Source: Trypanosoma brucei (lineage: Eukaryota). Taken from it: a stretch of 64,000 nucleotides of DNA. The stretch is from assembly GCA_000002445.1 (NCBI GenBank), contig CP000071.1:768001-832000 (forward strand), written 5' to 3'. Below the pieces are notes generated by a model. The model saw nothing but the letters and a program-made list of their open reading frames with translations, was not told the DNA's origin and did no database searches. Position numbers and translations under genes: made by a program. Of this stretch, positions 1 to 64,000 are shown in pieces (positions within the stretch are counted from its first letter, which is position 1; each line of letters opens with the position of its first letter).

Positions 1-1
1 T

Positions 2-2026
2 GCTCGCGGATACACCTCTAGTGGTAAGTCAGTGGATGCATCTGAAATGACTAAGTGGTTCAACACCAACTACCACTACATCGTGCCGGAGTTTACGTGC
101 CCTACACAAACCTTCAGTTTCGCTTGGAATCAGCTGATTGAAGAGGTGGAAGAACTGCTAAGTTTATGGGGGCCTTCAAGAACGAAACCCGTTATTTTGG
201 GCCCCGTTAGTTACGTGTGGTTGGGGAAAGTAAAAGGTTGTGAGTGGTTTGATCGCCGGTCCCTTCTACCTCGCATTGTGCCGGTATACGCGGAGGTGTT
301 GAGGAAACTTGCCAAGAGCGGGATTCAGTGGGTGCAGTTGGATGAACCCGCGCTAGTGTTGGACCTGGAGCAAGATTGGCTGGATGCATTTGAGGCCACA
401 TACAAGGAACTGCGCCGACAAGCCGGTAATGTGCCAAAATTGCTGTTGACAACCTATTTCGATAGCGTCGGTCATAACATGGACGTTATTAACTGCTTAG
501 CGGTGGACGGGCTGCATGTGGATGCCGTTGCGGGTGATGACGATCTCGTAGAGGTGGAAAAGAGGTTGCCCGCCTCATGGGTGCTTTCCGCTGGTGTTAT
601 TGATGGTCGCAATGTGTGGAAAGCAAACCTTCATCAAATCTACGAGAGGTTGGCAGCCCTTCGTAACGCGGCACCGGCGCGTGCGCTATGGATTGGGACA
701 TCTTGCTCCCTTCTGCACTCCCCAATTGACGTAGGCTGTGAAGTGGGGATGGACGAAGAAATAAGGAACTTACTGGCGTTTGCTCTGCAGAAATGTGATG
801 AGATGAACCTTCTTGCTGACGCTCTAAAAACAGAGGAAGGAGGAAGCCATTTGGTGGAGTACAGTTCACTCCTGCACCAACGGGAGGTACCCGGCGGTGC
901 GATAAATGAGGAGGCACGAAAGCTTGCATCGGAGCTGAACGCCAAAGATACCGAACGGTCGCTTCCCTACTCAAAACGTGTTGAAGTGCAGCGAAGCTTA
1001 ATAAAGCTTCCATTGATTCCGACAACTACGATTGGCTCTTTTCCACGCACATCCGAGATACGCAGCCAGCGTTTGTCATTCAAAACCGGTCTAGTTGATG
1101 AAGCGACATACAAGCAGCAGATGAAAGATAACATTAAACACATAGTGGCTGAGCAAGAGGCGATCGGCCTGGATGTATTAGTTCATGGTGAACCGGAGCG
1201 CAATGACATGGTTGAATATTTCGCGGAACTCCTGAGTGGCTTTGTTTCTACGGCGAATGGCTGGATTCAAAGTTACGGCTCTCGGTGCGTAAAGCCACCC
1301 ATCATATACGGTAACGTGAGTCGACCTACTGCAATGACACTGGAGTGGCTGACGTACGCACAGTCTCTCACACAAAAGCCAGTGAAGGGCATATTAACGG
1401 GTCCAGTAACGATCCTTAGCTGGTCGTTTGTCCGAGAAGACCTGCCAAGAAGGGAAGTTGCACGTCAGGTTGCACTGGCATTACGTGAAGAAGTTGATGA
1501 CCTTCAGAATGCGGGTATACGTCTGATCCAAGTGGATGAGCCCGCTCTGCGTGAAGGACTGCCGTTACAAAGAAGAAAGCAGCAGGAGTACCTAAAGTGG
1601 GCCACTGAGGTGTTTAAGCTTGTTGTGGCGGTCGCACGACCGGAAATACAAATACACACTCATATTTGCTACAGTGAAATACACGATATTGCTGGGGCCA
1701 TCGCGGCAATGGATGCCGATGTTATTTACTTTGAGGCCACGCGCTCCGACATGGAACTACTGAGGGTATTTGATTCTTTCACATACCTCAACGGAGTGGG
1801 GCTCGGTGTGTATGACGTCCACAGTCCAAATGTTCCCAGTGTGGAGACGATTGTGCAGCGACTGGAAGCATCTGCTGAGCGGATTCCACTCGAGCGGTTG
1901 TGGGTAAATCCTGACTGTGGACTGAAAACACGCGGGTGGAAGGAGACGGGGGTAGCGTTACGTAACATGGTGGAAGCGACTAGGCAGTTCCGTGAACGAG
2001 TGAAGCGGCACTTTACTGTGCACTAG
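2..2026 (+). CDS. 5-methyltetrahydropteroyltriglutamate--homocysteine S-methyltransferase (cobalamin-independent methionine synthase, MetE family); 5'-truncated by window edge
   Basis: The reading frame is open from nt 2 with no upstream stop, and position 32 is a GTG, not a true start. The EMTKWFNTNYHY(I)VPEF motif corresponds to about residue 110 of bacterial MetE. The C-terminal catalytic domain carries GVYDVHSPNVPS and IQIHTHICYSE (His/Cys zinc ligands) and DCGLKTR. The protein runs to a TAG stop at 2024-2026. Confidence 0.9.
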   Translation, partial: ARGYTSSGKSVDASEMTKWFNTNYHYIVPEFTCPTQTFSFAWNQLIEEVEELLSLWGPSRTKPVILGPVSYVWLGKVKGCEWFDRRSLLPRIVPVYAEVLRKLAKSGIQWVQLDEPALVLDLEQDWLDAFEATYKELRRQAGNVPKLLLTTYFDSVGHNMDVINCLAVDGLHVDAVAGDDDLVEVEKRLPASWVLSAGVIDGRNVWKANLHQIYERLAALRNAAPARALWIGTSCSLLHSPIDVGCEVGMDEEIRNLLAFALQKCDEMNLLADALKTEEGGSHLVEYSSLLHQREVPGGAINEEARKLASELNAKDTERSLPYSKRVEVQRSLIKLPLIPTTTIGSFPRTSEIRSQRLSFKTGLVDEATYKQQMKDNIKHIVAEQEAIGLDVLVHGEPERNDMVEYFAELLSGFVSTANGWIQSYGSRCVKPPIIYGNVSRPTAMTLEWLTYAQSLTQKPVKGILTGPVTILSWSFVREDLPRREVARQVALALREEVDDLQNAGIRLIQVDEPALREGLPLQRRKQQEYLKWATEVFKLVVAVARPEIQIHTHICYSEIHDIAGAIAAMDADVIYFEATRSDMELLRVFDSFTYLNGVGLGVYDVHSPNVPSVETIVQRLEASAERIPLERLWVNPDCGLKTRGWKETGVALRNMVEATRQFRERVKRHFTVH

Positions 2027-2276
2027 CGTTTAAGGTAACTGTGCGGTCAACCACGCCGACACTTAAAGGAATATCCGCGCTGCTTCGTGTCGTTCATGTT
2101 TCGCCACAGCAGATGACTTTAGACCGGCATCAATATCCATGGAAGTGCAAAATTGGAGTCACAAGCCCTTCTTGGGAACCTACAATTGCCAACAGCGGCA
2201 CCCCGTCGACAAACCATTACTTGCCGGCCCCGTTAACTAATGGAAAAAAGCTCTGCTAGACGAAGTCGTTAAAACC

Positions 2277-2304
2277 TTTTTTTTTTTCCTTCCCCCCCCC
2301 CCCC
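2277..2304. repeat. Homopolymer pair: T11 followed by a C13 tract
   Basis: tttttttttttccttccccccccccccc in the MetE 3' flank. Confidence 0.85.
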
Positions 2305-2767
2305 ACGACCTTCTCTTCGTGTGATGCCTTGTATGGTTTGCGAAACGCATTCTCGTAGTGCGTATGCGGGCTCAATGATATTAAGATAAACCTGTGTCCC
2401 ATAACGGCCAAATTCCTTAAATTTGTTAACTAGTGTGTGGTGGCCTCAAGAGCTATGCGATGTATCGTGAAGAGTAGCGAAATGGAGACTCACTCCGGAA
2501 GTATTGTGAAACTGTGCGAAGCCGTTAGTTGTCGTCTGTTCATCAATGTTTCGATCTGGAGTTTAGTAATATGGAATTCATGAGGTGTGGTGGGGAACAT
2601 GAAAGGGGGGAGAGTAATCTAGGCGGCACCGATACTCTACCCAGTGTATATTATTTCTCATATCCGTCTTTGTTACCCCGCGAAATTCACACTAACCCTC
2701 CATCACTCACTCTCCGTGATTAATCTCCTTCGTGTTAGACATTGTTATTGTGATTGCTATCGCTGGC

Positions 2768-2835
2768 ATCTCCCTTACAAACTCTCACTTGCTTTCCTCC
2801 GTCGCCATTTTTTCTTGCATTTTTTTTTTTGCATA
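2768..2835 (+). promoter_or_regulatory. Polypyrimidine tract with downstream AG dinucleotides (putative trans-splice acceptor region) upstream of the 2953 ORF
   Basis: ctcccttacaaactctcacttgctttcctccgtcgccattttttcttgcatttttttttttgcatag. In kinetoplastids the spliced-leader is added at an AG downstream of such tracts. Confidence 0.4.
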
Positions 2836-2952
2836 GCGTGTTGTGCATTGCTGCGTGTACAGGCACCGGTAGCACCAAAGTCCAAATTGGACCTGAAACG
2901 CATAACGCATCCGGATTTATATACATATTAACTCATTTTAAATTTTTAGAAA

Positions 2953-5457
2953 ATGGCTCACCCGGTGCCACCGGTTAACCCATATGACCCGCGGGATCTT
3001 CAATCCAAGGCGCTGCAGCGTTGGGAGGAACAGCAGCGGGTGTGGGCTAATATGGAAAAAAATATCAGGCGTCGTGTGCCTGGAAAAGGCCGGGCGGCGC
3101 AACTTGGTGGAAGGAATATGGAGTTTGCGATGTACAAGAAGCGGTTAAACATTGAAAAGCAGTTTCTTCTAGAAGGCGCAGTACCACCACCGGAGTTGGG
3201 GGGTCATAATTTGTGGGAAAGCACATTACGCATACATCCTGGGGAAAATGCAGTGCGATATGTTCGGATGGACAAGACGGAATACCCATATCCATTGTAC
3301 TGTAAAGTGGCGGATAACAGACGAAATGATGCGGATAATCAGACAAACATGCGCATTGTGCATCCGAAAGAAAGACAGCTAGGTGTCGTGAAGGAGCAGC
3401 CACAGCAGCCGAAATCAAAGGATGAATCAATTTCCATTATATTTCCCGGTAAAGAGTACTACAGCAAGCAGGTGGCAAGGAATATATCAGCGATTGAACG
3501 GCAGATGCCTCACTTTCTTGTGCCAAGAGCATACTTAGAAGTTTGTGGAAAGCCGCCACCGTGGACCTTTAATACCGAAGAAGCTGCAGCAGCCAAGAAG
3601 CGTGCCCCGCCCGTTGCTTACCACCCACCTCCGGCTAGCCCCTCCGTAACTGTGTCCCGCACATTCTCACAACAGTGTGGTAGTCAAAAAAAATGTTCAT
3701 CCCTCGGTGAAGATGACGCAGCCACGGCAGTGACACGGCCCGATGTCAATAGTTGCACCGTTGACGTCACCGAGGAAGCCGTGGGTGGTCCCTCCCTCGT
3801 CATATCCACAACCCGCATTTTATTTTTTGCGGAGCCCGGAGAGCTTTCCCATGGCTCAGTGAAAATCAAAAACAACGGCACTACGACCGTTTACTACACA
3901 TGGGCTCCTATTCAGCCAGTCACAGAGTTGGATGACGCCATTACTGGGAATGAGACTAGAGATGAAGAGAGCGGCGGGGACGACGGGGAAATTTCTGGAA
4001 CTAAAAACGAGCGCTCGCAAACTGAATCCGATGAAGGAGGAGCCACATCTGCCAGAACGAGCTGTGATACTGTGCAAGTGACAGCGGTCCCGCAATGGCG
4101 AAGTAAAGAGAGAGGGGAAGAAAGAGGCATTCGCGTGGACGGTGAGGCCGTGGAGCAGCAAACACCACGCGGAGAGGCAAAATTGTCGCTTCGTGCGCTA
4201 GCAACAAAATCCAAAGAGTCAAAAACCTTCTTTTACCTCTCTGCTCCCCTAGACGGCGTCATACTTCCGGATGATGAAATCATTTTTCCTTTCTCCGTTA
4301 GGGCTGCCTTCGCTGGACGCTTCACGCGTCACTATGAGCTTCTTATGTTTCCTACTATGTCGCGACCCCTCGTCGTGGAACTATGTGCGTTTATCCGTTC
4401 TCCCCTGCCCACGTTGAATGCACTGTCGGACCCTGTCGGCGAGGCCTTCGACGCGAGAGAAGGAGTAAACATGCAACGTCAACTGCTTAACACTTTGGTT
4501 GCGAGGGAAAGTATGTACGACGCGTCAGAGATTGCTAAGGCGACCAAGGCGTGTATAGCTGCTTCACAGGCGGAAGAAGAGGCGAGAGAGGCAGAAATAA
4601 CCAGGTGGCGGCTGGCTTGGAATGACTCGACGTACATGGCACTGCGCGTGCCGTTCAACCGAGACATTTACCAACGGTTGAATGCGATGTACGGAAACAT
4701 TATGCGGACGATGGATGAGTGCGGGAGACCATTGCAACACAGAGAATGGAATGGTTCTGTCCAGACTCTTCAGACGAAAATCTGCGGAGTTCGCGATGCT
4801 GTGTGTAGGAATACCTTGCGTGAAGCTTTTAATTGCCTCTTACGCGCTTCAGTGGTTTGCGAGCAGGAGCGCGAACCTCTTGGCCTTTTGCTTCGTCGGG
4901 CTGCGGGAGTTACCGCCTTTTCAGTACTCGCTCACCGTGTCGAACAACTGGATGACTCCATCAGTTATGCACTTGGCATCCGATCGCGTCCAGTGCCCTT
5001 ACAGTCCACTGTCCTGCCAGTGATAGCCATGAATCAGAAGTCAATCAACAACACCAACAACCAAGGTGCTTTATCTGGGCGGGCTAACGCACGGCAGGGA
5101 AGCAGGGCAAGAAGCGGCTTTACCATACAAGACAATAGTGCCGTGCTTTCAGTGCTCACAGAAGAGCAAGGAAATGAAGCGGAAGCTGCCTCGCAAGAAG
5201 CTGCCATTGAACCCTCCGTACAGGAAGAGTACAGAGCGCGTTTGTTCACTGGAATGCGACGACTTGTTGGGGATGCAGTGGAGCAGCTCTGTGCCATATT
5301 AGACGCCTCCCGCAACTCCATCGAGGCGGCATGCGACCTTCCTCTCATGGGTATTACCGTTTGCACGCGAGCACAAGATGTACGCATCATTCAATGCGCC
5401 GAAGATTTGGAAGTGGATACGGCTGTCGAGGCTATTGTGCCGAAGAAGAGGAAGTAG
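2953..5457 (+). CDS. Conserved hypothetical protein (834 aa) with a possible MSP/ASH-like beta-sandwich segment and a central acidic/Ser-rich disordered region
   Basis: Long ATG-initiated ORF on the coding strand of the unit with a polypyrimidine tract upstream. The segment SLVISTTRILFFAEPGELSHGSVKIKNNGTTTVYYTWAP, and a second FFYLSAPLDGVILPDDEIIFPFSVRAAF, have the alternating hydrophobic pattern of MSP/ASH Ig-like domains. I cannot name a family. Confidence 0.7.
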   Translation: MAHPVPPVNPYDPRDLQSKALQRWEEQQRVWANMEKNIRRRVPGKGRAAQLGGRNMEFAMYKKRLNIEKQFLLEGAVPPPELGGHNLWESTLRIHPGENAVRYVRMDKTEYPYPLYCKVADNRRNDADNQTNMRIVHPKERQLGVVKEQPQQPKSKDESISIIFPGKEYYSKQVARNISAIERQMPHFLVPRAYLEVCGKPPPWTFNTEEAAAAKKRAPPVAYHPPPASPSVTVSRTFSQQCGSQKKCSSLGEDDAATAVTRPDVNSCTVDVTEEAVGGPSLVISTTRILFFAEPGELSHGSVKIKNNGTTTVYYTWAPIQPVTELDDAITGNETRDEESGGDDGEISGTKNERSQTESDEGGATSARTSCDTVQVTAVPQWRSKERGEERGIRVDGEAVEQQTPRGEAKLSLRALATKSKESKTFFYLSAPLDGVILPDDEIIFPFSVRAAFAGRFTRHYELLMFPTMSRPLVVELCAFIRSPLPTLNALSDPVGEAFDAREGVNMQRQLLNTLVARESMYDASEIAKATKACIAASQAEEEAREAEITRWRLAWNDSTYMALRVPFNRDIYQRLNAMYGNIMRTMDECGRPLQHREWNGSVQTLQTKICGVRDAVCRNTLREAFNCLLRASVVCEQEREPLGLLLRRAAGVTAFSVLAHRVEQLDDSISYALGIRSRPVPLQSTVLPVIAMNQKSINNTNNQGALSGRANARQGSRARSGFTIQDNSAVLSVLTEEQGNEAEAASQEAAIEPSVQEEYRARLFTGMRRLVGDAVEQLCAILDASRNSIEAACDLPLMGITVCTRAQDVRIIQCAEDLEVDTAVEAIVPKKRK

Positions 5458-6155
5458 CAAACAACCATATGTGTAAGGGAAAAAGAAAGTTATACAGTTG
5501 TGTGGCGTGGTGCGCGCGAGAGGATAAAGAAATGATGTTACGGAAAGTGAAACTGATAGCATGGTCCGCTTCAAGTCATGATACAATGAGATGCATCGTA
5601 ACGAGTGCTATCGCGGATGTAAAGGTGTGTCGCTGTCACTTGATGGAAGTGAGCCAGCAAAGAAGAGAGTAAAGGTAGAAAAGACGTCGGTGAGGGGGGA
5701 AAAAAAAAAGAAGAGGAATACATATGTCATATGAATTCAATCAAAGAGAGGGAGTGTAAAACACTTCCGCTACTGGGAAGAGACGAGAAACAAAATAAAG
5801 AAAATCTAAAAAAAATAAAGAAGACAATGCTGGAAAGGTAGTGTTGTTTTGTCAGTTCATTAAAGACACAACTCCGTCCACTCTTATGATTGCGTGGCGA
5901 GGAATGAAGTGAAATGTGCTGAAATATCCGGCAAATAAAAAAGTTAAAAGCCGCTGGTACCATGGTGGATGTATGACAATAGACAAAAGAAAACAGAGTT
6001 CATAACGTACGGTGAGCTGGCCAACGCTGTTTTGACATTTTGACGGGAATATCCCTTTTGTTGAACATATGCAGACCCTCCATTTCCTCTTTCATCCTTG
6101 TCTTTTGTTAACCTCTTCCAACATACTTACACGACATACCTTTGTGTGAAAAAAA

Positions 6156-6174
6156 TAATTAATTAATTAATTAA
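6156..6174. repeat. (AATT)n microsatellite
   Basis: aattaattaattaattaa. Confidence 0.8.
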
Positions 6175-6363
6175 ACAAAACGGAAAGTTTGTCAAGGGGT
6201 GAGTGAAGTGAGTAAGCAGAGAAACGAAAGGGGAAATATATAAAAGAAGAAAATTAGGAAGCTCTGTATCCTTTCAAAAGAGGTCACTACAAGAGCTAAA
6301 CCACTTTTTTAGATAAAATAACTAGAAGAACACATTTAGGTAGAGCAGACCATTTACACAGTC

Positions 6364-8616
6364 ATGCGGACAAATGAAGAAAGAGATGATAAGGGAGGGT
6401 TCATTGCGGAGCCAAAGCTGCTAGCGGGTCCCGCACAAAAAAAAGGTGCCCCATCCCCCGCAAAGAAGCGGGCAACGAGTCCTTTCAAGACAGTACCCAA
6501 CCACCTTAACCCTAACAAACAGCATGGTGACTCAATGAACGGGCACAACACTTCAATGGAGAACGCGGACGAAAACTCAGCGGCATTCCGCTCGCGGGCA
6601 ACGGAGATTATGAGGTTCAGAGTGTATGCCCGAGTCCGTCCTTTTATCCCTGAAGAGCTTGCGGATATGGAAGGACAGGAGCGGCGGTCTGTTGTGGAAA
6701 TGACGGAAAACAAAACAGTCATATTAGACCCTAAGGATGGATGGGCACCTAAGGCACAATTCGAATTCGATGCCAGTCTGTGGTCCATCCCCCCTGAGCA
6801 TCGTATCGTGCATACTTTTAATGACACAAGACACAGCACCTACGCTACGCAAAGAAATGTGTATGATGTCATTGCTAAGGACCTTGTGCCCCATGTGTTT
6901 GACGGATTCAACAGTTGTGTCCTCACGTACGGATTGACAGGAAGTGGTAAAACGTACACAATGATGGGCAAATACGACCCGAGAGCTACATGTGGTGGGG
7001 ATGGGGAGGAAGGCATCATTCCACGTGTATCGAATGATCTATTTACCATCCTTGATAAAAAGAGAAAGGAAGAAGAAAAGCCAAACATTCGCTTCCGCAT
7101 TGAAGTTACTTTCGTGGAGATTTATATGGAGCGTGTACGTGACCTCCTCGACCCTGCGCTTAAGAACTCCAAAGGAAGTGAGAAGTTGCAGGACGCCCGT
7201 ATTCGTCAGGATCCCTACAGTGGACCCTTCGTGGAGGGTGTAACGAAGTATCAGGCTGAGAACTGGGCTCAGTGTTGTTTACTGCTAGAGCGCGGCTCAA
7301 CACATCGTACCACATGTGCAACTGCGGTTCACAACCAGTCTAGCCGCAGTCACGCTATTTTCCAACTGACGGTAATTCAGGAAGAAACGATCCCTGCAAA
7401 GGACCGCTACTCACGCCCGACAGTTCGCTGCCAGGCGGGTCGCATTAACCTTGTCGATCTTGCTGGTTCTGAGCGTGGTGGTTTTCAGGATTATGTGAAG
7501 GAGTCAGCGGCTATTAACACTTCCCTGTTGGCGCTGCGTCGAGTTATTGACAACCTCACGGAGCGGCAGAACGTGTTGATGGAACAAGCAAAGGCTGAAG
7601 TGACAGGCGGTTACTTCCAGGAGCGTACTTTGCCCCAGGTGCCCTTTCGAGATAGTGTTCTCACGTGGCTACTGAGCGACAGTATTGGTGGGAATGCTCG
7701 TACAACAATGGTGGCTACGTTGAGCCCGCTTGCAAAGAACTATGGCGACACGCTTGCAACGCTTCAGTGGAGTAGTAAGGCGCGTAACCTTGTGACGCTG
7801 GTAAAGGTGAATGATGCCCAAACAACAGTAACAGACGGTATGACAAGTAAGGCTGGTGAGCTTCACAATGCTGTGCGCATTCAACGACAAAACATGGACA
7901 CACTCCTTGAGTCGCTAAGGTCGAAACAAGCCATCGCTGAGAACTTGGAGAAGGAAATGGGTAGCATGACACGTCAGATGACGTCAATCGATACGGAAAC
8001 GAACAAAATGATCCGGAAGCGGCAGGCGGTTACAGTGCAGCGAACCCTGTTGCGCAAAGTCTGGGCGAAGCAAATAAAAACATTGGAAGAGCGCCTCCAA
8101 GCATCACAGAAACGGTTGGCTCAGAAAAACGCTACGGTGGCGAACTCAAACCGGCAACGTGATGATGCGCTGGAAAGGGAAAACGCAGTGAAGCGAAAAC
8201 TACAAAACTTGAAGGCAAGAGAAGAGGAGCTGCATAAACTAGTCGCAAAGAACGATGCCACGGATGAGGCCTTTCGGGAGGAACTTGCGAGTGCGGAACT
8301 AAGATACCAAACGGAAATGGAAGCTGCGGGTGCAGATAATGTTGTGAGCAGGCTCACCGAGTCCATAGAGAACAGGACCCGAATGGAGCGAAGAAAGCTT
8401 GACGATTTAAGGGAGAAAGTGAAGGCGGCAGAGCGGAAGGCGATATCTATGGAAGCAAAAGTAAATGAAAGTAAGCAAGAGGAGTGGAAGGAGCAGGTGA
8501 GGCGTGATGGAGAGGAAGTGGTACAACTTCGGAGCAAATTAGGTGAGTTGCAGGCACGTTGGGATGCCGTTCGAGAGGAAAACGACAGTCTGAAGGCGAT
8601 GGTGAAGAGAAAGTAG
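6364..8616 (+). CDS. Kinesin-like protein with an N-terminal motor domain and C-terminal coiled coil
   Basis: P-loop GLTGSGKTYTM; switch I NQSSRSHAIFQL; switch II VDLAGSER; start of the motor RVYARVRPF. The C-terminal 250 aa are heptad-rich (EEL..KL..K). Confidence 0.9.
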   Translation: MRTNEERDDKGGFIAEPKLLAGPAQKKGAPSPAKKRATSPFKTVPNHLNPNKQHGDSMNGHNTSMENADENSAAFRSRATEIMRFRVYARVRPFIPEELADMEGQERRSVVEMTENKTVILDPKDGWAPKAQFEFDASLWSIPPEHRIVHTFNDTRHSTYATQRNVYDVIAKDLVPHVFDGFNSCVLTYGLTGSGKTYTMMGKYDPRATCGGDGEEGIIPRVSNDLFTILDKKRKEEEKPNIRFRIEVTFVEIYMERVRDLLDPALKNSKGSEKLQDARIRQDPYSGPFVEGVTKYQAENWAQCCLLLERGSTHRTTCATAVHNQSSRSHAIFQLTVIQEETIPAKDRYSRPTVRCQAGRINLVDLAGSERGGFQDYVKESAAINTSLLALRRVIDNLTERQNVLMEQAKAEVTGGYFQERTLPQVPFRDSVLTWLLSDSIGGNARTTMVATLSPLAKNYGDTLATLQWSSKARNLVTLVKVNDAQTTVTDGMTSKAGELHNAVRIQRQNMDTLLESLRSKQAIAENLEKEMGSMTRQMTSIDTETNKMIRKRQAVTVQRTLLRKVWAKQIKTLEERLQASQKRLAQKNATVANSNRQRDDALERENAVKRKLQNLKAREEELHKLVAKNDATDEAFREELASAELRYQTEMEAAGADNVVSRLTESIENRTRMERRKLDDLREKVKAAERKAISMEAKVNESKQEEWKEQVRRDGEEVVQLRSKLGELQARWDAVREENDSLKAMVKRK

Positions 8617-8806
8617 TGGGCATATGCATGAAACACTGGAGGTGCAAGGACAAAAAAAAAGGAAGGAAAAAAGAAAAAAAATAGAAAAGGAAAAGGAAAA
8701 GGAATACTTATGGTGGAGTTGCCACAAATGATACAAACATCTATCGGCGGACACGTGACAAAGAGGAAAGGTGTATGCACTATGGAGTATTCGGAAGGGG
8801 AAATGC

Positions 8807-8853
8807 GTATATATATGTATATATGTATATATATATATATATATACATACATA
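8807..8853. repeat. TA-rich microsatellite: (TA)n interrupted by TG/CA
   Basis: gtatatatatgtatatatgtatatatatatatatatatatacatacatac. Confidence 0.85.
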
Positions 8854-9576
8854 CGCGTTCAGAGGGAAAGAATGAAAAAGATAGGGAGAAGTGCTTGAGC
8901 ACCAGTCATGTCGGCTACGAAAGTGGAGAGTTGAGGAAAAAAAAAAGAAAAAGGTCCCAGGGCTTTTGGAGAGGGGCCAACAATAAAAGAGGGTAGAACG
9001 TAGGGAACAGGCGGGTGCCGCGCTCAGAACGAAGCTGCAAGTAGAAATACTTGAAAAAGAAAAGATGAAAGCGAGGGAGAGAAAGAGGGGAGGTTAACGA
9101 GAAAAAAAAAGATACATTCGTGGAGGAAGGAAAGGAAAAACGCTGAAACCACGACATGAGATATCTCTCAGGTGTAAAGAAGGGAGGGGGGAATGGGAGT
9201 GCACTGCTTCCGGTTTCTCTTCTCTTTTTTATTTTTCTCCCTCCTTCTCTTATTCCTTCTTAAACGGGCCCGCCACCTGTGCATTTACTGCTTTAACATT
9301 CATTTATTCCTCACCTCCGTGGGCGCGTTTCGCGTGATGGGCACATCAAACATGAGGGCACGGCTTCTTTTTTTTTTTTTTTTGATTCTGTTATTATTAT
9401 TGTTATTTGGCTATGATAGACGATTACTTTCTGCTGATACACATCCCTTCTATTTTTCCTTATTCCTCCTGATTCCTCCCCTTTCTGCCCGCATGCATAT
9501 GCATGTGCTTGTAAGCGTGACCAAAGGTAATGTGAGGCGAAGTCCTGTTGTACATTTTTATATGTAGATAAACAAT

Positions 9577-9598
9577 TATATATATATATATATATATA
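9577..9598. repeat. (TA)11 microsatellite
   Basis: tatatatatatatatatatata followed by cgcacacacatcc. Confidence 0.85.
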
Positions 9599-9963
9599 CG
9601 CACACACATCCGTTGTAAACACATAGAATGAGTTCGAAACGACAGGAAAAAAGAGAATAAAAGGAAAGCTCGTGTAAACAAGTGCGCATGGATGAGTGTG
9701 AATGTGGCCTATCGTCTCTTCGTTTATTTTATTTTATTTTCTTCACTTATTATGATTCAAACCTTCTCTTATATCAAGCGGCAAGAAGGTATGATAATAT
9801 TCCGTTCTTTCGCATTTCCCCCACTTCGAGGATCGTCCCCGTATATCCTCTCAATTTCCTTTTGTTTTCTTTGTGTGGTCATTCAATTCATTTCGTTCAT
9901 ATTTTTTTTATTTTTCGCATGGACCAGCACGTGTGGTGAAGAGCGCTTTTCGAAGTGTTTCTT

Positions 9964-9988
9964 TGTGTGTGTGTGTGTGTGTGTGTGT
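9964..9988. repeat. (TG)12 microsatellite
   Basis: tgtgtgtgtgtgtgtgtgtgtgtgt. Confidence 0.9.
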
Positions 9989-10385
9989 ATTTCGCACCGT
10001 GACGACCAGCGGAAGGTTTGAATGAATGAATGGAAGGATCAACTGAAAAAGATAATGATGATGATAATAATTATTATAATATATATATATATAGGGAAAC
10101 AAGTAACGGAAACGTGCGTGAAGGGAAAGGGAAAGGATATTCTTTTTTTTAAAAAAAAAGATAGCAGTAATGTTGATATGAAGAAGAAGACAAAGAAAAA
10201 AATAGAATGAAGGAAATGGAAAGATATGCCCACTCTAACGCGTGTTTCTGAGGTGTTGGAACTACACGCGCGCGGACAAAATAAAAGAGAGGTAATGATC
10301 CACAACGAAGGAATATTAGTAGTGAAAAGTTATTACCACCACTGTAGTTCGTACATCAACACAAAGCGGCTTAGCATGTATTGCA

Positions 10386-10392
<7 letters not shown>

Positions 10393-10424
<32 letters not shown>
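10393..10424. repeat. (AT)16 microsatellite
   Basis: atatatatatatatatatatatatatatatat. Confidence 0.9.
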
Positions 10425-10427
<3 letters not shown>

Positions 10428-10729
10428 ACTGTGGTTAAGGCTGTTTCTACCATAATTCCCCTTTCCTCCTTTCTCTATTCCACACAGAGTCGCCCTCGGT
10501 TGCAGGTGTTAGGTGTTGATGTTGATGATACTGTTGCTGATGTTTATCACCCTCGGCATGTCATCTCCTTTGGCGTTATTATTTTTTTTTCTATAGTTTG
10601 CAGTGTGTCGGCTCACTTTTGTAACTTTGACTATGAGTTTTCTGCCGCTTCACAAGCACATGTCCATTATTATTGTTATTATTATTTCCCTCCTCATTTC
10701 CTTAACTCATTTTTTGGCTGTTTTCACTG

Positions 10730-10810
10730 TTGGTTCTGGTTTGTCCCTTTTTTTTTTTCTTCTCTCTCTCTCTCTTTCGCTCGCTCGATTTTTTTGGGGG
10801 GGGTGGTGGT
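10730..10810 (+). promoter_or_regulatory. Long polypyrimidine tract including (TC)9, a putative trans-splicing signal region for the 11218 gene
   Basis: gttggttctggtttgtcccttttttttttcttctctctctctctctttcgctcgctcgatttttttgg, followed by AG dinucleotides before the ATG at 11218. Confidence 0.4.
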
Positions 10811-11217
10811 GTTCGGTTACCTCAAATATCCCTCATGAGGATATAATACAAGGTAGAAACAATCTTAACTGTGGTCAAGGAACGCGTGGAGTAAAAAAGC
10901 ACTCGCATATATAGTTTAGGAGGGAAGACAAAAAAAAATTTAAAGAAAAAAAGAGTCGAGGGGCACATCTCCTGCACACGCGTACACACAGGTATAATTT
11001 GTGTTTTCCTGTTTATTTGTTTGTTTCAGCACACAGAATCGGGTATTGACGTGCTGTGGCGATCGCTAGCACAAGATAAAGGGGAAGTGGTGTGAAGGTG
11101 CACAGAGGACACGACACCTCACGCAAACAGAGGGGGGGAAAGAAAATAGAAATAAAAGGGAAAAAAGCAAAGTAACGTGACGTAAACTCAAAAAGAGTAA
11201 TTGTCACACGGACCATA

Positions 11218-14200
11218 ATGACTAGTGAAGAGCAAAGACGGCAGTTGTATAACCGACAGGAATATGTTGTCGGTACGGAGACACAAGCAAAGTATGGATG
11301 CACGGATGTACTTGTCGTGGGGGCATGTGGACTGGGTGCGGAAATTATAAAGAATTTAACGCTCACTGGCGTGCGCTCTATCAAAGTATTGGACAACGGC
11401 CTTGCAACACTGCAGGACTTGGGCACAAACTTCTTTTTGACTCCCGCAGATATGGGTAAACCGCGCGCGGAAGTGGTGGCTGCGAGAGCACAGGAGCTGA
11501 ACCGTTTCGTTAGCGTAACTGCTGTCGACGTCCCTTTGCACGAGGTTATACCAGCAGTTCATGTGGTGGTCTTCGTTAACCAGCGCACAACACTGCTTCT
11601 TGCCGAAAACGCCATGGCACGAAAACATAACGTGAAATTTGTGGCATGTGAAAGCCGTGGCGTCGCTGGGTGCGTGTTTGTGGATGCCGGCCCCTCCTTT
11701 ACTGTGCTTGACCCCGACGGCGAGGAAACAGTTGTATGTGTCGTGACGAATATATCTCGGGATGGTGTTGTATCACTACATGAAGACAAGAAGCACGAGT
11801 GCGAAGTTGGCGGTCGCGTGTTTCTTACGGGTTTGGTATCGCCCGAGTCACTAAACTCGACGGTTGATCCCTTTGCTCTACACAACGGTCGGGCCACCAC
11901 CGAGTGCGCACAGGGTGATAATTCACCCACTGGGGCTTCGTCATCTCTGCGGCTGTTTGAAGTGTCGGAAGTCGTCTCACCCTTTCATCTGCGACTGAAA
12001 GACTTCGGCGCAATTGTTGGTGATTCCCCAATCGAAACAGGCTATGCATGCTACCTCCACACGACCAAACGGAAGGTCCTCGTGGGGTTTAAAGACCTTC
12101 AGCTCAGCGTGATGCAGCCAGAGTTTGTTACGTTGTTTGACAGCGAAAAGAAAATGATGGCCCCAATGACACTTCACGCCCTGTTCCGAGCTGTGCACAG
12201 CCATGGAAAGCTGCCGACGACACCAATCGAGGTTAGAGATGTGCTGAAGGCAGCCGAGGCGTACTTCAGTAGTGGAAATGATCAGGTGCACAATGGCTTT
12301 GATGTGGAGACTGCCGAGAGTATACTTTCAGTAATGCATGGTCGGCTTAACCCCATGGACTGCTTCATTGGTGGTCTTGCCTCGCAGGAGGTTCTCAAGG
12401 TGTGCAGCGGCAAATTCACTCCGCTGCGTCAGTGGTTGTACTACGATGCACGGGAGTTGCTTGTGGCACGGGGCGAGATGAGTGAAACCGGGTGCGTGTC
12501 AACCGCGCCAGGCGGGAGTCGTTATGATGGGCAAATTGCTGTTCTCGGCTCTTCTTTCCAGTCTTTCCTTTCTCGGCAGCGTGTCTTCATTGTGGGCGCG
12601 GGAGCACTCGGGTGTGAACTTATCAAGAACGTCGCATGCATGGGTTTTGGCGCCGTCTCCATTACAGACATGGACACCATTGAAATGAGTAACCTCTCAA
12701 GGCAGTTTCTCTTTCGCAACAGCCACATTGGGCAACAGAAGTCTAAAGTAGCGGGAGAGGCAGCACGTGCCATAAACGGTGATTTGAAGGTAAGCGCATA
12801 TCTGGAGAAGGTGGCGCAAGAAACAGAAAATGTGTTTGATGAGAAGTTCTGGGAGTCCCATTCTCTTGTACTCAACGCGCTTGACAATGTAGAAAGCCGG
12901 AAATATGTTGATGCGCGGTGCCTATTCTTCAGGAAACCCTTGTTTGAGAGCGGAACGCTCGGTCCAAAATGCAATGTTCAGTGCGTGATTCCGTATTGCA
13001 CTGAAAGTTACAGTAGCAGTTATGATCCACCGGAGAAGTCTATCCCGCTTTGCACGTTGAAAAACTTCCCCAACGTCATTGAGCACACTATTCAGTGGGC
13101 GCGGGATAACTTCGATGCCGTGTTTTTCAGCACGCCCAGTGATGTGAATGGCTACCTGGAAGACCCCACAACTTTTGCATCTAATTTGGAGCGGGACCCC
13201 GGAACGAAGTCAATTGTATTGAAGGCCGTTCGAGACGCGTTAGTGCAGTGGCCGAAGGATGCTGCCGACTGTGTCCGCATGGCGCGAAGTCTGTTCCACG
13301 AATATTTCAACTCGTCCTTCAGGCAGTTGCTACACAATCTTCCCCTTGACAAGCGCAATGACAACGGTGACCTCTTTTGGAGCGGTGCAAAGAAGCCGCC
13401 AAAACCTCAGGAGTTCAGCGTGGACTCTGAACTAAACGTTTCGTTTGTCTATCACTGTGCCAAACTTCTTGCACAGGTTTACAACCTGTCAGCCTTCACG
13501 CTGTCGGTGAAGGAGGTTGCAGAACTGGCGATGCAAGTAGCAGTTCCTGGTTTTGTACCACGTGAGGCGCGTTTCGAAACAAATGAGGCTGAGAACAAAG
13601 AGGGAGCCGCAGCACAACTTGTTGGTGACTTGACGATGCAAGATCTTCCTCCAGTGAGTCAATTTAACTCTCGGCGAATGAACCCACTGGTGTTTGAAAA
13701 GGACGACCCCAATAATTCCCACATGGACTACATCACAGCTTGCTCAAACCTCCGTGCCACGGCGTATAGCATTCCTCCGGCGGATGTTCACTATACAAAA
13801 CGCATTGCTGGAAGAATCATCCCTGCAATGGTAACAACAACGGCCCTAGTTACTGGGCTAGTGGGGATAGAAGCACTCAAGTACCTCCTCCTCGCGCATC
13901 GTGAGAATGGTGCACAGGGACTTGCTAAGGCCAATCCAATAACAGAGAAAGTACAGGAGGAGTATCTGAGTTTGTACCGCAATGCGTTTGTTAATGTCGC
14001 ACTGCCCTTCATGGCTTTCTCCGACCCCATCGCCGCTCCTGCAAAGACAGTTCCGATGCCCGACGGCTCATCGGTCCGCTGGGGAATTTGGGATCGCATT
14101 GATATTAATGAAGGCCGTGACATCACCGTGAAGGAGCTCGTTAGTATCCTTGAGAAACGGCATCAGCTGGAAATATTCATCATTGCGTTACCATGTGGAA

Positions 14201-14385
14201 AGATGGTATACTCACAGTTTGGTAATGTGAAGGACCGCGACAAACCAGTCTCCGTTGTCGTGCGCGAAAAGACAAAAGGGGAGGAAAAAGATGAGCTGAG
14301 TTGCATTTGCTTTGTCGCCACGGGGAGCATCGGAGATAATGACGTGGATATTCCTCTAATTTATTACAGGTACAAGGATTTTTAA
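11218..14385 (+). CDS. UBA1: Ubiquitin-activating enzyme E1 (UBA1 family)
   Basis: Two ThiF/MoeB adenylation folds. The first is YNRQEYVVG...[22 protein letters not shown] (the inactive half). The second is [41 protein letters not shown]...[18 protein letters not shown] (the ATP-binding half). The catalytic-cysteine context is [25 protein letters not shown] and there is a C-terminal ubiquitin-fold domain. 1055 aa is typical for E1. Confidence 0.92.
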
Positions 14386-15571
14386 ACAATTTCTGCCGTG
14401 TCTTCACCTCAAAGCACGAAAACTTCTAACGCGCCAATCCTTCGATCTACTCGCTTCTGCTGAGCCTTTTAGCCAGTGAGGTCTTTTCCCTCTGTACGGA
14501 AGGGAGAAAAGTAGAAGTGGTATCCTTTCTTTCTGTTTTGGGGAACCATGGGGCCGCCTAGCGATAAATGTAGGGGGGGGATGGTGAGCAAGGAGAAAGC
14601 AAACAACAGAAAAAAATACGCAAGAGAAAAAAAAAGATGAAAAGGGAAGAGAAGATAAGGTAAGATAAGAGGGACAAACGGGACAGCAACAGAAGCAAAA
14701 AAAAGAAAAAAAATCTGGCTATCTGCGGACACGATAATGGGAGAAAAGGAAAGTATATATGTACCCAATTATATACGTTCTTTAACGGGGGCGAGTGTGG
14801 AGCCACTGGATGTTTGTGATCGCATTTTGTTTTTTTTCCCTTTTGTGTGTGGGCATTTTGTTTTTTGCCTGGGAAGAGGATATGAGCAGATAAGACATGT
14901 GAAAGGTCGGTCGCAACGTGAGAGTCACTACACCGGATGGAAATTACCATAGGGGCAAAAAAATAAATAAAAATGGAGAAAAGTTGTGGAAAGTGCATGA
15001 ATGGCAATATCTGGTTTCCAGGGAGCATGTTGATTCAGTTGAAAAAAAAAAATGAATACACTTATGATGGTTTAATAAAGCGATCGGCTCTCAATTTCAC
15101 AGAAGATAACACGTTTATTATCATTATTGTTGTTATTATTCTCCCATCCCCCCCCCCGCGATGCAAAAGCCACACAGCACCACAGCAGCTGACGGGAAGG
15201 GTCTTTCCCTCCCATTTTCACTTTTCTTGTTTCTTTCCGGGGGGTTCATACGCTTCCTCTTTGCAACACCATTCTGTCAAACTCTTAAGGGCACGTCCCC
15301 CTGTTTTGGTTTCCCACCTCTCTTCCACCATCATTGTCCTATTTGTTATTATTATTACTATTGCTGTTGTTGTTTTTTGACCTCCGGCACTGACACACGT
15401 GCATATGCACGTATATGTGTGCTCTGGCATGCGCTTATGTAGAGTGCAGGAAAGACCTATAAACAGGTGTTTTTCGATGACAGTGAGGAAGGCGGAGAAC
15501 ACAGCAGAATATAGGAAAGGCAAAAGCACAAAAGTAGGTACAGCCGGAACCACTCTCGTACCGCGACGGTG

Positions 15572-16633
15572 ATGCGCCACTTCAGATTAAACCGTTGCTC
15601 TTACACGCCGAACCTAACCTCGCTAACTAATCAGGTGAACCGTAGTGAACGATTGCGCAAGTGGGGCAGTGTTGGTGTCCCACCCGGTTTTCCCCGCATC
15701 CCTCGACTCGAAGCAAAGGGCATTGCCATATTACATGAATCTCCCAAAGTGATACTTGCCGGTCGCAGCCGATGCAACAACTTTGACAGCAATCAGTACA
15801 TGTTAATTAACAAGGCGACCAAACGTTGTTTGTTGGTTGATGCATCCGACGACTGGCCAGACGACTGGGCCGCATTTATTGGAGCTTCTGACTTGACCTT
15901 AACACATGTGTTCCTCACGCATTGCCACATCGACAATATTATTAACCTGAATGCTTTTCTCACTATATGCGGCAGCCGGCAGAAGCAACGAGTTCAAGTC
16001 GACAGCCAGGATAATGATAACCGCGAGGACGATAATGGGAGTGATGAAATCGGTGTTATGTGGTGTCCAGCAGAGGAATGTTGGGTGCAAAACTTTAAGC
16101 GGTCCTGCGAAAGGTACGGAAGGTTCGAGGAGATGCACCAGGTGCTTCCCATGATGTGCCGTAGCCTTTACACGCCCCAGCACTTAGTGGACCCGGTAAT
16201 AGCTGGTTTCTCTCGTCGCAATGCCCGGCACCTTCGGCGGAACGATGTGCTGCTGTCAGCGGCCACGAATCGGGCAACGTCGTTTATTGACTTTGGTAAC
16301 GGCGTACTCCTTTATTACATATTTTCCCCAGGCCACTCCCCTGGCCACATGATGCTTCACATACCAACGGAAAGAATCCTTTTCAGTGGTGACCTTCTCT
16401 TCTTCAACAAGGTGGGCCGAGTGGATTTGCCCTGGGCGACGGGCGTACGGCTCGCTGAGAGCCTGCGCCTGTTAGAAGCACTTCCAGACAATACCGTTGT
16501 GGTTCCGGGCCACGGCCGCATGACGACGCTGGGTCGTGAAAGGCGTGAGAATGAGGCGCTGCAACAGTGTTATCAACGACAGGAGATTGGGAAACAAGAG
16601 GTGTCAGTGGGTTTTAATGAAGGCTATCTTTAA
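15572..16633 (+). CDS. Metallo-beta-lactamase-fold hydrolase (glyoxalase II-like superfamily) with a basic N-terminal extension
   Basis: THCHIDN (HxHxDH zinc motif), SPGHSPGHMM and VVPGHG histidine motifs in canonical MBL order. The track start at 15569 is a GTG. The first ATG is at 15572. Confidence 0.8.
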   Translation: MRHFRLNRCSYTPNLTSLTNQVNRSERLRKWGSVGVPPGFPRIPRLEAKGIAILHESPKVILAGRSRCNNFDSNQYMLINKATKRCLLVDASDDWPDDWAAFIGASDLTLTHVFLTHCHIDNIINLNAFLTICGSRQKQRVQVDSQDNDNREDDNGSDEIGVMWCPAEECWVQNFKRSCERYGRFEEMHQVLPMMCRSLYTPQHLVDPVIAGFSRRNARHLRRNDVLLSAATNRATSFIDFGNGVLLYYIFSPGHSPGHMMLHIPTERILFSGDLLFFNKVGRVDLPWATGVRLAESLRLLEALPDNTVVVPGHGRMTTLGRERRENEALQQCYQRQEIGKQEVSVGFNEGYL

Positions 16634-17064
16634 TGTGGAAACTTGTGGGAAAAACTGGAAGGAGAGGAAGTCGGTGGCGTTTTGCTCCTTTCGGGGCCCG
16701 TAACGACCTCTTCACTATTCCCTTACCTTACTATTTATCGGGGGGTGGAGGTGCGCACACATATAAAGAGATGAAAGAAGATGCACCGACTGTAACATAA
16801 CATTGGCCCAAGTGCTCGATTTCTCACTCCACTCATTAATGCAGCCATACATATGCTTTTTTTCCCCCACTCTTTTCTTCTCACACCCCACCTGCCCCGA
16901 AATAGTCCCTGAGAGGGAGGTTTTATTTTTCTTTTTTTGTGGGTCTGCTTCGGCCGCATCAACAGCAGCCGACAACACCCAATCTGCGCAAGCAGGAAAA
17001 CGTAGGGAATATCGTGCCAAGTAGTCAGGTCAACGTGCCTCATTAACTCTCCCTTCAAGCAACG

Positions 17065-20000
17065 ATGTCGGTTACAGTGAACGCTGTTCGTGAGTCTGCA
17101 GAGGCTGTCAGCCTAACTATACTCTCATGTGAGCCCGCGCAGCAGAAAATAGCCGTCAGGTTCGGTGGCTCACATGGTGGTTGGCGTTGGATCGATGTTC
17201 CCACAAACACACCTGTTATATTAGAGCGCATGCGTCCGGAGGCAGGGGCAGAAAGCAGTGAGGGCCCTACCAGTAATGGTGCTGCAATGGAGGGGTGTGA
17301 GGAATATGAATTAGCCGTCACACCGTCTCCCCCTGTGGATGGGCGCGATGAGAGTGTTTGCTCGTTGGTCGGAGTCGATACCCGTCAAGTGGTTCAAAAG
17401 CCCGTTTTATTGAGTGGTGCAGATGAAGGAGGTCGTGTTTTTGAGCTTTTGTTGAAATGGACCCTGTTGGATGCAACTCCCACACCGCGGGAGTCAACAC
17501 CCGATAAAGCACCTGAAGATCACTCGGGCACGGAAACGGAAACACGGAATGAAGAGGAAGTAATTGTGGATACTGCGAATAAAGACGATGAGAAGGGTGA
17601 GGAAGCACCCCCGCCTCCTCCAATCGTTGCTCAACCCGACGAAAGTAAGGAGAAGGAAATATCCGAGAATCCCAGTGGTCACGATTCCCCCAAAGACAAA
17701 AGAGTTGAGCGACACGTTAACCCTGTGAAAGAATTGGAGGAGCCCAAACAGCAAGAGGCAGAGCGAGAGCCGCAACAAGAGCAAGCCCCACAACCTCGGT
17801 GCAACCAGAGTGAGTGGAAATGGAAAAGCAGCGTGATTCCAACACTCCCCGCGGATGTTTCGGCGGCACGCCACGTGCTCATTGCCACAATCGTATCAGT
17901 ACAGCAACCCGCAGTGTTACCGAATCGGCATGTAGTGGTAAAGCTAGGTATTGAGGCGCCCAATGAGCGCATGTCCCTTTTGCCGCTGTTGCGAACAAGG
18001 GCGGTTACACAGTATGATGCAGTAAAGGTTGCACAGATGGGGCCACCGGTGCTGTTTCCACTCTCAGAAAATGTTTCCGTTTATTGCGCCGTAGCGGATA
18101 AACGTGCAGATCATCCGAGTGATAGTGGTGGGATTGGGAGAAGGGTGTATCGCAGAGGCAGGCCCGCACCCACCAAATCACCCGGCAGATCGCTTGCAAG
18201 GATCCCAAAGGCCGAGTTGGATAAACACGCCGCGGAGAAGGCTTCCAAACCACACACGGCGACCTCGGGTGAATGTACTTTTTCCTTGCCCCAACGAATT
18301 GAGGGCACAGGCAACAGTGACAATGCCGGTGGTGGAAGGAATGGAGGTGCCAGTGTGTTTCATTGGGAGAAGCATTCCCACATGGAGCATGCGTACATTG
18401 CCCACGGTACAGTACAATGCGGAAACAACGAGGTAGAACTGGCCTTCCTCCGAATGACAGTCGGGGCGTACCGCGACGCGTGTCGAGGGCACGGTGCCGC
18501 CAGACGGAATGGATTTGGCACCGTCGAGGTTCGCGTGGAAGACATTGAATTAAACGAAACAACCGAAAAACAGCGGCCAGAGCATGATAACACCCTGGTG
18601 GAAGTTTGGCTGACACAACCGGAAGTGGATGCCGTTAGCGGTACCCATAGTGACAGGACCGGCGCAGCCGCTGCGGCATCCACTTCCACAAAAAACAGCT
18701 CGGGGTGCCGCCATCTGGTGCTCCTAAGTAGCAGTAATTGCATTCAGCCGCTGCATTTTCCTGTGAGCGAACCCTTCGCATATCTTTCTTGGGCAGTGGT
18801 ACCAGCACAACAGAAACAAGGTGTTCAGGAAAATGTACTTCATGGCGCTGCGCCCATATGTCTCGTGCGGCCGGGTGTTTGGACACCAATCACAATAAAA
18901 CTTAGAGACAGGAATAAATCCGCCTCCTTTATTAAACTTTGGTACTGCTTCACTAGCGACGGTCGCAGCGGGATGGACGACCCCAGTCGGCCATATCATC
19001 CAGCTTCAAAGAGCACTGATGATGGCAATTGTTATTCACTTCGAGTTTACTTAGACAGTTGCACCAACCTCTACCCCCTAGTGCAACTATACTCTCGTGA
19101 TGGTAATGCGAAGGCATTCCGCCTCTTGATCATGGACCCAGAGGACGAGGTAGCCGTATCCGCCTCTCGTCCTATGGACTTGAATGACATGCAGCTCTAC
19201 TGTAACTACAAAGGGGGAGAAGACAGGACACCCCCCGCCATTAAGCTTCTGTTTACGCGAGTATTCCCCTCGCATGCTCTGTACCGTTCCAGTGACTATA
19301 CAGTATCGAATACTGGCGAGCAAGCAGGCACTTGCAGCGTTACGTTTTTATGCCGATTGTTTGCATTTGCCTCAGTTGCCGAAGCTCACGCAATGAACAA
19401 CGCCCACTGCATAGGCGAGGGACGTGTAGTTGTCTTCCCTGGCAATGTGGTCAATGGCAAAGACGGAACAAACCTGGACATTGATGTGCACGTGGCCGTT
19501 GATGGCATGTTTACCCCGGGTCCCGTTGCCGTGAAACCGACCGCGGTTACGTCCCCGCCACCATGCACTGTGCTTAGAATGCGCGGAGAAGTGGAACGGG
19601 CACCTTGCGGGGAGGGAGATGCAGTGATATGCGTACGCTCCGTTCAGCTTTTCCATCGGCAGCAGCAACAAAAAAGACGCGGTCGAGTGGTGTGGACCGA
19701 TGGGGGTTTGTCTGCAGTGTACGCGTGCTTCTGGCTCTGCCGTGGACTAAGTGGTGGTGGCGTGAAGGAGTGGAAAGAAGCACTTAAGGGTTGTCAAGTG
19801 TTAACGCTCACACCTAAGCAACAGAGGCATCACCACCACCAGCAGCAGCAGGAGGTGTCGTTGCAGTGTAACGAATTCGTCCTTTCTACAGGTGGAGAGA
19901 AGCTTGTGTTGTGCGCTGTTTTCATTCCTAAAACGACGGAAACTGTTGACGACGAGGCCAAGGTGCGTAACACCGCCTCTAACTTGCTGAGGAAGCTGGT

Positions 20001-22824
20001 GCGCAAAGTGAACAAAAAGAAACAGGAAAGCGAGTCCGGTTTACGTCATGTGCAGGGAACCATGAGGGCCCTGAATTACTTAGAAGTTGACCTAACGCTG
20101 TCCGCAGCTGCACAAGGTGCCGTTGTGGGAACCGCGCATATCAACGACGAACTATTGCTACAACTAAAAGCGGCGTGGGTCAAAGTACCATCAGGTGTCG
20201 GCGCTGCAACTGTCCCCCGTGGGTCCGCAACCCAACCGGTAGATCAGCCTTCACCACATTTATGGGCGCTTCGCCTGACATTCCCCACGCAACCCGCCCG
20301 GTCCCATGTGAACGTACATGTCAAATCCTGGCCTGTTGCATATGACGACCTTTCACATGAGCAACAGCAAACATTCAATTCAAACCTGGTCAAGGCACAT
20401 AGAGGCGGTGGTGCCGCAACTAAAGTGGACTCGACCATGTCAAGTGCCTTTTATATTGTGCGCCCACTTCGTTTAGAGCCAGCAGAGGGGGAATGGACAT
20501 TGTTCATCTTCGGTGACGCCTGCACCACACGCACTCGATTAGCTGCCTCCGTAGGGGAAACGGTGCTAGAGCATGTTGTAGTAGACTATCTTCTCCCTCA
20601 GTCCTTGTCGCTTGCCAAAGGTGTTATCGTTGACTGTTTTCATGGCTCTCTCCATGCGGATGAGGCAGGTGAACTGAAACGAAGAGCTGAGGGTGAGCAA
20701 CGGTGGCGCCGAAAGTTGAGGGAGGACCCAAGCATACAACAGCCATGTCAACTATTTGTGCCCTTCACCTCACTAGCGATATCAGCTGACGGTAGTGACC
20801 CAGTCACCTTGCGTTATCACACGCTAACGCGCTGCACAGATGATGGAGCGTTGCTCATCGGTGCCGCCACGTCTAATGGGAAAGGCGCCATATTTCATTA
20901 TAATATCAACGAGAACACATGGTCTGTCCTCCCCATTCGTGCTCCCCAAGATGGCAAAGACAAAAAGCGCCGTGAGCAAGGCAAGAGGGACAACAACGGA
21001 GCTGAAGACGCAGATAATTCTCAGCAGGCTAGCCATTTTTCCACGCGATGCATTACAAGCCGTCATGGTCACACAACAGTTTGCTCTTCAACAGAAAAGT
21101 GTGCCTACGTCTATGGCGGGATCGGCATCGGTGGAACAGATCCAGAGGCAGCAACAGCAGCGGTGGCCGAAAGCAACAGAAGTGACAAGAGTGCTGCACT
21201 TAGCCCAAAACTAGGCTCCACCTCCAGCCCTAAGTGGCCTGTAGGGTTTATGCGTGATATCTGGTGCATTAACTATGCTGAAGGAACAGCAACTTGTCTG
21301 TGCAGTGGCGAGAACCAAACGGTGTCTGCTCCAATCTCTCGGTGGCGGCACGCAGCGGCATTTCACAACGACAGCGTAATCATCATTGGGGGTAGAACGG
21401 CTCCGGCTCTCCAACAAGAAGGTGCGAAGGAAACAAACGAAGAAAAGCTACTGACGGAGGAGGAAACCCAAAAGAAACAGGAAGACGGTCAAACCTTTTA
21501 TCAGTCTCACGGCGGTGAGGAGGAAGATTTATTGCTTCGTAGGGATGGCTTATGCAGCTGTTGCTCTCTCCTCGTATTTGACTTGAATCGTCGTGCGTGG
21601 GGCACACAAACAACTTCGGGCGCTACACCAGCACCAAGGTATGGTCACGCCAGCGCTGTGCTCGGCACCTGCGTGTATATCTTCGGCGGTATGACCCAAC
21701 GAAACCACCTTCTGGACGATTTGCACGAGCTCGATATTGCCACGAACACCTGGCGCCGTGTGGAATACAACGGTGCTGTTGCACCACCACCTTCGCACCT
21801 CGCTGCCATGGAAGCCATAACGGTTTCTAATACACCGTGTTTGGTACTTACCGTGGGCGCCGCAGGCAATGGCGAAGAGCGTGAGGCTGGCGATGCTGCG
21901 GAGCGCGGTGTAGACGCACTGAGGTTGTACCTGTTCTCGCACGCGTCGCAGTTTTGGCGTAGGCTTCGCTTCAATTGCGCGCCGTTGCCTGCACCCGTGG
22001 GGGTTGCCATGTGTGATGCCACACCGGCTTCGATGCGACAACATGGCAGACGCCAGCAGCCGCTACGGCATCGCTCCCTTCCCCTGAATAAGGCAGTGTT
22101 GTTCAGAATGTTGGTTGTTGGAGGGATGAAAGCCGGCTCCCCGAACAAGGGCAGTGCGTACATTGCTGATTATGGGCTGGAACGCGAGAGCACCATTAGG
22201 CCCGTTGTGCCGACACTTCTTAATGTTGCGCGGGACGTGATTGCCGAGAGGCGCCAGGATGAACGAAGAGAACCCCCGCACTCTGCGGATCTCAGAAACA
22301 TAAATCTAGAACGATCACCAATAAGAAAGGGAATCGGCCAGCGTACAGCTTCATCGCTATGTACAACGCCGAGGGGGGCCCGCAGTGGCCGCAAACCCTA
22401 CAAAAGTGGTCCTCTGAAGATAGCTTACCGTTCCTCGTCGGCGGGACCACTCACGCAAGACCAACAGCGCGGTCTCATACACCGTTTGTACTACAACCAG
22501 TGCCACGCCCAAGAGGAGCGTAAAAAGGGAGAGTTGCAGGAACAACCGCGATCAGGAAAGATGCCCATCAGCGGACGAAAATATAATCCGCACCCGCCCA
22601 TGCAGCGGAAGGCTTGGGGGGCGCCGGCGGCTCCTCGCGCCGACTGCATGCGACCCCGCAAACCGGCAACAGCAGGGCCGTACCGCAACCATAGGCACCT
22701 TGACTCATCTGGCGATACGCAAATAAAACCCCAGAATGACAGCAGAGGAGAGGAATTAACTGCAACAGCGCCGCCGACGCCAGTTGTAGCAGCGGGGCGC
22801 CGGCTTAGCGATCCAGAAAACTAA
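17065..22824 (+). CDS. Large (1919 aa) hypothetical protein with a C-terminal-half kelch-type beta-propeller, poly-Q/His runs and an Arg-rich basic tail
   Basis: Repeated kelch blades: GAIFHYNINENTWSVLP, HGHTTVCSSTEKCAYVYGGIG, RWRHAAAFHNDSVIIIGGR, PRYGHASAVLGTCVYIFGGM...LHELDIATNTWRRV. Low-complexity runs include QQRHHHHQQQQ. The tail is R/P-rich. The ATG at 17065 follows a polypyrimidine tract at 16860-16950. Confidence 0.8.
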   Translation: MSVTVNAVRESAEAVSLTILSCEPAQQKIAVRFGGSHGGWRWIDVPTNTPVILERMRPEAGAESSEGPTSNGAAMEGCEEYELAVTPSPPVDGRDESVCSLVGVDTRQVVQKPVLLSGADEGGRVFELLLKWTLLDATPTPRESTPDKAPEDHSGTETETRNEEEVIVDTANKDDEKGEEAPPPPPIVAQPDESKEKEISENPSGHDSPKDKRVERHVNPVKELEEPKQQEAEREPQQEQAPQPRCNQSEWKWKSSVIPTLPADVSAARHVLIATIVSVQQPAVLPNRHVVVKLGIEAPNERMSLLPLLRTRAVTQYDAVKVAQMGPPVLFPLSENVSVYCAVADKRADHPSDSGGIGRRVYRRGRPAPTKSPGRSLARIPKAELDKHAAEKASKPHTATSGECTFSLPQRIEGTGNSDNAGGGRNGGASVFHWEKHSHMEHAYIAHGTVQCGNNEVELAFLRMTVGAYRDACRGHGAARRNGFGTVEVRVEDIELNETTEKQRPEHDNTLVEVWLTQPEVDAVSGTHSDRTGAAAAASTSTKNSSGCRHLVLLSSSNCIQPLHFPVSEPFAYLSWAVVPAQQKQGVQENVLHGAAPICLVRPGVWTPITIKLRDRNKSASFIKLWYCFTSDGRSGMDDPSRPYHPASKSTDDGNCYSLRVYLDSCTNLYPLVQLYSRDGNAKAFRLLIMDPEDEVAVSASRPMDLNDMQLYCNYKGGEDRTPPAIKLLFTRVFPSHALYRSSDYTVSNTGEQAGTCSVTFLCRLFAFASVAEAHAMNNAHCIGEGRVVVFPGNVVNGKDGTNLDIDVHVAVDGMFTPGPVAVKPTAVTSPPPCTVLRMRGEVERAPCGEGDAVICVRSVQLFHRQQQQKRRGRVVWTDGGLSAVYACFWLCRGLSGGGVKEWKEALKGCQVLTLTPKQQRHHHHQQQQEVSLQCNEFVLSTGGEKLVLCAVFIPKTTETVDDEAKVRNTASNLLRKLVRKVNKKKQESESGLRHVQGTMRALNYLEVDLTLSAAAQGAVVGTAHINDELLLQLKAAWVKVPSGVGAATVPRGSATQPVDQPSPHLWALRLTFPTQPARSHVNVHVKSWPVAYDDLSHEQQQTFNSNLVKAHRGGGAATKVDSTMSSAFYIVRPLRLEPAEGEWTLFIFGDACTTRTRLAASVGETVLEHVVVDYLLPQSLSLAKGVIVDCFHGSLHADEAGELKRRAEGEQRWRRKLREDPSIQQPCQLFVPFTSLAISADGSDPVTLRYHTLTRCTDDGALLIGAATSNGKGAIFHYNINENTWSVLPIRAPQDGKDKKRREQGKRDNNGAEDADNSQQASHFSTRCITSRHGHTTVCSSTEKCAYVYGGIGIGGTDPEAATAAVAESNRSDKSAALSPKLGSTSSPKWPVGFMRDIWCINYAEGTATCLCSGENQTVSAPISRWRHAAAFHNDSVIIIGGRTAPALQQEGAKETNEEKLLTEEETQKKQEDGQTFYQSHGGEEEDLLLRRDGLCSCCSLLVFDLNRRAWGTQTTSGATPAPRYGHASAVLGTCVYIFGGMTQRNHLLDDLHELDIATNTWRRVEYNGAVAPPPSHLAAMEAITVSNTPCLVLTVGAAGNGEEREAGDAAERGVDALRLYLFSHASQFWRRLRFNCAPLPAPVGVAMCDATPASMRQHGRRQQPLRHRSLPLNKAVLFRMLVVGGMKAGSPNKGSAYIADYGLERESTIRPVVPTLLNVARDVIAERRQDERREPPHSADLRNINLERSPIRKGIGQRTASSLCTTPRGARSGRKPYKSGPLKIAYRSSSAGPLTQDQQRGLIHRLYYNQCHAQEERKKGELQEQPRSGKMPISGRKYNPHPPMQRKAWGAPAAPRADCMRPRKPATAGPYRNHRHLDSSGDTQIKPQNDSRGEELTATAPPTPVVAAGRRLSDPEN

Positions 22825-23766
22825 AGGGAGAAAAAAAAAACACAACATTGGGGAAGGAGGTGAACGTTGCAAAGGCTATACGATGCCATCACGTTCCGAA
22901 ACAAAAGGCCGAAGCAGTGCATGAAAAGAGAATAAAAAAAAAACGAAAACCGGCACCATCACCGGCGCACCCTCGGCTCGGCCTAGTAAGATAGAGCAAG
23001 AGGCGTGCAAGTGTTTTAAGAAAAAAAAGATCGGTGGCATAACTCCATTATCCCCTTTTAGGAAGCCCGCATCTGCAGGGCAACAGCGGACAGAACTGCT
23101 CATACGTAGTGTAGTGTATATGACAATCGCTTACATGAGACTGCACCGAACACACGAAGTAGACGTGTTAAACGGTGAAGGAGTTGTTGGGCAATTAGTG
23201 TAACTAACAAAACCAATAAAAGCGGTTGCTTGGGACGCCTATTCGATTCAATATGGTTTAACCAAGGGATGCGCTGTAGGGACCTGGGCACATTAAAACG
23301 TTACTTAGCCCGCGAGCATCACCTGGGTTTCGCAGCCGCATTAGTTTGCAGTAGGTGTATTTATATAAGTTATGAGGAGAGAGATTTTCAACCCATCACT
23401 AGATCTTGTTTTCACGCAATGCACTTAATGTGCCCTATAATATACTGTACGGATAGTTGATGAAATGGAAACTTGCGTCTCTTTAACGGGGTGCCGCTTC
23501 TTGCGCACTGCTAGTTATTCGGGAATAATGTACCTTTTATAAAACGCAAATGGCCTTTTTTGTTTTATTTTGTCTTGTTGTGCCCGTGTATTCCTTGCCT
23601 CTAAAGCGCCTCTACTTGACGCGGAATATGTGGCATAGAGCTGATTTTCGCTTCATCTCCGAAGCCACTCCTTCATTATGCACGAGTTGCTTAACCACAA
23701 CAGCTCGACCTGTTATTATTGCACCCTCGATGCTTTGTGTATTCTTTTTTTTTTTCTACTGCCGCC

Positions 23767-23788
23767 TGTGTGTGTGTGTGTGTGTGTG
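23767..23788. repeat. (TG)11 microsatellite
   Basis: tgtgtgtgtgtgtgtgtgtgtg. Confidence 0.9.
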
Positions 23789-25455
23789 CGTTTGCGCAGG
23801 TGCCCCTGCTGGAAACTGGTGCTTGTTTGTAACCGTGCTTTGCTTACACCTTCCCCTGATACAAAAGGAAGGAAGTTCGTTCTCCTCTTCAACCAACCGC
23901 TGTCACGTGCCAACCTTAATTTACACCCACCAACAAGCGGCCCTTTCATGTGGACTACGGCGGCTGCTTGGGCTCTGGCGGCAAATATGTAAGGGGCTAT
24001 GTGTTGTGAAGGGATTGAAGATACGAACCCAAGGAGGCTGCCAAAAAGCGGGGAAACGTTGGCAAAAAATAATATATATATACATATATAGCGGCATATG
24101 AGGCGGCACAAGCGTAGATACGGCGTCCGATTGATTTTGTTCATTTTGTGGCGAGCCCACTTGTACGCAGTTGGGTTACGTTTCTTTTTTTTTTTTTGGA
24201 ATGGAACACCGCAGAAATAGGAGAGACCTTGGGGACGCAAGTGGAGGATGTGTAGGATTAATGTCACGCCGTAACCACGACGTTCAAAGAAGGTATTGGA
24301 GGGAAAACCGCAAGCGTTACACGGTGATACAACCTCTGCTTTCCGATAGGAAAGGATCCCAACCATTGGACCTCAGAGGGGATGCATGACCAAAATTATT
24401 GTTAACCGAGCAATGCTTTGATGGGGATGATGAATTCTGTCGCTTCCCCTTCCTTATGCTTGCGTGTGTGAGTGGTGGAAAGGCTGCTTATCCATTGGGC
24501 CGCGCTCCCTCTACGCCTCCCATCCCAGAGACCGTAAGAAGGGATGTTGCTAGTTTTTTCTCATTTCCCACCGCCGACTCCACCGGAATGTGCTAGCCTA
24601 TACCCCCTCCTCAGCCCGTTTGGGGCGTCGCAACCGACCTCTCGACGCGTCGACGGCTGCCACCTCTACCTTAACTTGCCGTCGTTTTCTTAACGCAGTT
24701 GTGCTTTTCTGTCACGCTCGTCTTTCCCGGTGACAATACTTGTTTCCTTTCCCTGCTGGCTGTGTTGAAACGGATCCACCCAGCCCGTTGAGACCCCTCC
24801 CCCTTTGCTTGAATCCCCCCACCCCATGTGTGCCCGACATTTGAAGTGGTTTATAGCGCTCGGCTGATTCGCCATGCCCGGCCGGTAAATGGTGCCCACC
24901 CGTCGGTGTGTGAGAATGGTCGTTTTAGCCCTTACTCTGCAGTTAGCTCCCTTCCGTTGCCTCGCCTACCACAACCTTCACATGCAACGGATCCCTTTCA
25001 CTGTGCTAAAGCGCTGCGGCCTCCACAACCCATACCAGTCCGATGTGTCTTCGGGCGCCTGGTTACATCATCCCTGTTAGCGATCCCCATCCCTCACCCT
25101 CTTTCCTCAACACCCTGTTCGGACGCGCCGTCCACGGTCTCTCCAGTACGTCGGCACACTTCAACGAGTCGTGGAACCGTTTCTTTACCTCGGTTGCCTG
25201 AAGCTTCTCGAGTGGTTACTTTTATGTCTTCTTCAAGGAAAGTAGCGATATTCGGTTCAAAGTTGGAAACATTTCCCCTGTCCTGTAGCCGAAGGTGACG
25301 TCGCAACGCTGTCCAGTGGTGTCCGACATCCAATTGCTGGCTGCTGTTACGATTTGGCCTTTCGTGATCCACTCAGCAGGTAATCTCCGGCTGTGAACCC
25401 GCCCCGCAGCGGCTTAACCGTGAACTTGTACGTCAAAAGCAACGGTCGCTGCGTG

Positions 25456-25528
25456 TCCTCCCTGGCGCAGTCGGCAGCGCGTTAGGCTGTTAACCTACAG
25501 GTCGTTGGTTCGAATCCAACGGGAGGAG
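25456..25528 (+). tRNA. tRNA-Asn (anticodon GUU), 73 nt
   Basis: Hand-folded cloverleaf. Acceptor stem TCCTCCC/GGGAGGA (7 bp, U1-A72). D-arm GCGC-AGTCGGCA-GCGC. Anticodon arm TTAGG-CTGTTAA-CCTAC (loop CU-GUU-AA). Variable loop AGGTC. T-arm GTTGG-TTCGAAT-CCAAC. Discriminator G. A T7 run follows immediately. The body closely resembles canonical eukaryotic tRNA-Asn. Confidence 0.85.
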
Positions 25529-25529
25529 C

Positions 25530-25536
25530 TTTTTTT
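25530..25536 (+). terminator. Pol III terminator T-run after tRNA-Asn
   Basis: ttttttt immediately 3' of the tRNA discriminator base. Confidence 0.7.
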
Positions 25537-25607
25537 CCATAGCGAGTGACGCTGTCTGTTCGAAATTGAAATTGAGTAAAGTCCGATATGATTGAGTGTG
25601 TTGGGGG

Positions 25608-25612
25608 AAAAA
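25608..25612 (-). terminator. Pol III terminator T5 (A5 on + strand) after minus-strand tRNA-Trp
   Basis: The minus strand reads CTTTTTCCCCC directly 3' of the tRNA. Confidence 0.6.
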
Positions 25613-25613
25613 G

Positions 25614-25685
25614 TGAGGACTGCAGGGATTGAACCTGCGACCCCTGGATTTGGAATCCAATGCTCTACCACTGAGCTAAGCCCCC
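25614..25685 (-). tRNA. tRNA-Trp (anticodon CCA), 72 nt
   Basis: The minus strand reads GGGGGCT-TA-GCTC-AGTGGTA-GAGC-A-TTGGA-TTCCAAA-TCCAG-GGGTC-GCAGG-TTCAATC-CCTGC-AGTCCTC-A. The acceptor stem has two G-U pairs. The anticodon loop is UU-CCA-AA. A T5 terminator lies downstream. Confidence 0.85.
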
Positions 25686-26589
25686 GTCGCCGGTCTAGAC
25701 AGGTTTAAATATCTAGGTATACTGATTCACCGCTTGTCCACTCTGTCCTTTGGCTATCTGATCGGAACATTCGGTGGGTGCCGGCCTGCGGTCACATAGG
25801 TATAGCGATGTCATAATGTTGAGACACTTTTTCACTGAATTTTGAACCGCTTTAGCACGTGGAACGTAGCACGTTAAATCTGTGCGGCAAACCCCATAAC
25901 AAATGAAAAATACCCGCCGTTCCCATGCATTCGAGAGGAGTTCAATTCTCCATGAGAAAGGGGGGTAATTGCATGGTCCCCCCTCCCCAGTGGACGGGAG
26001 AAAGAGCTTTATGGAGTTAGTCCCTTTGCATCAAGTGAGGCACTGTCCTTTCGGATACCCTGTAGCTGCGGGGTGCGTATGGCAACGGGGACTTCAAAGC
26101 CTGACGTGGCAGGCTGTTTCGACCACTTGCTTGGCTGGTGGGCTTTGGGCTTCTAGGTCACCAGTTCCCCATTGTCTCTCCCTTAACTAGTTTTTTTTTT
26201 TGCCTTCATCCTCTTCGTGGTGTTCTTTCCTTCGTGTGGCGTCCGCCGGCGCGTCGTTGGCCACCGTTTTGCCCCGTTACGTTTGCCGTGCTCAGTGTGA
26301 CATCGCTCCGACCTCACGTTCATACACAGTGCGACTTCATTATCAACTGTGTCTTTTCTGTTGTCTAGCTCAGCCTCTGGGTGATGGGCGTCTGCAAGCG
26401 CCGCTCTTACCCACCCCTGATTGCTATGTATCTGCGCGGGTGGGGCCACCTTCAACCGCACAGCGACTTTTTTAAATAGGCACTTACATTTACCTACTTC
26501 GTCCCTCTTCTCTTAACATCGTGGGTTGCTTCACCCGGTTTTCGGTTGTTGTTAACACTTGTAACTTTGGATTAGATCGGTAAATATAT

Positions 26590-27876
26590 ATGCTCAGAAG
26601 AGCGGTACCCCGTTTTTTCAGCAGGACGCGTCCGGCCCTTGTGAATTTACATGCAAGCGAGTTGTCGACACCGGATAGGTCAACCGTTAATTCAACCAAC
26701 AGGAAAGAGCTCAAAACGCCCCTTTGCGTCGAGTTGATAAGCAAGATGTCATCACAAGGGTATTTTCCGATGTCACAATTTGTTAAGGAATGTCTAACGC
26801 ACCCTCAACATGGATATTACTCGACGAAGAAAAATGTAATAGGTAGCGAAAAGGCTGATTTTATCACAGCTGCTGAGATACCGTTCTTTGCGGACATTGT
26901 TTCGGCCTGGATAATGGACGTATGGCAGAAGATGGGTACTCCACGGGTTCTTCATCTGGTTGAGCTGGGTCCTGGAAGAGGAACGCTGATGAAGAACATT
27001 CTGAAACAAATAAAATACTCCAACCCCCACTTGCTCCATTTTTTGCAGATTCACCTTGTCGAAGTAGGTGCCGCTCGAACGGACGAGCAAAGGAGTGCGC
27101 TAAGTGAGTTTCAAACTGCCCAAAAGAAGATAAAGTGGTGGATGGGATTAGAGTCCATTCCCTTGACGTTAGAACCCACCGTATATATTGCAAACGAGTA
27201 CTTTGACGCACTGCCGGTAGCACAGTTTCGTTACACAGAGCGTGGATGGGTGGAAACGTGTTTAGAGGTTGACGAAGATCCAGCTCACGAAGCTCATTTT
27301 CGGATGGTACATGCGCCTTCTGGGTCTTTTTCGGCATACCTCATTCCCAACGATGTCCGTGCGAATGGAAAAATTGGTGATTGTATCGAAATAAATGCTG
27401 TTGGAATGCAAACAATGGAGCTCATTATGAAAAAGATGGTGGAGTGCCAAAAATCAGCATGCCTCATCGTGGACTACGGGAAGGATGAGCACATGCACAG
27501 CACACTGAGGGGAATTCGAGGTCACAGATTCGTCGATCCACTTCTTTCTCCTGGAGAAGTCGACCTGTCTTCATGGGTCAGCTTCAAACAGCTACGATGG
27601 TCGATGGAGCGACTGGAGACTGCCAGGCGCCATCTTAAATGGTTTCCCGTTATATCCCAAAGCGAATTTCTCCAGTGGGGTGGGATTGATGTAAGGCTTG
27701 CGCATGTCATAAAGGATGAGGAAACCAAAAGCGCGATGAAAATATTGCAGAACTACCGCAGACTTATGGACAAGAACGAAATGGGGGAAAGCTATAAGGT
27801 GTTTGCTCTACAAACACGAAATTTCCCCAACGTATCGCCCTTTTTTCAAGAAGCCGAGCTTCCCTCTTCGTTGTGA
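26590..27876 (+). CDS. NDUFAF7/MidA-family (DUF185) SAM-dependent protein arginine methyltransferase, a mitochondrial complex I assembly factor homologue
   Basis: Signature ...AAEIPFFADIVSAWIMDVWQKMGTPRVLHLVELGPGRGTLMKNIL (ELGPGRGTL is diagnostic for this family). The N-terminus MLRRAVPRFFSRTRP looks like a mitochondrial presequence. ATG at 26590. Confidence 0.85.
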   Translation: MLRRAVPRFFSRTRPALVNLHASELSTPDRSTVNSTNRKELKTPLCVELISKMSSQGYFPMSQFVKECLTHPQHGYYSTKKNVIGSEKADFITAAEIPFFADIVSAWIMDVWQKMGTPRVLHLVELGPGRGTLMKNILKQIKYSNPHLLHFLQIHLVEVGAARTDEQRSALSEFQTAQKKIKWWMGLESIPLTLEPTVYIANEYFDALPVAQFRYTERGWVETCLEVDEDPAHEAHFRMVHAPSGSFSAYLIPNDVRANGKIGDCIEINAVGMQTMELIMKKMVECQKSACLIVDYGKDEHMHSTLRGIRGHRFVDPLLSPGEVDLSSWVSFKQLRWSMERLETARRHLKWFPVISQSEFLQWGGIDVRLAHVIKDEETKSAMKILQNYRRLMDKNEMGESYKVFALQTRNFPNVSPFFQEAELPSSL

Positions 27877-28180
27877 GAAATATGGTGGATACCGAGTAGG
27901 ATCCCCTCTTTTACATTTTTAACGTTCAAATATCGGATCATGAACATGCTGTATTGAGTTATAAAGCAATTAACAGCACTAACGACTTTGCGATGTGTAT
28001 TTCGATGTAAAGAAGTTCTTGCTTCGTATGAGTTTCTGACTTGTAGGGGTGAGCAACATCTCTTGTTTTCTTTCTTTAGCATTTACCGTTTTCAAGACCC
28101 AACCAAGGTATCACAAAATTACTTGTAACCTTTAAATCTCTTCTGTTACTTACATATATCGTCACAAATAATCTAATGAA

Positions 28181-30142
28181 ATGCGGTGGATCCCTGCAGT
28201 TCCACATGTAGCGTTGACCACTGTAAGAAGCGTTTCAAACGCTGAATGCGTTTTAGCCATTAACGGCGCCGGGCTGGGGTTATCGAAGCGGGGGTGCATT
28301 TCCAGCCGCTCACCGATGTTTTCTCAAAGGTGTTTCTATACTGTTGGGAGGGATGGTGCCGTAAAGTACCGCAATGTTGTAGAAAACACCCTTGCTGACA
28401 CCCCCTCCGGGTATATTCAGGATCCCGCTAATTACCCACCGCAAATGGTTACATACAACAAGGTTACACCTGAAGCGCAGGCCACACTTGACGAAATGGA
28501 ACGTGAAAGGGAGTTGATGAATCGTGAGGAGTTAATGTACAAAGGTTGCACAACAAAAGCGATACAGGAGGCCAAGGCAATTATTTTCAAAGGTGATGCT
28601 ACCCAGAAAGAAATTGAATTAGCGTGTGTCACATTACAGAAATCTCTAGAAGAATTGGTTGGACTGCTTGGGAACACTGTAAACAAGGGGTGCTCGGATG
28701 GGGTTGTTTTCCTCGTTCCTGTCAGTAAAAGCGAAGAAGGGGAAAGGTCAAGTGAAGAACACGTTGTAAATATCGATGATTGCAACCACGTACGTTACGT
28801 TATAGCGTTGGGGAAACGGAGATTGGGTGACTTTGACGGTAGTGAACGTATGTGCATGGACATACTTTCTATCGATCATGGGAGCTGCGATGCGTTGGAG
28901 TGTCTCCTGGAAATTTACACCGGGACTGCTCAACCAGTGAAGATTCGTGGTTTGCTTGACCAGCTGGTAAGGTGGAAGACCGAAAAAAATACAGAAGAGC
29001 AGTCTATGGAGGGTAACGCTGCGAAGATTACTACGAAGTTAAAAAATAACCAACTGGAGTTGGTGGAAGTTGCGTTAGTTCTTCTCTCCGACATCATTGT
29101 TGAGGCTGCTTCGCTGTATTATCTTGAACACAAAGAGGGGTCGACATCAAGATATTTCTACGAAGCTATACTCCCAATTTCCCGTGCATTAGGGCGTCAG
29201 TATACGTCATTACTTTTGGGGTCACTGTTCAGATGCTTGGACGAGCAGCACCTTGCCTCCCTACTGAGGGGCGCCACACTCCACGAATCTGAGCACACTA
29301 TGGGTTTAGTTATTAGTTTCCTCAAAATGTTAATGGCATGTAAACTGTTCCAAGAAGTAGATGACCCGTCGAGGTTTGAGTTTCAAATTTTGTCGAAGCT
29401 GCATGCAGCCCTTCGCCTGAGCGGACGAAAACACGAAAGTTATAAGATATGTGAGCGGTTGATACACTTATATCGAGCCAACTCACTGAAATATCGTTTT
29501 TCTATCGGAAACAATGCGAGCGAAGACAACGTTGATCTTCTCGATGACTTAGAATCGGAATACAAAACTGCCCTTTTCCAGTACGTTGAAGATCGCGCGC
29601 TAGACTCGCTCGTTGTCGGGAAACGTCTTTGCATTCAAGCGATTGAAGAATATCCCGCAGAATCAGCACCATGGGAAACGCTTGCGCTCATCATACACAA
29701 GGAGCAACCCGTAAGTGGCCTAGATGATGCTATAGTGGCCGCAAGGAAAGCCTTTTCTTTAGATCCTCTGAATCTGCGGATCATTTTGACACTAGCCAAT
29801 TTTTACAGAGCCCAGGGACGCCACACTCTCTGTCAAGCCATGATTGATCGCTACAAGCTTTTAAAATATTTCATTGAAATCAATGCCAGCGAGGAAGACA
29901 TCAAGGCTACCTTAGATGATATTGAAAAACTCGAGACCGATTATCCTATTGAACGAGAACCAAATCATGTTGTCACACAGTTCGCTGACATGAAGGAGCA
30001 CATGGAACGTATGGAAATGTCACACACGTACTCTATGCCCATTGACAAGGAGCCACGCGTTTTCGGTGCGCAGCCTGTGACAGTGCCTATCCTGGACCCA
30101 TCTATTAATGTCGACCAGCCTGAGCGGCCGAGAGACATGTAA
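28181..30142 (+). CDS. Hypothetical protein (653 aa) with a probable TPR-like helical repeat region near the C-terminus
   Basis: Long ATG-initiated ORF in the coding orientation. The C-terminal segment AIEEYPAESAPWETLALIIHKEQ...ARKAFSLDPLNLRIILTLANFYRAQGRH has a TPR-like W-LG-Y / A-F-P-N pattern. I recognise no enzymatic motif. Confidence 0.65.
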   Translation: MRWIPAVPHVALTTVRSVSNAECVLAINGAGLGLSKRGCISSRSPMFSQRCFYTVGRDGAVKYRNVVENTLADTPSGYIQDPANYPPQMVTYNKVTPEAQATLDEMERERELMNREELMYKGCTTKAIQEAKAIIFKGDATQKEIELACVTLQKSLEELVGLLGNTVNKGCSDGVVFLVPVSKSEEGERSSEEHVVNIDDCNHVRYVIALGKRRLGDFDGSERMCMDILSIDHGSCDALECLLEIYTGTAQPVKIRGLLDQLVRWKTEKNTEEQSMEGNAAKITTKLKNNQLELVEVALVLLSDIIVEAASLYYLEHKEGSTSRYFYEAILPISRALGRQYTSLLLGSLFRCLDEQHLASLLRGATLHESEHTMGLVISFLKMLMACKLFQEVDDPSRFEFQILSKLHAALRLSGRKHESYKICERLIHLYRANSLKYRFSIGNNASEDNVDLLDDLESEYKTALFQYVEDRALDSLVVGKRLCIQAIEEYPAESAPWETLALIIHKEQPVSGLDDAIVAARKAFSLDPLNLRIILTLANFYRAQGRHTLCQAMIDRYKLLKYFIEINASEEDIKATLDDIEKLETDYPIEREPNHVVTQFADMKEHMERMEMSHTYSMPIDKEPRVFGAQPVTVPILDPSINVDQPERPRDM

Positions 30143-32888
30143 GGTGTTTGGGGTGCACGAAGTTATTTCTTGCTTAGCGTATTAATTTATCGGATGTGAG
30201 CGCCGGTAAGATCTATTATTTTTTTTTTTTTGGAACTGATCAGTGCTTCGCAGCTGCGCTTGCCAGAATGACCAATCTCGACTCATTTAATCTGAACGAC
30301 CACACGCTTAGTGATACATATAGAGAACACCAAGGAACATGGTTTACTAATAAAGCGGGTCCAATTAATCCCAGTGTTGGTATTGACAACATGTGGAAGT
30401 GATAATTACACTTGACTATTCCAAAGGTGAAAAAATCCAACAACGAATTTTCACCGGATGGTTGTGCTTTCACCATCCAAGCAGACCCGTTCGCGTATTC
30501 TATTGATGAACATTGCTTTAACTGGCCGTGATACGTCAGTTGATCTGTAGCATTGTCTGCATTTTTTTTTAGCTGTCGTATATCGGAACTTAGTTTCAGC
30601 ATCGCAAGGGATTGGCTTTCACTTGTCCGGAAATTTTCTTCAATAGATAATGCCGGGGAAGGGCAGGTCGTAACGCCTCCGTCGCCCTTTATGGTGCGAT
30701 TTTTCAGGGGATTGCATACGACATTTTTGCATTCGATTCCACAGAGCCCATTTGCGATATCCTTCTGGGACAAGCTGTTTTGCTGTCCGCGTGTTAACTC
30801 TGAGTTACTGTCGGTGGTAGAGAAGGGATTAACCGAAGATGTTGGGTGGTTAAGCAGGTTAGAATAGCAGTGCAAAGTGAAGGTTCAGGGAGCTACCAAG
30901 TCTGGCGCCGGGTTATTACAGTTACTGTTTGTTTTCTTCACGGATCAGTAGTTTTTCGCTGAACATATAAGATGTATTGAGGTTACGATATGGTGACTGG
31001 AAATAACTTTTTTGCAATCAGCTATGCATACTTATTCTGTGCACCAACTTGTGTGCGCGTGTCAGTCAAAATATCGGTCCAGTCGCCGTGTGATTTACAC
31101 AAAGCGAAGGACCATGTGTTTGCTGGCAGCCTCGTAGGCTGTAAGTTACGAAGTCGCCGCTGTCGAATATTAATGTGTTTTATTGAAATGTGTGAGCTGA
31201 CTGCTTGCTTAGTCCACTGCACAGTGACTAAGTGAGAGAGCTTAAATGAAACAAAGTAAACACATTTTTGAGCCTATCGGAAATTGTACTGGAGGTTGAT
31301 GCGCACAATCCTATAGGAGCGATATGATTCCCTGCACTTGTTAACTATTATGTGGGTCAAGGCTATCATTATACCGAGGTGTGGTGCATCGCGACTTGTC
31401 GCTGGTTTTCTTTAAATGGCACATGTCCTCCATATATACAAAAAGAGCTCTCCTATTTGCATCGCATGGCTTTCAAATGCTTGCGTTGGTTCCATCTGGC
31501 CGTGAGAGTACTGAAACACCGTCATGGCACCTTTTTATCGAAATTTTTCTGGTATTGGGGTGTCTGAATGAATCGTACGATGACGTTAGGAGTGTTTTCC
31601 GGCGCACAAAAGGGTTCTTAATCTGCCATCGCTATTGGTGGATGGGGTTGTCTACAGGATATTTCTTTCTTCTTGTTCTGAAACCTCTTAATATTATTTT
31701 TATCGTGACTCTGTTGGACTGATTACTAGCGTCCCCAGTCGGGGAGCAGTAGTCTTGTGGACCCAGCTGGCGCACCACTAGGACTTCCGTTTGACTGTAG
31801 CTTTCACCATCCAGGGTAACTCCCTGTTTGCAGTTGCTCTGCCCCCTTCAGACCACGCAGGGGGTCCATCCCTTTAACGATTTGCTTCAGTTTGATTGCA
31901 GATTTTATCTCGTAGTGTTTGCTTGATGGTAGCGCATCCTCATTGGCTTTGTTCGAGAGGGTGGAAGTGTCTACTTCAATAATTAACTCAATTTTGGTAA
32001 GGTATTATTGTTCCCTGTAATTATTTACACACGAACAAACTTTAGTGGCACTAGGTGACACTTGCTTACTGCCAAAGGTACCCAATGGAATTAGACAGGG
32101 TTGTTTGGATTTCAACCGGCGTAAGAAGGGGCGAACTGCCCGCCGTCAGTATGGTTGTTGATCGAAAATTTGCTCAGTTTTTACCTGATGTGAATTTAAA
32201 CGCCTAGAAGGAAGGCGGTAGTAATTTCAAAACATACCAAAGATGTGGTCATGCGTGGTTGGTGTATGGTGGTGTATTAACTGATACTACAACTTATTGG
32301 GCACCACGCTGACCCATGTGCAGGACCCAATTTGATGTCTTGAAGGGAAGTGTGTGGTGTACCTTCTATTGAAGAAGGTGTCCGGTTTTAAATACCCTTC
32401 AAGTGTTTGAGGTAGTGAATAAGGTTTTGCGTGTACTGGAAGCACGCCGTGTTATGGCTATGGTCTTCTGACAGCGCAGTTTCGTAGTGCATTGGTGTTT
32501 AGATTTGTCTGGCAGCATAGGAGAGGCGGTTTATTGTCCCTGCTCGATTTTTTTTTCCTTAGCGGCAACAACGAAATATGCCATGCAGTTAGGTACCCGA
32601 CACTCGGTACTAAGTTCACAGCTTGAGAAGGTGAAAAGAGAGCGAAAATGATGGGTGTCCAACGCGTCAACAAGACGGACTCGAAACTTGAAAAGCTATC
32701 TGTAGTGAGATGAGACGTCGAGAAACATCTCTTGATTATTGTTTACCACTACGTGCTGCATCAACTTGTATAATGGAGGGGCCCAGTATCATTGGGCTAT
32801 GCTCCAGCAATTATCCGCTCACATGTGCATAAATGTCCCCCGTTCTTCTTCAGCGTTCGCCTTTATTTTGATCCTGCTTATAGGTATC

Positions 32889-33998
32889 ATGGACCCCTCT
32901 CAAGAGGGAGCAGAATACCTTACTGCCGTATTCGCAAAACTGGGAGTTCCCTGCAGAGTTGCGAACACAGTAGAGAAGGGGAAACACATTTTAGCAACGG
33001 CCGATATGCCGGCACAGTATAGCGTCTTTGAGGAAGCTCCAGTTGTTTCTTGGCCCTCACAGGGGTATCTTACCCTTGGTGTTCCTTTCTGTCTGTTCTG
33101 TCTTCGCCAGAGAAACAACGCTGATATTGCGGATGAAGGTGAACATAACTGGAACAGTTGTGCTGGATGTGGCTCCTTATTTTGTTCCGAGAGCTGCCTC
33201 GCCTCTGCGGAAATGCCTCACAGGGTCCTATGCGGTGTGCTACAGGAACTTCGGAAGCGTGAATGCACTGATGGTTGTTGTAGGCCTATCACAAAGGAGT
33301 CCTTAGCCAACTGTGTGGCGTGGGTTGTGGGCCGTATCGCAGGGGCAATAAAACAGCGACAATTTAGTGGAAAGCTGCTTGAAGAAAATCACAGGGAAAA
33401 CGCCAATAGTATATCTAGGCAACTCTTTCATGTTGTGACCGCGCCTTTCAATCGCTTTCTTGACGCCCCAAAAAATGCTGAGTTCGCTGACGTGGACGCC
33501 AACTCTTGGTACGAAGAGATCGACAAGTTGTTGCGGGAGCCTTGTCGCGCGGTCCTTCTACAGTCCGCCGCTGCACCACCATCCATTGGAGCAGATTGGG
33601 CACTCGAGATCGTTGACGGGTTGTTGCGTCATGACACGCTCGAGAGGTTCCTTGGAATATTAACACTAAATTCGCAAGGGTTGAATGGTTTTGTTGCCGT
33701 GCCCGGTGCAGCTGGGGATATGGATTCTCCTTCCTTACCCATTACATGGGTGCTGAAGGGTGGAGGCATATATTCCTTGCAATCTGCATTTAATCACTCC
33801 TGCGTACCCAATGTCGCGGTGTTGGCAGAGGGTGGTACGCATGATATAACACTGCGTACGCTTCGCGCAATCAAGAATGGAGAGGAACTGACCATCACGT
33901 ATATACCCGTAGAGAACACTACGCGTGCTGAGCGGCAAATGAAATTGGAAGGATATTTCTTCACATGCCGGTGTCCTCTTTGTGAAGAGGAAGAGTGA
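32889..33998 (+). CDS. SET domain protein with an MYND-type zinc-finger-like Cys cluster (SMYD-like lysine methyltransferase)
   Basis: C-terminal SET signature FNHSCVPNVAVLAEGG...GEELTITYIP and post-SET FFTCRCPLCEEEE. The Cys cluster CLFCLRQ...CAGCGSLFCSESC is MYND-like. The track ORF begins at a TTG (32739), with in-frame ATGs at 32799 and 32889. I chose 32889 because a strong polypyrimidine tract plus AG (ttcttcttcagcgttcgcctttattttgatcctgcttatag) lies directly upstream of it. The exact start is uncertain. Confidence 0.72.
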   Translation: MDPSQEGAEYLTAVFAKLGVPCRVANTVEKGKHILATADMPAQYSVFEEAPVVSWPSQGYLTLGVPFCLFCLRQRNNADIADEGEHNWNSCAGCGSLFCSESCLASAEMPHRVLCGVLQELRKRECTDGCCRPITKESLANCVAWVVGRIAGAIKQRQFSGKLLEENHRENANSISRQLFHVVTAPFNRFLDAPKNAEFADVDANSWYEEIDKLLREPCRAVLLQSAAAPPSIGADWALEIVDGLLRHDTLERFLGILTLNSQGLNGFVAVPGAAGDMDSPSLPITWVLKGGGIYSLQSAFNHSCVPNVAVLAEGGTHDITLRTLRAIKNGEELTITYIPVENTTRAERQMKLEGYFFTCRCPLCEEEE

Positions 33999-35368
33999 TT
34001 CGAACTCTGCTGGTTCAGCGACGGGGTGTTGCAGTGCCATCGCTTGCAACCCTTCTGTGCGGTTAAGCGACTATAAAGCAAGATCTGTATGTCCTCTGTG
34101 TTCTTTGAGCCGGCCCTACTTGGTATCAGAGGTGCCCAGACACGGCACAGATACTTTGAGGTTAGTAACTCGATCGACCTTGATCATTCTCCTTTTCCTA
34201 GCTTCTGGCAATAGGTCGTCCCTTCTATTACTATGGATGTGGCCGATCAGTCAGCCACACACAGTAAATGTTTTACAGGAAGATCTTCGTGTGTTTCATT
34301 CTGTGTCCAGGCTCCAAGTTTAAATTCACACCGAATCTGGCATCGTTTACATAAACAACTCGCTTTGATCGTCCTTTGCGTCTGAGAGGTTTGACAAATA
34401 CCTATTTGCTGCATTTTCGCAAGAATTGCTGCCGTCGCGAAGATGAAGTGCAGTATGCCACCGCCAGACAAGTAGCAGAAACTCTCTATGTAAAGGTTTG
34501 GGGAAGTTAGGGATCGGGTACCCCAATGGTGAATTTACTCTGTCGTATGACGGACGAAAAGTATTTCCCTTGCTGTTTCTCATTCGACCACTTTTCTGCT
34601 CGGGTTCACACCGTGGCCGTCGGGTCCCTCGGTAGTGCATTCGTCACAGGCATGTGTGGGTGCCTTTAAGACAGGCCGTTGCCCCCTCTATTCCATTTGC
34701 GATGAACGTGTCTCTCCGGTACCTCTAATCAAATTTAACGGTGTTCTAAACTGATCTACGTGGCCGGTGTACCGGTGGTTGCTCAACCGCTGATTGAAAT
34801 ATTTTTGCGCGTTTATGAACAACAGCAGCGAGGATCCAAAGCGCGCTGGAGACACATTTGTGCAGGAAGGGCTGGGCGCCGGAACCTGCTATATGAGGCT
34901 TTATGAAGCGTGTGGACAACTTTCTGGCTACTGGGCACGGAATTAAGGCAGTTGACAGCTGTGTGGTCCGGGACAATATACAAATCACCGAGTGCACTAC
35001 TCGTGTAATGTGCATTGCATGTCTGGGTTCGAGCATTGGCTCTGATTGTAGAGGATTCGCTTCGCAAAGCGGCAGCTGGTTATCCATTTAAATCTTTTTA
35101 TCATTAATCGTACCACGGTGGCTCCTATACGTCGCTACCTTCCTTGGTTACTGGGGTTTGCATGTGTGGTATTTGTTTTTCCTCGCTTAACTATTTCTTA
35201 CTTTTTTTTGTTTGAAATTCCTCTGAAGGGTAATTGTGGTATTTTGCGCGCTCTCATTTTTCACTTTTTTCGTACTTTTCGCATGGACGTTTCCCAATTT
35301 CATAACGACAGCTACTTTCTCGCTTGCTTCCTTACAACCCTAACAACTATGGGAATGTTTGCTTAAGA

Positions 35369-36088
35369 ATGATCCGACTGCACCGCAACTTGGAGGGGCC
35401 GTTCCAGTGTCGTTGCTTCCGCCGTAGTGCTACAACTCACCGCGTTGGCACCGGAGGAAATGTAGAGGGAGTCGTGGCTTCTTCTTACTCGTCCCACGCC
35501 AGAGACATAACTGCCTCTCCCACAGTTCCGACGCTCTGTGGAGATCGAGGTCATGATGGAAACGAACCTGAAGAGCCAGGGGGCGGGAAAAGGCAGAGGC
35601 AGCCTGAGCACGGAGCGGCAGCCGCGTCGTCTGCCACGTACAAAACAACGCGTAAACGAACTGCGGAGATCAAGGTAAGGAAGCGCGCTCCTTGGGGCAT
35701 GCAGCAACTACGTGATTCGTGGAGCGTGGACGCCATGACAAAGGGAGACAGAGAAAATATGAGCGAGCGTATTCACAGGGAATATCGTTACCACCCGGAG
35801 GAGTTCCGCCGGAACCACATTAAGGTGGCAGCGCTGCTCACAATCCCCGCGCTTTTAATTGGTGCGTTTAGTGGCTATTTCTATCAGACGGGGCGGCCCC
35901 TGTGGGAGGCTGATCCACAATACCTGTTGAATATGATAAGGCAGATGGATGCTTCACCGCGCAGCACGCTTCATCCCTACAAACTTGAGGAAACAGAGGT
36001 GCTCCCCGCGCACGTGAAGGCATACAGGGAAAAGAATTGGGAAAAACGTCTTTTATTGGAGGGCTATCCCCTTGCCACCGAACGGTGA
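35369..36088 (+). CDS. Small hypothetical protein (239 aa) with a basic N-terminal region and one predicted transmembrane helix
   Basis: The start MIRLHRNLEG is the first in-frame ATG, at 35369. The track start at 35324 is a TTG. The hydrophobic segment is VAALLTIPALLIGAFSGYFY. A polypyrimidine tract at 35160-35300 lies upstream. No recognised domain. Sits between two SET paralogues. Confidence 0.5.
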   Translation: MIRLHRNLEGPFQCRCFRRSATTHRVGTGGNVEGVVASSYSSHARDITASPTVPTLCGDRGHDGNEPEEPGGGKRQRQPEHGAAAASSATYKTTRKRTAEIKVRKRAPWGMQQLRDSWSVDAMTKGDRENMSERIHREYRYHPEEFRRNHIKVAALLTIPALLIGAFSGYFYQTGRPLWEADPQYLLNMIRQMDASPRSTLHPYKLEETEVLPAHVKAYREKNWEKRLLLEGYPLATER

Positions 36089-36396
36089 AGCGGTTGGAGA
36101 CGGAGACTGGAGAAACGGAGTGGACGCCCGTAGCCCGCGGGAGGTCGTTTTCAGCCTTTTTTACCGCCACACTGGCGCTTCCGTATGCATATCGTTGGCA
36201 TGTCCGTTGTACCCGTTACGCCTCAACGTTGCTTGAGCGTTGCTGCGAAACTGGATGTAATGGAACGTGTGTCTTAATAACATCATTGATGACATTTCCT
36301 TTCTCTCACCTCCGTTCTCTTCGCTGGAATGCATGTTTAGCCACCGGAGCACTTTTGTCAAAGTAGTCTTTGTACATACGTAATTTGGCAACAAAA

Positions 36397-38538
36397 ATGG
36401 CCACTGTCACGGAGGCACCTTTAAAGTCACCGCAGGATAGATTGGTGGAGCGCGTGTGCTCATCGGAGGAAGACGACTCTGGCCGTTACGTCATTGCAAA
36501 AGATGACATCAGTCCCGGTGAAATTGTATTGCTAGCAGCACCTTATGCGGTAGCCCTCAACCCCAACGAGGCTGTGAGCGCAATGTATGTGGCGGCCAAC
36601 GTGGAGGAGTGGGAAGATGCCTCCATGGGAGAACTGGCAGGACGCCGGGTCGGCCAGAGGGTCAAGAAGAGCGGCAACATCCCAACGGATGGTGGTGAAT
36701 ACGTGGCGTTGAGCCCGTGCGTAACATTCTGCTCCTGCTGTCTGCGACGCATTCCAACAGGTACGCCTTTCCTCAATTGCGAAACAATCGAGGTCCTTTC
36801 CCACTTAATTGCTGTGGAGCACGTTGAGAGTGAAAATGCAAAGTGGGAAAAAGAACGAGAGTCTCACCAACGAACTGGCTCTGATGCCGGCGATGCAGCC
36901 GATCTCGGAGATAGGATGCACATCAAGAAGGAAAAGAAATTGCAGAAGCCTGCCAGGTCTGCTAAAATGCGGTCGAAGGGGTATTTATCGCTGAAGCAGA
37001 GGTTGCTAGAGGCCGCCACTGCCCAACGTGAGTCCGCCATGTACGAAGCTCAGAAATTTGGTGGTGCGCTGGGCGACAGCAGTAGGAATATATCGTGGCC
37101 GGAACGAGTTGTGGAAAAGCACGTTCTTGAAGAAGACCTGCTGGTGCGAGGTGCGTGTGGCTGTGCTGGTTGCGGCGTAGCTATTTACTGCTCAAAGTCC
37201 TGTTGGCAGAGTTTTAATGAATTACACCGCGCTACGGGTGCGTGCCGCGTTTTGCGCGACGTTTATTCACCGCTGATGAGGATATTCTTGTCACGTATTA
37301 CAAAGGGAAACAAGGGAGGGTCCGCCGAAATTTTTTGTATTGACTCATGGAGCCCAAAGCACTGGCTTCGACGAACAACCGATGAGAAAGCATGGGAGAT
37401 GCTGCAGCTGCTTCTTGCAGCCCTTCTGGTGGGAAGGTGCGCGAAGGAAGGGTATGCAAACAATATGAGGGAGGAAGAGAAAGAGAGACAACACCCAGCG
37501 GAGAATGTGGACGACTATTATAGTGAAGAAGAGGACAGAGTTTGGGGAACCATGGGCGATGAGGAGTCTGCATCACCAAGAGACTGTGACCACCTCCAGG
37601 TCTCGAACACTCCAACCACGGGGACGAAGATAGAGGAGGACGGAGGTAGGGATGTGTCAATTACCGTGAACTCTGCAATTCCCCGTGAAGCGGAGGTAAT
37701 CCGCTTGGTACGTTCACGGATGGGCACAGCGGTTGAAGTTTTGGACTCTAGGGTGAATGAATGCGGAAAATGCCCCCCTAGTGTGGGAAGGATCCCAATG
37801 TCGCTTTGCGTGTCCATTAAGGACCATATCGTGCTAGGTATACGTGCAGACGGTTCCGAAACACATGCAATTCAGTGTCCACAATGGCCTGAAGCTGCCG
37901 CTCTGGTTACAAACCTTTCCGTGTTAAGGAAAGAGTCTCGGTCAGTGTTCCGCAGGTACTACCGCCGGTTTTGCCTGTCTGTGCTCCCTTGGCTGAACTG
38001 CAGTGAGGGGACCGACGAGCCACTCAGTGTTTCTTCCAGCTTCTTTGACCGCTTGTGCGGTGCCGTGCAGTGTAACAACTTTGGTTTGTTTGACCCCAAG
38101 GAAGACTGTATCGGTGTTTCCGTCATCCCAGAGGCCTCGTACTTCAACCACAGTTGTTTGCCAAACTTATGTCGTGTCATGTGCGACGGTGGCATTGCTG
38201 CGTTCTATGCGTTGCGCGAAATCCGCAAGGGTGAACCCCTCACTATTTGTTATGTGGATGTGCAGGAAGTATCAACAGCAGAACGCCGGCGTACGCTTCT
38301 TACTTCCTATCGGTTTTTCTGCCAGTGTAAACGCTGCAATGGGAGTAGCGTGGTTGACGACAAGACGGATGCTGACGCGGCCAAGCTGAGGTTGTGTGGT
38401 GCGTGTGCTGCGCGTGGTTACCTACGACCACTCCCACCTACTGACGCTGCTATCCTTTGTCGTTGGACAATGGACAGCATAGCAACCGGAGAGTGTACCG
38501 TTTGTCACAATCGAGCACCGTGGGGGGGGACTTCCTAA
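36397..38538 (+). CDS. SET domain protein with an MYND-like zinc finger (second SMYD-like paralogue, 713 aa)
   Basis: SET signature YFNHSCLPNLCRVMCDGGIAAFYALREIRKGEPLTICYVD and post-SET FFCQCKRCNG. The MYND-like cluster is CGCAGCGVAIYCSKSCWQSF...HRATGAC. There is a long Glu-rich insert. The track start at 36370 is a TTG. The first ATG is at 36397. Confidence 0.8.
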   Translation: MATVTEAPLKSPQDRLVERVCSSEEDDSGRYVIAKDDISPGEIVLLAAPYAVALNPNEAVSAMYVAANVEEWEDASMGELAGRRVGQRVKKSGNIPTDGGEYVALSPCVTFCSCCLRRIPTGTPFLNCETIEVLSHLIAVEHVESENAKWEKERESHQRTGSDAGDAADLGDRMHIKKEKKLQKPARSAKMRSKGYLSLKQRLLEAATAQRESAMYEAQKFGGALGDSSRNISWPERVVEKHVLEEDLLVRGACGCAGCGVAIYCSKSCWQSFNELHRATGACRVLRDVYSPLMRIFLSRITKGNKGGSAEIFCIDSWSPKHWLRRTTDEKAWEMLQLLLAALLVGRCAKEGYANNMREEEKERQHPAENVDDYYSEEEDRVWGTMGDEESASPRDCDHLQVSNTPTTGTKIEEDGGRDVSITVNSAIPREAEVIRLVRSRMGTAVEVLDSRVNECGKCPPSVGRIPMSLCVSIKDHIVLGIRADGSETHAIQCPQWPEAAALVTNLSVLRKESRSVFRRYYRRFCLSVLPWLNCSEGTDEPLSVSSSFFDRLCGAVQCNNFGLFDPKEDCIGVSVIPEASYFNHSCLPNLCRVMCDGGIAAFYALREIRKGEPLTICYVDVQEVSTAERRRTLLTSYRFFCQCKRCNGSSVVDDKTDADAAKLRLCGACAARGYLRPLPPTDAAILCRWTMDSIATGECTVCHNRAPWGGTS

Positions 38539-38881
38539 CAAGTGAGACATTCACACTTTTCACGTTCCCTCCTTAAGAGCTTTCGCCACGGCCGTGCTTC
38601 GGCGTCTTCGTTCTTTTTTTTTTTTTGTTCAGTGTTTCAGTTACCTGTGGGTCTTGATGCCTGCTTAAGTAACGGTAATAAATGCGTTTAATTAGAATTA
38701 AGTTTCCAGAGTGGATGGTATTCCACTGATTCCACGCGCGAGCCAGCGCCGCTCCAAGGTTTTTTTTTGAACTCCAAAGTATACCACTTGCATTCTGCTA
38801 CACATTCATAAATGTGCGCTGTCGTTTTCGGCTACACACTTGGCGGGGGTTTAGGGGCAAGGTTAGTGGTCGCAAAAGATC

Positions 38882-40123
38882 ATGAAAACGGTAATCAGGG
38901 ACCCGTGCATTCAAAACGGCTGCCGTCGATTCGTTCTTATGCAGCATGGGTTATGGGCAGGAGCGTGGGACTTCAACGCCATTGCAGCAGAGTTGTATTG
39001 TCAGACTGGTTCACAGGATGGCAGGAGTCGAAGGGGGGGCGGTGGAACAGTCAACCAATTGGGAAACATCATGCCCTCCGACGTGGTTCGCACAAAGAGC
39101 AGCTGCGGAGGTTCTCTCTTCGCCCGGGGTAACCTCACCTGTTTTTCCTCTGGTGCCAATGCCCTTATAGGATCGCTTCGTAGCACCTCTGTTTGCGCCC
39201 ATAAGTTATTGCAGGAATTCCTGCCCGTCTTCACAGAGTGGCTGGATACTGTTGAGAATAACAGTGCGGAAAAGCTATCCTTTTCTTGCGTTGGCCACTC
39301 CTTCGGTGGTATCATTCTACGGGAGGCTTTGTACCTTCTGCTTGTTTCTGATGATGCCGGTGAGTACAGTGAAGGCCTCTTTGATTCTGTTAAAGCCGTA
39401 CGTGACCGCTTGGCGACGGCAGGTGTCGTCCTGCAGCACTTTGTTACTATTGCAACACCGCACTGTGGCGCGGCCGAATGTTTGCCGACTCTTGTGTATC
39501 GTGCCGCCTGGGGCATCGCCAAGCTGTTCGCGCCGTCCATAAGTGAAATTTTACTGAATGATGAAGAGGCGTTGCTGTCGGAAAGGCTTCTCGACAAAGG
39601 GCATATTGAAGCGCTGCGAATGTTTCACAAACGGATTCTGTTTGCTAACACACAAAAGGATGTGCTTGTGGGCTTCGCGACATCTTCTTTGATGTTTGAC
39701 GGTGTAGGAGAGGACAAAGTCCGAATTATTGGACGCCCCCAAAGCGATCTACCCTGCGCCCCGGAATTTGAAAATGATGAAGCAGCGTATTCGAGGGTGA
39801 TTCATCTAAAAAGGTTACGTGTAAACGGTGACCTTTCAGATCAAGGGGCTGATCAGGTTGGAGTCGGCAGTGGCGAAGAAAAAGCGAGGAGTCAGCGCCA
39901 TCAGCAAACGTTGCGAAGTCAGGGCACAGGTTCTTCGAAGGTGCATCGCAGCCCACGTGAAATTGCCGCCGTACTGCGTAGTGAGCTCGACTGGGACCTT
40001 ATTGCCCTTCGATACAACAACCCATTGCCCGTAGCCCATATTGCTTGCATAGGTTGGTGCCAGCAACTGGAACCTACGCCCGAACTTGTGCAGCGCATCG
40101 CTGCCGAAATACTGAATGCGTAA
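38882..40123 (+). CDS. Putative serine esterase/lipase of the DUF676 family (alpha/beta hydrolase)
   Basis: An N-terminal FVLMQHGLWAGAWDF matches the DUF676 HGLxG start. The nucleophile elbow is FSCVGHSFGGIILREAL (GHSxG). Confidence 0.75.
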   Translation: MKTVIRDPCIQNGCRRFVLMQHGLWAGAWDFNAIAAELYCQTGSQDGRSRRGGGGTVNQLGNIMPSDVVRTKSSCGGSLFARGNLTCFSSGANALIGSLRSTSVCAHKLLQEFLPVFTEWLDTVENNSAEKLSFSCVGHSFGGIILREALYLLLVSDDAGEYSEGLFDSVKAVRDRLATAGVVLQHFVTIATPHCGAAECLPTLVYRAAWGIAKLFAPSISEILLNDEEALLSERLLDKGHIEALRMFHKRILFANTQKDVLVGFATSSLMFDGVGEDKVRIIGRPQSDLPCAPEFENDEAAYSRVIHLKRLRVNGDLSDQGADQVGVGSGEEKARSQRHQQTLRSQGTGSSKVHRSPREIAAVLRSELDWDLIALRYNNPLPVAHIACIGWCQQLEPTPELVQRIAAEILNA

Positions 40124-40372
40124 CGTATACGTTAGGGCATTGGGTACTACACTATGAACTATTTTGCATCGTATTTCTTGCACTCTCGTTTGGATGTTTT
40201 TCTGGTGAGCTGCAGAGCCCCGCCTTACACCGCCGCTGCCCCCCCCCTCTTCTTCTGAAAATGCGGCTTCTCGCACGCTGTTACTTTACCTCCTTGTTCC
40301 TCTTCCAACTGAATTTTTTTTTTTTGCGTGTGGGAGGAAGGGTGGTTGTTTCTTGCGAGGCCCGCCGAGTGA

Positions 40373-41521
40373 ATGCTTGGTGCTGTTCCTCCTATAGTAG
40401 TACTTCCGTCGAATCCAGCATACGAACTCCGTCCCGTCCCCGTTGTTTCCAGGAGCGTTGGCCTTTATGGTCCCCCACAGAATGAGACACACGGTAGCGA
40501 TAGAGGACCAGGTGCAGGACGATCCAACGTGTGGCGCGGGGACAATGTTTCAGTTCCGCCCTCAAATGCTACTAGTAGAACCAACGAAGTTGCTTTGCAT
40601 GAGGGACAAGAAAAAAGAACATCAGAAAGTGGCCCTCTAGAAGCGTTTCCAAATAATCACAGTCACTGCTTAGACAGGGTAACGGATAAGGAAGTGGACG
40701 TACTCCTTGACGTCCTAAGTGCACGCTACCAGAAGTACGTGGGGTTGAAGCAACGGAGTACCGAACGGTACCTGGCGCGTGTCGAGTCGCATGTGGACCG
40801 GTTTTTAAGGGAAAAATATAGAAGTGGTACTTCGCTATTTGCTGGCGGTGTGGCATCCTTCATAAAGAGTAAGCTTCCGAGTCCTTTTCACTCGCCGAAG
40901 CCAACGTTCAACAGCGAAAATGGAAAAGATACCCACCGGGAGTTCCCCACTGGTAGTGCCACTGATATTCATGCGAGTTCCGTCTCACGTTCCCTGCCTG
41001 CACTGGAACAGTGCTCGTATACGCCGCAGTGCATTCCCTTTAACTATTTGGATGTACGTCCGGAGAATATGGAGGCAATTGCTGCGAACCTTGCCGTGCT
41101 GCAACACTGCCTAGCTGAACGTGTCAGTCAAGGAAGTTCAGGACGAAAAGAACTTTTGGAGCCAATCATCCGCGATGTGTGGGAAAAAGAGCTGGACCCA
41201 CTTCTCCGTGAAGCCACAGAACTGCTTCGGGTGGCACAATGCAACGTATGGCCCCCGTTGGAATACTTTCTATCCCGTAACGTCGGAAGGGTCAGTGGTG
41301 AGCGACGGCTAAGGTACGATTGTGTCGTGAGAGGATTGCGGGGAGACTTGCATTATCTGGAGACCATCCGCAAGATGGAACACCTGGTGATCGATGGCCA
41401 GTCTAACGGAGCGGGCGAGGAGTCACTGGATTACGTTCCTGTGGGAGGTCTGGCGTTGTCGCGCCTGTACAGACTTGAGAATGAGCACCGAACAGTCTTG
41501 GAGTTTTGGCGGTCGCGATGA
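40373..41521 (+). CDS. Hypothetical protein (382 aa)
   Basis: ATG-initiated ORF on the coding strand, preceded by a polypyrimidine tract at 40200-40330. No recognisable motifs. Confidence 0.6.
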   Translation: MLGAVPPIVVLPSNPAYELRPVPVVSRSVGLYGPPQNETHGSDRGPGAGRSNVWRGDNVSVPPSNATSRTNEVALHEGQEKRTSESGPLEAFPNNHSHCLDRVTDKEVDVLLDVLSARYQKYVGLKQRSTERYLARVESHVDRFLREKYRSGTSLFAGGVASFIKSKLPSPFHSPKPTFNSENGKDTHREFPTGSATDIHASSVSRSLPALEQCSYTPQCIPFNYLDVRPENMEAIAANLAVLQHCLAERVSQGSSGRKELLEPIIRDVWEKELDPLLREATELLRVAQCNVWPPLEYFLSRNVGRVSGERRLRYDCVVRGLRGDLHYLETIRKMEHLVIDGQSNGAGEESLDYVPVGGLALSRLYRLENEHRTVLEFWRSR

Positions 41522-42552
41522 ACAGTTACTGAAGCGGTGCTCGACCGGGCATTTTTTCTCCTTCCCATTCCTCGTCTGTTGCTTTGAAGCATCGTGTGCC
41601 GCATTTAATGCTTGGTTTGCAACACTTGCTGTTGAAACGGGGACTCACGGCGCGATGGTGGCACCGCTGGCCGCTTCGGTGGTGGACGGCCTGGGCGAGT
41701 CTCACTACTCTTCAGCCGCTTGCCTGCGGGTACACATACCTTGAAGTGATCAGTTTCTGCCTTGGGCATCTTGTAGTGCTGGGTGCCACATACCTTCCCC
41801 CCTTGCTGACGCTGCGTTTCCTGGCGTGCTCCTTTACGCTCTCTCCCCATCACTGATCACTGGGAATAGGGTCGTCTTCATGCTTCTGGCCCACGAGTGT
41901 TGAAAGAGTTAGACGCACGAGGAAGCTAAACACTGGTAGGTAGAATTCAGCACAATTCATAGGGCAGGCGTGTCTCGTGTGACACATGAAGCGCTTCATA
42001 CAAAGCCGCCGTGTGTGGAACCTCATGGATATCAGGCGGCGGCCACCCGTACTCAACCGCCTACGCGGCGTGCTGCAGTTCGCCCAACAACCAGGTGCTC
42101 TTTCCAGACACCGTCAGGGTGGTGACTACAATTGTTCTATGCGCGTAAGTATCTACTCGCGCCCAGGAAAAGTGAGCAGGTTAAACAACGCAGATGCCAC
42201 ATGGCACAACCGCAGTAGAAAAGAAAAGCCGCCCGACTTTGATCCCTCGGCCTTCCGGCGACGGTACAGGGACTCGTGAGTTGAAACCTGTAGTCAAGAC
42301 TATCCACTTTCGTTTGAGCACTCCTTCACTTTTTGCTGCTCACTTATCCCAACACATGCACTGCACAAAGTTTCGCGCACATAAACTCTTTTAACCATTT
42401 ATCATCTCTCTGAAGAGAAGGCTTTAAATAGGTGGCATCGGTTTCAGAGTAATAAAAGTAATAAGGAGGGGGAAAAAAAAAAGAGAATACAGTAGCAATA
42501 AAATATTAACAAAACGCGCGCGTCAGCATTCGTATAGAGGAGGGTAAACGTC

Positions 42553-43569
42553 ATGTTCCGAAGGCTCACACAGTACACAGGAGTTGTAGGCGCTGTGCGC
42601 ACCATTGTTGTGTTCAGTCAACAGCACCACATACTGGAGAGCAATCAAAAAGCTCGGAGCAGCCCCAGCAACGTGTGGATCGAAGACTGGGAGGCTGAGA
42701 GCTATGGACTGACTCCAGAGCCTGGTGCCGTGTCCACGCAGCTGCTACTAGACAAGCCGCTCGAGCTATATAATTTCGATCAGCTCCTCTCTCCACCGGA
42801 GGTAATGGAGGCACCAAAGCACAGCAGTTACAGCTCCCGGAAGGTTTATGGTGAAAAGCTGCAATTCGAGCTCAATGATCGCGCTCAGAAGCATGGGTTC
42901 CACAGTAAGTGGTGGTTAACGAGAACGCAGGCTGTGAAGAACGCCCTCACGTTTAAAAACAACGCACGTAGCTCCATCATTCTCTCGAAGAGCTCACTCA
43001 GGTTGTACCACTCCAGTCAGTTGGTTGGCGGAGAAGCACTCATGACACATCCCGTATCAGGCGGCTCGAGGAAGCTCTACAGCAGGAAGGGAGATGCATA
43101 TCAGGTGCTGTGCGAACACATCCGTCAGAACGCCTTCAACAGCGGTCTCTACTTTACGAGACGGCAGCTGGAGTTCTTCAAGTTGGCGGTGCAGCCGAGT
43201 CAAGCACCTGTGATGATGGATGTCTCATCTGGGGAGCGGTTCCTCATCTTCAACGTGGAGCAACTCGAGGACCCCGAAGTGGCACTGAGGACTCTCGACC
43301 GCTCACCAGTGAGCATTCCGACCTTCCTTCTCTCAGGTGAACCGATGCAGCACGAAGGGGTAAAAAGGCTTCCCAGGTTTAAGAGCAATTACTGGCTAAG
43401 CGGGCGTGATGCTGAGCTGTACCAGTGGCCAATCAAAGAATCAGAGAAGAAGAGGGGAGTAACGCTAAAGAACGAGGGGAGTGCGTCGCTGCAGGTGGAG
43501 TTGTTTAACGTAGAACAGCTGGCAAACCCTGAAGAAGCATTCGCCAAGGCTGGACTCTTTGTCCAGTGA
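42553..43569 (+). CDS. Hypothetical protein (338 aa) with three internal [LF][YF]N[FV][DE]QL motifs and a presequence-like N-terminus; paralogue of the 45493 gene
   Basis: Motifs LELYNFDQLLSPPEV, FLIFNVEQLEDPEVA and VELFNVEQLANPEEA. Conserved block KHGFHSKWWLTRTQAVKNAL. The N-terminus MFRRLTQYTGVVGAVRTIVVF is basic/hydroxylated and amphipathic. Confidence 0.65.
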   Translation: MFRRLTQYTGVVGAVRTIVVFSQQHHILESNQKARSSPSNVWIEDWEAESYGLTPEPGAVSTQLLLDKPLELYNFDQLLSPPEVMEAPKHSSYSSRKVYGEKLQFELNDRAQKHGFHSKWWLTRTQAVKNALTFKNNARSSIILSKSSLRLYHSSQLVGGEALMTHPVSGGSRKLYSRKGDAYQVLCEHIRQNAFNSGLYFTRRQLEFFKLAVQPSQAPVMMDVSSGERFLIFNVEQLEDPEVALRTLDRSPVSIPTFLLSGEPMQHEGVKRLPRFKSNYWLSGRDAELYQWPIKESEKKRGVTLKNEGSASLQVELFNVEQLANPEEAFAKAGLFVQ

Positions 43570-45492
43570 TAGAGTGAGTTACCGCGCGAATGGGAACGAA
43601 GAGGGCGAACCATAAACAAAAGAGAAGAACAGCACCTCCGGGAAACCCCCAACGGGGAAGAAAAAGCAAGCAACCGGAGGACAGGAACTCAAAAAATCTT
43701 ATAAAAGGGAGGAACCGCGGGAAAGTGATCGTTCTTTTTTACACGCAAATGAACTCATGCAGTAGGGGGAGAGATGGGTTGGCGCTGCACTCACTACGAA
43801 GGAAAAGAAGTAGGAGAGCGAAAATCTAGTTGTATTTATGGGTGACGAGGTGCGACCAAGGATCTTCGATATGCGCTGCTAAACCAGTTAACCGGGTGTG
43901 CGTTTATACTCATTTACACGGGAAAGGCACAAGATGCGGTGTTGGGGGACAGCGAAGAGAGTGTCCTTCAAGATTGAACGGAATTGTTTGGACATGGTAA
44001 AAGAGATCATGGGGCGTAGAGTGAATTACTAGGGCAACGGTCGAACACAACCACGCCACCTATACTTGGTGTGGTTTACCTCTTCTCTGTTGACTCCTCA
44101 GGTCTTTGTTTTGCTGCTTGATCCCCCAGCATAGTGCCTCCAAGTGGTTAGAGGTTTGTGAACCGAGGTGTGTGCGTCACAGGTTCAGTAGCATTAACCG
44201 TTCCTCCCTTACTTTATTTCTGAGAAATTACGTTATTTCTACCACACTTTTTCTCCGCACATGGGGCAAAGTTTCCCATTCCTCCGTGTGGCACGCGCCA
44301 CTGTCTTGCCAGTTATATATTTATTTATATATCCGCCTTTTTGTCTTCATCTGCCCCGGTTGGTAGTTGTGCGCGTATCACCTTGGGCCAGGCTTGTCGC
44401 GCAGCATAGATTAATGCACTTGTTTATTGGCTAAGGAGTTTTGTGGGCCTTTTGTACGTTCTGAGGGCATTGAGTGGGCTGTCGATTTTGTTGTAAAGGG
44501 GTGGAGAAACTGATTGTGGCTACGCCAATTGGGAACCATGTCTGCTTCACTCTGCCGCACATGGGGAGGGGGAAAAAGAAGTAAAGTGGAAGAGTGAAGG
44601 AGTGAGTTGTCAAACGTACTCGTGCCGTTATTCTGTGCATACGTAACCTCTGTCTTGCAGAGCCCCACCCCAATATTTTTGCGGGTCACCTCCTTCCCTC
44701 CCCCCCCCTTTCCCTCATTTTTGGTGTTCTCTTCCCAAATTTTATTCATTCCCTTCCACGGGAGCGTCCCATTAAATGATTTCCCCAAAGTTCTTTATCT
44801 TACCGATTTTGTTTTCTCTGTTTTGCAGAGGATTTACTAGCTTTTGCTGTTTGACAGTCCGAAGCAAAGCAACAAAGAGAGTAGTAAAAAAGAACCATGC
44901 TCACGACGTGTTTCGCTCAGTTGTGGTAATATTCTTCCCCGATGCTCTCCGTTTCAGTTTATTTCACCTGTCACACACGTCCAAAAGCACACCGGCCCTC
45001 ACCGTGAGTCTCACATGCATCCGTACTCGGGTCCAGCCGTCAATTCAGGTGGAGGAGGAGGAAGGGGCTGGCAGCGTCCAGACACCTCTGAAGTAGAGGT
45101 GTGTAGGAGGGGAATGCGAGAGGAGTAAAATAATTAACCTCTATGGGATGGATACTAGACGGAAAGAACAAGCTTATGTATAAGCGGCTTACGCATGTAA
45201 TAGTCAATTTGTCTTTAATGTGGATAAAACATGCTTTCCTGGTTGTGCTGAACTCTCCGTTCATCTTGCCTTACATCTTTTTCGTGTGCTTCTCTTTCCG
45301 TTCGTGCCTGTGTAAACCTAAACTCACACTGTCGTTTAAACTATTACGAACAAAACCCGAGGGTTCGCGTGGCCTTCGCTTCCGGAGCATTGATTGTCAT
45401 CACTGCGGGGGACGCGGGTGAACACGCTACGGCACTCATTTATAGACGTAGACACATCAGGCATAGCGCAACGCACCTGACATATAAGTTAA

Positions 45493-46827
45493 ATGCGGTG
45501 TTCAGCGCGCCTTGCCGCTGTCTTTACGCCGGCGATGCCTCATTTGGATGCTTTTCTCAGACGTCACACCCGACCCGATCACCGATTGCGCCATCATCCA
45601 CTGTGGCTCAGTGAAGAAGACCTGCAGCACCTAGGAAACATTTCCATCGACAGGACGAACCATTGTGGCAGCAGTCTATGTAAAGCGGACGGGCCTCTAC
45701 CAACTGTGCTGGTGGAAGCTCCACGCACGGTTTTCCTCTACAACATGGACCAACTTCCTCCTGAATGCGAGGTCCGGTGGCAGTTTCCGCCCGTAGACGT
45801 GCCATCGTCGGTGAGCAGTATGACAGGTTACAAACTTAAATCCCGCGAACTACTGGAAAAAGCCCGCCATGAGATGGGCTACGAGTCCAACTGGTGGGGC
45901 ACAAAGGCGGCGTGGGCCAAGAAAGGAGTCATGGTGGATATGAACTTGCTACCCACGCCCGTTCCTTCATTACATGTCAGCCAATTCCTTCACATATCAT
46001 TCCTCGTGAACGGTGATCACGTATTGAAGAACTCGTACATCTCTGGGAAGACCGGATCATTAAAATCTTGGACAAGCCATGAGGGTGTACCATCGGCATA
46101 CGAGGATTTTCAGCGGCTGGTGAAAGAACATATGCAGGCCCATAGTTTTGCCTCTCCTCTATACTTCTCGGAGTCTTCACTCCGGAACGCAGGGATTTCC
46201 ATCCGGCCAGGTGTTCAACCCCTGGACTTTTCCGATGTTCAACACACGAACAGCTACATAGGGAACAGGAAACTTGCGCTTCAGGAACTCACAACTACCT
46301 ACCAACAATACTACCACTTGTCACAGCTTGTATTCCCAGCTGGCTACAGAATTCCACGGTCCGTAGTTGAGGTGGAGCGTCAGAACCCCGGTGTGCCAAT
46401 CCACGGAATGACTGGTCGATTGCTGAGTGTCCCTGAGCTACATCCCGAAGCAATCGTGAACTCCAGCGCACCTGAATTGGCACCGTTTGTGATGCGGGGC
46501 AGCAATGAGACCGGCAGTAATGAGCCCAACAATGTTTCATCAGTTGTGGACTTGGAATCCCCGTGTGCTGCGTATGGAAGGAACTTGTGGTACTTACCAC
46601 AAGACGTGCTTGAAGCGGGTGGTGTGGTTGATCCAAACGCAATGCCCGTGGAGGCTGCTGTTGGTAGTCACTCTGACAAGAGGCGGCGCAAACTTTACAA
46701 TGTCGAACAATTGGTGATTCCACTTGAGGGTTACAAAGCAGTTGGTTGCATTGCTACCATGAACCGTTTCGTTCAGTCAGACAAGCCGCCATGTGCTGGA
46801 ACCTTAGCGGGTGATGAGTTGGGGTAG
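45493..46827 (+). CDS. Hypothetical protein (444 aa), paralogue of the 42553 gene with the same repeated LYNxEQL motif
   Basis: VFLYNMDQLPPECEV and KLYNVEQLVIPLEGY. The block EMGYESNWWGTKAAWAKKGVMV aligns with KHGFHSKWWLTRTQAVKNAL of the neighbour. The N-terminus MRCSARLAAVFTP...RRHTRPDHRLRHH is presequence-like. Confidence 0.65.
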   Translation: MRCSARLAAVFTPAMPHLDAFLRRHTRPDHRLRHHPLWLSEEDLQHLGNISIDRTNHCGSSLCKADGPLPTVLVEAPRTVFLYNMDQLPPECEVRWQFPPVDVPSSVSSMTGYKLKSRELLEKARHEMGYESNWWGTKAAWAKKGVMVDMNLLPTPVPSLHVSQFLHISFLVNGDHVLKNSYISGKTGSLKSWTSHEGVPSAYEDFQRLVKEHMQAHSFASPLYFSESSLRNAGISIRPGVQPLDFSDVQHTNSYIGNRKLALQELTTTYQQYYHLSQLVFPAGYRIPRSVVEVERQNPGVPIHGMTGRLLSVPELHPEAIVNSSAPELAPFVMRGSNETGSNEPNNVSSVVDLESPCAAYGRNLWYLPQDVLEAGGVVDPNAMPVEAAVGSHSDKRRRKLYNVEQLVIPLEGYKAVGCIATMNRFVQSDKPPCAGTLAGDELG

Positions 46828-47550
46828 CAATTGGTGAGCCCTGGGAAAAGTGGAGACTCGCCCAGGACTCTGAGTGGAGAAAACAGCGATGAAGAGGGGG
46901 GTTTTGGGGTAAGCTAATAGTTGCCGAGCTCGGTAGAAGGATCACGGACGGTTGGCCCTCGCGGTGGAGCGAACGGCGGAACGCCTTGAGTTTGGCACCA
47001 TATGTTTGCGTTGTCTGCACGAAGGGGTGCCAAGTGATTCGTTTCACAAGTTATTATTTTCACATACAACTCTTTTACTCTCCTTTCATTTGTCGATTCT
47101 GCACCTATCCCTGCGACCTGCTACCGGCCTTGGATGGCGAACTTCTTTGTGCATTGAATCTGGATCCCACTTCCCTTTCCAATTTTATTCTCCAGTGACA
47201 ATTTTGTGCCATTCTTTTTTTCAGTCATCCCTGTTTGTTTGGAGGGGGATTCTCGATGTGGTGGCATCACTGGTGCTGGTAGAAACCCAACCTGGGAACG
47301 GAGAGCCTCTACCACACGTCGGCTCCGTGCGAACCGAGCGCCTCCCGGGTCCTAGCGGGTGTTTTTTTTTTCTAAATTCGTTTTGATGTATTGTTGTGAG
47401 AGTTTAGGGACCTGCAGGAGGGATACAAGGTGTTGTGAAACGGGTTGGGCTACAAATCGTGTGCTTATAATTCTTTTTCTCGTTTCGGTTGTTTCTGCGA
47501 GCTAGGCCAGTGAAAGAATTTGAGAATTGGGCTTCCATAAGCTGGCTGTT

Positions 47551-48984
47551 ATGACGAGCAAGCATGTGGTGGGGAATGTTTTCGCTGCTACGGCTGTTCT
47601 GCGATGTGGACGCTTCGTCAGCGGTACGCGATTAGGATGTAGCTCCGGGAAAATTATTATCCCGACACTTCCTACTTCAGGGGTGGTTGAAAGGAACCTC
47701 GGATCGTTTTCCTCCACTTCGGCTCTGGGCCGTGGAAGCAGCGAGTACTACGAAAACAAGAGGATGGACCCTGCAGTGGGACAATTTCTTGGCGGTGATG
47801 CCAGTGCTACACTTCGGCGGCAGCAGCAGCTTGAGCATTTTCGCAACGCTACGGAGGACGCCGCCGTGAGGATATGGCGGGACTCTAAGAGCCACATTCG
47901 ACGGCAGGAAAAACTTGTGCAAGATATAGGTGTAGAAGGGGCAGTTCGAGAGCTGCTCCAGCCTACACAAATTTCATTTCGTCAGGAGCTACGTCAGCGC
48001 CCATTGGACCGCGGTATCCTGGAGGAAATATATAAGGGACTGCACGGGAGGCGGATCGAAAGGCAGTTGAAAAGGGGTGTGTCATGGGAGCATTGGATTA
48101 CAAAGGGTGATGGCACCGCACCGGTGTTCACCGCCTCTAGGAAGGCACAGCAAACATTTGCGTTTGGTGGTAACATTAAGCTAGTGGCGAAGGCGACACA
48201 CCCCAAACAGTTCCCGGTTATGGCCATGGGTGGAGGGTATGAAAGCAGCAACGGTGTTTTCGCAATGGGGGAGTCGCAGCGTTTGGTGCCGGAGGTTGCG
48301 TTTGTTGGTCGCACTTCGAGTGGAAAATCGTCACTGGTGAATGCCATTGTAAATGCGATGGTTGCACCGTATGGGCACCTGCAGGGGACGACTAGCTCCG
48401 TTAACTTCTACAACATTGCAGACAAAATAGTACTTGTAGACTGCCCGGGGTACGGTTATTACAATCCAATGGAAACACCTCATCTGGACGCGGAGAATGC
48501 CGTGGCGTCAATGCGTGCGTATCTCACTTCATGCAGCCGTTGCGTTGACGAGAAGCAAGCGGTGGCGGGTACGGGCCGTATCAACATAGCAGAGCGGGCC
48601 GCTAAGGACAAGGCGGCAAAGCATGGGAACAGAAGTCGCATTCGTGCTCCGGGTGTACCTCGTCCGATTAAGCGTGTATTCGTTTGTGTGTCTGCACGCG
48701 GGATGCAACACAGTGATTTGGCGTACCTGGACCACCTAGAGACTCTCTCCCTTCCCTTCTCTGTTGTTCTCACAAAAACGGATGCCGCGCCCATTCGATT
48801 TCTTGCGCGGCTTGCGGACCACACACGCTGCCAGCTTGTTCATTACAAGAATTGCAAGGAGCTACTTCTAACGAGCTCACTTCGGCTTGCCGGAATTGAC
48901 AAAATGCAGAGTCTTATTGGAAGTATGGCACTTGGGGAAGACAAGCTGCATGGCGCGACGACTGACTTCAGCGCCATTGTTTAA
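47551..48984 (+). CDS. EngB/YihA-family GTP-binding protein (ribosome-biogenesis GTPase) with an N-terminal mitochondrial-presequence-like extension
   Basis: G1 VAFVGRTSSGKSSLVNAIV. G3 VLVDCPGYGY (DxxG). G4 VVLTKTD (TKxD). The start is the ATG at 47551 (MTSKHVVGNVFAATAVLRCGRF). The track start at 47527 is a TTG. Confidence 0.85.
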   Translation: MTSKHVVGNVFAATAVLRCGRFVSGTRLGCSSGKIIIPTLPTSGVVERNLGSFSSTSALGRGSSEYYENKRMDPAVGQFLGGDASATLRRQQQLEHFRNATEDAAVRIWRDSKSHIRRQEKLVQDIGVEGAVRELLQPTQISFRQELRQRPLDRGILEEIYKGLHGRRIERQLKRGVSWEHWITKGDGTAPVFTASRKAQQTFAFGGNIKLVAKATHPKQFPVMAMGGGYESSNGVFAMGESQRLVPEVAFVGRTSSGKSSLVNAIVNAMVAPYGHLQGTTSSVNFYNIADKIVLVDCPGYGYYNPMETPHLDAENAVASMRAYLTSCSRCVDEKQAVAGTGRINIAERAAKDKAAKHGNRSRIRAPGVPRPIKRVFVCVSARGMQHSDLAYLDHLETLSLPFSVVLTKTDAAPIRFLARLADHTRCQLVHYKNCKELLLTSSLRLAGIDKMQSLIGSMALGEDKLHGATTDFSAIV

Positions 48985-49127
48985 CGTTCTAGTCTTTTTT
49001 GTGACTGCAAACTGGTGTTTCGGTGAAGTGCCTGTCTTGTTGGTTGGGTGCGAACTGTGTTGAGATACCGTGGAGATTATGGGTTCTTGAAATTACGAAA
49101 CCAGGTTCACGCGGCCAAGTCACTTCT

Positions 49128-49160
49128 GTTAATTTTTTTTTCATCTATCTACATAACTAG
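49128..49160 (+). promoter_or_regulatory. Polypyrimidine tract/AG upstream of the IP3R ORF (putative trans-splice acceptor region)
   Basis: ttaatttttttttcatctatctacataactag. The ATG is about 200 nt downstream. Confidence 0.35.
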
Positions 49161-49352
49161 CGGTAGAGAACGATAATTGTACACATACAAAAGTTTTTGT
49201 TCTTCACAGTTTTGGGCCGAAAAAGCGAAGTACAGGCAGACCATATAGTCAGTGTACTTCAAGTTTCCTTTCACCTCAGTGGATCGAAGTCGTATCAGTG
49301 AGGCGCTCGTTTCGCATCTCGTTTCACATATTCCCATCCTTGGCTCGTCGAT

Positions 49353-52300
49353 ATGAGCCAAAGCCGTGTTCCTATAAGGTATGGAGCCTTTATTCACCTC
49401 TCCTGCGACGAAGGGTACGTTACAGCGGGAGGGTTGGGTAATGAAGGGTTGTTCATACGGAACAAGAATGAGCTAAGCGACGATGCCGAGCCACTACCGC
49501 TTTTTGGGTTTGAAACAAGCGTTTTTCAGATCCTACCTCCAACAGTGGCTAAAGTCGCGGCAGAGGAGGGGTTGAGCAAAGGCAACCGGGCTCCAAACAG
49601 CAACCCTCTTTCGGACGGTGTCAGTAATATTTACTCGACACAACAGGTGACTTTCGGGCAATTGTTTGTGCTGGTCCATGCGGTGAGCCGCCTACACGTG
49701 GCGGCACTGCCGTCGGAACCTTCTGAGAGGGACCCTGACTGCGCCCGGCTTGTGCTCGCACCGCCTGGTGAAATTGAGCAAACCTTCTGCCAGTTTATCT
49801 TCACACCGCGTTACACAACGCACGGTGAAGGAGATGTCGTGTGCCGAGGTGATGAAGTATTGGTGCAGCTGTCCAGCATCCCTATATTCCTTCAAACTAC
49901 GGTGGTGTCACCTACACGCCCGGTAAAACACGAAACTTTTGGAAGTGCAAGCTTCCCCTACGAACCGACTGATGGATGTGGACGTGGGAACAGTTGGAGT
50001 GCTGGCACCCGTATGGCACTATCTGCTGTGTTGGGAGCACCAGAGGTTAACTTATCGGAGGCAAAAGCACTCGTTTTTGTTGTTGAGCGCTATGACATCG
50101 ATCGAGATAAAGCGGAACATCAACGTATTCTGCACCGCATCCCCCGGCCGTGCGTTTCCGCAGGTGTGCCGGTAATATTTTACCATCTCGAGCACAAGCG
50201 GGTACTGGCTACGAGTGTCGCAATGCCCCCTTGCCAAGGGGGTGGCAAGATTGGAGTGTCAGGCGTGGCGCCAAGGGGCAATGAAGGTGGTGGGGAACGC
50301 GATCATTTGCTCAAGACAAGACAGACTCACTCAGTGATGGGAAATGTTACCGTGATATGCCACGCTTCAGGGAGGTTTGCTGCGGCGGGGAGTTCGAAGT
50401 CGCAGGGAAGTGATTCCCATTCCGCAGGAGCGACAAGCCTCGACTCCGACCCATGTAGCACTAAAGGAAAGGCACCCGATGACCGTAAAAGGGTGAATGG
50501 TGTCGGTGGTGCCGCCCTCCCGCTCTTCGCAGTGGATAAGGGTGTAGCTGATGGAACGTTCAGTGAAGAGGGAGCCCTCAGCGGGTTGCAGTGCAGTTGC
50601 ACCGCTTTGTGGATATTAGAAAACGAGCAACCAACGGTAGGTGGGGCCGTGAATATGAATTCGGGAGTGTATCGCCTCCGTCAAGCCTGTTCTAACTTAT
50701 ACGTTGCTGTGGAAGGGTCAGCCGTTGATACTATACTTGAGGGGGACGGTTCTCCTGAGGGATCTGTTGTGTCGCAGAGGTCCTGTTGTAACCTCACTGG
50801 AGATATCGTAAACGAGGAGGGGGGTGATGTGGTTCGCCCCACAACGCTGTCCATGATTCCGCCACCACGTACACCGAAAGACCTTCAACGCACACTTTTC
50901 AGACTAAGCCCCATGTTTAACACAGATTGCGGGTATCTTATCGAGAATGACTGCTTGCTACTGCAGAACGTCGCCACAGACATGTATCTGTGCACAAGTG
51001 AGGGAAGTGAAACTCTTTCTCTATCATGGAAGCCATCAAATATTGATTTGATAGTCGTCCGAAGGGCCGCAACGGACGTCCAGGATAGCGTCCTATTTCT
51101 TTGGTCCCAATGTGAAACACTTAGTGGGTACCGTGATGCCTTCCAGGTACTGACAACGGAAGGAACGGCAACGCACCAGCAACAAACGGAAACGGACGGT
51201 GAACATGGACAGGGCAGGTATCCTTCGGCAGAAGGCTCAACCAGCCCCACTCTGATGGAAGGAAGAATGGCAATTGTATCGGATTATAATCACATTCCAG
51301 AAAGTTTTGTACGACCTAGCAAAACGTGCCCCAAAGGCAGTAACGTAGGTACTGGTTATGCTTCGCTTCTTCCGGTTATTTGTGCCTGCCAGCGTACACT
51401 CGCCGAGCTCATAATTTTTTGTTCAATCTCTCCTGAACGAAATGTTCTGCGAAGAGACGGCATACCTATCCCGAACCACCAGCATATGTTGGTTGAACTG
51501 TGCGTTCACCGCCTAGTTATTGATGTTATTCTCGCCCCCTTTTCAAAGTTTGGGGTGAGAGCTGACCGATCGGTGGGAAAGCATGCACAATGCTGCGGGC
51601 AGTGGGGCTGTTCTTCTTGGCTTCCACCGCTTCCACTGTCTGGCGGAGTGGTGGATGTTAACGACCTTTTACTGAAGATGCACCGAGAGATTCATATCGT
51701 CTGTCGTCTTGGTTTTCGACTCTTAAGGCAAATGGTCCGTCAAGCGCCGGAGCTCAAGGCAGGGTTTGAAAACTATATACCGTATTTTCTGGCTTTTGAC
51801 GGGTACAAGCTAGAGGTTGTCGATTCGCTGACAAGGCTCTTTTCGGAGAACCCCGCCGTGAGGAACTCATCTTTGGAACTTGTGGTTAATCACTACATCG
51901 CTGGCCTCCACCTCACGCGTTCCGGAAGATATCTGCAGTTGCTATGCTCCATGTGTTCTGTTGGGACCCACGGCGTGACGGAACGTCAGCGACTTGTGTG
52001 TCAAAAACTTCTCGTTGAAAATGCTAACGCATTGTACAGCTTTGTGCTTGATAGTGGCGGCGAGTGGGCCGTTAAAACTGACAAGGATGAACCGCCAATA
52101 CCGTGTAACATCCTTTTTTCAGGACAGCAACAAGACGGCGGAGAAGAGGAAGGAACGAAGCTGAGGGAATACGTGCAGAGCGAATTGGAGCTACTGGGTG
52201 CCCTGTGTCTGGATGGGTGCCCACCTTTATGTAGGGAAGAAGTAGCCAAAGTGTTCCCTTCACCAGTGCTCCTGATGGCTTTACGCAACTTTTCGCCGAA

Positions 52301-55300
52301 ATGGCCTGAAGTGAGCGACCGGTCGCGCGTCTGTGACGTTGTGCGGAGTCATTTAATACGTCTCGCAATGCACTGCTACATCCTTCCATATATCGATGAC
52401 CCAGCTGTGCAGCTACGCGAGGGCGCCGTCCTGCTAGGTTCCAGCAAGTTGCATCTCAAAGTCGATGAAAAAACAGCCTTCTCTGGCAAGCCGGACAGTG
52501 AACTCACCCAGGCTGTGAAAGAGGGAACACTCCACGTCATCCGTTCTAACACCCATTTTGTACGGTCTGACACAGGCCGTAGTATATTGATTCGTGCCGC
52601 ATTAGCGGCATGGCTGCGGTTCGTTAGTGCACATCAGGTTTCCGCCACGGAGACAGCCTGTCTGGTACCGTTGCTTCTAGAGCTTCTTGATAGTAGAGAC
52701 GACGAGGCTCACGACGGCAGCAGCAAAATAGCGGAATACACATGGACACGCCTTGAAGTATCCGAAGCGGGACTGCTCGTTGTTCGGGCTCGAGAGATGA
52801 TTTGTCAGATCCTTCTGCAAATTCTTGAGACCGCTACTTACCGCGCAGCAAATGAAATTAACCTACTGCTGCATGGTATTTTGGTTACTGACCACGGCGC
52901 CAGCCTCGCCCACCAGCACGATTATTGTTCGTTACTCCGCAGGGCGGACGTCTCTTCGACCGGAGACCCGTTTGTCACATCCCCAACCGAAAGAGACGCA
53001 CTGCTGTGGCACAAAGGCAAGGCCAATGACGGTAATGGAAACCGTTGCTTTGGATTGAACAGACGCAAGGGGCCCAGCGACTACCAGTCGACGGTAGCCG
53101 GTAGCGCCGTGACCACGCAGCTCAGTGGCTCCACAAAGGATGTTGCCGCCTTCTTAGATTACGTCAAAGGCATCTGCAGTTGCATCGTGCGCCCACTCCG
53201 TGTTGATCAGCTGGTACCACGGCTCGTCGATCTTGCACACCACGATGGATCACAATTGGCACCATACGCCATGGAGTTGCTCGTTCGAATCTGCACGGTG
53301 AGGCGCAGTGTGGCCCGTCTCGTGCTTCAAGTGCATCCTTTCCCCTCCTCCGAAGTGATTCAATGTTTTGACAATATGTATTTTGCTGCTGTTCAAGTGC
53401 GGTCATCATATATTCGAGGATCCGTGGAGGAGGCCATTGATGTTGCCCTCCAGGGCATCGACGGGTTAAGCACTCAAACTCAAAACGAGGTGACAGGCAC
53501 AACGAATGAGGGTAGAGTGGATGACGGAGGCACCGACGAGTACTATAATGATTTAACGGAGGATGACGAGGAGATCGAAGAAATAGGTATTTGTGAAGAA
53601 CAAGAAGTTGAGGCAAGCTCTTCGTCAGCCCCCGAAGACCAACATGAGGTCGGAGGGGAAAGCAAAGCACGGCGCCTGTGGTCAAAGGCAGCTGGTGCGG
53701 CCCGCATCGTTGTGTATCGAAACGCCATAATTGCACGCCGACGTTCTGTTGGACTAAGCGAAACGTCGCGCGTCCCGCTTCGCGTTGTTGTCCGTGCGGA
53801 GACAGTACGCCATTGGCAAGTGCACATAACTATGCTCGAAATGTACCCGTTCATCGGCCCGTCGAGCCCTGCGTTCAGCAAGTGGATGCGTTTCTTTTAT
53901 GTTTTCACGTTATCCCAAAGTAATGCCGAGTCGCTGAAGGCCTACATTGATATATTTATGGGGGCCTTCAACCTTAGCAGCAACTGCGTTGTTATGGGCC
54001 TCCATATTGTCCTCAGTATTCTCGCGACAATCAAAGATCCAACACCACACCTAACTGACGCATTTCTCCGCGAGTCCGCCCGTTACATTGATGGAGAAAT
54101 TGCTGCTCTTCACCCCGACGGAGAGTTTGCCACCAAGTTGGGTCTCCACGTCTTCACCAAGACCACGGTTGGGGGCATTCCGCGACGTCGTATGTTACAG
54201 CTGTTGCGTGACTATGATGCCTTCCGCTGCCTCCCCTCACCCGGAGTGACCGAGAAGCACGGGCGGGGTCGCTTCACAGCTTGCATCGTTGAGATGGTTT
54301 GCCGCATTTGCGGTACATCAATGGGTGCCGTGGCGCTGGGGCGGTCGGCTCTGCCAGTGACTCATCTCTTAGAAATCACGCTGAGCTATGGCACATCCTA
54401 CACCCCCCTGGTAGAGGTGCCGCGGCCCCGTGCATTGTGGGAAAGTAACTCGTTCCATCTTCTCGGTGCTTATCTGTTGGCGCTCGTGTCGCTCTACATT
54501 GCCGCGGGCGACGCAGGGGGAGACGGGGGTCGAAGACAACGGCAGATGGAATGGATGGCGAACCGTGACTGGTGGTCGGTTGTGCTTTTGCTTTCACGGC
54601 AGCTAAAAGAGCTCACACGGCTAATGCAGTCTAGAACAGAGACTGTGCTATGGCGGGGACGCCGCATTCTGCAGCGGTATCGCCGGTTGTGGCTTGTCAA
54701 TTTACCGCTGGCACTGTTAACTTTCATGACAGAATGTTTTAATGAGGCAGGTTTTTACAGGTACCGGGACGTTGTGGGAGCTACCTTCCACGAAATGTGT
54801 ATGAGTGTCGCCGGGTTTAGCGAAGTGCTCCTCGCAAGTGCTGATGCGATACGGCTGCAGGCAAGAGAGATGGTGGGTTACCGCCGCCTCGTGGCCCTTC
54901 TCCAGGTCCAGACGGGAAACCTCGTGGGTCACGAGCTTCTTTCAGGCACGATGTTGACGACGCGACGCAATCTACGACACGGCGTTATCTGCTACTATAA
55001 GAAAATAAATGAGGCCGAAGAAGAGGCCCGCGGACTACACCCGGACGCTCTCCTGTTGGCCGAGACCGGACCCCAGGCTGAAAACGACGGCATCCAGGGT
55101 GGTTTAATTGCAACAGCGGATGTACCCACGCACACACAAAACGATGCAGACGACTCGTCCCCTATGGGATTACTAATATCTGGTGCTGCGACGAAATGTC
55201 TTGATGCGGAGCGACTCCGTGGTGCACTGCGCAGTCTTGTGAACCGTGACCAACTGATCACCATGGAGGACAGCACGGACCTAGGTGAGCCGGCTGGGAT

Positions 55301-58300
55301 CATGAACGCCCTTTTGTTAAGCTGTCGAGAACGGTCAAATGTTCTAGACTTTGTGTCCACGACTCTCGGCTGCATGCGGGAGCGATCCTTTGGTTCCATC
55401 ACCCTTATTGGTATGCTAAACATTTTCTCCAATGCGCTACATACAGCACTCAGAGAACAGGAGAGAGAAAGACTGAAACATGTTAGTGCTGAGAACTCGT
55501 CGGTGATCACCGACATTTTTACGGTGAGGAGTTTTGAAACCGACTATGCAAAGGAGAATGCGGGAAGGCTACTGCAGACGACGTTCAGTGATCTCGGTGC
55601 AACGCGCGCTATTGCGTCCCTCTGCGCAGTGGACGACCAGGTAGTGGCCTACAGTGCTGTACAACTCTGTGTTGGTCTCCTCGAGGGTGGTAATGAGCAT
55701 GCCCAGAAAGCCCTTCTCGCATATTTCCAAGAGCACCAAGAGAGATTCTTTCACAACATTCGAGACATGCTTCACAAAGCCGTGGATTGGGTGCAGTGTA
55801 CCAACGCAGAACACCAGATCGTTGTGCTTGAGAGGGGTGGAGTGGTTCCTAACGTATCCAACGCACACGAATTCACCCGCATGCTTCTGACAAACGCACT
55901 CACCACGCCCCCATCGCTCTACAGCAGTCTAAAAGTGAGGGTCGGACGCGGTACAGCGGTTGCAAGAAGACGACTTTCCGCGTGGGACCGAGCAGGCGGA
56001 AGTCTCAACCAACGTTTCGTTTGCACCCTATTTCGTATGCTCCAGCTCTTCTGTGAAGGGCACAACCTCAGTATGCAGAACTACATCCGCTCGCAGTACG
56101 ATAATTTGCATAGCGTAAATGCTGTGCATGAAGTAATGAACCTCATTACGGAAATAGCCGCTGTTGTCCACCCGGCCACCGTCCGGATGCTTCAGAGTGC
56201 ATTCGCGCTCCTAACTGAGCTGTGCCAAGGGCCATGTCATGAAAATCAAGAGGCCCTGCTGGGTTACGGTGTGTGTGTCGTTATCAGCAAGTTGCTCAGC
56301 CGCCTGAATTTGCCGGACGTGACGGGCACTCCATCCACTGGAACAGGCATTACAAACTGGGGCGGCGGTGACAGCAACAGTACTGATAACAAGGCTTCGG
56401 TCGACTGCTGCACCCTGAATGAAACAGATAGCGAAGGCAACGCTTTTTTACGTCTACAAGGCGGCTTTTTACTAAGCAAGGACGATGCTGGAAACCTCCG
56501 TATTGCACTCACACAATGCCTACTCTCGCTTATCGAGGGATGTCGTTCACGGGACGTATTCCACCAACTGCTGGAACAGATTCCAGTCGAAGTTATCGAG
56601 CGCGAGCTAACCACGGTGGACCCAGGGGCGTACGACAGCATTCTTGAAAATGAGGAACTGGCGAGTGACCCGGGTGTGGAGGCCCTCTTCAACTGGCTTA
56701 TTTTCCTGAAGACTGTCAGACCGTACGCGGAGGCCGATTACTTGAAACGGATTGATGCAATGCTTCAGCACACAAATAAACTATGCACTCGCCTCGGATT
56801 CATTGAAATACAACGTGCGGATGGAATGCTGGAGAAAGTGCTGTTCCGCATTCCACACGTCTGGCGCGGGTTGATGCGTAGGAATAGGAAGCAGATGCTG
56901 GCGGAAATTAACTGCAGCAGTCGTGCAGCGAAGCTCGGAGACTTTATGTACCACAGTGACAACGTGATCTTTGAAGTGGAACGTAGCTATGCATTCCAGT
57001 GCTGGGTAGAGCGCCGCACACGCTGGAGGTTGGACAACAGAAGTAGCGGTTGGAGAGGTAAAGAGTGTGATGCCGGCAAAGTCGATACTTCAGTCGACGC
57101 AGGCAAACCTAGGTGGACCCCAAAATGGAAACAATGCTCAGATGCGCCCAAATATTTCTGGAACCATTTCATTGCACCCGTACTGTTTTGCACACACCTC
57201 GGTTTTTACGAGTACAGCTCCCTCCTCGTCGCTGTGGTTTTGAACATTGCTTTGATCAACGGCGAGGGGCGTCATCGGAATCTGGAAGAATCCCAGCTCT
57301 GGGCTAACATCATATCTGGCCTGTGTGTCCTGCAGCTTGTGTTGTCTTTAATTGCAATAACTGTGGATACTATTGTCTTTTTCCCGGTGTCGCTGTACGT
57401 ACACTACCGCCAGAAACAGCAGCGGTTTTCCGGGCGGGCGAAGTTCAACGAAACATTGCAAGGGGTTTTACGTGGGTTGAGTGCGAAAGAAATCAGTTTA
57501 CTGCTTGTGACGCGCTTCAGTTTCCAATATCGCTTACTTTTGGTTGTCATGGCGGTTTTAAGCATCTTCGTTTCATATTACTTTGCTGCCGCACACCTTA
57601 CGCTTATGGTTTACACGTTTCCCACACTTCGTACCTTTGTTAGCGCCATCACGCACAATGGCCGACAGTTACTCCTAACGGCCCTGCTTGGTGTCATGGG
57701 ATTGTATCTTTTTGCCATCGCGGGCCGCATTATGTTCCCTGAGCAATTCGGAAGCAACGGTGAGGTCGACGAAAACTCGGGGAAGAAAAACGACGAAAAT
57801 GGAAACTGCGACACATTGCTGCGCTGTTTTACATTTATTCTGTGGCAGGGGCTGCGGCAGGGTGGTGGCGTCGGGGATGTCATGGATGAGGTATCATGGA
57901 ATAGCTCAACACTTGTACCACGGGTGAGCTACGATCTCATTTTCTTCGCTCTTGTAAATGTTGTCTTCCTCAACATCATGTTTGGTATCATAATTGACAC
58001 TTTCGGTGAGTTGCGCGACGACCGACGAGAGAGGGAAAACGAACTGAGGAGCACCTGCTTTATCTGCGGCCTAGACGCGGACACACTTGAAAAGGGCCAA
58101 GTGGGCGGTTTCAGGGCTCATGTGGAAGACGCACACAATATGTGGATGTACCTTTACTTTATTCACTACCTCCGTCATAAGGACCCGAACGAGTTTACTG
58201 GTCAAGAGTCGTACGTCCACGAGAAGATTCAAAGGAATGACCTCTCCTTCTTTCCGGAGGAAGACTGTCTTGCGTTACAAGAATGCAGGGAGGGCAACGG

Positions 58301-58652
58301 CAAGAGAACTGGAGATGACGAGGCTGATAGTGATGACGAGCTTGCGAGCAGCGTTGTGGTAGGGGGCAGTGCACCACGCGGACCAAAGCCTGAGAGTGCA
58401 CATCCCGATACCGGTGTGAAACTTGTGTTGAAGGAGCTGGCAGCTGTGCGTGAAGCTGTCAGTGCCCTTGCGCGGGAGGCCACAATGGAAGGGGAGCGGA
58501 CGAGGGGACTCGCCCAGCAGCTAGAGCTCATAAACCGCAGCAGCCAGAGCTCATCACTGCGGAAGTTTCCCGGCGGGGGCAGCGCAGCATCGGTTGCTGA
58601 GACGAGCACAAGCAAGGGGACGTGGTTGCGGCACTCCGAACCAGAACACTAA
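49353..58652 (+). CDS. IP3R: Inositol 1,4,5-trisphosphate receptor / ryanodine-receptor-family intracellular Ca2+ release channel (3099 aa)
   Basis: The C-terminal channel domain has about 6 hydrophobic helices (e.g. FIAPVLFCTHLGFYEYSSLLVAVVLNIALING, LLLVVMAVLSIFVSYYF, LIFFALVNVVFLNIMFGIIIDTFGEL). The pore-loop selectivity filter is LRQGGGVGDVMD (GGGVGD is diagnostic of IP3R). This is followed by CFICGL and a coiled-coil tail. The giant N-terminal regulatory region matches the family's size. The exact length, 3099 aa, matches what I recall for the T. brucei acidocalcisomal TbIP3R. Confidence 0.93.
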   Translation: MSQSRVPIRYGAFIHLSCDEGYVTAGGLGNEGLFIRNKNELSDDAEPLPLFGFETSVFQILPPTVAKVAAEEGLSKGNRAPNSNPLSDGVSNIYSTQQVTFGQLFVLVHAVSRLHVAALPSEPSERDPDCARLVLAPPGEIEQTFCQFIFTPRYTTHGEGDVVCRGDEVLVQLSSIPIFLQTTVVSPTRPVKHETFGSASFPYEPTDGCGRGNSWSAGTRMALSAVLGAPEVNLSEAKALVFVVERYDIDRDKAEHQRILHRIPRPCVSAGVPVIFYHLEHKRVLATSVAMPPCQGGGKIGVSGVAPRGNEGGGERDHLLKTRQTHSVMGNVTVICHASGRFAAAGSSKSQGSDSHSAGATSLDSDPCSTKGKAPDDRKRVNGVGGAALPLFAVDKGVADGTFSEEGALSGLQCSCTALWILENEQPTVGGAVNMNSGVYRLRQACSNLYVAVEGSAVDTILEGDGSPEGSVVSQRSCCNLTGDIVNEEGGDVVRPTTLSMIPPPRTPKDLQRTLFRLSPMFNTDCGYLIENDCLLLQNVATDMYLCTSEGSETLSLSWKPSNIDLIVVRRAATDVQDSVLFLWSQCETLSGYRDAFQVLTTEGTATHQQQTETDGEHGQGRYPSAEGSTSPTLMEGRMAIVSDYNHIPESFVRPSKTCPKGSNVGTGYASLLPVICACQRTLAELIIFCSISPERNVLRRDGIPIPNHQHMLVELCVHRLVIDVILAPFSKFGVRADRSVGKHAQCCGQWGCSSWLPPLPLSGGVVDVNDLLLKMHREIHIVCRLGFRLLRQMVRQAPELKAGFENYIPYFLAFDGYKLEVVDSLTRLFSENPAVRNSSLELVVNHYIAGLHLTRSGRYLQLLCSMCSVGTHGVTERQRLVCQKLLVENANALYSFVLDSGGEWAVKTDKDEPPIPCNILFSGQQQDGGEEEGTKLREYVQSELELLGALCLDGCPPLCREEVAKVFPSPVLLMALRNFSPKWPEVSDRSRVCDVVRSHLIRLAMHCYILPYIDDPAVQLREGAVLLGSSKLHLKVDEKTAFSGKPDSELTQAVKEGTLHVIRSNTHFVRSDTGRSILIRAALAAWLRFVSAHQVSATETACLVPLLLELLDSRDDEAHDGSSKIAEYTWTRLEVSEAGLLVVRAREMICQILLQILETATYRAANEINLLLHGILVTDHGASLAHQHDYCSLLRRADVSSTGDPFVTSPTERDALLWHKGKANDGNGNRCFGLNRRKGPSDYQSTVAGSAVTTQLSGSTKDVAAFLDYVKGICSCIVRPLRVDQLVPRLVDLAHHDGSQLAPYAMELLVRICTVRRSVARLVLQVHPFPSSEVIQCFDNMYFAAVQVRSSYIRGSVEEAIDVALQGIDGLSTQTQNEVTGTTNEGRVDDGGTDEYYNDLTEDDEEIEEIGICEEQEVEASSSSAPEDQHEVGGESKARRLWSKAAGAARIVVYRNAIIARRRSVGLSETSRVPLRVVVRAETVRHWQVHITMLEMYPFIGPSSPAFSKWMRFFYVFTLSQSNAESLKAYIDIFMGAFNLSSNCVVMGLHIVLSILATIKDPTPHLTDAFLRESARYIDGEIAALHPDGEFATKLGLHVFTKTTVGGIPRRRMLQLLRDYDAFRCLPSPGVTEKHGRGRFTACIVEMVCRICGTSMGAVALGRSALPVTHLLEITLSYGTSYTPLVEVPRPRALWESNSFHLLGAYLLALVSLYIAAGDAGGDGGRRQRQMEWMANRDWWSVVLLLSRQLKELTRLMQSRTETVLWRGRRILQRYRRLWLVNLPLALLTFMTECFNEAGFYRYRDVVGATFHEMCMSVAGFSEVLLASADAIRLQAREMVGYRRLVALLQVQTGNLVGHELLSGTMLTTRRNLRHGVICYYKKINEAEEEARGLHPDALLLAETGPQAENDGIQGGLIATADVPTHTQNDADDSSPMGLLISGAATKCLDAERLRGALRSLVNRDQLITMEDSTDLGEPAGIMNALLLSCRERSNVLDFVSTTLGCMRERSFGSITLIGMLNIFSNALHTALREQERERLKHVSAENSSVITDIFTVRSFETDYAKENAGRLLQTTFSDLGATRAIASLCAVDDQVVAYSAVQLCVGLLEGGNEHAQKALLAYFQEHQERFFHNIRDMLHKAVDWVQCTNAEHQIVVLERGGVVPNVSNAHEFTRMLLTNALTTPPSLYSSLKVRVGRGTAVARRRLSAWDRAGGSLNQRFVCTLFRMLQLFCEGHNLSMQNYIRSQYDNLHSVNAVHEVMNLITEIAAVVHPATVRMLQSAFALLTELCQGPCHENQEALLGYGVCVVISKLLSRLNLPDVTGTPSTGTGITNWGGGDSNSTDNKASVDCCTLNETDSEGNAFLRLQGGFLLSKDDAGNLRIALTQCLLSLIEGCRSRDVFHQLLEQIPVEVIERELTTVDPGAYDSILENEELASDPGVEALFNWLIFLKTVRPYAEADYLKRIDAMLQHTNKLCTRLGFIEIQRADGMLEKVLFRIPHVWRGLMRRNRKQMLAEINCSSRAAKLGDFMYHSDNVIFEVERSYAFQCWVERRTRWRLDNRSSGWRGKECDAGKVDTSVDAGKPRWTPKWKQCSDAPKYFWNHFIAPVLFCTHLGFYEYSSLLVAVVLNIALINGEGRHRNLEESQLWANIISGLCVLQLVLSLIAITVDTIVFFPVSLYVHYRQKQQRFSGRAKFNETLQGVLRGLSAKEISLLLVTRFSFQYRLLLVVMAVLSIFVSYYFAAAHLTLMVYTFPTLRTFVSAITHNGRQLLLTALLGVMGLYLFAIAGRIMFPEQFGSNGEVDENSGKKNDENGNCDTLLRCFTFILWQGLRQGGGVGDVMDEVSWNSSTLVPRVSYDLIFFALVNVVFLNIMFGIIIDTFGELRDDRRERENELRSTCFICGLDADTLEKGQVGGFRAHVEDAHNMWMYLYFIHYLRHKDPNEFTGQESYVHEKIQRNDLSFFPEEDCLALQECREGNGKRTGDDEADSDDELASSVVVGGSAPRGPKPESAHPDTGVKLVLKELAAVREAVSALAREATMEGERTRGLAQQLELINRSSQSSSLRKFPGGGSAASVAETSTSKGTWLRHSEPEH

Positions 58653-60597
58653 TTTACCGTGCTGGAAGAAGCTCACGGAGGAAAGCGATGACACGCGGTT
58701 CTTCAACTAGAGCTAAAGCACAGGTGTTTAGTCCTATACTCGAACAGAAGTATACACATAAATATATATATATATATTCATTGATATGTTCTTGATTCAC
58801 AAACATCCGGAATGTTACTGAGCCGATTTGACGCTGATAGTGGCGTGTTTCTATCGTTATTTTTTTTTCGTAAACAAGAAAAGTTGTTACCCATGATCGT
58901 GTGGGGTGCTGTAACGCACGTATAATCCCCAGCGGTGCATTCTATTATCGTTTATTTTGACCTTTTTTTCTGTTCCTTAAACCCCCCACGCGTACGTTGT
59001 TTGATCGGAAGGAATGAACAAGTGAGAAAGCAAAGTGTACATCTATGCGTTCGCCGCAACTTGCATTAATATTAGCTTGGTTACTTAACCGTTCGTATCA
59101 CTCTCCCTCACGTGCACTAATGTTTAGTCCCCTGCTTTAGGTTGATTTTTATTTTTTGTTACACATCAGTGGCCCTTTCTAACCTCGTACTTGACACGCG
59201 ACACATTACTGCGAGTGCTCTTCTTTTCTCGCTTGAGCAAGTGATGAGGTTTTTTCCCCCATCCCTTCAAGCAATCAACTCTATCTTCTTTTCTCATTAA
59301 CACGGCTGGCTATTCGGTGACATTCCAGCACCGAACAGTCAGTGATGTGATGTCGGGATCTTCTGTCGTACATATGCTGCATTTGAAGGTACTTTCCACA
59401 CCTGATTTCGTCACTGATGCCCAACTACCAGCAGACAGTTGGGAACCCCACGCAATCAGAAAGTAAGTGATGTACAGTTTCTTGTGGTCCACGGACTGCT
59501 TGGGAAGTGCCGGGTGAAATTTTTGGTCATAAAGACCAGCCTCTCGTACTACTTTCATAATGCCTGGCCCCATCGAGGTTCTGAATACAACGGGACTTGT
59601 GCTATGATGCGCCTCTCGGCGATAAGAGGACCACGTGGTGGGGGTTGCAGTTGAGCTCAAGTGGGGGTAAAAATGGTTCTGAGCCTCGTGTTCACGGTGA
59701 TTCTCAAGATTTGTAAATCCCATAAGTCTGGTATCACAGTTGGGACGCTTTTGTTGTTGTTTGTTGACAGATTGCCGTCGCACTATCACTGATGGATCTG
59801 CCTCTAGTATAACTGGATCAAATCCTTTGTCCTGTGCAAGATCTCCTTTAGTGGAACCTACGTGGGTACTCCGCCCCGAGAAGCGTCGCAGAAATACCGC
59901 AGGTTTGCACACTCATTCACAGTCCAGTATTTCCTGTCCCGGACCTCAGAGTCCCGGCGCGTTGCACTTGCAATATGTACCGAATCTGACCTTTCAGGGA
60001 CTTCGTTAGGTATTGGGCTCTTGCTGCTGAGACCAAAAGACTTGATGCTGCATGTTTAACGACGGCGGGTAGCCTTCTGTGGTCCGCGATACTATTCAAT
60101 GCTAGTGATTAGGTGTTCTTTACTCTTGTGCTCCCCCCTCCTTCGTCGCGGCACCGTGGTAAAAGTATCGGCGGGCGTACTGCTTTCACTGGTGGTCGCT
60201 GTTGCCGTTGTTACATTTGCTCCCCTACAAGCGCTAATACCCTTTTGTTGTTGTTCTTTTCCTGTTTATCTTGGTGTTCCATACGAATACATACGTGCGG
60301 TAAAGAATAGTTTCAACTCAGTCGACTTCTTCACGGCGGTCCGCATATACGTACACGTGTACGCTCCATCTCGTCAACGCACAGAGGCAACACAAAAGGA
60401 AGAGCACTTGCGCAAGGAAACAAAGAGGAAAGAAGGTTCAAAGCAGTCAGTTGATATACATACGTATATACAGTTTGCGCGGTACAACGGACAGTGAAAC
60501 AAAGGGGATCTTGCTCGTTTTGGCCGATTTGTTTTTGTACTCGCCGAAACTCCGTCTTGCTGCATCTCTTTGTAAGTTGTTGACAAACATCTGTAAG

Positions 60598-61518
60598 ATG
60601 GGAGACTCGATATCACCTTCGGAATTACTTCCAGGGCACGCTGGGGAAGAACATTTCTTATCACTTGAAGAAGGAACGACTCCGCAGGTCCACCGGCAGG
60701 AAGTGACTACAGATGCAATGACAAACCTTCAACGGCGTAACGTTTATGTCTCTGGCCTCCCGGAAACGTACCGTGCTTCCGAGTTTCGTGATCTGTGTCA
60801 GTCGTTCGGTCGGGTGGAGGCGTCGAAACTCTGCGTTGACAGTAAGTGCCGGCCGGCGAAGGGTTATGGTTTTGCACTTTTCTTCGAGGAGGAGGACGCA
60901 TTGAAGTGCATCGAAGGACTTAACGGCCGAGTGCTTATGGGCGGCCGACCGTTGCAAGCACGAATAGCAGACGCCGCTGCAGCGCCCGCGCCACTGGACC
61001 CATCAATAGCCCACCCGCCCATTAGCCGCACGCGTCAGGGAATGAAAAGTCACCACCGACAGCTTGGCGCAAGCATCAGCAGCGGAAGCGGTCCTCTCGA
61101 CAGCTCCATCGTTCTCGGGCGGAGCATGTCCTTTTCCTCTCGAGATGATCTTACAGGCTCACAACTCGGGCTCGCAACAGCACTCATCCCGGGAACCGGA
61201 ACCCCATCGGCCCCGACAGCTCTGCACGCACCGATGCAAGCGCCAATTCACGGTGCAGGGGTCACACAACCACCAGGGGCCGTTGGTTACTCACTCGCGC
61301 CGTTCCCTGTGCCTGGTGGCTACATGCCTGTTGGGCACTCCTTCATTCCGCAACAAACTGTTGGCATGCCTCTATTTGTGACTATGCCACAAACCGCGCC
61401 CGTCTCCACTACTGTTGCACAGCAGGTCGTCGTCCCGACGACAGCAATTGTCGCACCGAACGGCTATACACCACAGCTTTGTTCATCGCTGGTGTATCCT
61501 CCGGTTCGAATGGAGTGA
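60598..61518 (+). CDS. RBP10: Single-RRM RNA-binding protein with a low-complexity P/A/Q/V-rich C-terminus; likely the RBP10 orthologue
   Basis: The RRM has RNP2 VYVSGL and RNP1 KGYGFALFF inside NVYVSGLPETYRASEFRDLCQSFGRVEASKLCVDSKCRPAKGYGFALFFEEEDALKCIEGLNGRVLMGGRPLQARIAD. The first ATG (MGDSIS) is at 60598. The track start at 60451 is a TTG. Its position directly downstream of the IP3R and the long repeat-rich sequence after it fit the T. brucei RBP10 locus as I remember it. The gene name is inference. Confidence 0.7.
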   Translation: MGDSISPSELLPGHAGEEHFLSLEEGTTPQVHRQEVTTDAMTNLQRRNVYVSGLPETYRASEFRDLCQSFGRVEASKLCVDSKCRPAKGYGFALFFEEEDALKCIEGLNGRVLMGGRPLQARIADAAAAPAPLDPSIAHPPISRTRQGMKSHHRQLGASISSGSGPLDSSIVLGRSMSFSSRDDLTGSQLGLATALIPGTGTPSAPTALHAPMQAPIHGAGVTQPPGAVGYSLAPFPVPGGYMPVGHSFIPQQTVGMPLFVTMPQTAPVSTTVAQQVVVPTTAIVAPNGYTPQLCSSLVYPPVRME

Positions 61519-62683
61519 TGGCACAGAGGGTAACGAAGTAGGAATTTTTGCCGCCAGCTGAGGTCGTTTACCTTGGGTTGGCTGTCATGGAGATAGGGAA
61601 GAGAGAAGCAACATCGCGTGCAAGGAAAAACGAACAGAAGAATCGATCCCTCCCCCCTCCATGAGTCCTTCTTCGTTTATAATTTCGGCTGTTGTTTTTG
61701 CTGTCACCTTTTTTTTTCTTCCTTCTCGTTCGCCACACCCTCTCCTCAACCTCCTTTACCTCCATGGATCTCTCGGCAGCAGTCCCCCTCCCCTCATTCC
61801 CCTCATGTTTTGGTGGTCGCCTTATTGGCACCTCTTTTCGTCATTTTTTCCCCCCACTTGCTGCAGTTCAAGGCGTATTTGTGGGGAGAGTAAAGAACAT
61901 AAGTGAAATCTGAAAACAATAGAAAAGAGAGATGAATTAATTAATGAATGAATGGGAGAAATAAGGAGGAGAGGTGGTGGAGAGCTGGGGAACTGTAATG
62001 AAGAAGAAAAAAAAGAAGAACGAGGGAAAGGTAGATTCAGTGGGGGAGACAAAACAGTGAAGAAGAATCTGGCGGAAAGCAACAATAAGTGTGAAAATGA
62101 GAACGAAGGTGTGAATGATTCTTCAGTTTAAGAAACCACACGTGAAGAAGGACAGAATATATAAATAAATATATCTATTTATATGTTGATGTCTCAGAAG
62201 AAAAAAAGCAAAGGAGGGGAGATAGAAGAGGTTTAAAGGGAGGAAGGAAGACAGGCCCTGAAACCAATAAAACAAAATAAATAAATAAAGAAACGCGAAA
62301 TCAAAACTGAAAATGCGAAAAAAAAAACGAAGAACAAGAAGGGTGCAATGAAGGAATGAACTCCACAGAGAGAATACCCGTTCAAACATTCTTTTCTTCG
62401 TTTTTCCCCTCCTCCTCTCCCCGACGCAACCGCCCCCCTTTTTTTTCTATAATTGGCTCTTCTGACCCACACCCCCTCACTTTCCTTCTCAAAGAACGGC
62501 ATCTTGTTTTCCCACCCTTTATTATTGTTAATTTCTTTTTTCGCTTTACTATTATTATTATTATTTACCACCCCATCACCGTTACTTTTAGTTGTTTTTT
62601 TTTTTTTTATGCCTCTCTCCTTTCATTTTTTTGCGCTTTTGCTCCTCCTTATTGGTTATGTAGAGCGATTTATATAAATCTAA

Positions 62684-62704
62684 TATATATATATATATAT
62701 ATAT
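62684..62704. repeat. (AT)10 microsatellite
   Basis: atatatatatatatatatata. Confidence 0.85.
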
Positions 62705-62976
62705 TTGTATTCATATATTTTATGTCTTATATACATAACTACTTTCGCGCAGAAAAGGGAAAGAGGAAAGGAGAAGAAGGGGGAAAATAGAAAGCCCATG
62801 CACATATATATATATATATATTTATTTATTTGTTTATTTATTTATATATATATATATATGTATTCTTTGTACCTCCCTTTCGTTTTTACTTTGTTTTTTG
62901 TTTTACCTTTTTTTTGTTTCTACTTTGTTTCTTGTTTTGTTTACTGTTAGTCACTCCTTACTATTTTTACCGCCTC

Positions 62977-63112
62977 TATTATTATCACTATTATTATTAT
63001 TATTATTACTATTATTATTCCTATTATTATTATTATTATTCCTATTATTATTATTATTATTATTCCTATTATTATTATTATTCCTATTACTACTGCTATT
63101 ATTATTGTTATT
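62977..63112. repeat. Imperfect (ATT)n / (TTA)n trinucleotide repeat, about 135 nt
   Basis: tattattatcactattattattattattattactattattattcctattattattattattattcct... It produces spurious poly-Y/poly-L ORFs in the track. Confidence 0.9.
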
Positions 63113-64000
63113 TCTGGGGCTACTGCAGTGCTTTCCCTTTCTTTTTCTTTGGGTGTTCGCGTGGTTGAGATTGTGATGTGACTTCTGTTTGCTGACGATT
63201 GTTTGTTTCTATTTGATTGTGCCGGTGTCTGTTTTCCCCCACCCCCGTGATGTCACGAAGAAAAACAAAAATTAAATTGAAAAGTTTTTACTTCTCCTCG
63301 TCCAAAGCAATTGCTCTCCTCCTTCCTTTTCTCCACACGCGCGCACGTACGTAGTGAACTAATCAAAGAGTGAAGAAATAAAAATAAAAACACGCGTCGT
63401 GTTGTGGATCCCTTTTTCGGATCCAATTTGCGCTATTGCTTTTTTTTGTTAGTATTATTGTTTTGTGCTTTTTTTTTTCTTTTTCTGTGTGTGTAATATG
63501 ATTTTGTCGCTTTTCATTCAGCGGAAGCAGACAGTAAAGTTATGGGCTCATATGCTTGCATGTGCATTCCATCCGATATTGCGCGGGAGTTGTTGTTTTG
63601 TTTTGTTTTTCACACCTTCGTCCCTTTTTTTTTTCTTTTTGGTTTTTATTGTTTGTATATATTTTCATATTTATGTACATATATTAGGAGCAAATGCATG
63701 CGTGTTTGTGCTTTAACGCCCATGTGTGCGCCCCTTGGCTTGCTTTCCCACAAATACCCTTTCGAAACGCCTTACGGAAGCGGGGACAATATAATTAAGA
63801 AGAAAGGGAGATGGGGGGGAAAAAAAAAAGAGAAAGAGAAAGAGAAACACCGGCTCGTAGACATGAGGAGAGGAATCAAAAAAAAGACAATGAAATGAAA
63901 TAAAGTTAAGTGAAGTGAATTGAAACGAGGTAAGAATTTAAGAAGTTAAGAAAGCTGGTGACCCGCCGTCGCTTTTCTACTTCATTCCACTCTTTTTTTT

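Follow-up and report, generated by a model that had tools for sequence, protein, structure and literature searches.

Two adjacent genes on Trypanosoma brucei-group chromosome 8 encode p38 (Tc38/RBP38) and a Tc-38-like paralog, each with four ArdC-N-type modules

Two neighboring plus-strand ORFs lie within the window analyzed here, a 64,000-nucleotide segment of Trypanosoma brucei-group chromosome 8. An initial annotation had described them as paralogs that share an internally repeated motif and define an unrecognised domain family, which raises the question of what the two proteins are and whether the family is new. The coordinates and lengths of both ORFs agreed exactly with that annotation (Table 1). 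ORF1 showed 100% identity to a T. equiperdum entry named "mitochondrial RNA binding protein," and its computed molecular weight (38497.2 Da) coincides with that given for Tb927.8.2740 (38.497 kDa), the gene identified as p38 (PMC10719067). ORF2 was 100% identical to T. equiperdum TEOVI_000592300, and its molecular weight (49378.6 Da) likewise coincides with that of Tb927.8.2750 (Q57XB4; 49.379 kDa), which was labelled "hypothetical protein, conserved" in datasets from 2017 and 2024 and whose peptides have been seen in two proteomic studies. p38 and its sister gene Tb927.8.2750 are members of a family already described, because published work describes the repeated motif as the signature of its DNA-binding modules. 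The observation in the initial annotation was therefore correct and its biology largely correct, but its claim of novelty was wrong. In the spacer between the genes only short ORFs were found, with no coding evidence, and an Rfam scan of positions 41500 to 47600 gave 0 matches. Minus-strand ORFs at 43389-43673 and 46295-46723, which overlap the genes, had no support and were discarded.

Table 1. Features of the p38-paralog locus (positions in the window)
Feature	Position	Strand	Evidence or remark
ORF1, TbRBP38/p38/Tc38 (Tb927.8.2740), 338 aa, founding member of the Tc-38 family	42553..43569	+	Pfam PF20054, E 1e-39
ORF1 presequence-like N-terminal segment, aa 1-18	42553..42606	+	MFRRLTQYTGVVGAVRTI
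ORF1 repeat 1, ArdC-N-like, aa 19-85	42607..42807	+	motif LYNFDQL, nt 42766-42786
ORF1 repeat 2, aa 99-164, SKWWLT aromatic pair	42847..43044	+	degenerate motif LYHSSQL, nt 43003-43023
ORF1 repeat 3, aa 179-245	43087..43287	+	motif IFNVEQL, nt 43246-43266
ORF1 repeat 4, aa 264-330	43342..43542	+	motif LFNVEQL, nt 43501-43521; hhalign; secondary structure
Intergenic spacer between ORF1 and ORF2 (UTRs)	43570..45492	.	no Rfam match; only short ORFs
ORF2, Tc-38-like paralog (Tb927.8.2750), 444 aa	45493..46827	+	PF20054, E 2.4e-8; PF08401
ORF2 repeat 1, aa 14-95	45532..45777	+	motif LYNMDQL, nt 45736-45756; secondary structure
ORF2 repeat 2, aa 113-178, SNWWGT	45829..46026	+	degenerate motif FLHISFL, nt 45985-46005
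ORF2 repeat 3, aa 199-286, long disordered hairpin insert	46087..46350	+	motif YYHLSQL, nt 46309-46329
ORF2 repeat 4, aa 349-415	46537..46737	+	motif LYNVEQL, nt 46693-46713; secondary structure

Family membership was established with Pfam. Both proteins passed the gathering score of 23.2 for PF20054 (Tc-38), with 134.5 bits for ORF1, where the match falls into three stretches, and 34.0 bits for ORF2, and ORF2 also passed PF08401 (ArdcN; 26.2 bits against a gathering score of 22.6, with ORF1 at 20.9). Several orthologues of either protein have precomputed PF08401 matches. That the pair defines a new domain family with a novel repeated binding motif is thus highly improbable: ORF2 is annotated "hypothetical," and p38 repeat 3 and ORF2 repeats 1, 3, and 4 fell below Pfam detection when scanned as single slices, but the full-length matches, the published family, and its motif (PMC6222260) already refute this idea, and ORF1 has been studied experimentally as p38/RBP38/Tc38. 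The family was stated to be kinetoplastid specific by Krishnan in 2018 (PMC6222260), as the initial annotation had suspected, and all named homologues that we found were from kinetoplastids (Trypanosoma, Leishmania, Porcisia, Phytomonas, Strigomonas, Angomonas, and Bodo).

The initial annotation had given the repeated motif as the pattern [LF][YF]N[VFM][ED]QL, in two to three copies per protein. All five quoted motif strings were found in the ORFs, with two sites in each protein fitting the pattern; the third ORF1 copy, IFNVEQL, fits only the looser wording "hydrophobic-[YF]-N...". Repetition of the motif was thus confirmed, but the count was too low, as a relaxed pattern recovers four copies per protein, placed at even intervals: LYNFDQL72, LYHSSQL151, IFNVEQL232, and LFNVEQL317 in ORF1 and LYNMDQL82, FLHISFL165, YYHLSQL273, and LYNVEQL401 in ORF2. 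The [LIF][YF]-N-x-[ED]-Q-L repeat is the "hhsxxQ" signature of the Tc-38 family, published as a "squiggle" that in Tc-38 is followed by a hydrophobic residue after the Gln (PMC6222260). This extended form is present in all four ORF1 repeats and in three of the four in ORF2, the exception being repeat 2, where Phe replaces the Gln. The xxQ of the motif coincides with a predicted 3-10 turn. A long beta-hairpin closes with the two hydrophobic residues; the squiggle, a single 3-10 turn, is framed by the small or polar residue on one side and the Gln on the other, and the last strand opens with the hydrophobic residue that comes next. A second conserved block, S-x-W-W/Y-F-x-T/S, supplies aromatics that in related domains contact DNA. 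According to the initial annotation, its reading was to fall if both proteins matched a well-characterised Pfam family with the motif in unconserved loops; a characterised family was indeed matched, yet it is the conserved core of the domain, and not unconserved loops, that holds the motif.

Alignment of the slices with hhalign, Pfam scans of each repeat, and a secondary-structure pattern that recurs eightfold identified four ArdC-N-type modules per protein. In the published description of the family, Tc-38 proteins carry two to six ArdC-N copies and fall into 12 paralog clades (PMC6222260), and the four DNA-binding modules per protein are derived from bacterial plasmids. All pairs of p38 repeats aligned with hhalign P values between 8e-9 and 4e-5. 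Repeat 1 of p38, predicted to fold as helix, strand, helix, hairpin, 3-10 turn, and strand, matched Pfam Tc-38 by itself (E 1e-19) and aligned with the other repeats at P values of 4e-6 to 4e-5. Repeat 2 alone matched Tc-38 (E 3.4e-6) and ArdcN (E 0.003), and 24 orthologues all share its residues W120, W121, H153, S155, and Q156. Repeat 3 shares the secondary-structure pattern of the other repeats and aligned with repeat 4 (P 8e-9) and with ORF2 repeat 3 (P 3e-7), while repeat 4 alone matched Tc-38 (E 1.3e-11).

The modules of ORF2 were related to those of p38 in the same way. ORF2 repeat 1 aligned with p38 repeat 1 (P 1.1e-5), and its residues W38, L82, N84, D86, Q87, and L88 do not vary among 10 orthologues. 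Repeat 2 alone matched Tc-38 (E 4.6e-6) and ArdcN (E 8e-5), and no other repeat of the two proteins matched ArdcN better; its signature Gln is lost in trypanosomatids and present in bodonid orthologues (FYHISQL and VFHISQL). Repeat 3, in which Y273-Q278 are invariant among orthologues and residues 251 to 270 are modeled with a pLDDT below 50, aligned with p38 repeat 3 (P 2.9e-7) and repeat 2 (P 1.5e-6). Repeat 4, with W366 and N403-L407 invariant among orthologues, aligned with p38 repeat 4 (P 5e-5) and slightly better with repeat 3 (P 6e-6), whereas the best p38 match of ORF2 repeats 1 to 3 was the repeat at the same position. The ORF2 model has a moderate pLDDT of 63. The ArdC-N three-dimensional fold was recovered, and in a Foldseek search ArdC ranked first without reaching significance (E 0.8). 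Profile searches against PDB chains gave 0 matches, hence no ArdC, for p38 and only chance-level matches, again without ArdC, for ORF2; those to PCNA (E 0.045) and to an M23 peptidase (E 0.7) were taken as noise.

Two known architectures were rejected. A full-length ArdC anti-restriction protein has a C-terminal metalloprotease and a single ArdC-N on a conjugative element, but Pfam detected no peptidase domain in ORF1 or ORF2, and their context is eukaryotic, polycistronic, and chromosomal; the ORFs therefore derive from ArdC-N but are not ArdC. The XPC/Rad4 arrangement, a transglutaminase-like domain followed by BHD1-3, was likewise not that of either ORF.

We then asked how the two genes are related to each other. 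By BLASTP, ORF1 and ORF2 are 27% identical over 217 amino acids (E 3e-11). Their Smith-Waterman score of 136 stands well above that of 1,000 shuffled controls (36.4 +/- 5.2; maximum, 61; z = 19), as the initial annotation would have it. Similarity and motif recurrence arising as a chance or compositional artefact deserve almost no credence, given this z score, a chance expectation for the motif of about 1e-5 per protein, a six-frame scan of the whole window in which the pattern matched nothing beyond its two sites in each protein, and retention of the motif in orthologues from Trypanosoma to Bodo. The aligned block quoted previously, KHGFHSKWWLTRTQ against EMGYESNWWGTKAAW, falls in repeat 2, the best-conserved module (hhalign P 1.6e-14 between the proteins), where it comprises helix 1, a strand, and helix 2.

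The proposed tandem duplication and divergence of adjacent paralogs gained support from gene order, which is kept as far as Bodo saltans. The order p38, paralog, GTPase is common to T. vivax and B. saltans, the p38-paralog pair is also adjacent in Leishmania tarentolae, and a divergent metagenomic kinetoplastid supports the synteny as well. Because this order is conserved to Bodo, the tandem duplication is ancient. A recent duplication or gene conversion was rejected since the two genes share no significant repeats at the nucleotide level. These observations suggest that ORF2 arose from p38 by a tandem duplication predating the bodonid-trypanosomatid split and has probably evolved several times faster than p38 since then; T. 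brucei and T. vivax share 45% identity in ORF2 and 81% in p38, and the corresponding values for T. brucei and Bodo are 23% and 45%, respectively. An NJ tree placed p38 as the nearest paralog of ORF2, which is weak support because the tree carries no bootstrap values and leaves out the other T. brucei Tc-38 clades. In the 2018 family paper (PMC6222260), the main text makes no mention of the conserved tandem arrangement.

The initial annotation had also proposed that both proteins are mitochondrial, on the strength of basic N termini. Both lack acidic residues in at least their first 15 amino acids; in ORF1 the first 20 contain three K/R and no D/E, residues 1 to 17 are disordered in the model (pLDDT below 50), and the M[FL]RR start is kept among orthologues while the length of the segment varies. 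Published data bear this proposal out. In Peikert 2017 (Suppl. Data 2a), TargetP is positive for p38 and Tb927.8.2750 and MitoFates for p38 only, both proteins are within the mitochondrial reference set, and Tb927.8.2750 is reduced upon ATOM40 RNAi (ratio 0.54, p 0.026). TrypTag places p38 at antipodal sites; Tb927.8.2750 was not found in the TrypTag supplement files searched. In each protein, a short mitochondrial presequence would precede a tandem array of four modules, each about 70 to 90 amino acids long.

As for function, the suggestion of a modular nucleic-acid-binding surface held up, in that the motif marks four ArdC-N modules. According to the literature, p38 is a mitochondrial DNA-replication protein that binds the kDNA minicircle origin (PMC10719067), and p38 or its orthologues bind single-stranded G/T-rich DNA, including the universal minicircle sequence (UMS), hexamer template strands, and poly[dT-dG] (PMC10719067, PMC6222260, PMC2654453); p38 knockdown leads to kDNA loss and accumulation of free minicircles (PMC10719067, PMC6222260, PMC2654453). 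The physiological ligand has been debated because orthologues have also been reported to bind RNA and telomeres (PMC2654453). Under the RBP38 proposal, summarised in the same source, the main target would be RNA, with nonspecific stabilisation of mitochondrial transcripts rather than action at kDNA replication origins. Database entries are still named "mitochondrial RNA binding protein," and a single-strand-binding fold could in principle take RNA. Nevertheless, the binding of p38 to UMS and hexamer template strands, its antipodal localization, its knockdown phenotype, and the DNA binding of the ancestral ArdC-N and related BHD domains (PMC6222260) make this proposal decidedly unlikely.

For ORF2, loss of nucleic-acid binding would leave a protein scaffold or regulator, pairing for example with p38. 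This is consistent with its fast divergence relative to p38, the missing Gln of repeat 2, long disordered linkers, a conserved segment in the linker between repeats 3 and 4 that lies outside any repeat, an abundance about 100-fold below that of p38, and the swelling of Leishmaniinae-type homologues to 555 to 1173 amino acids (890 in the L. tarentolae orthologue). However, all four repeats keep their aromatic and motif residues unchanged across 10 Trypanosoma orthologues despite an overall identity of only 44 to 54%, the four-module architecture has been kept since the bodonid ancestor, and it is the Gln-less repeat 2 that gives the best ArdcN match. We consider such a degenerate protein rather improbable, though less so than RNA as the main target.

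We therefore favor, with a probability of roughly 0.9, the reading that ORF1 is p38 and that ORF2 is a Tc-38-like paralog with a presequence and four modules that arose by ancient tandem duplication and is a putative mitochondrial ssDNA binder. ORF2 would be imported into the mitochondrion, where its four-module array would bind single-stranded kDNA, possibly RNA, with a sequence preference probably unlike that of p38. More tentatively, and with the odds against it, Tb927.8.2750 may be a non-redundant, second, fast-evolving kDNA single-strand-binding factor that has stood beside p38 since before the bodonid-trypanosomatid split and has another target, such as the maxicircle origin or minicircle classes unaffected by p38 knockdown, in which case the pair would represent the duplication from which the entire Tc-38 expansion began.

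As a discovery the locus has little weight: the Tc-38 family, its origin from bacterial plasmids, the repeat architecture, and the motif have all been published and are in Pfam already, and p38 (ORF1) is a textbook factor of kDNA replication. What it offers is a testable hypothesis for Tb927.8.2750, as a sister of p38 and putative four-module ssDNA binder, and a p38-paralog-GTPase order from Bodo to Trypanosoma that dates the duplication and sets a slow copy against a fast one.

Among known systems, ORF1 is the T. brucei member of Tc-38/p38/RBP38 (PF20054; clade Tc-38.1, Krishnan et al. 2018). ORF2 resembles this family in its Pfam model, four repeats, hhsxxQ with a hydrophobic residue after the Gln, aromatic SxWW, and mitochondrial import; it differs from p38 in its much faster evolution, in the loss of the repeat 2 Gln, and in being 106 amino acids longer because of hairpin and linker inserts. 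ArdC (PF08401; R388 ArdC, PDB 6SNA/6I89), which acts in plasmid conjugation and anti-restriction, has one copy of the N-terminal ssDNA-binding domain fused to a metalloprotease domain, whereas ORF1 and ORF2 each carry four copies in tandem behind a mitochondrial presequence and lack a protease domain, and their repeats are shorter than the 123-position Pfam ArdcN model. BHD1-3 of XPC/Rad4 (PDB 2QSH) is also among the closest known systems. Finally, the universal minicircle sequence binding protein UMSBP, a CCHC zinc-knuckle protein, shares with p38 the binding of single-stranded, G-rich UMS at the origins of minicircles and therefore overlaps with it in function, but its zinc-knuckle fold is unrelated and its family is not restricted to kinetoplastids.

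Two neighboring ORFs on the + strand, here ORF1 and ORF2, were proposed in the initial annotation to be paralogs, and the ORF listing reproduced their coordinates and lengths exactly. BLASTP aligned ORF1 with ORF2 at an E value of 3e-11 (27% identity across 217 aa), and the Smith-Waterman score of 136 far exceeded the scores of 1000 shuffled controls (36.4 +/- 5.2, maximum 61; z = 19). These alignments leave no doubt that ORF1 and ORF2 are homologous. No nucleotide-level repeats joining the ORF1 gene to the ORF2 gene were found, which indicates that the duplication is old.

Features of the p38-paralog region and other observations, in window coordinates
Feature	Position	Strand	Description
SET-domain genes	32739-33998, 36370-38538	+	two genes close together, upstream of the pair
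ORF1	42553..43569	+	338 aa, ORF listing; p38
ORF2	45493..46827	+	444 aa, ORF listing; paralog of p38
ORF2 repeat 2 motif	45985-46005		aa 165-171
ORF2 conserved segment	46369-46500		aa ~295-335, between repeats 3 and 4
MMR_HSR1-type GTPase gene	47527-48984	+	directly downstream of the pair
Low-GC region	62000-64000		GC content down to 0.34; long low-complexity tracts
(TA)n	near 62680-62700 and 62800-62850		within the low-GC region
(ATT)n	62960-63110		within the low-GC region

The same annotation took the pair for an unrecognized family, and this was wrong. ORF1 matched Pfam PF20054, "Trypanosoma Tc-38 (p38) protein," in three stretches (E = 1e-39, 134.5 bits), and ORF2 also exceeded the cut-off of 23.2 bits (E = 2.4e-8, 34.0 bits). 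Against PF08401, the N-terminal domain of the anti-restriction factor ArdC (cut-off, 22.6 bits), ORF2 scored 26.2 bits and ORF1 a subthreshold 20.9 bits. The computed masses, 38,497.2 Da for ORF1 and 49,378.6 Da for ORF2, match those tabled for Tb927.8.2740 (TbRBP38; 38.497 kDa) and Tb927.8.2750 (Q57XB4; 49.379 kDa) by Peikert et al. (2017, PMC5436138), whose proteomic tables name the latter "hypothetical protein, conserved." In Trypanosoma equiperdum, a "mitochondrial RNA binding protein" is 100% identical to ORF1 and the uncharacterized TEOVI_000592300 is 100% identical to ORF2. A 2022 review of kinetoplast DNA (kDNA) lists Tb927.8.2740 as RBP38, an ArdC-domain protein that binds the universal minicircle sequence (UMS) and hexamer template strands and is found at antipodal sites (PMC10719067). 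The flanking genes, in order SET, DUF676, a hypothetical gene, the pair, an MMR_HSR1 GTPase, and an IP3 receptor, are arranged as in Trypanosoma vivax and are consistent with T. brucei chromosome 8. ORF1 is the T. brucei representative of Tc-38.1 and ORF2 belongs to the Tc-38-like family, which is already known; there is no new family here. Elsewhere in the window, the low-GC region contains no ORFs of 200 aa or more and looks like an extended untranslated or intergenic region.

All five motif strings that the initial annotation quoted were found in the two proteins, and the pattern behind them is real and nontrivial; most of the biology guessed from it was also correct. The literal expression [LF][YF]N[VFM][ED]QL has two sites in ORF1 and two in ORF2, with no others anywhere in the 64-kb window when all six frames are translated, and is expected by chance from composition about 1e-5 times per protein. 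The third ORF1 copy, IFNVEQL, starts with Ile and lies outside the literal expression. When the pattern was relaxed, each protein was seen to carry four evenly spaced copies (LYNFDQL72, LYHSSQL151, IFNVEQL232, and LFNVEQL317 in ORF1; LYNMDQL82, FLHISFL165, YYHLSQL273, and LYNVEQL401 in ORF2). Krishnan, Burroughs, Iyer, and Aravind (iScience 2018) described Tc-38-like proteins as two to six tandem ArdC-N single-stranded DNA (ssDNA)-binding domains, most frequently three or four. In their account the stem kinetoplastid took this domain over from a conjugative element of bacteria, and the family grew to 12 paralog clades (PMC6222260). Their ArdC-N signature, "hhsxxQ," forms a 3-10 turn ("squiggle") ahead of the last strand, and in Tc-38 proteins a hydrophobic residue follows the Q (PMC6222260). 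The pattern first noticed in the sequence is this published motif.

Orthologue alignments of p38 (24 sequences) and ORF2 (10 sequences) were cut into four repeats, R1 to R4 from the N terminus, and compared by hhalign. All pairs of p38 repeats were related, with P values between 8e-9 and 4e-5. Between the two proteins, repeats at the same position matched significantly (R1-R1, 1e-5; R2-R2, 1.6e-14; R3-R3, 3e-7; R4-R4, 5e-5), and the same-position repeat was the best p38 partner of ORF2 repeats 1 to 3, whereas for ORF2 R4 it was p38 R3 (P = 6e-6) that scored slightly better than p38 R4. These same-position matches indicate that the four-fold internal duplication is older than the gene duplication. 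When single repeats were scanned, the Pfam Tc-38 model detected p38 repeats 1, 2, and 4 and ORF2 repeat 2, and gave no match to p38 repeat 3 or to ORF2 repeats 1, 3, and 4, which are too divergent for it.

In AlphaFold2 models (mean pLDDT, 78.4 for p38 versus 63.0 for ORF2), all eight repeats are predicted to fold as helix, short strand, helix, long beta-hairpin, three-residue helical turn, and strand, the hairpin of repeat 3 being interrupted or only partly modeled in both proteins. Within the motif, xxQ sits on the helical turn and the next Leu falls in the strand, so that element order and motif placement, as modeled, agree with the 2018 description (PMC6222260). Foldseek searches with the models ranked ArdC first, though not significantly (E = 0.8), and sequence-profile searches of the PDB with the p38 and ORF2 families found no relative.

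The pair is also adjacent in four other genomes or contigs, as the synteny check proposed at the outset showed. T. vivax shares the entire SET-to-IP3R block with the window and encodes a 463-aa paralog; in Leishmania tarentolae the paralog (890 aa; L003, 11382-14054) is collinear with ORF2 and has long inserts. In a divergent metagenomic kinetoplastid, a 1585-aa unannotated gene stands between SET and the p38-like gene, which is followed by a 443-aa Tc-38 protein, then a 230-aa minus-strand gene and the GTPase; Bodo saltans contig CYKH01000481.1 has a 341-aa Tc-38 protein, the 400-aa CUF99184.1, and an MMR_HSR1 GTPase. Since the synteny includes Bodo saltans, the tandem duplication is older than the bodonid-trypanosomatid split. 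T. vivax and Bodo saltans share the p38-paralog-GTPase order with T. brucei; in the metagenomic kinetoplastid the 230-aa gene separates paralog from GTPase. T. vivax and the metagenomic kinetoplastid also have a SET gene upstream of p38.

The two genes have evolved at very different rates. Identity to T. brucei is 81% for p38 and 45% for the paralog in T. vivax, 68% and 27% (partial) in L. tarentolae, and 45% and 23% in Bodo saltans. With the ORF2 family as profile, an exhaustive search returned 59 proteins at an E value of 1e-3 or better. Most were p38-like proteins of ~340 aa; the others were ORF2 orthologues, homologues with long linkers (555-1173 aa), and 443-aa forms resembling the downstream member of the pair in the metagenomic kinetoplastid. 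In Leishmaniinae-type homologues of the paralog (P0038-P0053; 555-1173 aa), long low-complexity linkers separate the ArdC-N modules, whereas p38 is nearly constant in length (338-360 aa). Dozens of the ~340-aa proteins that this search returned come from Logan and ENA assemblies (P0057-P0091) and are only 25-36% identical to p38 over their full length; they could represent p38-like paralog clades or kinetoplastids that branch deeply, such as the Perkinsela expansion. A neighbor-joining tree without bootstrap support, leaving out the other T. brucei clades, weakly suggests a p38-like group apart from an ORF2-like group.

In ten Trypanosoma orthologues of ORF2, all four repeats have an invariant aromatic block and invariant motif residues, which argues that each module is still under selection, with an exception at repeat 2. 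There the signature Gln is gone in trypanosomatids (FLHISFL, LLHISFV, IVHISLI), where Trypanosoma and Leishmania have F or L instead, and is kept in bodonid orthologues (FYHISQL, VFHISQL). A degenerate ORF2 serving as a scaffold is a conceivable but less likely reading than one that works as p38 does. Despite the loss of Gln, repeat 2 is the module closest to p38 and ArdC-N. Outside all ArdC-N repeats, Trypanosoma orthologues and the one from L. tarentolae share the conserved segment NPGxPIHGxTGxxLxxPELxxEAIxNSxxPELA; its database matches comprised PCNA alone, at chance level (E = 0.045), and it could be an interaction motif specific to this clade.

Basic N termini had suggested organellar targeting, and results for the checks proposed with that idea were already in print. 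The first 20 aa of ORF1 hold three K/R and no D/E, the first 15 aa of ORF2 two K/R and no D/E, and both N termini are disordered in the models. Peikert et al. include both proteins in their mitochondrial reference set (Supplementary Data 2a), where TargetP is positive for both, as anticipated, and MitoFates for Tb927.8.2740 only (PMC5436138). Upon ATOM40 knockdown, Tb927.8.2750 fell to 0.54-fold (p 0.026; PMC5436138). TrypTag lists Tb927.8.2740 at antipodal sites; Tb927.8.2750 was not found in the TrypTag files searched. In a 2024 dataset the latter is still a "hypothetical protein, conserved," with 1-2 peptides and an intensity roughly 100-fold below that of RBP38. The downstream GTPase, which by gene order is Tb927.8.2760, is flagged as mitochondrial-ribosome associated and as positive by TargetP and MitoFates in Supplementary Data 2a (PMC5436138); therefore, three consecutive genes encode mitochondrial proteins.

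Previous work showed that p38 and its orthologues bind ssDNA with a G/T-rich preference that includes the UMS, that their association with kDNA and antipodal sites varies with the cell cycle, and that knockdown leads to loss of kDNA and buildup of free minicircles (PMC6222260, PMC10719067, PMC2654453). An RNA-directed role, as in the original RBP38 proposal, is less likely. Krishnan et al. inferred that the ArdC-N modules in tandem build an extended interface, which covers about 24 nucleotides or more and keeps the origin unwound (PMC6222260). Tb927.8.2750 would act like p38 inside the mitochondrion, probably on a different target sequence. What this adds to a known family is a concrete hypothesis for the unstudied paralog and a deeply conserved tandem arrangement. 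Neither protein is ArdC, though both derive from ArdC-N: the protease domain is missing, the module is present in four copies, and the context is a eukaryotic chromosome. To the BHD array of XPC/Rad4 the two proteins are analogous, with an independent origin.

Follow-up and report, generated by a model that had tools for sequence, protein, structure and literature searches.

The TbIP3R gene and its surroundings

The reading frame at positions 49353..58652 of the + strand of the window (the whole stretch of Trypanosoma brucei DNA that was analysed, 64,000 nucleotides in length) encodes a protein of 3099 amino acids (aa). According to the open reading frame (ORF) list and its translation, it runs for 3099 codons without interruption from the ATG at 49353 to the stop codon ending at 58652, and 22 codons before this ATG there is a stop in the same frame. 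By chance, 3099 random codons would be free of stops with a probability of about 10^-64.6. The translation is 100% identical (3099/3099 aa, 0 differences) to the T. brucei brucei TREU927 entry XP_847110.1, AAZ13044.1, and UniProt Q57XB2, which carries the database name 'Inositol 1,4,5-trisphosphate receptor' and lies on a contig of 2,481,190 bp. XP_847110 is the T. brucei IP3R homologue of Prole & Taylor 2011 (PMC3194816), and the gene identifier given in reviews is Tb927.8.2770 (PMC6027440, PMC9799330). The mass calculated from the translation, 342.5 kDa per subunit, agrees with the published value of 343 kDa (PMC4263762). The locus is almost certainly the single-copy gene Tb927.8.2770 of T. 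brucei, whose product TbIP3R is an intracellular Ca2+-release channel of the IP3R family. This is the same gene as that of the known T. brucei acidocalcisome IP3 receptor (XP_847110.1; Q57XB2), with no difference between the two, and the name that the preliminary description of the sequence had given was the right one. The gene and its regions are listed below with the evidence on which each is based.

49353..58652, + strand: full coding sequence of TbIP3R, 3099 aa and the stop (ORF list, translation, exact-sequence look-up)
49362..49982, + strand: beta-trefoil 1 or suppressor-like domain, aa 4-210 (Pfam PF08709 Ins145_P3_rec, E=2.8e-67, 226 bits against a cut-off of 23; hhalign)
50028..51158, + strand: beta-trefoil 2 region (MIR-like, the beta part of the IP3-binding core), aa ~226-602 (hhalign, collinear with IP3R1 226-440)
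51396..52034, + strand: ARM1 or first RIH domain, the alpha half of the IP3-binding core, aa 682-894 (Pfam PF01365, E=1.9e-9)
52080..55895, + strand: central regulatory region, aa ~910-2181, counterpart of the IP3R1 stretch from ARM1 to the RIH-associated domain (hhalign)
56007..56297, + strand: RIH-associated domain with the Ca2+-sensor residues, aa 2219-2315 (Pfam PF08454 RIH_assoc, E=3.6e-29)
57198..58007, + strand: transmembrane channel domain with S1-S6, pore helix, and TM6 gate, aa ~2616-2885 (hydropathy, Ion_trans, alignment to ITPR2 2341-2642)
57852..57887, + strand: selectivity-filter segment LRQGGGVGDVMD, aa 2834-2845 (motif search; aligns to IP3R1 2544-RSGGGVGD-2551)
58056..58136, + strand: C2H2 zinc finger of the linker domain, C2902, C2905, H2923, and H2928 (15 aligned sequences)

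Every sizeable ORF in the 64-kb window lies on the + strand; the products of those besides TbIP3R include methionine synthase, a kinesin, ubiquitin E1, a Kelch protein, SET-domain proteins, Tc-38-like proteins, a GTPase, and an RRM protein. Such a one-strand gene array is what the polycistronic units of kinetoplastids lead one to expect. Rfam, tRNA, and tandem-repeat scans inside the TbIP3R gene gave no matches.

A frame of this size could in principle belong to a non-expressed or decaying gene copy, a reading to which we give practically no credence and for which no supporting point was found. The frame of 3099 codons is intact, the T. equiperdum and T. b. gambiense proteins differ from TbIP3R by 4-14 aa at an equal length of 3099 aa, and the functional residues are invariant across kinetoplastids. 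The pseudogene reading is refuted by the detection of the protein itself, through 22 peptides in acidocalcisome proteomics and through a specific antibody (PMC4263762).

Domain order and relation to the IP3R and RyR families

Pfam matches were judged against the curated cut-offs, and four domains of TbIP3R lie above them: Ins145_P3_rec, RIH, RIH_assoc, and Ion_trans, the last at aa 2733-2891 (E=2.9e-16). A single copy of RIH was found by Pfam, at aa 682-894. No SPRY or RyR-repeat Pfam match occurs in the 3099 aa, and Pfam assigns no domain within aa 901-2200. The domain order is beta-trefoil 1, beta-trefoil 2, ARM1/RIH, a helical regulatory region, the RIH-associated domain, six transmembrane (TM) segments, and the zinc-finger linker. 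Among solved structures, the best matches of TbIP3R in the PDB search are IP3R2, IP3R3, and IP3R1 (E~1e-60, 208 bits), followed at lower scores by RyR2 (E=4.5e-52, 179 bits) and RyR1 (~1e-50). The scores come chiefly from aa 2811-2985, and the pore region forms a 154-bit alignment with ITPR2 2476-2642. The C-terminal part had been described in advance as a channel of the IP3R/RyR type, which is borne out by the four Pfam domains and by the identity of the closest solved relatives; the top matches belong to this channel family and not to another.

Orthology to ryanodine receptors (RyR) rather than to IP3Rs is very improbable. The pore and C-terminal region does match RyR2 and RyR1 strongly, an N-terminal profile gives weak matches to RyR domain-A structures, and the missing IP3-binding residues are an RyR-like feature (PMC3194816). 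RyR1-3 and TbIP3R alike do without the basic residues that bind IP3. RyR1-3 also share with TbIP3R the pore, the Ca2+ sensor, the zinc finger, and the N-terminal beta-trefoil fold. IP3R1-3 nevertheless score above every RyR (208 against 179 bits), the protein is devoid of SPRY and RyR-repeat matches and is ~1900 aa shorter than RyR1-3, its length is IP3R-like, and it runs collinear with IP3R1 in its N-terminal and central regions. Trypanosomatids are reported in reviews to be without RyR orthologues (PMC6027440). RyR orthology is rejected on the scores, the absence of SPRY and RyR repeats, and the collinearity with IP3R1; on the same three grounds TbIP3R appears to be nearer to IP3Rs than to RyRs. 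It is presumably tetrameric like its relatives.

How far the resemblance extends toward the N-terminus depends on the method of comparison. The preliminary description had judged the first ~2500 aa to be only weakly similar to IP3Rs, and this holds for pairwise comparison, in which the best PDB match that phmmer gave for aa 1-900 was the ARM1 segment of IP3R1, at E=0.11. It does not hold for profiles, beginning with the Ins145_P3_rec match. An N-terminal profile built from six Trypanosoma species matches IP3R1 534-665 in the PDB (E=1.5e-8), gives the weak matches to RyR and IP3R N-terminal domain structures mentioned above, and, searched against 1.84 billion representatives, recovers 270 proteins at E<=0.001. 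A word-indexed homologue search that used the first 900 aa as query returned a single match, which reflects a limitation of the index, as the 270 matches of the exhaustive profile search make clear. The distant profile matches are collinear, with beta-trefoil 1 followed by two or three beta-trefoil-2 segments and then ARM1. When the N-termini of 12 kinetoplastid and 13 canonical IP3Rs were compared by hhalign, the probability was 100% (E=3.6e-48, 618 columns), with Tb 1-901 spanning IP3R1 1-657. The central regions of kinetoplastid and canonical IP3Rs align with a probability of 98.2% (E=6.1e-14, 1043 columns) over Tb ~910-2181.

Mammalian IP3R1-3 (e.g. PDB 3JAV, 7LHE, 6DQJ) are collinear with TbIP3R over most of its length, and TbIP3R is ~350 aa longer owing to insertions. 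These lie at about aa 190-225, 300-390, 458-500, 600-670, and 735-763, those at about 300-390 and 458-500 being lineage-specific insertions within the beta-trefoil 2 region. In this region, 'TALWILENE...YRLRQACSNLYVAV' of TbIP3R pairs with 'KALWEVEVV...FRFKHLATGHYLAA' of IP3R1. No Pfam MIR match was obtained on full-length TbIP3R or is present in the precomputed Pfam lists of all Trypanosoma orthologues; after excision of the insertions MIR reached 14 bits (E=0.047), short of the cut-off of 25.6. By hhalign, the region is nevertheless collinear with IP3R1 beta-trefoil 2. Of the three Pfam families proposed for comparison at the outset, RIH and Ion_trans are present above the cut-off and MIR falls below it. 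For aa 1-900, AlphaFold2 supplied with the six-sequence Trypanosoma alignment produced an unusable model (mean pLDDT 33.7, pTM 0.24).

TbIP3R orthologues in T. congolense, T. theileri, T. conorhini, and T. cruzi are 60-43% identical to it over the full length. TcIP3R (TcCLB.509461.90) and the other Trypanosoma orthologues have the same four Pfam domains and are likewise without a MIR match; they share with TbIP3R the insertion-rich N-terminus and the conserved pore, Ca2+ sensor, and zinc finger, whereas their insertions are of other length and composition. Taken at the level of sequence, IP3R homology runs along most of TbIP3R, extended by insertions, and the true divergence consists of the ligand-contact residues, the MIR signature, and the insertions. 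Divergence of the N-terminal, ligand-binding part was already noted by Prole & Taylor 2011 (PMC3194816).

Pore, gate, Ca2+ sensor, and zinc finger

Hydropathy peaks lie at aa 2616-2635, 2648-2684, 2722-2753, 2771-2796, and 2858-2885. Because aa 2722-2765 align to both S3 and S4 of mammalian IP3R, beside five strong peaks, six TM helices are assigned by homology, in keeping with the six-TM bundle first proposed from the sequence. The pore loop quoted at that time, LRQGGGVGDVMD, is present, with the GGGVGD filter at aa 2837-2842 and its G2837 and D2842 conserved. The TM6 gate residues N2874, F2877, and I2881 are invariant in the alignment.

The Ca2+-sensor residues of IP3R1, as listed in PMC9663519, are E1978, H1980, N1981, E2042, and Q2045 (E1978 standing in 'LCENHN' and E2042 in 'LTEYCQGPC'), and they correspond to E2235, H2237, N2238, E2289, and Q2292 of TbIP3R. 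IP3R1 E2101 corresponds to E2395. Since the Ca2+-sensor site keeps all of its side-chain ligands, cytosolic Ca2+ would be expected to activate TbIP3R as in mammalian IP3R and RyR.

The linker domain had been described as zinc-finger-like, with CFICGL and an H-x-H element. CFICGL is found at aa 2902-2907, while the histidine pair is that of HVEDAH (aa 2923-2928) and therefore H-x4-H. The resulting C-x2-C ... H-x4-H finger is invariant in 15/15 aligned sequences and equivalent to C2611/C2614/H2631/H2636 of IP3R1. The ATP pocket, in which N2929-M2930-W2931 adjoin the zinc finger, is partly kept: R2509, R2512, N2929, M2930, and W2931 are retained or conservative, and IP3R1 Y2228 and K2633 are changed to L2516 and E2925, respectively. 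Mammalian IP3R1-3 thus have in common with TbIP3R the GGGVGD filter, the F/I gate of TM6, the C2H2 zinc finger, the Ca2+-sensor glutamates, and the E2101 equivalent, and differ from it at the two substituted ATP-pocket positions, in the strength of the MIR match, and in the ARM1 contacts described below. Judged by these residues, TbIP3R is an IP3R-type Ca2+-release channel in which the Ca2+-activation site and the pore are intact.

IP3 recognition and function at the acidocalcisome

The IP3 contacts considered are R265, T266, T267, R269, R504, R506, K508, R511, Y567, R568, and K569 of IP3R1, taken from the contact list of a cryo-EM paper (PMC9663519) with the SI- form of vertebrate IP3R1 as the reference. 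In ARM1, R504 is replaced by P707, R506 by H709, K508 by H711, R511 by V714, Y567 by A798, R568 by P799, and K569 by E800, so that the canonical residue is lost at all seven ARM1 positions of TbIP3R. This mapping was identical in five analyses (phmmer, hmmsearch, two MAFFT alignments, and hhalign). T. cruzi is slightly more basic, with R at the positions of R506 and K508 and K at that of R568, where T. brucei has H, H, and P.

The mapping of the beta-trefoil-2 loop is ambiguous, as MAFFT and hhalign differ on whether a ~90-aa insertion lies before or after it. By MAFFT E-INS-i, the IP3R1 loop R265-T266-T267-G268-R269 falls on the acidic segment VDKGVADGTFSEEG (aa 394-407), just before 'TALWILENE'. 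By hhalign, the IP3R1 loop 'VFLRTTGRQ' falls on 'HLLKTRQ' of TbIP3R, in which LKTRQ is aa 320-324 and supplies K321, T322, and R323. An alignment of the IP3-coordinating residues had been suggested as a check; the canonical ARM1 set turns out not to be kept. The companion claim of a highly divergent ligand-binding region is upheld by the seven ARM1 replacements together with the sub-threshold MIR match and the large insertions. With all seven ARM1 contacts exchanged, and with a beta-trefoil-2 loop that either is acidic or has been shifted by the ~90-aa insertion, IP3 recognition must differ from that of mammalian receptors, and we infer that residues other than the canonical ARM1 set must be used for it.

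The functional data of Huang et al. 2013 and Potapenko et al. 2019 are drawn on here as summarised in two reviews (PMC6027440, PMC9799330) and the proteomics paper (PMC4263762). TbIP3R localises to acidocalcisomes by endogenous tagging and specific antibody, co-localising with TbVP1 (PMC4263762); an overexpressed T. cruzi orthologue was placed in the ER by one study (discussed in PMC4263762, PMC7040492). The organelle is thereby another than in mammals, where IP3Rs reside in the ER, and regulation by luminal orthophosphate (Pi), pyrophosphate (PPi), and polyphosphate likewise sets the trypanosome channel apart in the literature. According to review, TbIP3R mediates IP3-evoked Ca2+ release in DT40 cells devoid of endogenous IP3Rs, TcIP3R also releases Ca2+ on IP3 in such cells, and RNAi lowers IP3-evoked release from permeabilised trypanosomes (PMC6027440). 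RNAi of TbIP3R cuts growth in both life stages as well as infectivity (PMC6027440, PMC9799330). In nuclear patch-clamp recordings, as reviewed, luminal Pi and PPi stimulate TbIP3R, and polyP3 and acidic pH inhibit it (PMC9799330).

The proposed mechanism is one in which TbIP3R, as the literature describes it, sits in the acidocalcisome membrane and releases stored Ca2+ into the cytosol in response to IP3, which it would recognise in a manner different from that of mammalian receptors. According to the same literature, luminal orthophosphate and pyrophosphate stimulate the channel, polyP3 and acidic pH inhibit it, both life stages need it to grow, and infectivity depends on it; cytosolic Ca2+ would also activate it.

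The main rival reading, which we consider improbable, is that TbIP3R, though an IP3R by descent, is mainly a Ca2+- and phosphate-regulated channel that operates by RyR-like Ca2+-induced Ca2+ release. With the canonical IP3 pocket lost, its response to IP3 would then be weak, non-canonical, or indirect. The substitution of 7/7 ARM1 contacts, the ambiguous or acidic beta-trefoil-2 loop, the full conservation of the Ca2+-sensor and gate residues, and the stimulation by luminal Pi and PPi are all compatible with such a channel, as are early T. cruzi experiments in which, per review, added IP3 failed to release Ca2+ (PMC7040492). Against it stand the IP3-evoked release conferred by TbIP3R and TcIP3R on DT40 cells and the lowered IP3-evoked release upon RNAi in permeabilised trypanosomes, and the basic and histidine residues H709, H711, K802, R792, R796, K321, and R323 near the cleft could rebuild a pocket. 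For the IP3-responsive acidocalcisome channel of the proposed mechanism, it is a tentative possibility, on the unlikely side, that IP3 is sensed through a rebuilt pocket of different chemistry (for example, H709 and H711 with residues of the kinetoplastid-specific insertions), or that the physiological trigger is not IP3. If true, either alternative would imply a parasite-specific ligand site distinct from that of the host receptor.

The results contradict nothing in the published picture of TbIP3R. The reading first made from the sequence is supported as correct and restates published knowledge; its acidocalcisome localisation and its drug-target interest are both in the literature (PMC6027440, PMC4263762, PMC9799330, PMC3194816). 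The gene is biologically important, and knowledge of it has been in the literature since 2011-2013; TbIP3R is known and well characterised, and a genome scan that finds it again contributes nothing new. At the level of residues, there is a contrast between the Ca2+ sensor, pore, gate, and zinc finger, which are intact, and the ARM1 half of the IP3 pocket, which is wholly replaced, and this contrast sharpens the question of how TbIP3R recognises IP3.

Open reading frames and tRNA genes of the array

The sizeable open reading frames (ORFs) of the window include the following Pfam-matched features:

17065-22824, Kelch-protein ORF, 1919 aa
32739-33998 and 36370-38538, two adjacent SET-domain ORFs
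42553-43569 and 45493-46827, tandem pair of paralogous ORFs, Tc-38 (p38) family

A short Kelch-repeat segment at aa ~1500-1590 is the sole recognisable feature of the 1919-aa ORF, the remainder of which is without a Pfam match. Both SET-domain ORFs encode putative lysine methyltransferases. Each of the tandem paralogues matches the Trypanosoma Tc-38 (p38) family, described in Pfam as 'Trypanosoma Tc-38 (p38) protein' and nothing further, and also gives a weak match to an ArdC-N-like domain. Two tRNA genes were identified by tRNA scan:

25456-25529, + strand, tRNA-Asn(GTT)
25613-25685, - strand, tRNA-Trp(CCA)

These genes (25456-25685) lie on opposite strands in a convergent arrangement, separated by 83 nt, within a gene array that is otherwise entirely on the + strand. 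The pair occupies an ORF-poor interval, flanked on one side by the Kelch-protein ORF and on the other by a Methyltransf_28 ORF.

Low-GC end of the window

GC content falls to 0.34 in the last stretch of the window (62001-64000), probably intergenic or UTR sequence, in which the repeat scan located two elements:

62870-62938, T-rich direct repeat, 34 bp
62977-63112, microsatellite (TAT)45

Homologue recovery and the beta-trefoil 2 insertion of TbIP3R

Queried with the N-terminal 900 aa of the IP3-receptor Ca2+ channel TbIP3R (49353-52052), a word-indexed homologue search, whose sensitivity is subject to caution for queries with many insertions and low complexity, found one protein, a T. cruzi fragment, and did not recover the self cluster of TbIP3R. 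Orthologues were recovered by the full-length query and by exhaustive search. The following insertion lies within the MIR-like beta-trefoil 2:

50250-50520, + strand, Gly/Ser-rich, poorly conserved insertion, aa ~300-390

It adjoins the expected site of the IP3-contact loop, the equivalent of IP3R1 R265-R269. Its length and composition vary among all Trypanosoma species aligned; the T. theileri orthologue carries poly-Asn at this position and poly-Glu in the insertion at aa ~600-670.

Follow-up and report, generated by a model that had tools for sequence, protein, structure and literature searches.

Trypanosome genes are transcribed polycistronically, and the expression of RBP10 is therefore set post-transcriptionally, by the gene's own 3'-UTR. 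The published function of RBP10 is that of a single-RRM protein made in mammalian-infective forms only; PMC5568443 describes it as bloodstream-form-specific and as binding mRNAs with UA(U)6, which it represses. Its mRNA was characterized by Bishola Tshitenge, Reichert, Liu & Clayton in 2022 (PMC8982893), where RNA-seq and Northern blotting gave a 3'-UTR of 7.3 kb within an mRNA of 8.5 kb, and where exchanging the RBP10 ORF for CAT showed that the 3'-UTR alone suffices for developmental regulation. Reporter dissection of the UTR in that study identified six independent regulatory regions, while MEME and DREME found no motif common to the regulatory fragments, and the activity of fragments depended on context, some sub-fragments behaving unlike their parents. 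The same paper describes the T. brucei PGKC 3'-UTR in similar terms, with more than one independently acting region giving bloodstream-form-specific expression and no common short motif, but it is much shorter and its regulatory regions number only two (125 and 153 nt), as against 7.3 kb and at least six regions for RBP10. The architecture of the RBP10 UTR has further been published as that of the poly-purine/poly-pyrimidine-rich 'P5' UTRs, with RBP10 as a named exemplar (PMC11405848, 2024; Bravo Ruiz, Tinti & Horn 2026, bioRxiv 10.64898/2026.01.20.700697), and AGO1-dependent thermo-regulation is claimed for this class in the bioRxiv preprint.

Here we analysed a 64,000-nt stretch of T. brucei DNA (the window). 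The region at its end is almost certainly the T. brucei RBP10 gene (Tb927.8.2780) together with nt 1-2482 of the gene's ~7.3-kb 3'-UTR.

RBP10 and its upstream neighbour

The RBP10 coding sequence occupies 60598..61518 on the + strand and encodes 306 aa followed by a TGA stop. By exact-sequence look-up, the protein has 100% of its residues in common with XP_847111.1/AAZ13045.1, a record titled 'RNA-binding protein RBP10, putative [T. brucei brucei TREU927]'. The mechanical ORF list opens this frame at a TTG at 60451 (355 aa), and starting at the ATG at 60598 gives the deposited 306 aa exactly. A Pfam search of the 306-aa protein located its sole RRM at aa 49-115 (PF00076 RRM_1; 60742..60942, + strand; E 3.5e-13, 49.7 bits against a cut-off of 20.7) and matched no other family. 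The original prediction of an RBP10-like single-RRM gene of 306 aa was thus correct, and the proposed BLAST check, asking whether another RRM protein would match best, placed RBP10 itself at the top with full-length identity. We give essentially no credence to the idea that the ORF is some other single-RRM protein: it equals the deposited TREU927 RBP10 over its full length, the RBP10 proteins of T. b. gambiense and T. equiperdum are near-identical and fall into the same cluster, and the best non-kinetoplastid match is only an ELAV-like protein, with 32% identity over 39% of the query. Identity to the orthologues is 73% in T. congolense, 48% in T. vivax and 46% in T. cruzi. As the protein of the window is the deposited RBP10 residue for residue, the function described in PMC5568443 carries over to it.

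RBP10 lies directly downstream of, and on the same strand as, the inositol 1,4,5-trisphosphate receptor (IP3R), a 3099-aa ORF at 49353..58652 (+ strand) recognized by its Pfam domains Ins145_P3_rec (2.8e-67), RYDR_ITPR, RIH_assoc and Ion_trans; the gene upstream of RBP10 is named Tb927.8.2770 in PMC9380746. The IP3R-RBP10 order is kept in five more Trypanosoma records (T. equiperdum, T. b. gambiense, T. cruzi, T. theileri and T. conorhini), and this synteny, originally used as the anchor for naming the gene, proved right. From polycistronic gene organisation, the intergenic region between the two genes (58653..60597, + strand) should contain the IP3R 3'-UTR, the RBP10 polypyrimidine tract and trans-splice acceptor, and the RBP10 5'-UTR. 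It has 98.9% identity with T. b. gambiense, its ORFs gave no Pfam match, and it carries two UA(U)6 motifs on the + strand, at 58858 and 59150.

The 3'-UTR and its published regulatory fragments

The sequence downstream of the stop, 61519..64000 on the + strand, corresponds by exact string match to nt 1-2482 of the ~7300-nt RBP10 3'-UTR. Base for base, 61519-63518 is the published fragment 1 (UTR 1-2000) and 63519-64000 the next 482 nt (S1 Text, PMC8982893). The locus therefore has the same protein and 2482/2482 nt in common with the published mRNA, the sole difference being that the window stops inside the UTR, at nt 2482. About the first third of the UTR is covered, and fragments 2.2, 3 and 4 and the poly(A) site fall outside. 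A presumptive 3'-UTR of more than 2.4 kb had been proposed, and this match bears it out. A poly(A) site near the stop would have counted against the proposal; the literature gives the UTR and mRNA lengths cited above, and single-molecule FISH found that ~70% of RBP10 mRNAs exceed 7.5 kb (PMC9380746). The T. b. gambiense record has its next gene with a Pfam domain 8.8 kb past the RBP10 stop, and primers for the pseudogene Tb927.8.2790 map 8.1 kb past it. Rfam covariance models returned no match at E up to 1 on either strand of 58600-64000. In T. cruzi the RBP10 orthologue is followed by a 6.8-kb gene-free region of purine/pyrimidine blocks, without detectable sequence similarity, and this parallel suggests that the extended UTR architecture may be older than the African-trypanosome life cycle.

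The expectation that no ORF follows RBP10 holds for credible protein genes, of which we found none in 61.5-64 kb, but not literally, since mechanical ORFs of up to 144 aa are present in 61519-64000 as low-complexity translations of repeats. That the region nevertheless contains a protein-coding gene is very improbable. Such a gene is called in T. b. gambiense (108 aa; L006:12201-12527, approximately window 62798-63124), and the window has mechanical ORFs of 81-144 aa; the translation of the call, MHIYIYIY...YYYYYYYYYYSYYY..., is nonetheless a read-through of (AU)n and (AUU)n arrays, the called frame is broken by three indels (2, 2 and 1 nt) that separate gambiense from the window, and 0/5 ORFs tested in 61519-64000 had a Pfam match. 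The region evolves like non-coding sequence: over its 2482 nt it differs from T. b. gambiense by 18 substitutions and by 14 indels, nearly every one of which falls in a homopolymer or microsatellite, and the RBP10 coding sequence differs at 2/921 nt.

We transferred the published reporter fragments to window coordinates (all + strand), using S2 Table of PMC8982893 and the offset from the exact UTR match. Three of the independent regulatory regions, F1.1, F1.2 and F1.4, lie inside the window and F2.1 starts there; the claim of multiple redundant elements in a long UTR is upheld by the six regions of the reporter dissection. F1.1 (UTR 1-618; 61519..62136) gives bloodstream-form-specific expression and includes a pyrimidine block at 61669-61853 and a purine block at 61895-62093. 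F1.2 (UTR 598-1282; 62116..62800) is developmentally regulated with high bloodstream-form expression, and includes a purine block (62206-62357), pyrimidine blocks (62396-62647) and an (AU)11 repeat. F1.4 (UTR 1766-2000; 63284..63518) is the shortest fragment with bloodstream-form-specific expression, and both of its halves, which overlap at 63392, lose regulation (PMC8982893). Two small local hairpins are predicted beside the cut, at ~63390-63402 and 63406-63424; the overall fold of F1.4 is not significant (z = -1.25). The first 482 nt of F2.1 (UTR 2001-2532) occupy 63519..64000 and include the purine block 63789-63934; F2.1 lowered the activity of its reporter in procyclic forms with the RNA hardly regulated, an effect that the authors interpret as translational repression (PMC8982893). 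In the same reporter data F1.1, F1.2 and F1.4 also confer low procyclic expression. F1.3 (UTR 1239-1772; 62757..63290) holds an (AU)9, a (UUUA)n run, an (AU)8, a U-rich block and an (AUU)n array, and is the sole F1 sub-fragment absent from those reported to give developmental regulation (PMC8982893). In the authors' 'fail-safe' idea, several different putative RNA-binding proteins would read the individual fragments redundantly.

Repeats, purine/pyrimidine blocks and predicted folding

Tandem Repeats Finder (TRF) and regular expressions, run over 61519-64000 (2482 nt), recovered the (AT)n, (TTTA)n and roughly 135-nt (ATT)n repeats that had been described, and (AT)8 and (ATT)4 occurred in none of 500 dinucleotide-preserving shuffles. 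An (AT)11 at 62683..62704 (+ strand) is the sole long AU repeat in F1.2, for which (AU)11 is listed in PMC8982893, and we assign it as the AU repeat deleted in the published F1.2 construct. That deletion drastically cuts bloodstream-form reporter expression in a context-dependent manner, and the AU repeat of F1.2 thereby supports high bloodstream-form expression, depending on context (PMC8982893). A composite microsatellite at 62804..62859 (+ strand; TRF row 62804-62863) consists of (AT)9 at 62804-62821, an (ATTT)/(TTTA) run at ~62819-62845 and (AT)8 at 62844-62859, with regular-expression matches to (AT)8 at 62804, 62806 and 62844 and to TTTATTTA at 62821, 62833 and 62837; (AU)9 and (AU)8 are listed for F1.3 in PMC8982893. 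Two arrays have a UUA unit: a (TTA)6.7 at 62546-62565 and the (AUU)n array, equally (UUA)n or (UAU)n, at 62977..63112 (+ strand). The latter spans 136 nt (TRF period 3, 45.3 copies, 78% matches) with interrupting CCT/ACT units, is 39 nt shorter with several substitutions in T. b. gambiense, and has only 6 bases paired in the minimum free energy (MFE) model, so it is predicted to be single-stranded. There are 10 overlapping (TTA)4 matches (62552; 62991-63069), most of them in this array.

Classical metazoan AU-rich elements (AUUUA / UUAUUUAUU) have in common with the window UTR an excess of UAUUUAU (6 observed vs 0.7 expected in 61519-64000); unlike in those elements, four of the six lie in the single (AUUU)n microsatellite at 62819-62845, and AUUUA pentamers are unenriched in the same region (9 vs 9.4 expected). 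We looked for evidence of mRNA destabilisation by this (AUUU)n run and found none. A scan of the UTR for UA(U)6 (UAUUUUUU) had been proposed as a check; the motif is absent from 61519-64000 (0 matches vs 1.06 expected), and has only one match in the entire 8.8-kb region downstream of T. b. gambiense RBP10. RBP10 autoregulation via UA(U)6 finds no support in 61519-64000.

To describe the blocks we scored 60-nt windows in which either purines or pyrimidines made up 70% or more, a proxy that differs from the FIMO motif densities of the P5 authors. Biased blocks make up 57% of 61519-64000 vs 1.2% in shuffles, which confirms the alternation of U-rich and purine-rich blocks seen originally; the same measure gives 2% for the two coding regions and 1-39% for ten further intergenic regions elsewhere in the window. 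The count is four purine and seven pyrimidine blocks, with purine-rich sequence at 62752-62795 and pyrimidine-rich sequence at 62851-63088, 63439-63496 and 63597-63658 in addition to the blocks placed in fragments above. The region has an MFE of -630 kcal/mol vs -582 +/- 10 in dinucleotide shuffles (z -4.7); of 740 predicted pairs, 266 have one partner in a purine block and the other in a pyrimidine block, and self-pairing is predicted for the (AU)n arrays. This excess vanishes when 60-nt blocks are shuffled in order (z -0.6), so that neither a specific evolved fold nor a specific arrangement is supported. The window UTR resembles the P5-UTR/zipper class in its length of more than 2 kb (2482 nt in the window alone), in its blocks and in its folding excess, with the differences that our block share comes from the proxy and that the folding excess is independent of block order. 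Palindromes and inter-tract complementarity, which also define the class, are present as three (AU)8-11 arrays and in the folding. In the 'zipper'/P5-UTR hypothesis, A/G-rich blocks would enhance translation as poly-purine tracts and U/C-rich poly-pyrimidine blocks would counteract them, and the alternating blocks may anneal together into temperature-sensitive secondary structure.

The (UUA)n arrays also invite comparison with the 3'-UTR elements of HSP70 and other chaperone mRNAs, which are thought to be bound by ZC3H11. The window UTR likewise has (UUA)4 or longer, and the preprint notes (UUA)4 in the RBP10 3'-UTR, suggests ZC3H11 control and reports RBP10 to be heat-inducible (bioRxiv 10.64898/2026.01.20.700697). 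On its sequence, 62977-63112 is a candidate ZC3H11-type (UUA)4 element and may recruit ZC3H11. Unlike those mRNAs, RBP10 encodes no chaperone, and the array lies in F1.3, without reported developmental regulation in a study that did not use heat.

The repeats had been expected to hold instability elements. The UTR is indeed regulatory, but the AU repeat that was tested acts positively in bloodstream forms and the F1.3 arrays sit in the fragment without reported regulation. It is a real possibility, though one we lean against, that the (AUU)n and (UUUA)n arrays and the (AU)n arrays of F1.3 arose by slippage and are neutral, with regulation residing in non-repetitive or block sequence. All three kinds of array fall within F1.3, outside the fragments reported as developmentally regulating, the (AUU)n array diverges between brucei and gambiense in length and sequence as given above and most UTR indels lie in repeats, AUUUA is unenriched, and an (AU)10 placed into an actin UTR had no effect (PMC8982893). 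Set against this are the drastic bloodstream-form drop of F1.2 without its AU repeat, the strong enrichment of (UUA)4 in heat-shock mRNAs thought to be ZC3H11-controlled together with the heat-inducibility of RBP10 (bioRxiv 10.64898/2026.01.20.700697), and the modelled single-strandedness of the (AUU)n array, as expected of a protein-binding platform.

Candidate internal processing signals and a possible short isoform

The RBP10 UTR has several polypyrimidine tracts that are used on DRBD18 depletion; DRBD18 prevents the many internal tracts from directing processing, which allows the full-length mRNA to be produced and exported (PMC9380746). Within the window, the internal tract at 63131..63150 (CTTTCCCTTTCTTTTTCTTT; + strand) is followed after 18 nt by its first AG, which makes it a candidate for a cryptic signal of trans-splicing and polyadenylation. 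By our inference it agrees with the shorter-than-expected mRNAs of the F1 and F1.3 reporters (S2 Table of PMC8982893), those of F1.3 being ~290-360 nt below the expected length. The DRBD3 paper moreover reports an annotated lncRNA, KS17gene_1750a, from within the RBP10 3'-UTR, and transcripts over this DNA are not necessarily all full-length RBP10 mRNA. Part of 61.5-64 kb could be a separate product, either a lncRNA or a short mRNA that is internally trans-spliced and polyadenylated. The stretch of UTR inside the window has seven polypyrimidine tracts that are 15 nt or longer and have an AG after them; shorter RBP10 mRNAs exist and rise on DRBD18 RNAi (PMC9380746); and the F1 and F1.3 reporter mRNAs, 290-400 nt short, suggest to us a poly(A) signal near 62934-63116. 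We still consider a separate product quite unlikely, since the 8.5-kb mRNA is dominant in wild-type cells (PMC8982893), most molecules exceed 7.5 kb, with shorter isoforms a minority that builds up only when DRBD18 is depleted (PMC9380746), the DRBD3 paper itself takes KS17gene_1750a as RBP10 mRNA processing, and a second lncRNA, KS17gene_1751a, lies 7.5 kb past the RBP10 stop, beyond the window.

Within the reading of 61519-64000 as RBP10 3'-UTR, the (AUU)n array at 62977-63112 and the polypyrimidine tract at 63131-63150 might together form a switch point that gives or stabilises a short-UTR RBP10 isoform, a speculative proposal that we think rather unlikely. At fever temperature, ZC3H11 or a similar protein could bind the array; alternatively, a cryptic poly(A) site at this point could be used. 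The isoform would be ~1.5 kb and would lack F1.4 and every downstream repressive element. If true, the switch point would tie temperature or DRBD18 activity to RBP10 dosage.

Overall, because both protein and DNA match exactly, the RBP10 identity is not realistically refutable; nothing contradicts it, and the caveats concern mechanism only. The locus, the UTR and the repeat and block architecture are already known and nothing here is new. The value of the analysis is negative and cartographic: a textbook locus was rediscovered, with the original synteny and interpretation right, and with the warning that the most visible repeats differ from the fragments shown to give stage regulation. As published, RBP10 acts as the switch keeping T. 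brucei mammalian-infective and is itself controlled from this 3'-UTR; with the published fragments now on window coordinates, further reading of that UTR can begin from an experimental map and not from the appearance of its repeats.

RBP10 and its published 3'-UTR

RBP10 promotes the bloodstream-form state, and the original prediction placed a short, single-RRM gene of this kind near the end of the window. The open reading frame at 60598-61518 (+) indeed encodes 306 aa with a single RRM_1 domain (aa 49-115, E 3.5e-13, Pfam), and the assignment to RBP10 is settled by identity of the whole protein to T. brucei brucei TREU927 'RNA-binding protein RBP10' (XP_847111.1). A mechanical ORF list opened the frame upstream at a TTG (60451); translation from the ATG at 60598 reproduces the deposited protein without difference. 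The synteny with the IP3 receptor (IP3R), on which the predicted assignment rested, also proved right: the 3099-aa ORF upstream of RBP10 (49353-58652) carries Ins145_P3_rec, RYDR_ITPR, RIH_assoc and Ion_trans domains and is therefore the IP3 receptor. For comparison we used the loci of the RBP10 proteins of T. equiperdum and T. b. gambiense, nearly identical members of the same cluster as XP_847111.1, plus those of more distant orthologues. Identity of the RBP10 orthologues is 73% in T. congolense, 48% in T. vivax and 46% in T. cruzi, and the IP3R-RBP10 order is kept in T. equiperdum, T. b. gambiense, T. cruzi, T. theileri and T. conorhini.

The prediction of an unusually long 3'-UTR is borne out by the published RBP10 3'-UTR, which is about 7.3 kb long in an mRNA of about 8.5 kb, as determined by RNA-seq and Northern blot (PMC8982893). 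The whole UTR and all of its reporter fragments are printed in S1 Text of Bishola Tshitenge et al. 2022 (PMC8982893). Window positions 61519-63518 match the published fragment 1 (F1, nt 1-2000) exactly and 63519-64000 match the following 482 nt of the full UTR exactly; a window coordinate is therefore the UTR position plus 61518. Shifting the S2 Table coordinates (PMC8982893) accordingly places the sub-fragments F1.1 at 61519-62136, F1.2 at 62116-62800, F1.3 at 62757-63290 and F1.4 at 63284-63518, with the junction of F1.4.1 and F1.4.2 at 63392; F2.1 (63519-64050) is truncated by the window end. At UTR nt about 808 (window about 62326), the 'Full sequence' in S1 Text (PMC8982893) reads GAAGAAGAAGAAGGG, against GAAGAACAAGAAGGG in both the 'fragment 1' listing and the window, a one-base discrepancy that may reflect a difference between strains or a typing error.

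Repeats, composition blocks and coding potential

The 2482 nt after the stop codon (61519-64000) form an AT-rich stretch, in which T makes up 35% and A 28%, compared with 21-22% for each of the two in the CDS. Every array that had been predicted was recovered by Tandem Repeats Finder and regex searches: (TTA)6.7 at 62546-62565, (AT)11 at 62683-62704, (AT)9 at 62804-62821, an (ATTT)/(TTTA) run at about 62819-62845, (AT)8 at 62844-62859 and (TAT)45, the 136-nt (AUU)n array with 78% matches, at 62977-63112. No long (AT)n or (ATT)n runs arose in 500 dinucleotide-preserving shuffles of 61519-64000. The alternation of U-rich and purine-rich blocks is likewise real and strong, as U/C-rich versus A/G-rich sequence: blocks defined as 60-nt windows with at least 70% purine or at least 70% pyrimidine cover 57% of this region versus 1.2% of shuffled sequence, about 2% of the RBP10 and IP3R coding sequences and 1-39% of ten other intergenic regions in the same window. 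A 34-nt unit (TACCTCCCTTTCGTTTCTACTTTGTTTCTTGTTT) also occurs twice in tandem at 62870-62938 with 82% identity, in a U-rich block just upstream of (AUU)n.

The prediction that no ORF lies downstream of RBP10 held only in part. ORFs of up to 144 aa are present, but they translate repeats, and none of the five tested within 61519-64000 had a Pfam match. Comparison with T. b. gambiense points to non-coding behaviour of this sequence: over the 2482 nt there are 18 substitutions, plus 14 indels that sit almost exclusively in homopolymers or microsatellites; the RBP10 CDS differs at 2 of 921 nt. The most variable spot is the (AUU)n array, where T. b. gambiense lacks 39 nt through deletions of 24, 3 and 12 nt and five substitutions lie close together. 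A 108-aa gene is called there inside the T. b. gambiense RBP10 3'-UTR (L006:12201-12527, about window 62798-63124), the product of which translates (AU)n and (AUU)n into poly-IY and poly-Y (MHIYIYIY...YYYYYYYY). Because 1-2-nt indels break its frame in the window sequence, the call is an annotation artefact. Automated calls are also found between IP3R and RBP10: one of 137 aa on the opposite strand in T. equiperdum and T. b. gambiense (L001:8713-9126 and L006:8713-9126, window 59310-59723 (-)) and one of 115 aa (L006:9502-9849, about 60099-60446 (+)). The corresponding window ORFs have no Pfam match, and both calls, one of them antisense to the polycistron, are probably spurious.

Outside the T. 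brucei group, blastn of the 2482 nt against the regions downstream of RBP10 in T. vivax, T. cruzi, T. theileri and T. conorhini found nothing at E <= 1e-5, so alignment or covariation analysis of UTR elements could reach no further than the T. brucei group. Beyond the African trypanosomes, RBP10 orthologues are nevertheless also followed by a long stretch in which no gene is called. The 6758 nt after the T. cruzi orthologue (L003:10991-17748) have neither a called gene nor a Pfam-bearing ORF; a Sid-5 match in one ORF of this gap, at 18.8 bits against a cut-off of 27, was taken as chance. This stretch is AT-rich (GC 0.38) with 46% in biased purine or pyrimidine blocks, yet blastn detects no resemblance between it and the T. 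brucei UTR. The T. theileri gap without a called gene (L004:11168-18770) is about 7.6 kb, including 3170 N. The T. equiperdum contig ends at window 62604 (UTR nt 1086) within a T14 run, and the T. vivax and T. conorhini contigs end 1045 and 850 nt past the RBP10 stop. It appears that short-read assembly breaks off within this UTR of low complexity, which makes the UTR or gap lengths annotated in those genomes unreliable.

Motifs, folding and RNA processing

The original prediction suggested a scan for UA(U)6, RBP10's own motif, and this found no copy in 61519-64000 versus 1.06 expected. The motif occurs once in the whole 8.8-kb region downstream of T. b. gambiense RBP10, making autoregulation through UA(U)6 unlikely, and we rejected it. 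AUUUA was not enriched in 61519-64000, and classical AREs were rejected because enrichment was found only within one microsatellite. The RBP10 binding motif UAUUUUUU is found 16 times across both strands of the window versus 3.3 expected, including 58858-58865 and 59150-59157 (+), 200-500 nt past the IP3R stop. With these two copies in the presumptive IP3R 3'-UTR and none in the window part of the RBP10 UTR, IP3R mRNA may, judging by motif occurrence, be an RBP10 target.

An evolved fold of the whole region was also considered. The predicted fold energy of the 2482 nt is -630 kcal/mol versus -582 +/- 10 for dinucleotide shuffles (z -4.7), but this excess vanishes when the order of 60-nt blocks is shuffled (z -0.6). 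In these models the folding excess is thus a reflection of composition blocks, and a specific evolved structure is without support. Purine-block to pyrimidine-block pairs make up 266 of 740 in the MFE model, where the (AU)n arrays self-pair and hardly any base of the (AUU)n array is paired; the predicted pairing agrees with 'potentially complementary tracts'. In F1.4 (63284-63518), two small predicted hairpins flank the cut between F1.4.1 and F1.4.2. Structure as the reason that both halves lose activity was rejected, since 25 of 200 shuffles fold as well (z = -1.25). Rfam gave no matches in 58600-64000 at E <= 1.

Polypyrimidine tracts of 15 nt or more occur seven times in the window part of the UTR, always with an AG downstream. 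About 70% of RBP10 mRNAs exceed 7.5 kb in wild type, and DRBD18 depletion yields ever shorter RBP10 mRNAs via internal processing signals (PMC9380746). Reporter mRNAs were short by about 400 nt for F1 and 290-360 nt for F1.3 (S2 Table, PMC8982893). Their 3' ends would therefore lie near 62934-63116, around (AUU)n and just upstream of the tract at 63131-63150 (AG at about 63168), within the accuracy of Northern sizing. According to PMC12592628, the RBP10 3'-UTR contains the lncRNA KS17gene_1750a; KS17gene_1751a lies 7.5 kb past the RBP10 stop, outside the window.

Redundant regulation by the RBP10 3'-UTR

The most eye-catching arrays, (AU)9/(UUUA)n/(AU)8 and (AUU)n, all lie inside F1.3, for which, alone among the F1 sub-fragments, no developmental regulation has been reported. 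Of the regulating fragments, F1.1 and F1.2 abound in purine and pyrimidine blocks and F1.4 is largely non-repetitive. Each of the three gave at least 4-fold regulation within the first 2-kb quarter of the UTR, and each of the four quarters gave low procyclic reporter activity (PMC8982893). Regulation was retained by fragments as short as F1.4 (234 nt) and lost once F1.4 was halved; F2.1 lowered procyclic activity with little change in RNA (PMC8982893). Bloodstream-form expression fell drastically when F1.2 lacked its AU repeat, (AU)10 in an actin UTR was without effect, and no shared short motif was found (PMC8982893). From the published work, F1.1, F1.2 and F1.4 would each be recognised by a different protein.

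Overall, the observation is confirmed and its interpretation supported, and the finding is already known in detail, since published work describes both the RBP10 gene and its 3'-UTR, as well as the redundancy of that UTR and its architecture of blocks and repeats. ZC3H11 and AGO1 have been suggested as regulators, and a temperature 'zipper' proposed (bioRxiv 10.64898/2026.01.20.700697). The multiple redundant elements originally predicted are those of the reporter dissection, whose authors concluded that six or more elements act independently and proposed a 'fail-safe' role for very long UTRs (PMC8982893).
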